NCBI GenBank assembly: GCA_964016885.1
Contig: OZ024740.1
Location: 411,184,001 to 411,248,000, forward strand
Length of the DNA stretch: 64,000 nucleotides
Reading direction: 5' to 3'
From: Eledone cirrhosa
Lineage: Eukaryota
Of this stretch, positions 1 through 64,000 are shown in pieces; position 1 is the stretch's first letter, and every line of letters starts with the position of its first letter. The notes beneath the pieces are model-generated. The model was not told the DNA's origin, ran no database searches, and was given only the letters and a program-made list of their open reading frames with translations. A program made the position numbers and the translations under genes.

Positions 1-302
1 AGGTGGATGAAAGTGGCGAGAATGGCCCGAGTGAATGGGCCTTCTCTCTATATCAGCCTGTAGGTTGAGGAAAAAGAGGAAGAGAGGAAGGGGGTACTCA
101 TTCTTCGTACTCCTGGAGATGAGGGTTGCACATTTTTGTTCGGGGGTATGTGTTACCCATATGAAATGTCTCCCCCTATTGGGGAAAATCGACTAATTTT
201 TAAATTGCATTTGTGATAGTCTTTTACACGTTTTTATTGTATGTAAACTTCCCTCTTTGTATTTGTCCCCTTCTTTTGTGTCCCTGTGGCTAATAAATAA
301 AC
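1..302 (+). mobile_element. 3' end of Tx1-like LINE (end of ORF2 and 3' UTR), cut by window edge
   Basis: RWMKVARMARVNGPSLYISL* (stop 61-63) matches the ORF2 C-termini ending at 32147 and 57184; UTR has the shared CCCCCTATTGGGGAA motif and terminal CCCTGTGGCTAATAAA. Confidence 0.85.
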
Positions 303-339
303 ATATCTATCTATCTCTCTCTCTCTATCTCTCTCTATT

Positions 340-411
<72 letters not shown>

Positions 412-587
412 GTGTTGGATGCTTAAAGCGTCCGTATGCGGTAGGCCGTATGAGCACTCGATGCCCTCGTAGAGCAGAGTATGATATCAGAGAAAAAAGA
501 GAATCAGTGTTGCAACGAAAGGAATTTATTGGACATATTACAATTACTTATGTAACAATTGTAATATGTCCAAACAATTATAAGCGG

Positions 588-770
588 TACAGTATCGGTA
601 GAGAATCGGACGCCATGCTTTCCAGCATAGAGTTACGTCCGTTTACGGTCTTAATTCCAATCCCGCCGAGGTTAACTTTGCCTTTCATCCTTACGGGATC
701 GATAAAATAAAGTACCAGTAATGCACTGGGATAATTGCTGGCATTGTGCCAAAAGTAGAAACAATTATTA
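588..770 (+). mobile_element. tRNA-derived SINE, near full length (probable Meta-domain core)
   Basis: Box A-like CAGTATCGGTAG, degenerate box B, core GCCTTTCATCCTTACGGGATCGATAAAATAAAGTACCAG, 3' end TTGTGCCAAAAGTAGAAACAATTATT; six further copies or fragments in the window. Confidence 0.85.
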
Positions 771-1344
771 GTAAATATTAAATTGCAAATACTAGAGCAT
801 GAAGAAACCGAATTAACAAGAAAATGAAGAAGAAAAATATGATGATGATATTTATGAAGAATTCAAATTGTTTATAAAAAGAAGGTTAAAGTAAATGTTT
901 TATATGAAGTAAACGAATAAGATTAGACAATATCTTATGTATTGCATGTGACTCTGTGTGTGTGTCAGTAAAATCAATGTATATGTATGTTTATGTGTGC
1001 CTCAATATATATTTTAAGTAAGTATGTGTACGTTTGTGGAAGTATGTGTAAGGGAATGAAGGTTTCAGTGTGTTTATATATGTCTATATCTATATTAAAT
1101 CTGTTTTTGTGAATATATCTATACCTATATGATATATGTGTAAGTGTATATATGTTTAAGTGAATGAGTGTGTCACATTTTATGTGGATTATATGTAAGT
1201 ATCGTGTACGAGCGTGTACCTATACGTAAGATATTTTGAAGAGATAGAATTATAAAGAACTGCAGAAATAAGATTAGAATTATTTAGATAAACTGATACA
1301 TATAGATTAATAGTTAAATTATTGGATATGAGAACCTACGGCCG

Positions 1345-2092
<748 letters not shown>

Positions 2093-2124
2093 ATTTTTAT
2101 CTCTAGACATTTTTTTCAATGTCA

Positions 2125-2288
2125 CCTCGCCCGTCACTTCAATCTATCTTATTTATCATTCTTTCTTCTGATGAAGGACTATCATCCGAAACGTTAAGAT
2201 CCGCCTCCTGCTATTTCAAACGTTAACCTAATATATTCCCTTCATATACTGTCCCGATTGTGGTGTTATATCTGTTTACCTTTTACAT
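2125..2288 (+). mobile_element. Solo Penelope-like pseudo-LTR fragment
   Basis: Related copy on the minus strand at ~21476-21635 lies downstream of a GIY-YIG fragment; carries a hammerhead motif; ends CTGTTTACCTTTTACA next to TA-rich repeats. Confidence 0.75.
2164..2199 (+). ncRNA. Minimal type I hammerhead ribozyme motif
   Basis: TCTT-CTGATGA-(GGA/TCC stem II)-GAAAC-GTT-AAGA; palindromic stem III as in PLE hammerheads that act as dimers. Confidence 0.75.
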
Positions 2289-2532
2289 GTATACATACAT
2301 ACATACATATACATACTAGACAGTCAACTCGATCTGTCGCATATTTTAGCGTGGGAGACTATTTATTAAATTTAAGATGAATACTATCTCCGACAGTAAT
2401 GCCACAACTACAGTCAGGTTGAATAACTGGTTATTCTTCTAACTATCCCTTCTGAAGACACCTTTTATTCGAATTTGTAGAGATATCCGACTCAATACAT
2501 AATTCATTTTACAAGGATTTGCTACAAACAGC

Positions 2533-5354
2533 ATGGCTGAACACGACATCAACAACCAAATTAAGGAAGTACCGAAGACAAATAACAAAGAAGGTAATCA
2601 AACTTTATTCAGTTGTAGCTACAGAAGAAACCGAAATTATAAATCTTATTTCTCTTGGAGTTGCGAACTTAATAATGATCTATTTAATTGTTATAAAATG
2701 GCAAAAAACAAATCCCTCCATTGGCTATATGAATAGAATGAAGCTACAGTGGGACGAAATGCACCCAGAGCTAAATTATTTCACAGCGAAACAATTACGC
2801 CAACAAGCGACGTTTGTTGAACGTAAAAATAAGATAAATAGTATTAATTGTAAGTCCCAACAACAAACATGTTATCAACAACACTTGCTACAGGTCGCCA
2901 TGCTACTACACTTCCTAGCAGCCAGGTCGAACAGCGCCTTGAAAGAACTATCCCTGTAAGAAATTTGACACCACCTGTACGATCTAAGTCTACCTCGAAT
3001 GCTGGGGAAAACACTATCGATAATAATAATAATCGAATAAATGTGACACCACGTGTACCATCCGAGTCTACCTCGACTGTTGTGGAAGATACTATCGATA
3101 ATGATAATCAAAAGTATAAACAATTGAAAATTTCCCTCAACGAAATCTTCCAGAGAGAAATTAACTCATGTATAAATATCTCTGTTGCTGAACGTGTCAA
3201 AACGACAATGTTGAATAAAAAAACAAATAATGAAATATTACGTGTTATTGACGAAATAGGGGATGAATATTTACGACGGATAAAACCCCCAACATTTTGG
3301 CAAATCAACGCCTATTTATATGCCTTAGCAACGACAGTGAAGCATTATCTTGGTGACAGCAGAGATATTAACAAGAACAAAACACCACCAAAAATACCAT
3401 CATATATAACTAAAATAGAAAAAAAGATTGTTGACCTACGAAAAAACATAGGATATGTGACAATGCTACTTACATGCAAACAAACACAAAAAAACCTCAC
3501 TCCTCACCAACAAAGAGTGAAAAATAAAATAGAGACGATGTTTGGTAACAGTAGAACTAGAACTCTCCAATATAAGCAGATCACGCTCAAACAAGAATTG
3601 AGAACCGTTAGCGAAAAACGTAGATATCTGAAGAAGGTATCTGAGAGAAAAGTGCTTATTAAAAGATTCAGACGAAACCAAACATCAGTCTATAGAGATA
3701 TGAAGGGCAAAATAATAAGTGTCACTGAGGCCCCATCCCAGAAATAAATAAATTCCTTTTGGAGAAAAATATGGGATGAAAAGAATTTCAACCAAGATGC
3801 AGTCTGGCCAAGAGAAACCAAAAGAACTAATGCCCCTACACTACAACAAAAACATACGAAATAAGTGAGAGTACCCTTGAGACTGTGATAGGAAAATTCC
3901 AGAAAGAGGCATGATTGTCGGCTACTGGTACAAAAAACTGATATTCTATCGGAGGTATCTTACTGACCTCTACCAACAAGTTCTTAAGGGAGATACACTT
4001 ATACCAGAATGGTTGACATTAGCGCAAACATTACTGGTCCCCAAGAACAAAGACACCCACTTGGCAAAAAACTAACGACCCACTGCATGCCAGAACCTGA
4101 TGTATAAGATGTATACAGCCTGTCTGAACCTATTCCTCCAAGATCACTGTGAAAATAATAACATCACAGATGAACAAGCAGCTGGAAAGAAAGGGGTTTG
4201 GGGATGTGCTGAACAACTCCTAATCAACAAAACTGCGATGTCGGAAGTGCGACAACTTAGGAGGAATATGACTACAGTCTGGCTGGACTACAGGAAAGCT
4301 TTCGATACTGATCCCCACTCTTGGATGATAGAGGCCCTCCAACTTGCTAAATCCCAGACATTATTGTCAGAGCCATAGAGAGGCTGTATTCTTCTTGGGC
4401 TACTATCCTAAGGTTAAAGACAGATGGGAGGACTCTATTTTCACTGATAAAATAAAATATTGCAGGGGTATATTTCAGGGGGACAGTCTCTCTGCGATAT
4501 TATTCATCTTGTCATTAAACCCCTTCTCCTTTCTGCTCAAGAAATGCGAGGGATCCATCATTGGCTCACAGGAGGACAGAAATACGAACCTAACCCATAA
4601 TTTCTTTGTGGACGATCTGAAACTCTATGCCAAGAACATGGATGGGATGAAGAAAAATCTTGACCTGGTTACATTACAACGTTCTCAAAGGATATAGGAA
4701 TGGAGTTTGGCCAAGATAAATGCTCATACATGACTATAAAGCGGGGAAAAACAACAACCCAATCTAGCAACATTGTCATCAATGGCCAAACTGTTTCACC
4801 AATATCTGATGAGGACTGCTACAGATACCTGGGGATAGATGAGAACATATCCTATAATGGTATCTGTAATAAAGAACGCGTAACCAGGGAATACTACACC
4901 CGATTAAGAAAGATCTGGTCATCGGAACTCTCTGCGCAAAACAGTGGCTCACAATCTGTTTCCTGTGCCTGTCCTAACACCAACGTTTGGAATACTCAAT
5001 TGGACGATAGACAAAATCCGAGCAGTTGATGTTGGACTGAACAACACCGGAAACTTCCACATCAACAGTGACATAGACTGCCTTTACTTGAAACATTAGC
5101 AGGGAGGCAGAGACCTAACATCAGTCCAGAAAACATTTGAATGTCGCATCATATCCCTCCAACAATATCTACGAACCTCGAAGCGCAGAAGCACGTTTCT
5201 CGAGCAAGTCTATCTGCATGAAACAGATAAGATCATGAGAGTTGCGAAGGAACTCCTTGAGAGATATTCCCTGTGTGATAATCAAAAACTCACACCCAGG
5301 GATGTCGCTCAGCAGTATCGCAGTGAATCCATGGATGAAAAACTGCATGCCTAT
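2533..5354 (+). mobile_element. Degenerate R4/Dong-like RLE non-LTR retrotransposon (family A), 3' truncated
   Basis: Broken ORFs with N-terminal 'GYMNRMKLQWDEMHPE...QLRQQA' and RT motifs WLDYRKAFD, RGIFQGDSLS, FFVDDLKLY, YRYLG. Confidence 0.85.
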
Positions 5355-7050
5355 TGAGGTCCCATAATAAGCTAGATAGAGAAGTTGAAGATTTTTTGTT
5401 TGGATTTGTAAAATAATTTTTATGATTATTGAAATGGGATTTAAACTCTGTGAAAATTAGTTTTTATATTACAATTATATACTATATTTTAGCTAAGCAA
5501 TTGTTATTTAACGGACAGTTAGATTTATTTCTACAGTTACATTTATCAAATTTGATATTGCTTGGGTTATTAGTGGTATTTTGGTTAGGTTTTAAATTTC
5601 TATTATTAATTCTATTAATATTTGGCGCTAAATTTTTGGTGGATGAATAAGTTAATTTTATAGTATGTCTATTAAAAATTGAGTAATATCTATGTGTTCT
5701 AAGGAAGCATTTGTCAAGAGCTTTAAAGAATAGTTTAGCAATAGGGGTTTTAATATTTAATGAGAATGGAGGAGATAACCATAATATATTCCTAGTTCTG
5801 TTTCTTTTTTTGTTTTACGAATTATTGTAAGGTTTTCTATTATAGTTGTTAAAATTGTTAGAATAGTTAAAATTGTTAAGATTATGGTTAGTTGCTATAT
5901 TATTATTATCGATGTATTTAATTTTATTTCTATACCCAGCTTTACCTAACGCTTCGTTGTAATAATGTGCTTTATCATCAAATATATTCTTATTAGCTGA
6001 AATTCTAGAAATGCGTTGCTGTACAGAGTTCACTATAGTATTTTTAACGGATCTAGGGTCATTAGAGTTAAAATTAACGTAGTTTAAATTCTCGTTTAGT
6101 TTGTGAAACGTATAATGAAGACATGTGTTAAGGTTTAGTGTTACATCTAGAAAGTTAACTATTTTATGGTTATTCTCTATTTCTACTTTTAGATTAAGGT
6201 AATTAAAAAATTATATAATTTCTTTTCTTTTCCTATTTAATTCACAGTTATTATTTTCTATAAGTAAAAGCATGTCGTCACGATATAAACCTCCGGTCAT
6301 CTCAGGTATTTTCCTATGTAGAGAATTATTTATAAAGAGGCCCACAAGATCCGTTACCTGAGCGGAATCGGATGATCCCATAGTTATATCAAAGTTATTA
6401 TTTCTATCTGCTCTAGTCCAGAGTTGGTTATTAAATTCTATTAATGTTTTCCGTGCCGATAATATAATGTGCATTTCATTACTAGTTAAGTCTGTATGTT
6501 TAAATGCGTAAGTTAGTGCTTTATTAAGTAGATTAGGAGAGATGGATGAGTAATAATTAGCAATATCCAATTGAATAAACTTATTATTATAGTTATATTT
6601 GATTTCCTTAAACCAATCGATAACTTCACTAGTTCCTTTCCATAATTTTAAATAAGATAATTTCTTAATTTGTGGTATTATTCTGTCTAAAATATTCTTG
6701 CTAAGTCTGCCAAGGTCCGATTTAGATGGTGCAATTAATCTGACTGGTAAATCAGTTTCAAAGTTCCTTTTGTGATCCTTCATATTAATTTTAGGTTTCC
6801 TTGGCATGAAAGGTTGTGTCTTATTTTCAATGCCTAGTTCATGCATTATATAAGAGGCATCTGTATTCAATTTTTCAAGGTCGCCATTATTTGTTACTTT
6901 CTATTTTTTCTTAATTCCTTTAATATAAGATCGTTATAAATGTCCTTTTGTATTCCGTAAAGATTATTGGTTTTATCAGACTTTTCTCCGTTTTCTCCAA
7001 GTCTACAATATTATTTTTGATATTTCTTATGTAATCCTGGCCTTTGAAGC
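5355..7050 (-). mobile_element. Degenerate Naiad-type Penelope-like retroelement
   Basis: KSDKT motif, RT 'FIQLDIANYYSSI', 'FDITMGSSDSAQVTDLVGLFI', 'GLYRDDML', linker CNCRNKSNCPLNNNCL and a partial GIY-YIG. Confidence 0.85.
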
Positions 7051-7395
7051 TGTTTTTGAATTTGTTGCTTTGGAGCTTTTGCTTTATCTTCTCTTTTTTT
7101 CTCTCTCTCTTTTTTTGATGCTTTAGAGCTTTTGCTTTCTCTACTCTTTTTTTCTCTCTCTCTTTTTTCCTTTTTTCTCTTTTGTATATCTCTCTCTTTT
7201 TTTTCTTTCTCTCTCTTGTTCTTCTCTCTCTCTCTCTCTTTATCCGTAACCCAACGGCTTATTTTAAAATATCCAATACTAATTTACATAATAGTATAAA
7301 TAAATTTATAACCCCACTATCCAGGAGCTTCCAACTGTAATGGTTGCATTCTTTAAGGGTATGTCAATATTTATTCATAAAACTGCTCTATATTA

Positions 7396-7460
7396 TATTT
7401 TATGTGATGAAAGCACACCATAATTTAACTTGGTGTCCTTGAAATATGTATAACGAAATA
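7396..7460 (+). ncRNA. Degenerate hammerhead motif, probably in an inverted PLE pLTR
   Basis: TATTTTAT-GTGATGA (C>G)-stem II AAGCACACCA/TGGTGTCCTT-GAAATATGTATA-ACGAAATA. Confidence 0.6.
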
Positions 7461-7585
7461 AATATGGTTTAATAAATATAGTTTCCATTTGTTAATATCG
7501 TATTTTTACTCCAATTATTTGTTGAGTGCTTTATATCAGTTATAAAAATATTTGGTTGTTGTATCCCAACAATTTAAATAGAAAT

Positions 7586-7653
<68 letters not shown>

Positions 7654-7656
<3 letters not shown>

Positions 7657-7730
7657 GGTTATTTAAAAAGAATGAACCGATTTCATTGCACTGCGTCATG
7701 AAATCGGTTCATTCTTTTTGAATAACCCTG
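7654..7730. mobile_element. 77-bp palindromic MITE, Tc1/mariner type
   Basis: CAGGGTTATTTAAAAAGAATGAACCGATTTCAT ... ATGAAATCGGTTCATTCTTTTTGAATAACCCTG, TA on both sides, within (TA)n. Confidence 0.8.
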
Positions 7731-7811
7731 TATATATATATATATATATATATATACATACTACAAAGAAGGAAACACAGAGATACAACAACTATTTATA
7801 TTGTATATGCA

Positions 7812-8552
7812 TATTGGACAACAACATAAGGTGGGCAACTCTTATAAACACCAAAGTTGATATGGCCCGCAGAATGTGTTCCTGGATTCTCAGAACCTTC
7901 CAGTCGAGAGATATCCACACTGTTATCCTTCTCTTCTCCACTTTTGCCCTATCCCGCCTTGAATACTGTTGTCCACTGTGGTCTCCACACACTAAACAAG
8001 GTATCATGAAAGTTGAAGCACCCCAAAGATCAATTACAAAAGAGATAGATAGCGTGACAGGCCTTGACTATTGGAGTCGATTAGAAAAGCTCAGCCTTCA
8101 TTTTCTCCAACGTCGCCTTGAGCGCTACATCATCTGCATGCCGTGGAACATATTCCATCAGCTTTGACCAAATGATGCTGGCATAACCTTTAAGGTACAC
8201 CCAAGGCTTGGTGCCCGTGCTGTCCGCCCACGACAAAAATCTCACTCCCATCTCATAAGTACAATATGGCACAATTATTTCACCTCAAATGGCCCCGTCT
8301 CTTTTACATTACACCAAAACACATTAAAACAGAAACAGACCCAATCAAGTTCAAGAAGTCTTTGGACAAATTACTTCAAGAATTCCCGGATAAGCCTCCT
8401 ACACCCGGATATGCCTCTGTAAACAATAACTCTCTACTTGAGTGGGCCATGGTGCCCAAATCCAGATTTGAAATACTTCGCCAGGTGGTGCTATTAAGTT
8501 AGACACGGCCTGGGCCAATACTGACTGAAAAACTATCAAAGTGATCAAAGTT
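7812..8552 (+). mobile_element. 5'-truncated CR1-group LINE
   Basis: 'SRLEYCCPLWSPH...QRSITK...DYWSRLEKLSL...QRRLERY' and 'FKKSLDKLLQEFPDKP'; short tandem tail ATCAAAGT x2. Confidence 0.85.
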
Positions 8553-8568
8553 ATATATATATATATAT

Positions 8569-8937
8569 ATTGTTATAATTTGGGAGGGTCATGCTGCCAA
8601 TAAAAACAAACGCATCTGTTGATTTTCATTTCAATTTATGATACATTTCCGGTTGGTTGGTTCGATAACCGGATGGTTGTTTATATATTGTCAAAGCTCT
8701 TTCGGCACGCATTCTGTGACCTCCTCATGGTCTGGGTTTTTATTTTGCATCTCTCCTTTGTTCTGTCCTACATCATCTTGTTTATGTGTGTTGTGCATTG
8801 GACAATATACAGACAATCATCCGATTATCGAACCAACCAACCAACCAACCAACCGGAAATGTATAATAAATTGAAGTGAAAATCAACATGTTCTGTGTTT
8901 TTATTGGCAGCATGACCCTCCCAAAGTATAAGAATAT
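8569..8937. repeat. Foldback element with ~125-bp imperfect inverted arms
   Basis: TTTGGGAGGGTCATGCTGCCAATAAAAACA... mirrored by ...TGTTTTTATTGGCAGCATGACCCTCCCAAA. Confidence 0.85.
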
Positions 8938-8995
8938 ATGTTACGAAACACACGTTTTCAGATAGGAAATCTTGCGAAACAAATTCTCAAACGAA

Positions 8996-9069
<74 letters not shown>

Positions 9070-9070
<1 letters not shown>

Positions 9071-10632
9071 CTTACAGCCATGAACAACTCCCTTTCCTCG
9101 ACATCCTCATAAAGAAAACAAGCAACAAAATAGAAACAGACATATACTACAAACCCACAGACTCCAAACAATACCTTCCATTCAACTCGTGCCACCCTAG
9201 ACACACCAAAATGGCAATTCCTTATAACCTAGCCAGAAGGATCTGCACAATAGTTTCAGATAAATACACATGCTACACACGACTAGAAGAATTAAAAAAC
9301 ACACTTATCAGCAGAAACTACCCACCATCCCTAATCACCAATGGATTCCAACGTGCCCTAAAACTAGACATCCAGGAACTCAGACACCCCAAACTCAGGA
9401 GCGACCGCAACAAAAAACTTTACCATACATCTCCACACACAACCCGTCAACAATGAGGCATTAGATACCATTATCCAGAACATTCCTTTACTAAAAGGAG
9501 AACAAAGAATGAACAATATCCTCCAAACACACAACATCATAAAGGGCAAAAGACAACCCAAATCCATAAAAAGCATCCTCACACAAGCCAAAATCCAACA
9601 AACCCTCACAATAAACCCTACAGTAACAAAATGCGGAAGGCCCAACTGTGGCATATGCATAAATCTAATAGAAGGTTCAACATTCCATTTTAAACAAGGA
9701 CAACGGTTCACAGTTAAACACAACTTTACATGTGCATCTGAAAACCTTATCTATGTTTTGACTTGCTCAGGTTGTCAAGAGCACTATATAGGACAGACAA
9801 AAAACAGCCTCTGTCAACGTATGACCATCCATAAATCACAAATTAAAATACAGGAATATAGAAAGATTGCATTTAGTGAACATATCGCCAATTGTGCTCT
9901 CAACCAACTTCCAAACTTTAAAATTTTCCCCATTTAAAAATTCATAGACAACGCTATTTTCATCCAACGCACCAATAAGGAAACACATTTCATTAATAAA
10001 TTTCAACCAGTACTCAATGATCTAAAACTCCGATCAATCTAAAACTGCAACAAACCATCAAACATTTACAAGAGTTACCTCCCTCACACACTACCTAATC
10101 CTTTTTCTTAAATAAATTAAATATCACCCAGCAAGAATTGCTTCCCCTGCATATTAACTCTCTAAAAAGGGAAATCATATCAAACCACAGTCCACCATTT
10201 GCTTCCTTCACGGAACCATGGTTCAACTAAGAACTCTTGCGATATTAACACATTTTGAACTGCTTAACTTCAATGACTGTGCTTGTAAATAACATTAACT
10301 TTTCTTCCACATTGACTTTTTACGTTCCACATTATGCACTTTTTTTTCCTTTTTCTTTTTTTATTTCACTTCTTAAACCTTGTTTGTATATACATTATTC
10401 TTTCTTTGTATATAACATTATTCTTTCTGCACCTTCTGTTTAACATGTGCGACACCACACTAATACATTTCACTATCATTTGATAATGCATATAAATGCA
10501 GAAACCGGTAATAGACAATCATTAAATATATAAATAGATAAATAAATGCCATTGTTAAATAATAAATAAATCAACTAATACCTTAACCCTTCACACAAAG
10601 TAAAACATTTCGTTTTAATCATTTTCTAACCC

Positions 10633-10720
<88 letters not shown>

Positions 10721-10790
10721 AAAAAGGAAAAAAATATATATTTCTTCCTCATAATCGTCTCTTTCTCCCTGTTTTCATATATATATATAT
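9070..10790 (+). mobile_element. Neptune-type Penelope element, 3' half (late RT, Zn linker, GIY-YIG, pLTR)
   Basis: LPFLDILI, DIYYKPTD, SCHPRH; CGRPNCGIC linker; NLIYVLTCSGCQEHYIGQT; degenerate hammerhead at 10473-10514. Confidence 0.9.
10473..10514 (+). ncRNA. Degenerate hammerhead motif in Penelope pLTR
   Basis: CTAT..TTGATAA (two changes from CTGATGA)-TGCAT/ATGCA stem II-GAAACCGGTA-ATAG. Confidence 0.5.
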
Positions 10791-10858
10791 CCTAACTCGT
10801 GTGCCTCCTCTCCACATTTTATTATTATTATTATTCACCCCCACACGAGACACAGAAA

Positions 10859-13642
10859 ATGCCTACTAAACCAAAAACAGCCTCCACTCTCATTAGCATC
10901 AATCAACAGATACTCCAAGAACTACAAAAAATTAACTCTAATTTGTCAATACTCACCAACAAACTAAACTCTACAAGTGAAGAAACAATCCCCAAATACA
11001 CATCCTATGAAATTTACGACAATATCAATAACTGATGTGAAACAATCAAAACACACCTGAATAACAACACAAACCCTATTCAAACGAACTAAAATACACA
11101 TGACACTAATACACTTACACCTTACCAAATAAAAAACAAATTAATATCACAATGGTACACATCTCTTAATAACAGGAAATTCTCCTTTTGGAATATGATA
11201 CAAAACAATAACAAAGCGGAGATCTATGAAAAATGGATTAAATCTTCCCCATTAATCATCCCCCGGAAACTACAAATTAAATCCATCCCAAACGAACCAG
11301 AGACACAAAGACACCCCAGGGAAAGAATGGCACTTGCTAACATAAAAACCGAAATTGAACTCCTTAAATTGAGAGCCCAAGCAAATGAAGATAGGATCAA
11401 ATCAATCGACGATGAGATTAATCTAGCAATATAACCAAAGACACCACCCTAGAAAATATTTCAAAATTATGGTTAGAGGACTGTAATAAGGAAGAATTAA
11501 AATCCCTTCAACGCTGGGAAATAAACGAAACCTGGTTCTCTAACTATGAAACACTTTTCCAAAAAAAACACACATCCAAGAACCCCTTCATTAAAACCAT
11601 AATAACAAGAAAACTCAATCAACATCCAAACAACACACAACAACCAGCAACAACAAAAAAAACAATACCTCCCCACATACCAACAAAGGAAGGCATCACC
11701 TCGCCCCTACCTCCTACACCCTCCACACAACTATCACACGAACTCAGAAGCAACAAATATAGTAATAGAGAAACATCAGCTACAAGATAGACACTACAAC
11801 TTCTCTCCTACCAGGAGAAACCCCCACACTTACAACCCCCCTAACATCCCCACACAACAAACCCACAACCATCATTACTTCCAACAGAGAACCCAAAATA
11901 CACAACTACCACAGATGTCACACAGGGCCTTACAACCACACACCAGCTATAAGGAAACCCTAATTTACCCTCCCCCACTTACCACACCCTACTACAACAT
12001 CACCAGCAGGGGACAATACAACCACACCAGATACCCTAACCACTACAACCACCATAGCTACACACCATATAACAGCAACAACAGGACTCAATATGAACAC
12101 ACAAGACAACCCTACTACAACTACCACCAAGTCTACATACCTACAACAACAGCAGTGCTCAACACAACCACACGTTACAACCCAACTTCAACAACCACCA
12201 CAACTTCACACCCTATAACCACGTCCATCAAATCTACACACCCTACAACAACATCAGCAGGGCTCAATACAACCACACGATACAACGTAAACTCAACAAC
12301 CACCACAGCTACACACTATCTTACAACAACAGCAGGGGCCAATACAACTATAAGAGATATCCAAACTTCAACAGCCATCACAACTTCCGTAATCCTTTTT
12401 TAGACACAGCACACAGACACAGGATCACAAGATAACACATAACACACAGGAAACACAAAATGCAATAAAAATTGTCAATTTAACCTCCAAAGAATTAACA
12501 ACAGACTAAATCAACATACTCTCCAAAGGTCTAAAATTTACACCAACTCCCCAACAACCAAACTACCCCGAAATGAAGGAAGATATTGCAGAATTCTGTA
12601 GAAAACTAAGACTCAACGAACAACTATACAACAAATACAATGAGGATGACTCAATAGCCAGAAATAGAAGCAACTACACCCCACGAAAAGGCAAGAATAA
12701 ATTCCTCGATCAATTCTGCGAACACATTACTAATTACCCATACCACCACCTACACAGACATAAACAAAAACCAAACCTAAGCAAAAAAGAATGGAATGGT
12801 CTTAACAGTCTAAAAAACGACAAAACCCTAACAATCTAATAGGCAGATAAAGGGAGTGCAGTAGTTCTTATGGAGACAGATTATTACACAACTCTAGTAC
12901 TCTCAACTCTAGAAAAGCAAACATATTATGAAAAGTCCAACACTACACACAACAGAAAATAATGAGAAACCTAAAATCCCTAACAACCCTTTACAAAGAA
13001 GGCCTTACAGACAAGGAATACAACTACATCACCAATTTCAAAAGCAGAACAAGCCTCTTCTACGGTATCCCCAAGACACAAAAGCGAAGTAATAGGCAGG
13101 GCCTGCAAGCAAGCCACAGACGTTTACATCAATATAGCCCCTCCTGATGACCTTAAATTAAGATCCATAATAGCAGGCCTCACATGTGAAACCCATCGCC
13201 TAAGCAACTTCCTAGATATTCTGCTTAAACCTTTCCTAAAACATATAAAAAGCTTCACAAGGGACAACCTTGACATGCTCAACCACCCCCCCAACAACAC
13301 TCAATAACGAACATACCCTACTAGTAACCTTTGATGTCATCAATTTATATTCCAATATCCCAGACAACTTAGGTATAGAGACAATACAATTCTGGATGGA
13401 AAATTTCCCTAGTGAACTTCCACAGCGCATCACTAAAGAATTTGTGTTGGAAATTAAATATATAAATAGATAAATAAATGCCATTGTTAAATAATAAATA
13501 AATCAACTAATACCTTAACACTTCACACAAAGTAAAACATTACGTTTTAATCATTTTCTAACCCAGAAAAGAGAGAGAGAGAGATAAAAAAAAAAGGAAA
13601 AAAATATACTTTTCTTCCTCATAATCATCTCTTTCTCCCTGT

Positions 13643-13650
<8 letters not shown>
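10859..13650 (+). mobile_element. Penelope element, 5' half (long N-terminal region and early RT) followed by repeated pLTR end
   Basis: LSKGLKFTPTP, ADKG, FYGIPK, RSIIAG, LVTFDVINLYSNIP; breaks at ~13452 into a direct repeat of 10521-10790. Confidence 0.85.
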
Positions 13651-13736
<86 letters not shown>

Positions 13737-13764
13737 TATATATATATATATATATACACACACA

Positions 13765-13879
<115 letters not shown>

Positions 13880-14020
13880 TTAAAAGTTAAATAAGGTTCG
13901 ATGAATAAATCAAAGAATGAGTTTTACAATAGATTGGAAGCACTCAACAGTTGAGGTTTTCCAGAGTTATTAATATTAATTCAAAATATTAACACAATAG
14001 ATATTCTTGTGATCAATTAT

Positions 14021-14085
14021 ATTTTATTATACATATTTCAGAGGTACTGAGTTAAGGTCAACAGTACGTCCTCTTCAGATAAAAT
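14021..14085 (-). ncRNA. Type I hammerhead ribozyme motif (left arm)
   Basis: rc: ATTTTAT-CTGAAGA-GGACGTACTG..CAGTACCTCT-GAAATATGTATA-ATAAAAT. Confidence 0.7.
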
Positions 14086-14192
14086 AAGATGATGCATGAC
14101 ATACCGACATAGTAGATGGTTAAGATTCAGTCATGGCTACCATGCCTGAATCTTAACCATCTACTATATCAGGGTATGTCATGCATCATCTT

Positions 14193-14257
14193 ATTTTATC
14201 TGATGAGGACGTACTGTTGAACTTAAATCAGTACCTCTGAAATATGTATAATAAAAT
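14193..14257 (+). ncRNA. Type I hammerhead ribozyme motif (right arm)
   Basis: ATTTTAT-CTGATGA-GGACGTACTG..CAGTACCTCT-GAAATATGTATA-ATAAAAT; 7-bp stem I, AUA cleavage triplet. Confidence 0.7.
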
Positions 14258-14262
14258 ATAAT

Positions 14263-14349
14263 AATTGTTTCTACTTTAGGTACAAGGCCAGCAAATACCC
14301 AGTGCATTACTGGTACTTTATTTTATCGACCCCGTAAGGATGAAAGGCA
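14263..14349 (-). mobile_element. 5'-truncated SINE with target-site duplication
   Basis: SINE core and tail; flanked by AATAAAATATAAT (14250-14262, 14350-14362). Confidence 0.85.
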
Positions 14350-14398
14350 AATAAAATATAATTGATCACAAGAATATCTATTTTGTTAATATTTTGAA

Positions 14399-14437
<39 letters not shown>

Positions 14438-14666
14438 CTTATATATATATACATACATATATATATATATATATACACACACATATATATATATAATTGA
14501 ATAAACAAGAGAGATGAACACTAATATAAATATATATGTGTTCGAATCGTAAGGACCAAGTTTACTAGGGTGAAAAAATACTAACTACAACAATATGGTT
14601 TGTCAGACTTAATTTTAAGTATTAAATTAAGAAAAATAACAGACCTATATTGGGCAATCGCCTGGT

Positions 14667-14749
14667 AACAACTAGACAGTTTTGGAAACTGTTTTCGCAA
14701 CATCTTATTAAGTGAAGCCTACACTTTTCTCTGCTCCTCAGTACTTGTT
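14667..14749 (-). ncRNA. Type I hammerhead motif with full stem III
   Basis: rc: AACAAGTA-CTGAGGA-GCA...TGC-GAAAACAGTTT-CCA-AAACTGTC-TAGTTGTT; GUC site; one extra A in the GAAA box. Confidence 0.6.
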
Positions 14750-15064
14750 GAGACATTAGTAATCCTTCCACTTCTAAAATTATTAGAAGACTGAATTGAG
14801 TGCGATAAGAAATATCGCACGTGTCTTCGGAACCCAGCTTGTCTCGAAACTCCATGCCGCTAAAAATAGCAGCCTGGTTAACAGGACATTAATATTAGCT
14901 CTATATGATAGAGCCGACAACTATATAGTGAGTTAGAAACTCAGAGTAGTCAATACAATAATAGTGGTCTCTTACAATAATCTCTCTTGTTTATTCAATT
15001 ACATTACGGAAAAGGTTTTTTCTTAGAGCTATTTAATTGTAAGAGACTACTCTGAGTTTCTAAC

Positions 15065-15110
<46 letters not shown>

Positions 15111-15256
15111 CACATATATAATTCTCATAGATATATATACTTTTTTTGACAATTGTTTATAATATTTGTATTTTTAGTAAGAATTGAAAGATAATATTGA
15201 ATTAAAATGTTGAAATAATTGCTGACGGCTTGTATACCACGTGGGAGTAAAATAAT

Positions 15257-15436
15257 TGTTTCTACTTTTGTCACAAAACCAGCAATCACCCAGTGCATTA
15301 CTGGTACTTTATTTTATCGACCCCGTATGGATGAAAAGCAAAGTTAACCTCGGCGGGATTTAAACTCAGAATGGCAAGAGCTGTAACTCTATGCATCAAA
15401 GCATGGTGTCCGACCCTCTACCGATACTGCCAGTGA
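15257..15436 (-). mobile_element. Full-length SINE with 12-bp TSD
   Basis: Box A TGGCAGTATCGG, box B-like GAGTTTAAATCCC, core and tail; TSD GAGTAAAATAAT at 15245-15256 and 15437-15448. Confidence 0.9.
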
Positions 15437-15765
15437 GAGTAAAATAATGAAGAATAGCAACGGCTGTATTTTTGGTAGAACTATTTGGGGTTTGTGTGAA
15501 AATGGAAAAGAAATGAAATAAATTCAAAAATAATAGAAATATAATGTAAAGAGATATCCCGAGCAAAACATCTTAAAGACATATTTCAAAAGCTGGAGAG
15601 GGTGAAGTGGATGGTGGATGTATGGGCATTGATGGTATATGTAACAGTATTGACAGTATATGTAACAATTGAACAGAAGGTGGAGTGGTAAGAAGAGGAA
15701 AGTGAGTGGGGAAAGGAAGGATGGGAGATAATTCAATTTATCACAAAAATGAAGGAGGGGGGAGG

Positions 15766-15844
15766 AGAAGAAGAAGAAGAAGAAGAAGAAGAAGAAGAAG
15801 AAGAAGAAGAAGAAGAAGAAGAAGAAGAAGAAGAAGAAGAAGAA
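15766..15844. repeat. (AGA)n microsatellite
   Basis: Directly visible; source of the poly-R ORF. Confidence 0.95.
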
Positions 15845-15922
15845 ATGAAAGAAAAATTCACATTAGATTTCCAAAATTAATTGCAAACTAAATAGTATAC
15901 TGGAAACAAAGACCAAAGTTAT

Positions 15923-15964
<42 letters not shown>

Positions 15965-16036
15965 CTTCATCCCGGGTTCAATCGGGGGTAACCACAGTAA
16001 GTAACGTACTCAATACAAAACAGAGTAGAAATATTT

Positions 16037-16152
16037 AATACAGAAAGGCTTGTACAGGACTAGAAATGTTTCATTCCGGAGAAATCCTCAGGAAGGTCTG
16101 ATGATTTCTCCGGAATGAAACAGTTCTAGTCCTGTAGAAGCCTTTCTATATT
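16037..16152. repeat. 116-bp palindrome with hammerhead-like cores
   Basis: 55-bp arms, 6-nt loop; CTGATGA..GAAAC on +, CTGAGGA..GAAAC on -. Confidence 0.8.
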
Positions 16153-16206
16153 ATATATATATATAGGAAAACGTATGACCCCGATGACAGAGCTCAAGCC
16201 ATTTCG

Positions 16207-16240
<34 letters not shown>

Positions 16241-16734
16241 AGTGTCTGGTTAGTTGAAGCAGAAAAATTGATAGAGAATTAACAGTTATGAGAAAAAGGA
16301 GCATATTTGCTGCAAGGACTCCAAGTTAAATTAGAAATAGCTATTATACTCTAGATCATATTTATTAGAGACGATATATAGTATATAGATGTGTTCAACC
16401 AGTTTTGGGAGGAAATTTTATAAAATATCATAATTCCTGCTTTTATTAACTATAGGTATATTGTTACTATATCTTGCAGAAGAGCAGGTAATTTATAGGC
16501 TATTTCCTTTCAGTGGAAGTGGCGGTGGTTACTGAATATTGACAGTGGTGGGACAAGTAGGTGTTTTACAAGGGTAGTTGCGGAACAAGAATTAGATGAT
16601 GATGAAGTGATTTTTGAGTTAGGGAGGAAGTATAGGATTTATAGGCAAACTAACTTGCCGCCTTTCCACAAATTTCCTCCCATTCACGCTGTTACCCTTT
16701 CTTTTTCTCCAACACCTCCCAATTCTCCCCCTCT

Positions 16735-18200
<1,466 letters not shown>

Positions 18201-18832
18201 TTTATTAGAAATCAGGTGGTCGGTAAATGGCGTATGTGTGATGGGGTTGTTGGTGGCAGGACAGGTATCAGGTATGACGCGCTGTTGCATTTAACCAATC
18301 CAGCCTAAAATTTCGGCTGTGTTTGTGGTAACGGCAATCGTAGCTTCAGTTGCAGTAACAGAAATAACAGATATAGCAGTTGCAGTTGTGGTTGGAGTAA
18401 TGTTTATAGAAGCAATGATAGTCGTGGTCGTAGTAGCAACTTGTAATAGTATACCTAATTGTAATATTATACTTGCCTTTAAATACCAATTCTAAACAAA
18501 TATTCAATGAAATTAACCACACCTTCACCCTCCATCGTATGAGGGGTTCTTTTTGTCTACGTTAGAAATTCTCATTATCGCTACTGTCATTACTCTATTT
18601 TATCTGTGTTCTGATCTTACATAATACATATCGACTTAACCATTCATCTCTGACGTCGGTATTTGAACTCATAATCAAGTACTAGAGTTGATTAAATAGT
18701 CTCTGCCCTGTAACAAATATAGATGTTTGGCCGCGGGGAGGGTTAGCGCGAATACATTCAAATTTCCCGGATCTCTGGAAATGCTGCTAACATCTGTAGA
18801 CTCATAAAGCCTGGAGAGAGAGAGAGAGAGAG

Positions 18833-18867
<35 letters not shown>

Positions 18868-20664
18868 GAGAGTGAGAGAGTGGCAATGAGAGAGGGGGAC
18901 GGAGAGAGAGAGAGAGAGAGTGGGCAAGAGAGAGGGGGCCAGAGAGAGAGAGAGAGTGAGAGCGAGAGAAAGTGAGAGAGTGTGATCTCCACACAATATT
19001 GGGTCCTCAGATGTAAAAGCCACCAGCAGCCTTTTTAAAGGATTCACGAAGAGGTCCCAACCTGAAAAGGAGGTCAAAGCATCCGATTTCTAACAGGAGA
19101 ATAAGTAGCCCCTTTTTCTTTTATCCTCGCCATTTTTAAGAAAAAAGTGTATAAATGTTCATGGCCTGGGTTCGTCCTCATAAAAAGGTCGCTTTTTCAG
19201 ATCACTAGCTCTCGCACTGACAGCCATCAGTGAGACCATGATTTCTGATAAACGCGAACTAGCTTAAATTTCTGATTACCTTTAGGTCTATGTATCACTT
19301 AGCCTGCCTTGAACGGGAGGCAGCATCAGGGTAGTGTTTCGGACCCCGAACAGTATTTTAGTGGTCCTAGATGTGAATATTAGTGAAGGTGCTCATTTTA
19401 TATTAGTCGCCGACATGGGTCAAAACGGCCGAATTTCCTCAGGTGTCTAGAAGCTTTTATTGGAACAGTTCGCTCTTTTCTATTAGCGGGGATTGAAACA
19501 GCATTTCGGATGCACAAAGTAACTGTGAGGGCCTATATGTCAGGATAGTGGGGTCTAAAGCGTCAAACACTTAACCAGTTGGATCCAACAGTCTGACAGG
19601 TAAGGGCTGGTTATCCTAAATGCGCCAGAGTGGACATTGAGCACGACTAGAGGCTCATCCAGATTTATTCAGACTACAATTTTGTGATATGAATGTTTGA
19701 ACACGTGGACAGAGTCCATGTTACTTGAAGCTTAATGCATCGTTCATGGCACGTATAGCATATAGACAGAATGAGTGTTCTTGTTAAGCGACAGGATACT
19801 GGATCTATCATCAATAATAGGTGATGCTGAGCAAAAAAAGGGCGATTAGAGTAGAAACTACAGCTTTTAACACGAAGACTGCATTGTCAGATGTAAGATG
19901 CATGCTCTAAGAACGAACCAACGAAAGCTGTTTAAAAGGCCCACATGGCTGAGGCGCTACATGACAACAACGACCACGTGCAACATGGACAACAACGGCC
20001 ACGTGCTGCGTGATATCGAACGGTTGTGTGCGGTTTTCCTGCTGCAATTTGCACAGTGATTGGGGTAGTAGCGGACAAGAGCTTCAACTCAACGGTTTCC
20101 TATTTCTGTAGGTCGCGGAATAGGAGCACTGATCAATAATGATGCGAAAAAATAGGTAATGATTGAACATGTTTGGCTTATTACTCTGCTCAACAAAGAA
20201 TATATGAATTTGGTTAAGTTAGGAGCAGCGAAGTTAGAGCGTGTTGTCAAATGTCTTGTGTGGGAAACTAAGTCTATACTATAAGTCTATATAAGTCTAT
20301 ACTATATGGCTATATAAGTCTATACTATAAGTCTAAATAAGTCTATACTAGGGCCGGTGGTAGCATTTCTCAATTGGGGAGGGGGGAAAATGTGGTTAAT
20401 CTAGTTGTAGTGATTAGTCTAGCACTTTACACTCTAAAATGGTCAGAAATCTTCGATATGTGATAAACATAAATTGTAGCACATATCGAAATAGATGTGT
20501 GTTTTGTCAGTTTAGGGAGAAAATTATAATTATCAGGGTGTGTGTGTCCAACTAGTTCCACCGCCACTGTATATATGTATATATCATTTTTAGAAATTAG
20601 GCTCTGTACCCGATCCTAAGGGCTTTTGGTAAGAAACTGATATTATATCCAAATTATTCACCTC

Positions 20665-20699
<35 letters not shown>

Positions 20700-20704
<5 letters not shown>

Positions 20705-21455
20705 GAGGTAAATATCTCACTGGGTATTAAGTACACATTGAGATATATAGGGTGTCTATAATATAATTGTTGTTCTATGGTACTAATTAGAGATACCAGA
20801 ACTATAAAAATTGATGAGCAGAACAAACAAACATTAAACAATCCTTTAAATAAAATAAAAAATAATTTAAATATCTACCTGTTCATAATGCTATTACCGG
20901 CGGTTTCCATTCACAAAAGAGTGGACATTTATTTAAAGGATTGTTTAATGTTTGTTCGTTCTGCTCATCAATTTTTATAGTTCTGGTATCTCTAATTAGT
21001 ACCATAGAACAACAATTATATTATAGACACCCTATATATCTCTATGGGTACTTAGTACTCAGTGAGATATTTACTTCATTTTAATATATTCTCCAATCTA
21101 TGTAGAGAAAAAAATTCGTTGTTGCTTACTGCTATTTTTTTAGCAGCCAAGCCATCAACAAGTCTGTAATATTCCCGCTTGCTCTAGTGGCTAGGGCACG
21201 TATGGATCACTTTAACGGCTATAACTCATACGAGCTGGTAGTTAGCCTCATATTTGCGGACCATGGGACGTATGTCCTATAGAAAGTAAATAGCTATCTG
21301 ATGAAATCTACTTTCCGTTGGAAATTCTCTGAATTTCAAATCTTTTGTGTATGGAAACCGCCGGTAATAGCATTATGAACAGGTAGATATTTAAATTATT
21401 TTTAAATTTATTTAAAGGATTGTTTAATGTTTGTTTGTTCTGCTCATCAATTTAT
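20700..21455. repeat. Three-segment foldback structure between (TA)n tracts
   Basis: 20700-20853 is inverted at 20928-21083; 20808-20920 is inverted again at 21341-21453. Confidence 0.85.
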
Positions 21456-21475
21456 ATATATATATATATATATAT

Positions 21476-22503
<1,028 letters not shown>

Positions 22504-22571
22504 ATTAATTTATTATGGCTATTGGTTGATTTGTTACTCTAAAGTTTCACCTGCATCTCACAGGAACATCA

Positions 22572-22624
22572 GTCTTGTCTGATGATCATGTGAGTACTCA
22601 GGTGAGACTCAAGGGTAACAAGGC
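22572..22624 (+). ncRNA. Hammerhead-like motif (GAAAC>GAGAC)
   Basis: Stem I GTCTTGT/ACAAGGC, CTGATGA, stem II TGAG/CTCA, stem III ACTC/GGGT, GUA site. Confidence 0.55.
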
Positions 22625-22799
22625 TCATCACTTAACCATAATAAATGGATGTTTAAACTCTACTTCGGTATTGACTTTTGGGATCCGAGTGAACCATTAA
22701 ACTCTCCTCCTCACTATGTCTATCACAAACAACTGTGTTTAATGCTCCTCTCTGTAACTACTAAAACCAAACTTTCCACCTCACTATATCTACCACGAC

Positions 22800-23295
22800 A
22801 CCGACTCTCTTATCCCCCCCTCCACATCTAATACTAATACACTCATCCTTTTCTACGCTTATTTCTCCCAACACCCCTCTCTATATCAATTACCCCTAAA
22901 ATCCTCCTCTCTATATCAATCACCCCTAACATCCTCCTCTCTATATCGGCACTTTCGCATTATCCCTCTCTATATATTTAAAACCATTAAATTCTCCCCC
23001 TCTCTATATCTATCATACAAAACACTCTCCCAATCTCCCTCTCTATATCAATCATCTCTAAACTCTCCCCCATCACCATCTCTATCAAACTCTGTCGTAA
23101 TTGTTTTCTCTCTATTCATCATACATTATTCCCTGTATATCTTTTACGGCAATGCCTCATCCAGTCCCCATCTATATATTCAGCAATATTTATCTCTCCC
23201 AACCCCCTCATTATATCTACAAGCATTGAAATCTACCCCTCTATATCTATATCTACTACACAACACTCTCTCCCAATCCGCCTCTCTATATCAAC
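22800..23295. repeat. Degenerate C/T-rich minisatellite with CCTCTCTATATC core
   Basis: About ten diverged recurrences at irregular 30-60 bp spacing. Confidence 0.7.
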
Positions 23296-23671
23296 CTTTT
23301 TAAATTTCAGTTGGAAATGAAGGTGACGGTGGAGAGAAGTGCCCCTCCCCCTCCAATACATTTGGTTGAATGTGGCAAGAATGGCCCTTGTGAGTGCGCC
23401 TACACTGATCATGCACCTGTAGGCTGGTGAATTTGAGGAGGAGAGGAGTAATCTTCCCGGGTGCCCGCGAAGCTTTGGGTGCTTCAGGATTGGTGGGGTA
23501 CCTGAATAAATCCTGGTTGGTTATCCCCCCCCCCTATTGGGGAATTTTCATTGTTGTATTTTGCTTGTTTATTGATATTGTTTTCCAATTTTTTCTCGAT
23601 TCTGTGTAAAAATCCCTGTCCCCGTCTATTATATTGTCCCCTATATATCAGCCCTTGTGGCCAAGAAATGC

Positions 23672-23716
<45 letters not shown>
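23292..23716 (+). mobile_element. Tx1-like 3' fragment followed by (AAT)n
   Basis: Homologous to 32010-32415; ends GCCCTTGTGGCCAAGAAATGC(AAT)n. Confidence 0.85.
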
Positions 23717-23775
23717 TGTTACTACTTTTGGCACAAGGGCAGCAAGTATCCCAGCAAGTATCCCAGTACATTACG
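23717..23775 (-). mobile_element. SINE 3' fragment
   Basis: TGTTACTACTTTTGGCACAAGGGCAGCAA..CCCAGTACATTAC. Confidence 0.7.
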
Positions 23776-23781
23776 CAATTG

Positions 23782-24196
23782 TCTCTCTACCCTGATTTTC
23801 CTCTTCAAGGGAAAGTTGCAAAAGTTAATCAGGGATTCGCTGAAGAGGAAAGTGTCCGTCTTCAATGCACCCAGTCGATAACCGGATCCGTCCTACACGT
23901 GACAGCAAATGTTCAACATAGCTCCACAAGTCAGCAATGCTCGGACACTGAACGAGTGCGTGCACAACGGTTTCGTCGCTCTGTGCGCATCTCGGACAGG
24001 TTCGGCTGACGACACTTCCGCGCATGTAGAGCTTATCTCGAACCGGCAACGCTCCCCGGTAGCACTGCCAGGCCAAGGATTTCTGGAAATTGTCCATAGG
24101 CCCCGGGCTGAAAGTTCTCTTGAAGAGAGCTAACAGCTGATCGTCTTCGACGCCCAGGGTCTCCTTGAGAACGTCGTCACTCTTCCCCTCCACTAG
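23782..24196 (-). mobile_element. Tx1-like ORF2 C-terminal fragment with internal deletion
   Basis: FQKSLAWQCYRGALPVRDKL..TCPRCAQSDETVVHALVQC zinc finger. Confidence 0.9.
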
Positions 24197-24441
24197 TCTT
24201 CTGTTATTATTATTATTATTATTATTGGCGACCTACGTAGTAAATCGTATCATCGTGAGCTCCGCAAAGGTTTGTTATTTTCAGTTGTTTAAAATTGCCA
24301 TTTATGGAACATTTTTATTGTTAACTATATATAAGTGCACATACATTGATTTCTGAAAGGGACACTAAAAAATATTGGGGCCTTGAGCCCAAAATTTTAA
24401 CTTTTTATAATTATCAGACAAAAATTTTTCTTTGAAAAATC

Positions 24442-26350
24442 ATGGATGACTCAGAATCACTCCTACCTCACAATCTAACAACTCACACCGACACCACCAT
24501 TATAAATATTGCTACGTTTGCCAACACTGGAAATGTAAGCAGTAGCAATATTTTTAATTTGTCTCAGGCAGACGTTCATTTCCCGCCATTACCAATGACT
24601 GCAGGTGTTAAAGCCGCAGCCACCACCACTACCGTGACAACCGCCACCCCCACCACCACGACAGAGACAACAGAAACAAAAGAAAAAAGTAAATTAACTC
24701 GTGATATCGAAATGAATGCAACCAAAATGAACTCTTCCACACCGAACACCACTGACGTCACCACCACCACAGCTGAAACTAAAATTAACAATAGCAAAAA
24801 TAACGATAACAACAACAGCAACAATGAAATTAAGAAAACTACCCTGAGTTTTGCCAGAGTAGCAAAAACGGGCGAAGCGATCCAGGTAACTCAGGAGGAA
24901 TTAGAAGAAGCCAAAGGAATGGTAAAGAAAGATGGGTACAGGATCAGCCTCACCTCCAACCCACCCCCACCTAATAAAATGGAGCAACGTCGCCTATGCA
25001 CCGTGTCTTATCGGACAATTAACATAAAATCGCGCTGAGTGGAACGAGCATCCGAGTCCCAAATCCAAAAAGCTTTGGGACATGTGTGGGCAAAAAAAAC
25101 CCACATCAGACGTGGGCAGATGTATGGAACCGTGGACGTGTTCTTTGAAACACCACAGGAGGCCAGAGAATACTCCATGGCCCCATTAAGACGTGACGAC
25201 TTCACACTCGTTCCAAGCTATTGTGGCCAGAGACTTGTGCAGATAAGAGTGACCCACGTTCCACCGGCCATCGAAATTCCCTGGCTAATGGCTGCCGTCC
25301 TCGCCAGCATCGAGGCCAACACAAAGATAAATGAAATGGCGAAAGAAAAGGAGGAGAACTGGTCCGGATCTGGAATGGATCTCCTGATCCAAGCGGACCA
25401 TAAAAGCATTGAGGATATCCCAGAGGTAATAGACCTCACTGACGGCAGCCGCCTCACCGTAATCGTCGAGGGCAGAGGACCTAGGTGTGTGGTTTGTGGT
25501 GAAGGAACCCACCTAAGGGCTTTCTGCCCTCGGGCTAAAAGGTTGAGGCCACCTCTCTTACCCACCCCAGTGACTCAACCATCAACACCACCAGCAGGAG
25601 AAATGGCAGCAACAGCTGTAGCAGCCACACAACAGCAGAAGCAACTGTAACAGCAACAACCCCAGCAACAGTAGCAAAACCAACACCACACCACCCAATG
25701 CGCCAGAACTAGCACCAGCGCCTACACCATCCACCACGCCACAAGCAAAATCAACGCCTGGGGAGGATTTTCCACTCCCCGGCTTATCGCAACTGGAGAC
25801 AGGTTGTGACGACGAGGAGTGGGAAACGGTATCAGGAAAAATGAAAAAAAAGAAACCAAAAAAGAAAAAAATCTCTTCCTTCCCCCTCCAAAAACAAAAT
25901 ATACAAAGAAACAAATAAATTATCAAACAAAAAAGTTAGGACAGATATGCCACCATCCACACCAGAATCACCAACAAACACCACAAATGTCACCAAAAAG
26001 CGTAACAGAAACAAACCCACAACAAACGCAAACAAAACAAAACAACCAAAACGATACACACTACACAGCATTAAATTTTAACAACAACCAATTATTACAC
26101 TACATGCAACACAACACCAGCATCACAGAAAAAGACTACACAACAACCCAAAAGTTCACACCACCTCCACACATACAAATCACTCGCATCACACAGAAAC
26201 GTACACGACACTAAAACAAAAATTCACCAAAGACATCGGAGACTTCAGACAAACACTCTCCAGGAGGATTTATAAGTCATCCTTCCGGAGGAGGCCACAA
26301 ACAGTGAAAAGGATGGACAAACCATCCTTCCTCTACGAGATGTAAGGTAA
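24442..26350 (+). pseudogene. Tx1 ORF1 (gag-like, CCHC knuckle), disrupted
   Basis: Thr-rich N-terminus, SFARVAK, CVVCGEGTHLRAFC knuckle, basic KKKKPKK stretch; stop at 25038 and frameshifts. Confidence 0.85.
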
Positions 26351-26384
26351 GTGGTCTTTCCCATCTTTTCCACTCCATTTCAAC

Positions 26385-28640
26385 ATGACCTCACTCAGAA
26401 TAGGCAGCATAAATGCGCGTGTTTTGGGTTCGTCATGGAAGCAAGCCCACCTGCTCAACGACCTCAGGTCACTGAACATAAATGTAGTGGCCATCAGCGA
26501 AACCAGAATCTCCGAAGCACGGGCCTTCGCACCGATCTTCGGCGGCTACGATGTGTACGCATCCGCCAGCCGTCCGGGATCGGGGGGAGGAGTTGCTGAG
26601 CTTTTTCGGAGTGTTTGGTATCTCGCCATACGGGCCATCTTCCTGGACCCAGAAGGTAAGTTGGTGGTGCTAGACGTGACCAGCGGAGACGGGCAAGCTT
26701 TCAGGCTAGTGGCCGTCTATGCCCCGACAGGAGCAGGGCGGCCTGATTTCTTCCGGCGTCTGAAGACCTTTCTTGGAACGTCCCGCTCTTTAGTGTTAGT
26801 GGGCGACTGGAACGAGATCTTAGATGCACGCTGGGACTGTGTGGGATTAGCGGATAGAGGAGCAGGGTGCGAGAGTCTCACCAACCTGCTCAGGCGTTTT
26901 GAACTGTCTGACAGGTACCGATTGGATTTCCCGAATGTGCCAATGTGGGCTTGGACAAATCGCATGGGGTCATCCAGATCATATCTAGATAGAGTATTTT
27001 GTAGAGAAATAGATAGGTCTAGCATAGGCTGTCCACAATTCAAGATAGTCAGCTACACGGACCACAAATTCTTGATCTGTGTGCTTGACTTAGATAGGCT
27101 TCATAGACGAGGACCCGGCTACTGGAAGCTAAACGCGTCCTTACCAGCGCGCAAGATCTACAGAGACCGGATTAGCGAACTAGTTAAGCGGGCATTGACG
27201 GCGGCAATCGTCAACAACAAGTGGTGGTTTGATCTGAAAAGAGCAATTAGAATAGAGTCCATTAGGTTTAGTAAGGCTTTAGTAATAGAGGAAAATAGGG
27301 CAGAGGGAGAATTAGTTAGAAAATTAGACGAGGCGCTTAGCAAAGGCATCGCGACCGACGTACTTGCGGCGAAATTGGCCCTTGACCAATTCTTCAATGC
27401 AAAGCACGAAGGCTGCGTTATCAGAGCTGGGCTGCGTGCTCTCAGACACGAGAGGACGAAAGCAGTTCAATGGGCCCGAGTGGCGGAGGCGCGTGGTGGC
27501 AACAAAGCCACGATCCGGTCTTTGGTGGACCACGACGGGCGCATGCTACCCGATCCCGGGCAAATGTTTGAAGCTTTTCAGCTACACTTCGTACAACTGA
27601 TCGGGGGCAGCGGCGGGCCGGATCGAGGGATGGACTTTAGTGTATACCTCGACGGACTTCCGCGGCTCTCGGCCACTGGGGCGGAGTGTTGCGAAAAGCC
27701 GATAACAGCCGCTGAAGTACGGCAGGAAATGACTGGCTGCACAAGGAGTAAATCGCCTGGTTTGGAAGGTCTGCCCTATGAACTTTACGTACAAATGCCA
27801 GACTTGTTCGGAGGCCTCTTGGTGGACGTCTACTGCAACTGGCAACAGAACGGGAGAATTCCCAGCTCTGTGAGCCGAGGAGATGTTGTGCTGCTGAGAA
27901 AGGATCCGAACAAGGGGGATAACATAGATAATTTTAGGCCCATAACTCTGCTAAACACAGAGTTCAAGATTTTGGCCAAGGTGCTAGCAAAGAGGTTGGC
28001 GCTTGTCGTTGGTGGTCTGGTGGGAGAGGCGCAGACATGCGCCATTCCCGACAGATCCATCCACGACAACCTCCACCTCATGCGATACATAGCAGAGAGG
28101 GTAGCTAGGGAACCTGGTACGGGTGGGTCCTTGATCAATTTAGATCAGTCGAAAGCTTTCGATAGGGTCGACGATCGTTACCTAGCGGCAGTCCTGAGGG
28201 CGGCTGGCTTTGGCCCCATCTTCAGAGGCTGGATCGCTGCCATGCACAGCGACATCTGATCTGTGTTGAGAGTGAACGGTCACCTTTCGGAACCATTCAA
28301 CATCATGACCTCGGTCCGCCAAGGATGTCCCCTCTCGTCCCTCTTGTACGTATTGACTCTCGAGCCATTACTGCACAAACTGGAGACGTCGATGTGGGTC
28401 CCGCGCGAGCTAGGATGCGGAAGATCCGTGTCAGCATATGCGGACGATGTCACCGTAGTGGTGTCGAACGCCAAACACATCGAGACGATCGGCACTACAC
28501 TAAGAGAATACGAAGCGGTGACAGGAGCAATGATGAACCAGGAGAAGTCAGTGGGCCTGCAGCTCGGAACCTGGAGAGGCAGGTCCATGCCGTCCAACAG
28601 CGTCGCCGGGCGCTGGACGGACGGACCGGTTAAATTGCTA
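26385..28640 (+). pseudogene. Tx1 ORF2a (APE endonuclease + RT), stop at 28259, truncated
   Basis: SINARVL, ISETR, VYAP, GDWN, YLDR, TDH; FRPITLLN, LDQSKAFD, VRQGCPLS, AYADD. Confidence 0.92.
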
Positions 28641-28744
28641 AATCCCAAAAGAAACCCCACTAACTATGGAGGTCGAACAACCCGACCTTCACAAGAGTCC
28701 GGAAGGTAAGTAAACCTTCCTCTCTCTCTGTTTAACCTGCCAAC

Positions 28745-31700
28745 ATGGCCGTATTAAGAGTAGTATGTTTATATGTTCGAGGCCTGGGATCGTCCTGGAA
28801 GCAGGGTCTCCTGCTCAACGACCTCAGGTCTATAGAAATGGATGTAATTGCAGTCAGCGAGACCAGGATTTCCGACACGCGCGCACTAGCCCCCATTTTC
28901 GACGACTATCAGATCTTTGCATCTATTAGCCAGCCTGGAATGGGAGGCGGAGTGGCAGTGCTGTTTAGGAAAGGCCTGGGTCTCGAGGTAAGGTCGATCT
29001 TCCGAGACCCGGACGGGAAGTTGGTGGTCCTAGACGTGAACAATAATGAAAGTGGTGCCTTTAGACTGGTGGCCGTCTATGCTCCTACTGGGGCAGGACG
29101 GCCGAACTTCTTTAGACGCCTGGAAGCCTTTCTGGGTACGTCTCGCCCTTTACTGTTAGCGGGGGGCTGGAACGGCATCTTAGACGCACGCTGGGACTAT
29201 GTGGGAGTATCCGATAGGAGCGGGGGGTGCAAATGCCTCAAGAACCTGATCAGCCAGTTCCAACTGTCTGAGAGGTACCGACTAGATTTCCCTAATGCGC
29301 CAGTGTGGACCTGGGCTAACCGCATAGGGTCATCTAGATCGTATATAGACAGGATATTCATTAGGAAAATAGACAGAAATAGTGTAAGCTGTGCACGTTT
29401 TGAAACGGTCGCCTATTCAGATCACAAGTTTGTGATCTGTATGGTTGACCTAGATAAGACGCGTAGGTTAGGACATGGTTACTGGAAGCTAAACATGTCA
29501 TTACCGGCACGTAAGGCTTACAGGGACCAGGTCAACCATTTAATTAAGACAATTTGACAGGGGGAGTCGTCAACAATAGATGGTGGGGGGCTCTCAAAAG
29601 AGAGATTAGAGTAATGTCGATAGAGTTTAGCAAAGAAGTAGCATTAGAGAAAAATAGAAAGGAGGGAAAGTTGGTAGATAAGTTAGACGAGGCTATTGGT
29701 AGTGGCATTGCAACTGATGTGCTAGCGGCGAGAATGGCATTAGACCATTTCTTCAATGCGAAACACGAAGGTTGCATTGTCAGAGCTAAGGCACGTGCTC
29801 TGAGAAACGAGGGAACCAAAGCTGTTCGATGGGCACGCGTGGCAGAGGCGCAGCGTGGTAATAAAACCACGATTCGGTCTTTGACGGACCGAGACGGGCT
29901 CGAGCTGAGCGATTACAAGAGAATGTGTGAGGTCTTTCGCCAACATTTTGCTCGGTTGTTCGGGGGAAGTGGCGGGTCAGAGATGGTGGCGGATTTCAGT
30001 CCCTACCTCGATAGCTTGCCGCAACTCTCGACGGCTGACGCTGGGCGCTGCGAAAGGCCAATTACTTCAGCCGAGATTCAGGATGCCCTTGTAGGCTGCA
30101 TGAGGCGCAATTCACCCGGTTTTGATGGTCTGCCCTACGAGCTTTACGTAAATATGCAAGACTTGTTCTCCACATCCTCGAAGCGCTCTACTGCAACTGG
30201 CAGTAAAACGGGAGTATTCCCGGTTCTGTGAGCCGGGGCGTAGTGACGATGATAAGGAAAGACGAGAACAAGAGGGGCACATTAGACAATTTCTGGCCCA
30301 TAACTCTGCTCAACACAGAGTTTAATATTTTGGCCAGGGTGTTAGTGAAGAGGTTGGCGCTTGTCGTCGGGGATTTGGTTGGGGAGGTGCAAATTTGCGC
30401 AATCCCAACCAGGTCCATACACGACAACCTCCACCTAATGCGATACATCATAGAGAGGGTAGGGTGTAAACCTGGCTTCGGTGAGGCTCTGATCAATTTA
30501 GATCAATCGAAAGCATTCGATAGGGTCGACCATCGGTACCTGGAGGCTGTCCTCAAGGCGGCTGGATTCGGCCCCGTCTTCAGAAGCTGGATCGCTGCAA
30601 TGCACAGCAGCACCTGCTCGATGGTCAAAATTAATGGCCACCTCTCGGAACCGTTTCAGGTCTCCCAATCGGTCCGTCAAGGGTGCCCTCCCTCCTCCCT
30701 TCTGTACGTATTGACTCTAGAGCCTTTACTGCGGAAGCTGGAGCTGCTGCAGGGCATCACGCTCGAACCGGGAATCGGAAAGGCTGTGTCGGCTTATGCG
30801 GACGACATCACCGTGATAGTATCGGACACCTCAGAAATCGAGGTGGTCGGCAACTTATTGGAGGAATATGAAAGGTTGACGGGAGCAAAACTTAACCCAG
30901 AAAAGTCAGTGGGCTTGCAACTCGGCACCTGGAGAGGCAAGTCCATGCCGTCCAACAGCGTCATTAGGCGCTGGACGGACGGACCGGTAAAGTTGCTAGG
31001 GGTTTGGTTCGGGCCAGACCTCCAGGTGGATAAGAATTGGGACGAAGTGACGGGCAGGGTAGTCAGTCTCACCCAGAAATGGGCTGGGATGAAGCTATCA
31101 TTGAAAGGTCGGGCGGAGGTGGCGAACGCGTACAACGCATCCTTCATCTACTACCGTCTGACTGTCGTTCCTTGCCCCCGTTCGCGCCTCGCCATCTTGG
31201 AGCGGCTCCTCTTCAAATTCTTGTGGAGGTGTCAGGTTCCGCTGGTGAGGCGGTCCATCTGCTGCCAGCACCCTCTACGTGGAGCGCTGGGAATGCCGTG
31301 GCTAATGATGCGCAGGCACGCGCTGAGGCTGCGGCATCTCCAGATACTCTGCCTACACGGTGAACAGGTGTGGTCGCCGTTTGTCAGACTGGCCTTTCCG
31401 CAGCTCGTTTTTTTGACTGAGTTGCACCCGAGACTGGGTGACTGGCATCTGGAATGTTGCCAGGCACTCACTGCCCTCTACCAGGCGGGAAATTCGGTCA
31501 GTGGAACTTCCACTCTCGAGTTCTATAGAGGATTAGTGGTGGGCAAGTGCGACGACGCACTCGGAGAGGCTCTGTGAGTCAACGAGGTCGAACTAACCAG
31601 TCTGTACCGGAGGACTTTCGAGCCGGGGACGATGGATAATTTCCAAAAATCCCTCGCTTGGCAGTGCTACCGGGGGGCGCTACCGGTTCGAGATAAACTC

Positions 31701-32147
31701 TACAGACACGGAAGTGCTGTCAGACGGACCTGCCCGAGATGCTCGCAGAGCGACGAAACCGTTCTGCACGCACTCGTCCAGTGTCCGTGCATTACTGACT
31801 TGTGGAGTTATGTTGAACAGCTGTTGTCGCGTGTAGAACGGATCCGGCTATCGGCCGAGTCCATAGTGAAGATCGACCCGCCGCCTTCTTTTGGCCAGGA
31901 AGGGCAGGCAATTTTCGTCTGTCTGGTGGCAGTAGCGAAAGAGGTTGTATGGTGGACGAGGTTGAAAGGACTGAAGACAGACACTTTTCTCTTCGGCCAA
32001 TCCCTCATCAACTTTTTCAAGTTTCACTTGGAAAGGAAGGTGAGGGTGGAGAGAGAAGTGCTGCTCCCCGGTACATTTGCTGAAAAGTGGGTGAATGTGG
32101 CGAGAACGGCCCGTGTGAGTGGGCCTACTCTGGTCATGCGGCTGTAG
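28745..32147 (+). pseudogene. Tx1 ORF2b (APE + RT + CCHC zinc finger) of a second subfamily, frameshifted
   Basis: VSETR, VYAP, YIDR, SDH, GYWKLN, LDQSKAFD, AYADD, TCPRCSQSDETVLHALVQC. Confidence 0.92.
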
Positions 32148-32456
32148 GTGGGTACATTTGAAGAGGAGAGGGGTGCCCTTCCAGGGTTCTCTCGAAGCGT
32201 CGGGTCGTTCAGGACTGGTGGGGTACCTGAGCGAACCCTAGGTGGTCTTCCCCCCTATTGGGGAATGTTTTCATGTTGTAATTTTCTTGTTACTTTATTG
32301 TTACTTTGTTATTGTTACTTTGTTTATTCATATTGTTTACTCGATTTTTCTGTAAAACCCCACTGTCCCAGTCTTTTGTATTGTCCCTATATGTCGGCCC
32401 TTGTGGCCAATAAATGAAATCATTATTATTATTATTAATATTATTATTATTATTAT

Positions 32457-32495
<39 letters not shown>

Positions 32496-33779
32496 CAGGA
32501 ACAGCAGTAGTATTGAAATCGGTAGATCAGACGAAAAGCTATTGAAATATTAATTATATCTCAACTTGCCATTCCTCCATCTGAGGCCAATAAATTGAGC
32601 ATCATTAATATTTCTGTGTGATAATTATAATGAATACAGATATCTGATTAACCGATAGAAGCTATGAAATCATTCTTCTGTAATTTGATCTCATCCTTTC
32701 ATTTTTGTAAAACACCTTATTTTAAGCTGTTTCGATTAATTTCACCAAATATTACGATTCTTATAACCGAGTTACATAATTGATTTAGTTATATCATTAC
32801 AGATGAGCTAACTTGTGAATCGCACAGTTTTACGCTATAGCTATGTAGTTAAGTATCTTCTTTTATAAGCAATGGTTATTCCAAGGGAAAAGAACATTTC
32901 TGATAAATATATACCTATCACACGGCTTAACACAAGCATCCAATAAGAAGAATAATGCTCACATAAAAGTAATACTGACAGTGGTGCTACCTTGCTATAA
33001 TTGATTAACCTAGAAGTCACAACGAAATTTAATCGATATAATATTGCAACAATTTACAGAATTAAATCTACGTTTTATATATCTATCGCCAGAAATAAAC
33101 CGTCTCAGGACAGAGGAGAAATAATGGCTTCTAAAGAGGAAACACGAAGACCACCAAAGATTGGATTGACACAAATCGGAAATCTATTATCACAGCTGAA
33201 ACAATGTAGACAGGAGTGGTAGTGCATATGTGCTTTAAAGAGACACTACTTTCACAGGAAGTAAGCCATACTCTGATTCCAAACAGACATGTCTGTCATT
33301 TTCAAAGTAATTTCAAGTATAACTTAAACTATCGTCTATCCGCCATTTGCTTTTTCATGCTAGTGGCATTGAAATCTTACAAGAAATAGATGTTTCTCGA
33401 TTTTATTCCTAGTGCCAACCATATACAAACATCTAATTGGCATATGACATGCGTATGTCATAAAACAATAGTTGCCATTTAATCAATAATTATTTTAATG
33501 CTGTTTTCCAACTATATTCTGATTAAGAGCAGAACAATACTGACAAATGAAGGTTCCTTATAGCACGCCAGTCGTAGAGTTCGAACACACGACTATGAAA
33601 GAGGTTCAAAGTTATCACAATTCTTAACGTAGGAAGTTATATATCAGAAATTTGCAACAAAAGTAGCCACTGATCATCAATTGCACTATTATGCCTGAAC
33701 ATAGATATTTAGATAAACTGGTGGTGGGGCTCGGGGCTTGGCAAGTCAAGTACTAGAAACAATTCCTTCAGCAATTACG

Positions 33780-34058
33780 ACGCTGGTGCAGTCAGCGACT
33801 CACCCAGGTACTGCTGCACGTCGGACTGAGGAGGCAAAACTCTTCAAATACCGCTCAATATCCGACAGATTTGCGGCTGTACCCTTGGCAGTGGAGACTA
33901 CTAGTGTCCTCAGCCCTACGGCTACCTCCCTACTCACCACCATAGGCGCTGAGCTGGCCAGCCGCAGGTGTGAGCCTCGCGAGCTGGAATGGCTTTTCCA
34001 GCGCGTCTCCCATGCCGTCCTCCGGGGAAACGCATTCTTCATTCTGTCCACCGGGGCT
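33780..34058 (+). mobile_element. CRE-clade RLE retrotransposon 3' fragment
   Basis: AARRTEEAKLFKY...VPLAVET...WLFQRVSHAVLRGNA resembles CRE-type RLE C-termini; local GC-rich island. Confidence 0.75.
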
Positions 34059-34639
34059 GTGATACGTTTAAAGTATTCAGCCTTACCTACAAGTGTACCA
34101 ACATATAGTAGATGTATTCAATCTAATTCATCTAAATCCTTTTGGGAATTAAGTCGGTTAGCCTTAAATGATGTAGGCTGTTGGCTATGTGACTGAAATA
34201 ATCGGCGATTCAATTGAAATTGTGAAATTTTACTACGCTGAAATTACCATCTACTAACTTGAGTGTTTTGGGCTGTAATATAGATAGCATTACTACAAGG
34301 TGGTGGCATTAACACGAACAAACAGAACTCCAGATGGTGTCTTAGTGGTGACGCTCTAAATCACATCTTTTAAACCTAGTAGAGCTCATTAAACTTTGGG
34401 TCTCAACACAACCGATTTCATTGCTACTTAATTCATCTAGATATGATTACGTTTCCTTTCCAACATACTGAATGAGCTAACATCCGATGATTCCATATTC
34501 TATTCCTGGACCCAGTGTATTTACATGATTTGATGATTCAGGGCTCACGACCTGACACTATTTACAAGATTACTTGCTAAGATCGACTTATGAATGAAGA
34601 CGTTTTATGAGATATATCAATGCCTCAATGCAGAATTCG

Positions 34640-34714
<75 letters not shown>

Positions 34715-34868
34715 GCATGGGGTTAACCGAACAGAGATGTGCGGACCACATTATGGTCTGTCATTTGTGAAGCAGATAAAAAGAAGCGCTCAGTGGCCTG
34801 TATAAATGGTGCAAGTCGGAGCATTATCTATCAATAAAAGATCGGAGGCCATATTCAGTTGATGCAGG

Positions 34869-34951
34869 TTTTAAATACGATGTATGCTTAACCAAATCGT
34901 CATAAAAACTGAATTTCTGATGATTTGGTTAAGCATACATCATATTTAAAA
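34869..34951. repeat. Inverted repeat, 34-bp arms, 15-nt spacer
   Basis: TTTTAAATACGATGTATGCTTAACCAAATCGTCA / TGATGATTTGGTTAAGCATACATCATATTTAAAA. Confidence 0.85.
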
Positions 34952-35068
34952 TTGAGTGAGACAACTTCAAGTGATTAGCAATTTTAAGACAACTTAATCA
35001 ATGAAACAATTGTTGATACTGTAAATGAAACCCTTCTTGTACTGTTGCCCATGTTATTCTTCACTCTT

Positions 35069-35159
<91 letters not shown>

Positions 35160-35590
35160 ATATGTATATGTATATATATCCGGGAGAGATGACCCATTAG
35201 CCTTTGTCAAGGCAGAATTCTAGGAGAAGGAAAACTCTGATATAACACCTACAACCCTGATGGTATCCAATGATGTTGACTTGTTCTTCTTTTTGGTAAA
35301 TATCATCTTGGTTAAGAGAGTGGGACTGGCTTTGTGCATTGCCTTTGCTCACTATAAAAGCTCCACGGCACAGGCATTCCTTTATATCTGGAGATCTCTC
35401 TGCACTTGTCGTCACATGGTACAATGGGCCCAGCACTATGTGTCAATAATTGTTACAAGTGTAGTGTTTGTACCAGAGTTTTCAAGTCGCTGGCTGGACT
35501 AAAAAGTTACACTCGTTCAGTGCATCGGTAGGGGTTCTCCTACATGGATATAAAGTAGTGGCCGTACTCGAAAATGAATTGGCAGCCACC

Positions 35591-35653
<63 letters not shown>

Positions 35654-35692
35654 CGAAACATAAATCAATTGCATGAACTCATAATCCTTTAT

Positions 35693-35752
35693 TTACTGAT
35701 ATATATATTTCGATGATAGCCATTGAATGGCTATGACCTCATCAGGCAGTTA
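35693..35752 (-). ncRNA. Type I hammerhead ribozyme motif
   Basis: rc: ACTGC-CTGATGA-GGTCATAGCCA-TTCAA-TGGCTATCATC-GAAATATATATA-TCAGT. Confidence 0.7.
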
Positions 35753-37410
35753 GTCAGTTCTTAGATATGCCAGCTCTGTGTTTATAGTGTTGATGGTATC
35801 AGAGCCTTGGGACATATCATATATATATATTATTATTATTAAAATTGTTATGGTAGCTTTCTATCGGTTTCACTCTTTTATCTCTGTTCTTTTATTGTAT
35901 TTTCTCCAATTCTTATCATCTTGGCACTTATATCTTACACGCATTATCGGACCTCCAAATAACCAAATTTATTTTCTAATTGTATTTGTATTTCACATTC
36001 CACAATGATTTAAGCAAACTGCAACACTTTATTATCCTTACACCTGACCCAGGAGTAGTTTGCAACCGTGAAGGGACTTTGTAGATTATCGGAAAACGAG
36101 CAAGGATTATTTGCTAGATTAACTTCCTCAAGTTTTGTCTGATGAACGATGTGATGCCCAACATTATCAAGAACATCTGTCTCCCTCGACATCTCCGTTC
36201 TTCAGGTTTTATTAACTATATACACCATACACACCTACATGATAACAATCCCACGACATTTACACCGCCAATTCCACATACACACATGGACACTCTTGTT
36301 ACTTAGAACAACATGGGATAACCTTCTCCATAAAACTACAGCCACTATCGACCAGTGCTACCATGTTAGAACCAGTAAGAACCGACCACTAATATGCGCA
36401 ACCGAATTGAGTCTACAGGAACGTATTGTACGTTTTATGTAGCCTGTCAAAACATATGTCGGTCAATTAAATGTACAATTGATAGACATGGTTGTTTTGA
36501 TTTGATGTTCTACTCGGATTACTGTAACCCATGCACGTAAACACCACAGACTGATCATCTAGCATTCCGGCTTTTCGCTAATGTGCTACTCTAACTTTTA
36601 ACCCTGCTAATGTTTAATGTTATATTGATGGTTGTGAAGTATAAACAACATTTCAGATTTAGAAATTGTAAAGCGGCCAATCCTATTTTCAGTTACTTCC
36701 CAGATATAATAGTATAATTTATCCAATGACAAAAAACTTTCATGAAATAGGTATGTGATGAAACAGTCACTAAGTGACAAACTGCAGATTACAGAAGAGA
36801 AATTTGTTTTATGCTATATTTATCTTTTTAATATATCGTAAAAGAGGATATGAATATTTTTATTTTTTCGGAAGGTGCAGTATTTTTAACATAATTCAAA
36901 AATTGCTAGGTGAAGTCGTGCAAAATGCACGAACTGAAAGTGTGTTGTGTTATTTTATTATGTGTTAATCTTGTAATGTGTATGTTATGTGAGTTGCCTC
37001 ATTTTATTATGTGTTTGTTGTGTAGAGATGTTGTTGTGTTTGGTGATTGTATTGTTTTACGTTCTGCTATCCTCTTGAGCAAGACATCGGCTACTCCCAG
37101 CAGAGTATTGTTATTAATATTTGTATGTGCTCTTCTCAGGAAATACGTCAATTGTGACTCTCAGGATGATACAAAAGACAAAAGACGGTGATGATGACGA
37201 ACCCTGTTGCTTATATAAATTAGCATTGTCATTATAATGATAAACGTAATGGAAAATATAATAGTGGTGGTATTTGTGTTGATGATTACAACGACGACAA
37301 TGGTTAAAATGAAGGTGACAATGAAGATGAAGATGATACTGGTGATGCTGCTGCTGATGGTGATGTTGATGACGATGGGTAAAGATGACTATGATGAGCG
37401 TAGTCTTTGT

Positions 37411-37505
<95 letters not shown>

Positions 37506-37609
37506 TCATATATATATATATATATATTCATATATATATATATATATATTCATATATATATATATATATATATATTCATATATATACATATATATACATA
37601 TATACATAT

Positions 37610-38530
37610 ATAATGAGGCCTTTGACACCATCCTACAGAACATCCCTGTATTAAAAAAGGACCATAGAAAACCAAATCCTTCGAACACACGATATCATAA
37701 AGAGCAAAAGAAAATCTAAGACAATGAAAAACATCCTAACACATGCCAAAGTACTGCCAACCATAACAACGAAATCCACAGTAAAAAAATGCGATAGACC
37801 TAACTGTGGTACATGCATCAACCTAATAGAGGTTTCTGAATTCTATTTCAAGCAAGGACAACGTTTTCACAATTTCACATGCGCATCAGTAAACCTAATA
37901 TATGTATTAACTTGCTCAGGTTGTCGAGAACAATACATAGGCCAGACTAAAAACAGCCTCCGCCAACGCATGACTGTCCATAGATCCAAAATCAAAATAC
38001 GGGAATACACAAAAATTAGCACTGAGTTAACACATTGATACTTGTGCCGCCCCAAATCATCCCAACTTTAGAATCTTTCCCCTCTATAAATTTAAAGATA
38101 ATGCCACCTACACCCAGCGCATCAGCAAGGAATCTCACTTTATTAACAAATACGGACCCCGTCTAAACACTTCTTCCAAAGACGAACCCACAACTTACAC
38201 ACGTCAACATACATACCTACATCAGTATACATCCTACATACATTTCTATCCACATATAAACACAATGACATACGTAAACACACATGTTCTATGGTGTAAC
38301 ACAAATATACACAAATTCGCATACCTTTTGATGTTTATAGATATACACTTGTCGATACGCACACATACACACGCGCACACATATATTGCACATTGATCGG
38401 TGCATACATATTTGTACACAAGTATCCCATACGGCAGGGCCTAATGGATTCCCCTTGCAGTACGTACAATCTGGACTCACACACGCCTTGTTGTTATGAC
38501 AATACTCTACATCATTTCACCTCTTTTATT
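37610..38530 (+). mobile_element. 5'-truncated Neptune-type Penelope (GIY-YIG), related to the 9070 copy
   Basis: CDRPNCGTCINLIE...NLIYVLTCSGCREQYIGQTKNSLRQRMTVH. Confidence 0.88.
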
Positions 38531-39195
38531 ATTGACTAGCAGAGGTAACCGGCGTTGCCCGGTATAACTCTCAATGGAGTAGTCGTTCAAATGAACCGAA
38601 AGACTTCCCTTAAACATGACTATAGAAGTAACAATTTATAGGTGTTGGCCCTAAAGAGGGCCTTTGAACGTTCACTTTGAAATATCTCTGTGGCGGTGCT
38701 GCCAGCAAAGACGAATCCGATGATAACAATTTAAAGTTGGTGGCCCTAAAGAGAGCCTTGGATCGTTAACTCTTAAAAGTCTCAGCCGCGGTGCTGTCAG
38801 CAAAGACGACTCCGATTCGAGGTGGTGGCCCTTAAGAAGTCCTTCACACCACTTTGTAATGTCGTATTTGCTTTGCTTGTTATTTGAGATTGTAACCTAG
38901 AAAAGCATGTAACAGCCGGGGGCCACAAAAACGGCCTTGACAAGATCACGATGGAATGTCAAAAAAATGTGTAAATAAGATGTAGGGAAAAGGAGATTAA
39001 TTAAAACTACGGAACACCGATAGCAAAGCGTAATAGCAACATATAAATGCGGAAAACGGAGACATTGAACATTTATAACGTATAGCAAAAGCAACCTCAG
39101 AGGCGTACGTGGTATTGTCAAAAGGACAAAAATAGCACACGGATACAGCAAATGTAAGCACAAAAACAGCGATTACTTGTTGGCGGATTGGGTGC

Positions 39196-39740
39196 CTACA
39201 AAACCTCCTTATAGACTATATTTTGGGTTTTCTCGCGAGTTGAAAAAGCAAATAGGTTATGTCGGCTCCCCACTCGAGAGCAGCCAACAGATAGTTGACC
39301 ATGGGAGGAGCACGGTTCTTCTAGATTAAGCCCTACGACCGTCAGCGTCTGACCCTGTGATTTGTTAATCGACATGGCCAAACTGAGCCGGCGAGCGAAT
39401 TGCAGCCTTCTGAATGTGAAAGGAATGTCTTTACCGGATGGAATTCGAGGTATCCTTGGTATGAAGACAGTATCCCCCTTACCACATTCCGTAAGTATTG
39501 TTGCCTCAATAACACCAGGCATCACCTTTTAGACGGCCAGACGCGTGCCGTTGGAAGCCTTCGGGGTTCCAAATTCCTGAGGAGCATAACAGGGGCACCT
39601 TGCTTAAGTCGCAGTAAGTGTGGTGGCAATCCGGGAGAGTCTAGGGAGTGAAGAAATTCTGTGGGGTAATTAACAACTTCGTCCGGATCAGCCATAAAGT
39701 CAAGGGACTTGTAGACGTGCAGGTTTCCAGGCAAGCACAG
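39196..39740 (-). pseudogene. Helitron PIF1-like helicase C-terminus, frameshifted
   Basis: [30 protein letters not shown]; VFIPRI; RRLQF; AMSINKSQGQT; HGQLSVGCSRV. Confidence 0.92.
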
Positions 39741-40367
39741 CGTAGTCGGAGGAGGGGTCGTAGTTAAAGGCCTTCAAAATCCATCGTGAATTGCGAGTCC
39801 TAGAAATGCCACGTAACGATGATCGCCGCTGTTCACTTTGCAGAAGTCGGCTACTTCGTTGCTCTATGGTTTCAGTATTTCGTCCAGCAGCAGTGTTAGA
39901 GGCGTCTCTGCTTCGTTGAACGGCGCGTCGTCCTTCATTCTCTCGAGCACGTGCAGCGGATGTTGCACTGGCGTTCCTACTTCGTCGAACGGCGCGTCGT
40001 CCTTCATCCTCTTGAGCGTGAGCAGCGGCTGTTGCAGTGGCGTCCCTGCTTCGTTGGACGGCGCGTCGTCCTTCATCCTCTCCTGTGTGAGCAGTGGCTG
40101 TTGCAGTGGCGCCCTGCTTCGTCGAACGGCGCGTCGTTCCTCAGCTTCTCGAGCGCGAGCAGCAGCAGCAGCAGTCGCGGCACCATTTTTGTTCCGTCGA
40201 AGTTCACGCCGACTGTAATACTCCTCCGATCTTGCAGCTGACGTCTGCACAGCATTCTGTGAGAGCCTGTTCGCAGTCGCATTTACATCTTCGGTGAGCC
40301 GCCTTCGCTTAGACTTACTTGCATCAATAGATAATCGACCAATGAAAGTTCTTTTCTTGGGGGGCAT
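39741..40367 (-). pseudogene. Helitron RepHel N-terminus with 69-bp coding repeats
   Basis: MPPKKR start, Arg-rich repeat units at 39911/39980/40049/40117, [10 protein letters not shown] just before the deletion junction. Confidence 0.75.
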
Positions 40368-41505
40368 TGTTTTTAGAAAATTAACCAGGGAGAACGATAA
40401 ATAGTGGACAAATAACGTTTAAGTAAGCAAATCTAAACGCGGATATAAATTGTGAAAAAATGTGATAAATCTATGTGGTCTGAGAAAGTGGGTATGTTTT
40501 GCAAGATTTTGTCTACTAATCAAATTTCAGCTTTTAGGTTAGGGGCAACGCAGCGTACCTGTGATAAAGGAAATTAAATAGTGTGGCTATAGTGGTAGGT
40601 ATATAAGTGTCAGTATGTTTGTTCAGTTCGAACATAGCAATAAGTAAGTACTAGCCATTGAAAGGATACAGGCAAAAATGGCCGAAATATCACAGCATGA
40701 TAAACTGGAACCTTATGACCATAAACACATTAACTAAACCTCCTTTAAGGTGACAAATGTTGAAGAAGCATGCGTTTCAGAAATATGGGGTAGCTTATGA
40801 TAGTACGCATGTACAAAAAGCTACCACTTGTCAAAAGCCAAACAAGAAGTGTGATCCTAGGTCGGACTTGACCGGTATAAATAGGAGTGATTTCGCTCAA
40901 TGAACAACACTCGAGATTAATTTTGGTGAAGATGGGAGGAAAACTGCAGGAATTATGGGCCTTTATGCAGTAGTACTGCTGACTCCAAGCGAGAGGCTTA
41001 AGGGGGTTATCTTCCTAGGAGGGGGGAGGGCACAATCGATGTACGGAAAATTAAAATAGCCTACGACGCGTAATAGGACTTCAGACACCTATGTATGAAA
41101 TTTGGTGCAAATCGGTTGTAACATGTAGAAATGCATGCGGTTACACAAAGAGACAGACATCTTCTGTTTTATATATATAGATGTTATTGATGTTCTTTTG
41201 AGAGAATCGTTTTTGCAAATGACTGAAAATATCGAATAATGTACGGCATTTTTACCAGTACCACAAAACTACTGGTCCATCCACACACACACACTTCTCC
41301 GTATAAGACAAGAGCTGAAAAATATGTTTCAACATGTTAAAATAACCCCCCCCCCCCCCGACCGATTCAATATCCATTATCACAACAATGAACCACTTTG
41401 CTACACACACACACATATTTGTCTTAATAGACACCTGAACTGTTGACCTCTCAGCATGACTGCAACTCAATGAAGCGGAAAAGGGCACTCTTCGACAAAC
41501 CTACA

Positions 41506-41660
41506 TTTGGCGCGAAACCAGTTCGCGCTAAAATCAATTTAAACATTCACGTGACTTCTACCGACCAATCAAAATTGTTTTAACTAAACAATTTTTGCAA
41601 CACGAATTGGTGCGAAATTTATAGTGCTTTTTCACGTGACATTCAACAACCAACCAAATC
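41506..41660. promoter_or_regulatory. Duplicated E2F / E-box / CCAAT motif cluster
   Basis: TTTGGCGCGAAA 41506, TTCGCGCTAAA 41522, CACGTGAC 41548 and 41633, CCAAT 41565, TTGGTGCGAAA 41607. Confidence 0.4.
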
Positions 41661-42198
41661 GTAATACCTCCCAAGCCACTTTTTTCACATAAAACAGGAA
41701 GAATTTCCAAAACTGATCAGATTAGAGCAAAACTCACGAGCACTCTATCTCAAAATTATTTTTGAAAAGCACAAGAAATGCGCAACCGATTAAATCTTAA
41801 AACTAAACCTGAATACTAACTAATACTTATTACTAATTTATACTTATTCCTAATTAAACTATTTTTCACTAGGAAAAATTTGTCAGCATTTTCTTTTCCT
41901 TTTTACTAATATATATATATATATATATATATATGCGTAATGAAGTTATTGAACACACTGTGCTGGGTGGCTCATGAATCTAAACCAAAACATTGCGATC
42001 ATGAGTCGAACATGCGAACCCCTAAGACACGTGTCTTCGTGCATAACACATAAATGGCAAAATAAAAATGCCTACTGCAATCCATTTTGTAATAAGTTTT
42101 CTCCATGTTTTCATACAGCACCATCGATCGAATTGATCAACAATCTTTTCGTCAAACCTAGGCATTGTTTGACGATATGTCTGTGAGTGTTACTCTTA

Positions 42199-42334
42199 TA
42201 ATTGTTTCTACTTTTGGCACAAGGCCAGCAATTATCCCAGTGTATTACTGGTAATTTATTTTATCGACGCCGTAACGATGAAAGGCAAAGTTAACCTCAG
42301 CTGCAAAGCATGGCTTCCGACCCTCTACCGATAC
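42199..42334 (-). mobile_element. SINE with internal deletion removing box B
   Basis: Head GTATCGGTAGAGGGTCGG, core, tail GCTGGCCTTGTGCCAAAAGTAGAAACAATTAT. Confidence 0.85.
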
Positions 42335-44029
42335 AATAGTCGTACGTTTGTAATGAAATCGAAGAAATACTCGCAATTTTAAAGATAACGAAACACGTTC
42401 AAATGGTACATATGAAACAATCTTAAGAATGGAAGGAAGTCCAATATATAATTAAAACTTCTAACATTATTAGCCTGTGTTATGAATATCTATATACTGA
42501 TACAACAAAATATAAAAAAGAACATTTATAAAACCTGGAGAATCTATGGATTATCATTTGTTTCTTTCATTGTAATTGTTATTTTTTCTCTTCTTGTGTT
42601 TTCGCTATTTTTGTTATTAGTATTATTCTAATAACAACAGGTAATTACATGCACTCGTCCATTCATATAAGGGACCTGGACTCGCTTCTCACTTATATCC
42701 GTTTCACTTTATCTACAGTGTTAACAGACTCATCCAAGGTATGAATGTGAAACACATTTCATTTCTTCTCTTTAGATTACATGGTGTTCCTAGAGCGTGA
42801 AATCAGAAGTTTGATGATAGAAATAAGACTTAACCGGAACAACTATCAATATAAACAACAATTCTAACAGCTATACAATGACCATTTATAATCGGATTAA
42901 ATGCAGTCGAGAGGTGTCAAATATTGTTAATATTAAGAGAAAAATAAGTAGAAAAATAGCATGAAGGTAAAGGATAGAGATATAGAGAGAAAGAGAGAGG
43001 GCGAATGAAAGAGTGAGAGAGTGAGATGAACATAAAAAATAGAGGGAGGAAGAGAAAGCAAGTGAGAAAAACAAGAAGAATGAGTAAATTATGCAAATTT
43101 AGAAGTATTAAGGTAACTCTGAAGACAGATGTTGTCTGTCTCCAACAGGAACAGGAAATTATAACCGACATATGAAGCGATTTTATATGAGACCAAAAAT
43201 AGAAATAGAAAAAGAATATTTATATTATATATGTCCTTTGGAAATTATCAAATATAATCGATACAAAAATATAGTAAAACTCATTTCATTTAGTCTAGAG
43301 GAGACAGTTAAACTCCAAAATTATTCTGTCTCTGAATATATAATTTCATGGCTTTGTTGATATAATATTCACCAGGCAATTAAGTATACCGATGTCATCT
43401 ATGTTTCAGAGTTCTCTTAAAGTTTTCTCACATTTATGGGTATTTCACTAGCACTTCGTTTACATAAATATTTACTTCGTTTCGCAATTTTTCATCTTTC
43501 TTGTAAAATGACATTTTTCTAGGAGTTATCTTATAATAACACAGGATTCTTGTTTTACTTTCGATGAACACTGATCATTTGATATATATTGAAATACGTT
43601 TTTGCGATACTATTTTCTGTAGGCTCATATTGCATTAGATGAATAAGCGATACAATTTACATACATTAAGTATAATTTTCTTGCCAATCCCAAATGCATA
43701 TTCACAGATAACATCAAACTGAATTGGTTATAGCCAGTAAAATATTTCAGACACCATAGTGTTTCGTGTTAAATATGTCACTAGAATGATAGAGCATATG
43801 AGTAAAAAGTGCTTCAGTAACAGAGAAAAGAAGCACCTTTAAAGTAGTGTTATATGATAGATATATAACACACAATAGATATATAACATACAATAGATAA
43901 ATAACATACAAAATCCCTTCTCCAAATCCAGTAGGATTCGTAGATATTATATACCGATTAGGAAATATTTATTATTTTACGATAAATAGCAGTGGACAAT
44001 ATTACTTGAAGTAACTATAATATTTCCGT

Positions 44030-44252
44030 TGGAGCTAGGTGAGGTTTGAGGGCTGATAGAATTTGAATAAATTTGCGGGCATAGCCAATCGGTGGGAGAC
44101 CAAGAAGCAGACCCCCAGCAAGATGACTGGACACCATCTACGAGTGAACTTGGGCTCGCTGGGTGATCCTACAAGGTTAATTGGAGACGGTTGCCTTTGA
44201 TAGGAACGTCTGGAAGGTGCCTCTGGAGACTCTGCCCCATGATCCTCCCACA

Positions 44253-44330
<78 letters not shown>
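44030..44330 (+). mobile_element. RTE-like LINE 3' fragment followed by (AAT)26
   Basis: Degenerate GGRPRSRPPAR*LD...DRNVWKVPLETLP resembles RTE C-termini; (AAT)n at 44253-44330. Confidence 0.65.
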
Positions 44331-45122
44331 CGGAGACTGAAGGACTGATTATATCAGCACAAGATCAGTGTCTGCCAACAAAAAATTACCAAGCCAACAT
44401 AATAAAAAATGGGTGCAGCCCATTATGCCGTGTATGCAAAAAACAACCAGAGACCATTGACCATATAATTTCAATGTGCAGTCCTATAGCTCCAACCGAA
44501 TACCTAAACAGGCATGACAGAGCTGCACAATACATACATTGGATAATGTGTAAGCATTTTGACCTGCCCCATCAAAAGAATTGGTGGGAGCATCAACCAC
44601 CTCGCATACTTGAAAAAGATCACATCTCAATCTTGTGGAACTTTAGCATCCAAACAGACCGAAAAATAGATGCAAATAGACCTGATATAATATTGAAGGA
44701 CTTTAAAAAGAGGGTATGCCTGCTAATTGATATGTCTGTTCCAATAGAAAAGAATGTATCTATAAAAACATTTGAAAAATTGAGCAAGTATAAGGACCTG
44801 GAGATAGAAATTGGAAAAATGTGGAAATTGAGAGCTAAAACAATACCAGTGGTTGTAGGCGCTCTGGGAATGATACCTAAGGGGTCTAATGATTACATAT
44901 CGCAAATCCCAGGAAACCCGCGTACAGGAGAAATACAAAAGATAGTACTAATGGGAACTGCCCATATACTAAGGAAGATTCTGTCAATATAAGTACATCA
45001 CAAGTCTAAACACTAAAGATGCATGTGTGAATATGTATGTTCTTTCTTGAACATGGCGGACCTTGTCTCTTGAGGTCACTGGTTGTGACTTGGTGATAAC
45101 TCGTATGAAGATAAATGTAACT

Positions 45123-45154
<32 letters not shown>
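44331..45154 (+). mobile_element. 5'-truncated R4/Dong-like element (family C) with (TAA)n tail
   Basis: CRVCKKQPETIDHIISMC, RHD, RPDII, DMSVP, EKLSKY; nearly identical to 54351-55178. Confidence 0.92.
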
Positions 45155-45155
<1 letters not shown>

Positions 45156-45179
45156 TCAAATAATAATATCAAAAAAATT

Positions 45180-46100
45180 AGGATCCATAATATTCTGTTA
45201 TATCACTCAAATATTTAATTTTGTATTATACATTTTATATTCAAAAAAGAAAATGGTTATAAATGGAAGAAAACCCCCTCTGTCTACACTATACAGAACA
45301 GCCAAATAACAGCAATTTCACCAACACCACAAACTAGATACACCACCTACCACATCACCCTCTGTGTACACTAAATATAACAGCCAGATAACGGCAATTT
45401 CACCACCACCACCACCAATCCCAGCATAATAATAATAATTACTATTATTATTGTCTCAAGTTTTCACAAAATGTTTAATTCCAATATGAAGAAAATATGC
45501 CAACACATATATTAAACATACGCGACTAACCGCATAGATACGCCGATCAAACAACTACAGTCTATTCAACAAAACTCAGTAACGACAACGCCATCACTAT
45601 AGTCACCGCCGCCACCACTCCATCCATCATTGCTACCACTATCCCATCACCGCCGCCACCACTCCTTCATTGCTACCACCGCTATTTCCCCATTAACTTC
45701 TGTTGACTTACGAAAGGGGAAGGTGGCGGTATAACTAGACAATATTAATAAACAATATTAATATTTAATTTTGGATCAAGAATGTTAGATTCGAAAAGGA
45801 GGAAAATGACAAAATGACTAAATAGCTAAATAGCTAAATGACTAAGAGGACAGAGAAGATAATTCCACCACCAACACCACCACCACTACCACGCTAAAAA
45901 GTTCTACTTCAACTTCAACACCATCGCTACAGTACTACGATCACATCACCACCACCACTGCCTCATTATCGCTACTGCCGCTATTCTCTCCCACTACCTC
46001 CTGCTAAGTACTACTAGCACAGCACCATCACTACCACCACCACTGCCTCATTATCACTACCACCGCTAATCTCTCCCACTACCTCCTGCTACATCGTAGT
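45180..46100 (+). repeat. CAC/ACC-rich unit duplicated at 50160-50930
   Basis: Shared blocks such as ATTCAAAAAAGAAAATGG.TATAAATGGAAGAA and AAGGGGAAGGTGGCGGTAT.ACTAGACAA. Confidence 0.75.
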
Positions 46101-46399
46101 GTCCCCACTAAAAGAGGAATGCATCAAAATATATAAATAGACTGATCTGATGACCCGGTCAAAATCAAAATCAAAAAACCAAAAATCAAAATCAAAGCAG
46201 CACAGCAACAACGAAAAACGTAAAGAAAAGAAAAATGAAAATAAAATAAAAGAAAATAAAAGAAAAACAAACGGACGGACAGAGAAGGGAGGGGAAAATC
46301 TAAGTCAGACATTCGAACATTGCATTACAATGAAAATTATGCTTATTCTTTTTTTTCTTTTTTTTTCTGCCTGTTTGATTGTTTGTTTATTTATGTTCG

Positions 46400-49300
46400 T
46401 CTACAGCGTGATAGTGCAACACAAAAATCACCTGGAGTGACGAAATCACCGGAGGTGATGAAATCTCCGGTGGTTATGTAACCATACATTCACCAATCCT
46501 CGATAAGAGTGTTTAAATGTCGAACCTAAACAGTTCGAATAACGGTGACGTGGAGACTAGAATGTCATGTGACCCACTCTCACCCAGCAGGTGCTCTCTG
46601 GCTCAGCAGCAGGGACCTGTCTGTCGAACAAATGCTACTGGTGTCGGAGGAAGAAGAAGAAGGAAAGGGACCAGAACCAACTGGACGAAAGAATTGAATA
46701 GAACTGTTATGCAATGTTACCTGAAGAGTAACCCCAAGGAGAAAGGCTATAGGAAACGGATGCATGACATCTGGAACGAGATTGGTCTACTTAAATTAGA
46801 TGAAAAAAAATTGGCCGGGCAGGCTCGGGTAATAAGAACTAATGAGTGGATAAGCGAGCTGGAACTGGAGGAAATGAGCAGAGAGATTAGCTTGGAAATG
46901 GAGAGTGGAGTATGCCAGGCAAACGAGCCAGTGGGAAATGAAGGTAAAGAGGTTGAGAGAACGGAGGAACCATCCGAAGCAGACAATGATCTGAATGCTG
47001 AAATAAATAATACCTGGAACAGAGATACGGCCATTGAGGAGATGAATGCTGACGGGCTAGGACAAGATTTGGTTGATATCCTAAACTTAGTGGTAGATGA
47101 ATTGAACAATGATAGTGGGAAACCTATGAACCTAAGATTTGTAGACAGGAAAAAGTTAAAAGAAATAACAGCTAAGGTAAACAAAGTAATCCCATACCTT
47201 GAGGCGAGGAGCCTTCACCAGTGCAACAATATCCTCAAAGCAACAGCAAATACGGTGAGGAAATTACTTGGTATAAAAGCGAGAGGAAACAACAAAGAAG
47301 AAAGATCAGAGCCTTGTTGGAAGAAACGACGTAATGGTCAAATCAGGGAAATGAGAAATGACATGGGAAAGATTGAGTCGCTACTGAATGGGACACTAAA
47401 AATCATAGACACTAAATATAGACTGGAAATAAAGAACAAAACTAGGAGGAAAAAGCTAAATATTATCATAGAGGAACTGAAGCAACGCATTGTAGCAAAG
47501 AGTGCAAAAATCAGGCGATACGAGAGCAGAGTCAGTCAGTATAGACAGAACCGCATCTTTGACAACAACCAGAAGATGCTGTTTGGACAGCTTGAAGGGA
47601 AAGAAAGATGCAACGACTTGATCCCTGAGGCGGAACAAACTAAAACATTCTGGAGAGAAATATGGGAGCAGGATGTTAAACATATTGACCAGGCAGTGTG
47701 GATTGAGACAGTACAGAAGGAGATTAGTGAACAGGCACACCAACAAAATGATTTGAGTATCACAGTTGAAACTCTTAAGGGGCAGGACAAAAAACTAACC
47801 AACTGGAGATCGCCAGGCCCAGATGGTGTGCAGGGGTTTTGGATTAAAAATATAACATCCCTCCACCCGAAACTGACAACCATGTTCAATGACAGCTTGA
47901 TGTCAGGTGAGGTACCAGAGTGGTTGACAAAAGGTACCACAGTTCTGATAATGAAAGACCGAATCAAGGGTAATGATGTTACCAACTATAGACCTATCAC
48001 ATGTCTGTCCGTAATGTGGAAACTGTTGACAAGCATTATGTCTGAGGAAATCTACGATCACCTACACACAAACAACTTGTTACCGGACGAACAGAAAGAA
48101 TGCCGAAAGAGATCCCGTGGTACAAAGTACTTATTGATAAGATGGTAATGAGGAATTGCAACAGGAGACACACTGGTCTTGCCATGGGATGGATAGACTA
48201 CAAAAAGGCATTTGACATGGTGCCTCATTCTTGGATCACCAAAAGCCTAGAGATCTTCAGGGTGGCAGATAACATAAGCCAGTTGTTGGGCAAAAGTATG
48301 AAGACCTGGGAAACATAGTTAACATCAGCTGGAGAATCCTTGGAAGGCGTGAAGATCAAGAGAGGTATCTTCCAGGGAGATAGTCTGTACCCTCTGTTGT
48401 TTGTCCTTGCCCTGATGCCCCTGACCATTTTACTGTGAAAAGTGAGAGCAGGATACAAGTTGGGAAAGGGAGAGCTTACCATCAATCACCTCCTCTTCAT
48501 GGACGATCTTAAGCTCGTCGGGAAGAGTGAGAAGTAGCTGGATGTGATCATTGACACTGTCCGTATTTTCAGCAATGATATATGTATGCAATTTGGTATT
48601 AGTAAGTGTGGAGTCCTTGTGATGAAGAGGGGTAAATTGAGCAGAAGTAACGGAATCCAGGTACAAACAGGTGAGATAATAAAGGAAATTGACACCGAGG
48701 AGGGATACAAGTATTTGGGTGTTCTGGAGGCTGATGACATCAACACCAAAAAGATGAAGGAATTGATAAGAAATGAATACATTCGGAGAGTAAGGAGCGT
48801 ATTAAAGTCACATCTGAACAGTAGGAATGCCATAAGTGCAGTAAATTCCCGAGCTGTGTCTATTATTAGGTACAGTGCGGGAATTCTGAGATGGAATGTT
48901 GCTGAACAAAAACAAATGGATAGGAAGACTAGGAAGCTATTGACTATCTACAACATGTTCCACAAAAGGAGTGATGTCGATAGACTCTACTTAAGGAGAT
49001 CTGAGGGTGGAAGAGGTCTTATCAGCATAGTGGACTGTGTTCAGATGGAGAAAAACAACCTACACAAATACGTGACTGATAGTAAGGAGCCAATGCTCAG
49101 AACTGTACTGAAGGAGAGGACAATAGATCAGGGGATGTCCAAGGAGGAAATAACAACAAGGAGAAAGAGCAGCCTTCAGGAAAAATCCCTTCATAGTACC
49201 TTCTTTGAGAAAACTGAATTCAGAGATCCACAAACATGGAACTGGTTGTAAAGAGGAGACCTTAAAAAGGCTACAGAAGGAATGCTAATGGCTGCGCAAG

Positions 49301-50035
49301 AGCAGGCTCTCAAAACGAAGTGGTTGAAACACCAAATTTACAAGGAGGAGGCTAGCAAACTGTGCAGGATATTTGGAGAGAGAGAGAGAAGAGACTGTGG
49401 CTCACATTGTATCCGAGTGTAAACACCTAGCCCAGACTCACTATAAATGCTGGAGACATGATGTGATGGGCAGGGTGATACACTGGCACCTATGCAAAGT
49501 AAACAATTTACCACATTCTGAGAAGTGGTATGAGCATAAGCCAGAGTCGGTGATTGAAAACGATCAGGTGAAGGTGCTGTGGGATTTTAGGATACAGATG
49601 GACAAGAAACTGGAACACAATAGACCTGACCTGGTGGTTTTGGACAAAGAAAAAAGATCGTGCCTGATTGTGGATGTGGCCTGCCCATTCGACACGAGAG
49701 TGCAATAGAAGGAGAGGTAGAAAATTAACCGATACCAGGACTTAAAGTGGGAGGTAAAAAGGATTTGGAACTGCCATGAAGTCAAAGTGGTCCCGATTGT
49801 CATAGGCGCACTAGGTACTATCTCAAAAAGTTTCCAGGGATGGTTAAAGAAAATTGGCCCCTTCACGCTTTTTGGAACGCTTCAAAAGGCATGCTTTCTG
49901 GGGACAGCAAGAACCATCCGATACGTCCTGAATATCTGAGGCTGCAGGTAGTGGCTTGATATTCATTTCAACAAACTTTCCAGTTAACTAACATCAATGA
50001 CTGAGACTCAAAGAACAATAATAATAATAATAATA
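46400..50035 (+). mobile_element. Near full-length R4/Dong-like RLE element (family B), several stops, (TAA)n tail
   Basis: ORF from 46517: WTKELNRTVMQCY..GYRKRMHDIW, SPGPDG, YRPITCL, IDYKKAFD, RGIFQGD, FMDD, WRHD, RPDL, DVACP. Confidence 0.92.
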
Positions 50036-50935
50036 GGTGGCGGAAGGTCATGAAATCGCTCCCGTAAGTTTTGAATTTTTAACATATTTAAATCAGTTGT
50101 GAAATAAGAACTCTTAGTACAAATGCTACGTAAAGCATCCGGCTTGAGCCCCAAAAAATTCGGACCCAAAATATATTGTTATAAGGCTCAAATATTCAAA
50201 TATTCAACTTTGTATTGTACATTGTATATTCAAAAAAGAAAATGGCTATAAATGGAAGAAGAACGCCCCCCCCCTCCTCTGTCTACACTATATAGAACAG
50301 CCAAACAACACCAATCTCACCAACACCAGAAAATAGATACACCACCTACCCCATCACCTCTCTGTGTACACTAAACACAACAGCCAGATAAGGGCAATTT
50401 CACCACCACCACTCACTACTGCCATCATTACCACCACTATCCCATCACCGCCGCCACCACGTCTTCATTGCTACCACCGCTACAACACCATCACTACAGT
50501 AATACGATCACATCACCACCACCACTGCCTCGGTATCGACATCACCACCACCACTGTCTCAGTATCGATACCGCCGCTACTGTCACCCACAACTCCTCGC
50601 TGGCTGCTGCCACCACATTATAGAATTACTATTATAGAATTACTATTATTATTGTCTCAAATTTAAAAAAAATGTTTAATTCCAATTTTACGGGAATATG
50701 TCAACACAAAATATAATAAAAATATATATTAAACATACGAACACAAACTCATAGATACTACATATCAGTAACCACAACGCCACCGCTGCCACCACCCCAC
50801 CCCATCCATCATTGCTACCACTATCCCATCCTCGCCGCCACCACTCCTTCAATGTTACCACCACTATTCCCCTGTTAACTTGAGAGAGAAAGGGGAAGGT
50901 GGCGGTATCACTAGACAAGGGAGAGGCTAGCAAAA
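50036..50935 (+). mobile_element. Degenerate element resembling a 5' UTR/ORF1 start of another Tx1-like family
   Basis: Begins right after (TAA)n; GCTCCCGTAAGTTTTG and GGCTTGAGCCCCAAAA resemble Tx1 5' UTR motifs near 24258 and 24379; homologous to 45180-46100. Confidence 0.45.
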
Positions 50936-51111
50936 GATATAAATAGATTGACTTAGTGACCTGGCCACCGGCCAAACGTCAACATTAACAACTATGGGAC
51001 TGCTGGCTCACCCCTTCCTCACCAACAATATAAAAAGCCCCGGCACCACCACCGACATAGCCAACAACAAGAACAGCCAACTACAACAAAAAGTATATTA
51101 TATTATTGTAA

Positions 51112-51158
51112 TGCAGTGGGTGATTGCTGGCCTTGTGCCTGGAGTGGAGACAATTATT
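51112..51158 (+). mobile_element. SINE 3' fragment
   Basis: TGCAGTGGGTGATTGCTGGCCTTGTGCCTGGAGTGGAGACAATTATT. Confidence 0.7.
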
Positions 51159-51169
51159 AATAATTTCAT

Positions 51170-54100
51170 TCTTAAGCCACGCAATGCTCACATTAAGGAA
51201 CCACTCATGATAATAACAATTTAAAAAAATAACAAAAAGAAAACCCCGTGACCAAAAAATACCGGGATAGCGGCCGGCGGGGAATAGCCGTGTCTCTAGG
51301 GGAGAACGACCCCTCTAGTCTTGGTTGACACTCGTTCTAGAAGTGGTAACACGAAATGATTACCCCTTGGCGGATAAGGATATAACGCGACAAAATAAAG
51401 TAAATGTCTAATGATAAAATCTCATACCGGATCGGCCGTCACCCGGGTAAAAAAGGGCCGCGTCCCTCAGAGAGGAAGCAGACTGGGGTCGAAAAATCAG
51501 CTAATGGTTCAAACCTTCCCATCACTTCGGAGCTGGAGACCTCCCATAACCGGAATACTCCTACTGTTGGCCATCCATGCTCAACACCAAGAAATCCAAA
51601 GAAAAAGAAAGAAAAATGGTCAAGGGAAGATAATAAAGAAGTCTTTGAGGCTTTCTACACTGCCATGTACTACCCATCAAATACATCGAATATAGAACAG
51701 ACATATATCAACTGGAAAAAGAAACATCCCGAAAACAGAGGCTATATTGACAGTAACAAACTAGCCAATATACGAAGAAATATTGTAAGAAAAAAGTTAC
51801 TAACTGATATAGAAATTGATCAGATCAAGCTATTAGCACAAAGTCAGCGAAGGGAAAATGAAACATGTGTCAGTGAAAACGAGGTAAACTGTAACACTTC
51901 GAATCCCAGAGTTGGGGCGGAATCACTGGCAACAGAACAAATTAAACAAAGGATCGAAAAAGTGGAGGGAGTGCATGCTCAGGATGAAACTCCAAATGAA
52001 AATAATGAGATCGTAAATGATAAAGAAATGAATGAGAATGAACTTGCCAACTTGAAGGATGAAATTATGATCGAATGGATGAAAATGAAAGAATCTGACA
52101 TGGGGAAACGAGACACCCTCCCTAAGATCCAGAACTCCAAACAGAACCAAAAGATAATACACAAGACTAACATAGTTCTCAAAAACATTATCATCACAAA
52201 CAACTAAACATTACTGATTTAAATCATCTCCATTATGCATCGGCTAAAGTCACCACTCACTTATGTGGAGTGAAGATGAAAAAACAAAGGAATTCCCACA
52301 AGAAATCTACTTGGCAAGAGAACATCAATCGCCAAATAAACCTTCTCCGATCTGACATAGAAATTTTAACAAACTATAAAGTAGGTGAACATGTTAAACA
52401 AACTTAGAAAATTGAAAAAAAAGTACAGTATAAAATCAACATGTGACATAGACATGCTGATAAAAATAATCAAGCAAAAAGTGTCGGCCAAAGCTGCTCG
52501 TATAAGGCGCTTTGAAAAACGATCTAAATTCTATAAGGACAATAATATGTTCAAAAACAACCAAAGAAACTTCTACAGAAAAATTGGTAAGTCAACAATA
52601 ACTGCTAAATCAATACCACCCAAGGAGGAAGTGCAAGAATTCTGGGAAAAGATCTGGGCCGAAGAAAAAGTTCATAACATACATGCCCCATGGATAGGCA
52701 GACAAATGAAAGATACAGCTCACCTTGCAGAACAAACATGGGAAAATATAACAGTTGAACAGTTGCGCTTGGCTCTAAGAAAAACCAGCAAATGGAAATC
52801 CCCAGGAAAAGACAAAATACAAAACTTTTGGATAAATGCCTTCACAGAGTCTCATGAGCTGTTAGCCCAACTTTACAATGAAATAGTTAAGGAGCCAGAA
52901 AAGATACCTTCATGGCTAGTTAACGGCATTACATTCCTGCTTCCGAAGAATGATGAGACAAACAATCCCCAAAATTACAGACCGATAACTTGCTTGACCA
53001 CAATGTATAAAATTTTAACATCAGTCCTAACTGAATACACATATGACCACCTGATAACAAATGACCTATTTCCCATTGAGCAGAAAGGGTGTAAACGAGG
53101 CTCATATGGCTGTAAGGATCAGCTTCTGGTTAACAAAATAATACTGGAAGATTGTCATCATAGACACAAAAATCTATCGATTGCTTGGATAGATTATAAA
53201 AAAGCATTCGATAGTTTGCCACACAGTTGGATTGAAAAATGCTTAGAGATTTTCAAAATATCCCCCGTTGTCAGGAGGTTTTTGTCATTCAGTATGAAGA
53301 CATGGAAAACGACACTCCTTTTGAATAGTGAAACAAAATCACTGGAAGCTGGAGAAGTTAATATTAATTGTGGAATTTTTCATGGTGACTCTTTATCACC
53401 GCTTTTATTCTGCATCGCACTTATAACATTAAGTAAAATGCTCAATGAAACAAAACATGGATATAAAGTCTATGACAAAACCATTAATCACCTGTTCTAC
53501 ATGGATGACCTGAAACTATTTGCAAAAAATGATGAACAATTGCAAGGGCTATTATCCACTGTGAAGCAGTTCAGTGATGACATTAAAATGGAGTTTGGAC
53601 TAGATAAATGCGCCAAAGCAACGTTCACCAGAGGAAAGCTGCTGAAGAGTTCAGACATTAATCTTGATCGGGGGAACGTGATAAGAGAACTTGATCAAGA
53701 AAAAACTTACAAATATCTAGGTGTTTGTGAAGGAGACGGAATCAAGCACTCGACAATGAGGGAAAGGATAAGGAAGGAATGTTACCGCAGAGTAAGAGCA
53801 ATCTTAATAAACACGCTTGCCATACCAGTAGTAACCTACAGTTACAATGTCATCAACTGGTCAAGCACAGAGATCCGTAGGCTCGATACAAAAATTCGAA
53901 AATGCTTAACCATGCACAGAATGCATCACCCTAAGGCATATACAGATAGAATATATCTCCCTAGGAAAGAAGGAGGACGTGGGTTAATCCAGTTAGACAT
54001 TGCGTTGAAAACTGCAACAATTGGATTATCTACATATCTAAGGGAATCACATGATTGGATGATCAAACTCGTTTTGAAACACGAAAGCATCAAAAGATCA

Positions 54101-55178
54101 TATTCCATTACAAAAGATGCACAAAGATACAGTAATGGACTACAAATTTCAGAAGTCCCATTTACTGCTGAAATGGAAAACACAGAAAAAGCAAAGCAGG
54201 TAAAAGTAACTGCAAAGAAAGAACTGCTACAGAAACTGGCTAAGAAATGGCAAGAAAAGCCTCTGTATGGAAAATACCCAGAGCGAGCTAACAATCCTGA
54301 TGTTGACAAAACGTTAACCCATCAGTGGTTTACATCCTCTGGACTGAAATCGGAGACTGAAGGACTGATTATATCGGCACAAGATCAGCGTCTGCCAACA
54401 AAAAATTACCAAGCCAACATAATAAAAAATGGGTGCAGCCCATTATGCCGTGTATGCAAAAAACAACCAGAGACCATTGACCATATAATTTCAATGTGCA
54501 GTCCTATAGCTCCAACCGAATACCTAAACAGGCATGACAGAGCTGCACAATACATACATTGGATAATGTGTAAGCATTTTGACCTGCCCCATCAAAAGAA
54601 TTGGTGGGAGCATCAACCACCTCCCATACTTGAAAAAGATCACATCTCAATCTTGTGGAACTTTAGCATCCAAACAGACCGAAAAATAGATGCAAACAGA
54701 CCTGATATAATATTGAAAGACTTTCAAAAGAGGGTATGCCTGCTAATTGATATGTCTGTTCCAATAGACAAGAATGTATCTATAAAAACATTTGAAAAAT
54801 TGAGCAAGTATAAGGACCTGGAGATAGAAATTAGAAAAATGTGGAAATTGAGAACTAAAACAATACCAGTGGTTGTAGGCGCTCTGGGAATGATACCTAA
54901 GGGGTCTAATGATTACTTATCGCAAATGCCAGGAAACCCGCGTATAGGAGAAATACAAAAGATAGTACTAATGGGAACTGCCCATATACTAAGGAAGATT
55001 CTGTCAATATAAGTACATCACAAGTCTAAACACTAAAGATGGATGTGTGAATATGTATGTTCTTTCTTGAACATGGACGACCTTGTTGTCTCTTGAGGTC
55101 ACTGGTTGTGACTTGGTGATAACTCGTATGAACATAAAGCAAGATAAATGCAACTGTAATAATAATAATAATAATAAT
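51170..55178 (+). mobile_element. Full-length R4/Dong-like RLE element (family C); 875-codon open RT-CCHC-RLE stretch
   Basis: ORF 51404-52207 (WSREDNKEVFEAFY) and 52385-55012 (SPGKD, YRPITCL, IDYKKAFD, GIFHGDSLSP, YMDD, CCHC, RHD, RPD, KLSKY); (TAA)n tail. Confidence 0.95.
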
Positions 55179-56844
55179 GAAGCGTGAAGATCAAGAGAGG
55201 TATCTTCCAGGGAGATAGTCTGTCCCCTCTGTTGTTTTTCCTTGCCCTGATGTCCCTGACTAGTTTACTGCGAAAAGTGAGAGTAGGATACAGGTTGGGA
55301 AAGGGAGGGCTTACCATCAATCACCTCTTCATGGACGATCTTAAGCTCTTCGGGAAGAGTGAGAAGTAGCTGGATGTGCTCGTTGACACTGTCCGTATTT
55401 TAAGCAATGATATATGTATGCAATTTGGTATTAGTAAGTGTGGAGTCATTGTGATGAGGAGGGGTAAGTTGAGCAGAAGTAACGGAATCCAGATACCAAC
55501 AGGTGAGATGATAAAAGAAATTGACTCTGAAGAAGGATACAAGTATTTGGGCGTTCTGGAGGCTGATGACATCAAGAACAAAAAAATGAAGGAATTGATA
55601 AGAACTGAATACCTTCGGAGAGTAAGGAGCGTATTAAAGTCACATCTGAACAGTAGGAATGCCATACGTGCAGTAAATTCCCGAGCTGTGTCTACAATTA
55701 GGTACAGTGCGGGAATTCTGAGGTGGAATGTTGCTGAACAAAAACAAATGGATAGGAAGACTAGGAAGCTATTGACTATCTACAATATGTTCTTTAATAG
55801 GAGTGATGTCGATAGACTCTACTTAAGGAGATCTGAGGGTGGAAGAGGTCTTATCAGCATAGAGGACTGTGTTCAGATGGAGAAAAACAACCTACACAAA
55901 TACGTGACTGTTAGTAAGGAGCCAATGCTCAGAGCTGTACTGAAGGAGGGGACAATAGGCCAGGGGATGTCCAAGGAGTAAATAACATCAAGGAGAAAGA
56001 GTAGCCTTCAGGAAAAATCCCTTCAAAGTACCTTCTTTGAGAAAACTGAATTTAGAGATCCACAGACATGCAACTGGTTGAAAAGAGGAGACCTTAAAAA
56101 GGCTACAGAAGGAATGTAAATGGCTAAAACGAAGTGGTTGAAACACCGCATTTACAAGGAGGAGGCTAGCCCACTGTGCAGGATCTGTGGAGAGAGAGAG
56201 GAGATTGTGGCTCACCTTGTATCCGAGTGTAAACACCTAGCCCAGACTCACTATAAGGGCTGGAGACATGATGTGATGGGCAGGGTGATCCACTGGCACC
56301 TATGCAAAGTAAACAATTTACCACATTCTGAGAAGTGGTATGAGCATAAGCCAGAGGCGGTGATAGAAAACGATCAGGTGAAGGTGCTGTGGGATTTTAG
56401 GATACAGATGGACAAGAAACTGGAACACAATAGACCTGACCTGTTGCTTTTGGACAAAGAAAAAAGATCGTGCCTGATTGTGGATGCGGCCTGCCCATTC
56501 GACACGAGAGTGCAATAGAAGGAGAGGGAGAAAATTAACCGATACCAGGACTTAAAGTGGGAGGTAAAAAGGATTTGGAACTGCCATGAAGTTAAAGTGA
56601 TCCCGATTGTCATAGGCGCACTAGGGACTATCTCAAAAAGTTTCCAGGGATGGTTCAAGAAAATTGGCCCCATCACGCTTTTTGGAACGCTTCAAAAGGC
56701 ATGCTTGCTGGGAACAGCAAGAACCCTCCGATACGTCCTGAATATCTGAGGCTGCAGGTAGTGGCTTGATATTCATCTCAACAAACTTTCCAGTTAACTA
56801 ACATCAATGACTGAGACTCAAAGAATAATAATAATAATAATAAT
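55179..56844 (+). mobile_element. 5'-truncated family B Dong-like copy with (TAA)n tail
   Basis: Closely matches 48345-50035; CRICGEREEIVAHLVSEC. Confidence 0.93.
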
Positions 56845-56898
56845 TGTTTCTACTTTAGGCACAAGGCCAGTAAATACCCAGTGCATTACTGGTATTTA
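56845..56898 (-). mobile_element. SINE 3' fragment
   Basis: TGTTTCTACTTTAGGCACAAGGCCAGTAAATACCCAGTGCATTACTGGTA. Confidence 0.8.
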
Positions 56899-56901
56899 TT
56901 T

Positions 56902-59900
56902 ATAATAATAATAATAATAATAATAAAAATAATAATAATGTTTTCTTTATTAACCACAAGGCTTCACATAAAGTAGACATTAAGGACAGTACAGGACAAT
57001 ACAGGACGGTACAAATGGGCATTTCTGCGTGTAAAAAAAACAGAGGATGAAATAAAATAACAAAGAAAAATTCCCCAATATGGGGGAGACTTCTGAGGGA
57101 CATTTGTGGAGAAAGCCCATTAAAAGACCACAGTGGCCCTGACCACCAGGGCAAGTGCCCTCTCCCAGTTTTCCACCTTTAATTTACAGACATATACTCA
57201 GAGAAGGCCCATTCGTTCGGGCCATACTTGCTTCTCTCACCCATCTTTCAACAAAATGCTGGGAAGAGAGCACTTCCCTCTCTACCCTGATTTTCCTTTT
57301 CAGATGAAATTTGAAAAAGTTAATCAAGGCATCACCGAAGAGGTAAGTGCTCGTCTTCAGCCCTTTCAAACGTGTCCACCATACTATCTCTTTCGCCATG
57401 GCCACCAGACAGATAAAAACTGCCTGCCCTTCCCGGCTAAAGGAAGAGGGCGGGGCAATCCTCACGATGGACTCAGCTGATAGCTGGATCCGTCCTACAC
57501 GTGACAGCAGGTGTTCGACATAAACCCACAAGTCAGCAATGCTCGGACACTGGACGAGTGCGTGCAGGACGGTTTCGTCGCCCTGTGCGCATCTCGGACA
57601 TGCCCGGCTGACGGCACCTCCATGCCTGTAAAGTTTATCCCGAACTGGCAAAGCACCCCGGTAGCACTGCCAGGCCAGGGATTTCTGGAAGTTGTCCATA
57701 GGCCCGGGCACGAAAGTCCTTCCGAAGAGATTGGCTAGTTGATTTTCGTTGACGCCTAGATTTTCTCCAAGTACGTCGTCGCTCTTCCCCTCCACTAAAC
57801 CCCTATAGAACGCCAAGGTGGAGTTTCCACCGATCACATTGCCCGATTGGTCGAGGGCTGTGAGCGCCTGAAGACATTCCAGTCTCCAAGCGCTCCCTCT
57901 CGGTCTTCGCTTGACCCAGGACTGCAGCTCCGTCAAGGAGACGAGCTGGGGAAAAACGTGTCTAGCAAACGGCGACCACACCTGATCACCGTCGAGGAAG
58001 AGGTGGAGATGTCGTAGCCTGAGCGCGTGTCTGCGCATCATCAGCCACGGTATGCCCAGCCCTCCACGTAGCGGGTGTTGACAGCAGATGGACCGCCTGA
58101 CCATCGGAGCGCGTCCCTTCCACAAGAAGCGAAAGAGCAAACGCTCCAGCGCAGTCAGGCGGGGCTTAGGACAAGGTACGACGGTCAGGCGGTAGTAGAT
58201 GACGGATGCGATGTACGCATTCGCCACCTCCGCTCGACCTTTCAGGGATAGCTTCCTCTCGGCCCATTTCTGGGTGAGAGAAGCCACCCTGCTCGTCACC
58301 TCGTCCCAGTTTTTGTCCGTCTGGAGGTCTGGACCGAACCAGACCCCTAGCAATTTAACCGGTCCGTCCGTCCAGCGCCCGACGACGCTGTTGGACGGCA
58401 TGGACCTGCCTCTCCAGGTGCCGAGCTGCAGGCCCACTGACTTTTCCTGGTTGATCATTGCTCCTGTCACCGCTTCGTATTCTCTTAGTGTAGTGCCGTT
58501 CGCCTCGATGTGTTTGGCGTTCGACACCACTACTGTGACATCGTCGGCATATGCTGACACGGACCTTCCGCATCCTAGTTCGCACGGGACCCCCCTCAAC
58601 GTCTCCAGTTTGTGCAGTAATGGCTCGAGAGTCAATACGTACAATATGGACGAGAGGGGACATCCTTGACGGACCGAGCGCATGATGTTGAACGGTTTCG
58701 AAAGGTCACCGTTCACTCTCACTACAGAGCAGATGTCGCTGTGCATGGCAGCGATCCAGCCTCTGAAGACGGGCCCAAAGCCAGCCGCCCTCAGGACTGT
58801 CGCTAGGTAACGAAGGTCGACCCTATCGAAGGCTTTCGACTGATATAAATTGATCAAAGACCCACCCGTGCCAGGTTCCATAGCTACCCTCTCTACGATG
58901 TATCGCATGAGGTGGAGGTTGTCGTGGATGGATCTGTCGGGAATGGTGCATGCTGTGCCTCTCCCACCAGACCACCAACGACAAGCGCCAACCTCTTTGC
59001 TAGCACCTTGGCCAAAATCTTGAACTCTGTGTTTAGCAGAGTTATGGGCCTAAAATTATCTATGTTATCCCCCTTGTTCGGATCCTTTCTCAGCAGCGCC
59101 ACCGCTCCTCGGCTCACAGAGCTGGGAATTCTCCCGTTCTGTTGCCAGTTGCAGTAGACGTCCGCCAAGAGGCCTCCGAACAAGTCTGGCATTTGTACGT
59201 AAAGTTCATAGGGCAGACCATCCAAACCAGGCGATTTACCCCTTGTGCAACTAGTCATTGCTTCCCGTACTTCAGCGGTTGTTATCGGCTTTTCGCAACA
59301 CTCCGCCTCAGTGGCCGAAAGCCGCGGCAGTCCGTCGAGGTAGACACTAAAGTCCATCCCTCGATCCGGCCCGCCACTGCCCCCGAACAGTTGAGCGAAG
59401 TGTCGCTGAAAAGCTTCACACATTTGCCCGGGATCGAGTAGCATGCGCCCGTCGTGGTCCACCAAAGACCGGATCGTGGCTTTCTTGCCACGACGCGCCT
59501 CCGCCACTCGTGCCCATTGAACGGCTTTCGTCCCCTCGTGTCTGAGAGCACGCACCCTAGCTCTGACAACGCAGCCTTCGTGCTTTGCATTGAAGAATTA
59601 GTCAAGGGCCAATTTCGCCGCAAGTACATCGGTCGCGATGCCTTTGCTAAGCGCCTCATCTAAATTTCTAACTAATTCTCCCTCTGCTCTATTTTTCTCT
59701 ATTGCTAAAGTCTTACTAAACCTAATGGACTCTATTCTAATTGCTCTTTTCAGAGCAAACCACCACTTGTTGTTGACGATGGCCCCCGTCAACGCCCGCT
59801 TAACTAGTTCGCTAATCCACGAATTTGTGGTCCGTGTAGCTGACTATCTTGAATTGTGGACAGCCTATGCTAGACCTATCTATTTCCCTACAAAATACTC

Positions 59901-62740
59901 TATCTAGATATGATCTAGATGACCCTATGCGATTTGTCCAACCACATTGGTACATTCGGGAAATCCATTCGGTACCTGTCAGACAGTTCAAAACGTCTGA
60001 GCAGGTTGGTGAGACTCTTGCACCCTCCTTCCCTATCCACTAATCCCACACAATCCCAGCGTGCATCTAAGATCCCGTTCCAATCGCCCACTAACACTAA
60101 AGAGCGGGACGTTCCAAGAAAGGTCTCCAGACGCCGGAAGAAATCAGGCCGCCCTGCTCCTGTCGGGGCATAGACGGCCACTAACCTGAAAGCTTGCCCG
60201 TCTCCGCTGGTCACGTCCAGCACCACCAACTTACCTTCTGGGTCCAGGAAGATGGCCCGTATGGCAAGATCCAAACCTCTCCGAAAAAGAACAGCAACTC
60301 CTCCACCCGATCCCGGACGGCTGGGAGATGCGTACACATCGTAGCCGCCGAAGATCGGTGCGAAAGCCCGTGCTTCGGAGATTCTGGTCTCGCTGATGGC
60401 CACTACATCTATGTTTAGTGACCTGAGGTCGTTGAGCAGGTGGCCCTGCTTCCATGACGACCCCAAGCCACGCGCATTTATGCTGCCTATTCTGAGTGAG
60501 GTCATGTTGAAAAGGAGTGGAAAAGATGGGAAAGACCATTTACCTTACTTCTCGTAGGGGAAGGACGGTTTTTCCATCCTTTTCACTGATTGTGGCCTCC
60601 TCAGGAAGGATGTCCTTATAAATCCTCCTGGAGAGTGCTTGTCGGAAGTCTCCGATGTCTTTTGGGAATTTTTTTTTTAGTGTCATGTACGTTTTCTGTG
60701 TGATGCGAGTGATTTGTATGGTGGAGGTGGTGTGAATTTTGGGGTTGTTGTGTAGTCTTTTTCTGTGATGCTGGTGTTGTGTTGGATGTAGTGTAATAAT
60801 TGCTTGTTGTTCAAATTTAATGCTGTGCAGTGTGTATCGTTTTGGTTGTTTTGTTTTGTTTGCGTTTGTTGTGGGTTTGTTTCTGTTTCGCATTTTGGTG
60901 ACTTTTGTGGTGTAGGTGATGGTGGTGTTGGGGTTAATGATGGTGATGGTGTTGGTGTTTGGGTTGATGGGGTTGGTGATGCTGGTGTGGATGGTGGCAT
61001 ATCTGTCCTAACCTTTTTGTTTGTTAATTTATTTGTTTCCCTCTGTATTTTGTTTTTGGAGCGGGAAGGAAGAGAATCTTTTCTTTTTTTGGTTTCTTTT
61101 TTTTTCCGGATATCGTTTCCCACTCCTCGTCGTCACAATCTGTCTCCAGTTGTGATAGGCCGGGGAGTGGAAAATCCTCCACAGCCGTTAGTTTTGGTTG
61201 TGGCGTGGTGGATGGTGTAGACGCTGGTGCTAGTTCTGAAGCGTTGGGTGGTGGTGGTGTTGGTTTTGCTGGTGGTGGTGGTGGTGTTGGTTTTGCTACT
61301 GTTGCTGGGGTTGTTGCTGTTATAGTTGCTTCTGTTGTTGCTGCTACAGTTGTTGCTGCCATCTCTGCTACTGGTGGTGTTGATGGTTGTGTCACTGGGT
61401 TGGGTAGGAGAGGTGGCCTCAACCTTTTAGCCTGAGGGCAGAAAGCCCTTAGGTGGGTTCCTTCACCACAAACGACACACTTAGGTCTTCTGCCCTCGAC
61501 AATTACGGTGAGGTGGCTGCCGTCAGTGAGGTCTATTACCTCTGGGATCTCCTCAATGCTTTTTTGGTCCGCTTGGATCGGGAGCTCCATCCCAGATCCC
61601 GACCAGTTCTCCTGCTTTTCTTTTGCTATTGCTATTATTTTTGTTTTGGCTTCGATGCCGGCGAGGACGGCTGCTATTAGCCAGGGAATTTTGATGGCCG
61701 GTGGAACTTTGGTCACCCTGATCTTTACGAGTCTCTGGCCACAATAGCTTGGGACGAGTGTGAAGTCGTCACTTCTTAATGGGGCCATGGAGTGTTCTCT
61801 AGCCTCCTCTGGTGTTTCAAAGAACACGTCCACGGTTCCATACTTCCGCCCACGTCTGATATGGGTTTTTCTTACCCACACATGTCCCAAAGCTTTTTGG
61901 ATTTGGGACTCGGATGCCCGTTCCACTCGGCGCGATTTTACATTTATTGTTCGATACGACACGGTGCATAGGCGCGGATGCTCCATTTTATTAGGTGGGG
62001 GGTGAGGCTGACCCTGTACCCATCTTTCTTTACCATTTGTTTGGCATTTTCTAAATCCTCCTGAGTTACCGTAAATGCTTCGAACTGTTTTGCTACTCTG
62101 GCGAAACTGAGGGTGGTTTTTATAATGTCATTGTTGTTGTTGTTGCTATCGTTATTTGTGTTAATATAAATTTTAGTTTCAGTTGTGGTGGTGGTGACGT
62201 CAGTCGTCTTTGGTGGGGAAGTGTCCATTTTGCTTGATTTCATTTCGACATCATGAGTTAATTTATTTTTTCTTCTTTTGTTTCTGTTGTCGCGGTGGTG
62301 GTGGGGGTGGTGGTTGTCGCGGTGGTGGTGTTGGTGGAGGCTTTAACACCTGCAGTCATTGGTAAAGGCGGGAAATGAATGTCTGCCTGAGACAAATTTA
62401 AAATATTGCTACTGCTTATATTTTTTTTTAGTGTTGGCAAACGTAGTAACATTTACAATGGTGGTGTCGGTGTGAGGTGTTAATTTGTGAGAAAGGCTTT
62501 CAGCTGCTTGGTGCAGAGGTGAATTAGCCATTTTTTTTCAAAGAAATTTTTTGATAATAATAAAAGTTTAAATTTTTCGGCACAAGGCCCCAATCTTTTT
62601 GGGTGTCCTTTTCGGAAAACAATGTATGTGCGCTTATAAACAGTTAACAATTAAATTTTCCATAAATGACAATTTTTAACAAACGGAAATAACAAACCTT
62701 TGCGGAGCTCACGATGATACGATTTACTACGTAGGTCGCC
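56902..62740 (-). mobile_element. Full-length Tx1-like LINE (same subfamily as 24227-28640), frameshifted
   Basis: 5' GGCGACCTACGTAG at 62740; ORF1 62531-60540 with CVVCGEGTHLRAFC; ORF2 60505-57184 EN-RT-zf with ~95-bp deletion near 59815; (TTA)n both sides. Confidence 0.95.

Positions 62741-62815
<75 letters not shown>
62741..62815. repeat. (AAT)25 tract between Tx1 5' end and a Dong-like insertion
   Basis: Directly visible. Confidence 0.95.
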
Positions 62816-64000
62816 TGTTCGACAACAACCAGAAGATGCTGTTTGGACAGCTTGAGGGGAAAGAAAGAGGCAACGACTTGATCCCTGGGGCGGAGCAAAC
62901 TAAAACATTCTGGAGAGGAATATGGGAGCAGGATGTTAGACACAATGCCCAGGCAGGGTCGATTGACACAGTACAGAGGGAGATCGGTGAGCAGGCACAA
63001 CAACAAACTGATTTGAGTATCACAGTTGAAACTCTTAAGGGGCAGGCAAAAAAACTAACCAACTGGAAATCACCAGGCCCAGATGGTGTGCAGGGGTATT
63101 GGATTAAACATTTAACATCCCTCCACCCGAAGCTGACGGCCATGTTCAATGACTGCTTGGTGTCGGGTGAGGTGCCAGAGTGGTTGACAAAAGGTACCAC
63201 AGTTCTGATAATGAAAGACCGAATCAAGGGTAATGATGTTACCAACTATAGACCTATCACATGCCTGTCCGTAATGTGGAAACTGTTGACGAGCATTGTG
63301 TCTGAGGAAATCTACCATCACCTCCACACAAACAACTTGTTACCGGACGAACAGAAAGGATGCCGAAAGAAGTCACGTGGTACAAAGGACCAGTTACTTA
63401 TTGATAAGATGGTAATGGGGAATTGCAGGAGGAGACACACTGATCTTGCCATGGGATGGATAGACTACAGAAAGGCATTTGACATGGTGCCTCATTCCTG
63501 GATCACCAAAAGCCTGGAGATCTTCAGGGTGGCAGATAACATCAGACAGTTGCTACGCAGGAGTATGGGGTCCTGGGAGACAGAGTTGACATCAACTGGA
63601 GTATCCTTGGGAAACGTGAAGATCAAGAGAGGTATCTTCCAGGGAGATAGCCTGTCCCCTCTGTTGTTTGTCCTTGCCCTGATGCCCTTGACCATTATGC
63701 TGCGAAAAGTGAGAGCAGGATACAAGTTGGGAAGGGGAGAGCTTACCATCAATCACCTCCTCTTCATGGACGATCTTAAGCTCTTCGGGAAAAGTGAGAA
63801 GGAGTTGGATGTGCTTGTTGACACTGTCCGTATTTTCAGCATTGATATATGTATGCAGTTTGGTATTGGTAAATGTGGAGTCATTGTGAGGAAGAGGGGT
63901 AGGTTGAGCAGAAGTAACGGGATCCAGATACCAACAGGTGAGATAATAAAGGAAATTGACTCTGAGGAAGGATACAAGTATTTGGGCGTTCTGGAGGCTG
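62816..64000 (+). mobile_element. 5'-truncated family B Dong-like copy, runs off window
   Basis: Matches 47557-48732; SPGPDG, YRPITCL, RGIFQGDSLSP, FMDD; appears open across the visible part. Confidence 0.93.

Follow-up and report, generated by a model that had tools for sequence, protein, structure and literature searches.

This locus raises the question of which LINE copies an abundant SINE of the octopod Eledone cirrhosa. The window (the whole stretch of DNA that was analysed, 64,000 nucleotides of contig OZ024740.1) is set in a genome of 3.0 Gb where the LINEs are Tx1-type, RTE, Dong/R4, CR1-like and Penelope elements. A sequence-only reading had suggested that the SINE is mobilised by the ORF2 protein of the Tx1-type LINE through a 3' hairpin that both possess. 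Mobilisation by Tx1 ORF2 is supported, with the group that targets (ATT)n and not the (ATCT)n group as the most likely partner, and the participation of the hairpin is something that we infer. Because SINE and LINE have the same hairpin-shaped end, the same ATT repeat and the same kind of landing site, the SINE likely uses the Tx1 copying enzyme.

The Tx1 end at 32396 has the sequence that had been described, GGCC-CTTGT-GGCC followed by (ATT)n, and terminates a LINE whose ORF2 contains the Pfam domains Exo_endo_phos (APE), RVT_1 (RT) and zf-RVT (Table 1). Human L1 ORF2 is the best solved relative of Tx1 ORF2 (E 1e-27), and R2 is found at E 2e-13. The label Tx1 in preference to L1 is presumably correct, given the target preference; none of the 120 ORF2 relatives listed is a named Tx1 reference. 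The nearest named relative among these 120 is from Argonauta hians (66%), and no relatives of the C-terminus were found in metagenome or prokaryote collections. The set of LINEs in the genome resembles that given for Octopus vulgaris in PMC13282606, as far as its Table 1 goes.

Table 1. Features of the window (positions counted from its first letter)
Feature	Position	Strand	Remarks
Old Tx1 3' fragment, AT/ATCT-tailed group	1-305	+	hairpin GTC-CCTGT-GGC at 280-290
SINE, almost full-length	590-770	+	hairpin variant TGGC-ATTGT-GCCA at 739-751
SINE, 5'-truncated	14259-14351	-	
SINE with A and B boxes	15251-15440	-	16-nt duplication led by ATTAT; hairpin mutated
Tx1 3' fragment	23290-23671	+	hairpin GCC-CTTGT-GGC at 23651-23661; end damaged
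SINE 3' end with (ATT)15	23672-23766	-	directly fused to Tx1 ORF2 fragment 23775-24202
Tx1-type LINE, subfamily B (5' end, ORF1, part of ORF2)	24227-28640	+	(ATT)7 ahead; abuts the A2 copy
Tx1 5' UTR hairpin	24378-24389; 62579-62590	+; -	also in 5' UTRs of L133, L136, L147, L235
Tx1-type LINE, subfamily A2, 5'-truncated	28643-32421	+	ORF2 broken; APE/RT/zf-RVT at 28736-32147
Tx1 3' hairpin GGCC-CTTGT-GGCC, subfamily A	32396-32408	+	arms GGCC 32396-32399 and 32405-32408, loop CTTGT 32400-32404; pair probability predicted 0.96-1.0 inside own 3' UTR
AATAAA and terminal spacer TGAAATC	32409-32421	+	AATAAA at 32409-32414; 17 nt between loop and first ATT
(ATT)n run, tail and target	32422-32457	+	
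SINE, internal deletion	42198-42330	-	modal hairpin TGGC-CTTGT-GCCA
Dong/R4-like nest	44328-45124; 46295-50016; 51201-55157; 55179-56823; 62816-64000	+	
SINE 3' end, decayed	51108-51160	+	
SINE, 5'-truncated	56824-56901	-	inside ATT run of a Tx1-B copy, same orientation
Tx1-type LINE, subfamily B, almost full-length	56939-62740	-	ATT runs on both sides; 3' hairpin 56952-56964 with one private mismatch

All nine further sites cited in the sequence-only reading exist, but four corrections are needed. The hairpin at 280 is real but belongs to a different Tx1 group, with AT/ATCT repeats instead of ATT. At 23651 the end of the copy is damaged and lies directly against a SINE tail in reverse orientation, and at 56963 one pair is disrupted by a change private to that copy, the subfamily itself having AACC-CTTGT-GGTT. 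The SINE ends are present, but several of them are followed only by ATTAT and by no long run, and those at 739, 14290, 23735 and 51128 are variants.

The window also contains repeats of other kinds. Two Dong/R4-like families (a clade name that we assume from the C-terminal motif) have (AAT)n ends, share the microsatellites of Tx1 on the opposite strand, and at least five of their copies are nested together. A Penelope-like piece that matches GIY-YIG weakly is present in two diverged copies (9452-10001 and 37612-38151). Long inverted repeats, probably MITEs or palindromes, are located at 14016-14262, 20693-21089, 7624-7760 and 16031-16158. On the minus strand at 38622-38816, the histone 3' UTR stem-loop is matched below threshold by each of two tandem 95-nt units (scores of 26.5 and 24 bits against a cut-off of 34).

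The terminal motif of Tx1 was present in 106 of 114 matches to the ORF2 C-terminus and absent in eight, in sampled loci that lean to subfamily A. The stems of the ATT group vary between subfamilies (GGCC/GGCC, GGCC/GGCT, AACC/GGTT and AGCC/GGCC), and the loop CTTGT and the ATT run are found throughout. A separate young group has the stem TGCC/GGCA, the loop CTAGT or CTGGT, and runs of AT or ATCT; no SINE with an end like that of this (ATCT)n/(AT)n group was seen. In this young group (L250-L274) all 150 matches listed are 100% identical over 185 aa, and there are many frames of 1153 aa. The hairpin directly adjoins AATAAA in all groups, and predicted folds give it a probability of 0.64-1.0 in Tx1 3' UTRs. 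The genome contains 1,243 exact copies of one 30-nt subfamily A end.

Another hairpin is situated about 35-60 nt upstream of ORF1 in all four ATT-group subfamilies checked, the 5' UTRs being otherwise different. In A, A2 and A' its stem measures 11-12 bp and has changed on both sides. Subfamily B has shorter arms, a loop CTTG(A/T) like that at the 3' end, and a different predicted fold.

The SINE is about 190 nt long (215 nt in an older form) and consists of a tRNA-like head, a central block and a tail that ends with TGGC-CTTGT-GCC(A/T) and then ATT. It displays the features of its class: short and non-coding, with many dispersed copies, 5' truncation, duplications and a repeat tail. The exact 35-nt end has 98,239 copies in the genome and its reversed control none. 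Of 116 copies, 106 have an A-box-like motif and 95 the B box GWTCRANNC, and internal TTTT is limited to 12. Neither ARAGORN nor Rfam called a tRNA or gave anything relevant. When 240 copies were traced beyond the central block, the tail was short in 157 and of the longer, older kind in 33, and the other 50 copies were broken or differed. The 157 young copies include 72 with the full 4-bp stem, 43 where the outer pair is broken and nine with the loop ATTGT.

The central block, a candidate for the Deu/Nin superfamily, is also present in unrelated SINE-like repeats of metagenome records (80 loci, read by eye). Because it occurs there with other heads and tails, the tail appears to be a local acquisition. 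The block was not found in prokaryote genomes, and no match was seen between the central domain and bivalve Meta, V and CORE rows. SINE copies also form tandem arrays, each unit having arisen by insertion into the ATT end of its predecessor or by duplication there (G000 C1:226689512-226690495, L004, L028, L154, L313). On contigs of three other organisms, the cover on the Tx1 3' UTR is concentrated in the last 40 nt and that on the SINE in the central block; as summed depth over ATT-rich sequence, this only hints at a conserved and abundant hairpin end in those organisms.

The likeness between the tails was assessed by a 3'-anchored alignment of the last 36 nt, against LINE ends from a sample (790 kb of random sequence and 20 endonuclease matches), not a census. 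The older long-tailed SINE end is identical to the Tx1-A end in 26 of 37 columns, which was matched by none of 3000 shuffles and by one of 6000 genomic 36-mers. The young SINE end is equalled by 7/3000 shuffles and 9/6000 genomic 36-mers, and SINE ends constitute five of the seven top-scoring genomic 36-mers listed. Compared with all five Tx1 ends, the older SINE end has z scores of 3.6-5.9 and the young end 2.4-3.4. All ten rival ends (three RTE, two Dong/R4, four CR1-like and one I-like) remain at 1.7 or below, so the search for a better-matching LINE produced no sampled end that fits the SINE tail. The distance from the loop to ATT is 16-17 nt in both SINE and Tx1, confirming the similar spacing. 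Short matches can mislead, because the 5' UTR hairpin of Tx1-B, which is probably unrelated, scores against the SINE tail like the true 3' ends or higher (z 4.2 and 3.9). The SINE-form hairpin combined with AATAAA gave 14 genome matches, all 14 of them SINE copies, so this search revealed no hidden LINE that has precisely this end. No SINE subfamily with a full Tx1-type tail was seen, the three matches being two Tx1 copies and a short Tx1 end behind an old SINE.

Covariation was analysed in 12 hand-picked rows, eight from Tx1 and four from the SINE. Stems that differ yet still pair had been noted from the window, and this holds, with two-sided stem changes across Tx1 subfamilies: 44 of the 48 cells are paired, with two-sided changes in three of the four pairs over the 12 rows. 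The percentage paired is higher than in all 500 shuffles and all slid controls, and the covariation score of 0.568 is reached by 0/500 shuffles and compares with at most 0.174 in slid controls; because the rows are related, these figures are no probabilities. The count of two-sided pairs is not above that of shuffles (126/500). The hairpin is short and weak (3-4 bp, -1.0 to -5.1 kcal/mol), and isolated hairpins are no more stable than shuffles in any of 13 pieces (z -1.0 to +1.2). In whole SINE RNA (85 copies) its predicted probability is 0.05-0.11, and pairing of the 5' arm with upstream sequence is possible there. The probability rises to 0.75 only if the terminal 45 nt of the SINE are folded alone, and it is below 0.2 for the older form.

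The target was studied from duplications and flanking sequences. Half of the 116 full-length SINEs (58) have duplications of at least 10 nt, 46 of them not pure ATT (null 2.8/114), and among 56 truncated SINEs 25 are duplicated, 15 not with pure ATT. The SINE duplications have a median length of 17 nt and begin with ATTAT, almost all being led by ATT. ATTAT is present in the 5' flank of 81/116 SINEs and 38/41 full-length Tx1 copies with a background of 5%, and the ATT context of the SINE is inflated because part of the SINE set came from the flanks of loci picked by Tx1. Tx1 duplications are mostly pure ATT and uninformative, with SINE-form ones in unique DNA at L060, L140 and L298; nine of 11 truncated Tx1 copies have no duplication. 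The (ATT)n run is the insertion target as well as the tail, and since the tail primes on it, a shared target is no independent evidence. The independent parts of the target likeness are the duplication length and the strand.

Directly after 110 Tx1 tails, a SINE follows 20 times on the same strand and never on the opposite strand, and Dong follows nine times on the opposite strand and never on the same; another Tx1 sits in 26 of the 110 tails. A SINE comes after 6 of 30 ATT-group tails versus 0 of 27 ATCT-group tails (p 0.025). The target-site signature of the SINE is like that of Tx1 and not that of the CR1-like family. SINE and Tx1 insert into each other, and the nearest-neighbour identity is 94.5% for the SINE (77 copies) and 96.8% for Tx1-A ends (25 copies), so their ages overlap. 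One ATTAAA site in the spacer between the ORFs of Tx1-B is the end of two SINE insertions (L147:3714-3757 and L137).

Seven SINE/Tx1 hybrids have their crossover at the hairpin, one of them flanked by a 17-nt duplication. In L313, the SINE body and hairpin continue into the terminal 13 nt of Tx1-A without a mismatch, and a 17-nt ATT-rich repeat is found at the flanks; a template switch at the hairpin would produce this structure. Three strings cross from SINE to Tx1 and three from Tx1 to SINE at the loop, these six being known as matched strings only. Hybrids can also be produced by deletion between neighbouring copies. In the window at 23672-24202 (minus strand) a 430-nt Tx1 ORF2 fragment is fused to a SINE 3' end and faces another Tx1 end head to head; it was not counted as evidence because insertion followed by deletion between two ATT runs fits as well as template jumping. 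Some candidates were discarded. A SINE tail inside Tx1-B is a private insertion in the L147 copy and no feature of the family, most of 25 false chimera rows arose from this insertion, and the L278 candidate is really a SINE insertion with a decayed duplication.

These observations can be combined in a mechanism. An ancestral SINE would have captured the last ~35 nt of Tx1 RNA, and AAUAAA and one stem pair would have been lost since. RNA polymerase III would transcribe the SINE from the A and B boxes and run on through the AUU region. The hairpin with its CUUGU loop would be bound by Tx1 ORF2 in the same manner as zebrafish L2 proteins, which read the loop via the region between endonuclease and RT (available part of PMC4176376). 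The endonuclease would nick the strand opposite ATTAT, and the freed ...TAAT end would pair with AUUA 16-17 nt beyond the loop, where the RT would start. A second nick about 14-21 nt further would then give a duplication starting with ATTAT. It is very probable that the SINE is mobilised by the (ATT)n-targeting Tx1 group, and by analogy with the zebrafish proteins the hairpin is probably the handle. The combined account, hairpin-guided mobilisation by the ATT group, is fairly likely.

Chance or convergence of short AT-rich ends, from which no partner could be read, would be another explanation of the likeness. The common stretch is only ~35 nt, the young SINE end reaches only z 2.4-3.4, and the 5' UTR hairpin of Tx1-B does as well or better. 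However, descent predicts a closer fit for the older form than for the young one, and this is what is seen (z 5.9). The aligned stretch ends precisely at the 3' terminus and keeps its spacing, and the hybrids cross at the loop. We regard chance as highly improbable. It is very unlikely that the SINE is moved by another LINE, either the (ATT)n-tailed CR1-like family or one that is extinct or outside the sample. The survey was sampled and not exhaustive, the random sample contains 90 SINE ends against 5 ATT-group Tx1 ends, and the CR1-like family is young with many intact 957-aa frames. Nevertheless, the CR1-like end gives z -0.4 and 0.5 against the SINE tail, and the family has duplications in 0/20 and an ATTAT flank in 1/20 copies. 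Dong/R4 ends with (AAT)n on the opposite strand, and RTE with (TGA)n or (AT)n and another hairpin.

The remaining alternative accepts Tx1 ORF2 as the enzyme but makes it relaxed: pairing of the AUU repeat with the nicked target suffices, and the hairpin is what remains of the captured end, its role in Tx1 being in 3' processing beside AAUAAA. Mammalian L1 is relaxed (available part of PMC3472496), the Tx1 hairpin abuts AATAAA in all groups, the probability of the hairpin is low in whole SINE RNA, and variants of the loop and the outer pair are tolerated. On the other hand, the SINE has lost AATAAA but retains a pairable stem, with G-C where Tx1 has C-G. The hairpin also outlived the deletion by which the longer, older tail became the short young one, and the loop-to-ATT spacing stays at 16-17 nt. 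A relaxed enzyme is unlikely, and guidance by the hairpin remains the preferred reading.

Two of the other LINE groups have features of their own. The CR1-like family (L203, L210-L229) is young and (ATT)n-tailed, has a 3' end of ~125 nt that is tandemly repeated, and lacks target duplications. RTE-like LINEs (L066, L067, L076, L153, L172) have a PHD finger inside the RT, and their different hairpin end with (TGA)n is common to many short elements. A cluster of short elements with this end accounts for 40 of 81 ATG tracts in 790 kb, and together with the RTE-like LINEs they probably constitute a second SINE-LINE pair.

SINE-LINE pairs with a shared tail are of a textbook kind. The pair described here resembles eel UnaSINE/UnaL2 and the zebrafish ZfL2-1/ZfL2-2 pairs (PMC4176376 and Table 1 of PMC3747384, available parts) in the tRNA head, the central body, the short LINE-like 3' stem-loop end, the variable stem with a kept loop and the simple-repeat tail common with the LINE. 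It differs in that the partner is of the L1 clade (Tx1-type) instead of L2/CR1/RTE, and the hairpin is much smaller (3-4 bp) with ~35 nt in common at ~70% identity, known here from sequence comparison. Stringent L1-clade pairs have been described for ZmSINE2/3 with LINE1-1_ZM and SINEX-3_CR with L1-1_CR (PMC3472496 and PMC3747384, available parts). Ohshima's list of 58 pairs contains only three of the L1 clade, from plants and an alga, and none from an animal or with Tx1 in the parts available (PMC3747384 section 1.4 and Table 1; PMC3472496). These plant and algal pairs likewise have an L1-clade LINE, a common 3' sequence, compensatory stem changes and a kept loop, but as far as described in those parts they end with poly(A)/poly(T), in contrast to the (ATT)n that is also the target here.

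Mobilisation by Tx1 has been proposed before. SINEU of crocodilians was assigned to Tx1-Mar by target preference and overlap in age, with no LINE carrying its 3' end according to the available part of Kojima 2015 (PMC4494074). SINEU has snRNA heads and poly(A) tails, unlike the tRNA-like head and the 3' hairpin segment common with Tx1 here. Kibi and Koshi, as cited in the same part of PMC4494074, are likewise Tx1-type, insert in simple repeats and form tandem arrays in their own tails. Their targets are (TC)n and (TTC)n respectively, compared with (ATT)n in one E. cirrhosa group and (AT)n/(ATCT)n in a second. The word Tx1 does not occur in Kojima's survey of SINE-LINE similarity (PMC5786205). 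No shared-tail Tx1 pair or partner of an octopus SINE was found in the available literature, and a prior mention in a database entry (Repbase, Dfam) is possible. The SINE-Tx1 tail pairing is a variant of the known shared-tail partnership.

Octopus tRNA-derived SINEs, named OK, OR1 and OR2, were reportedly described by Ohshima and Okada in 1994. Compared by description only, these and the "tRNA-Core" and "tRNA-Deu" SINEs of PMC8967140 (available part) are similar to the present SINE in being very abundant and tRNA-headed with a widely common central block. The available parts of PMC8967140 and PMC13282606 present SINEs as a main component of octopus genomes and name no partner LINE for them.

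It is conceivable, as a tentative extension, that octopod Tx1 is an animal L1-clade lineage that has kept strict RNA recognition. A code of loop and repeat (CUUGU with ATT, CU(A/G)GU with AT/ATCT) might then set which group a SINE can parasitise, the 5' UTR hairpin might be a further binding site for ORF2, by analogy with R2, in which both RNA ends are binding sites, and the SINE, among the commonest in this genome, might owe its spread to a hairpin of 13 nt.

The finding provides a testable, specific driver for one abundant SINE family. It bears on whether L1-clade elements were ancestrally stringent and later relaxed (Ohshima 2012). The published support for this consists of the three plant and algal pairs, to which a pair with a common tail from the Tx1 branch of animals would add a missing data point. 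The genome also offers a built-in experiment, as its young Tx1 groups differ in loop and tail and the SINE uses one and apparently not the other.
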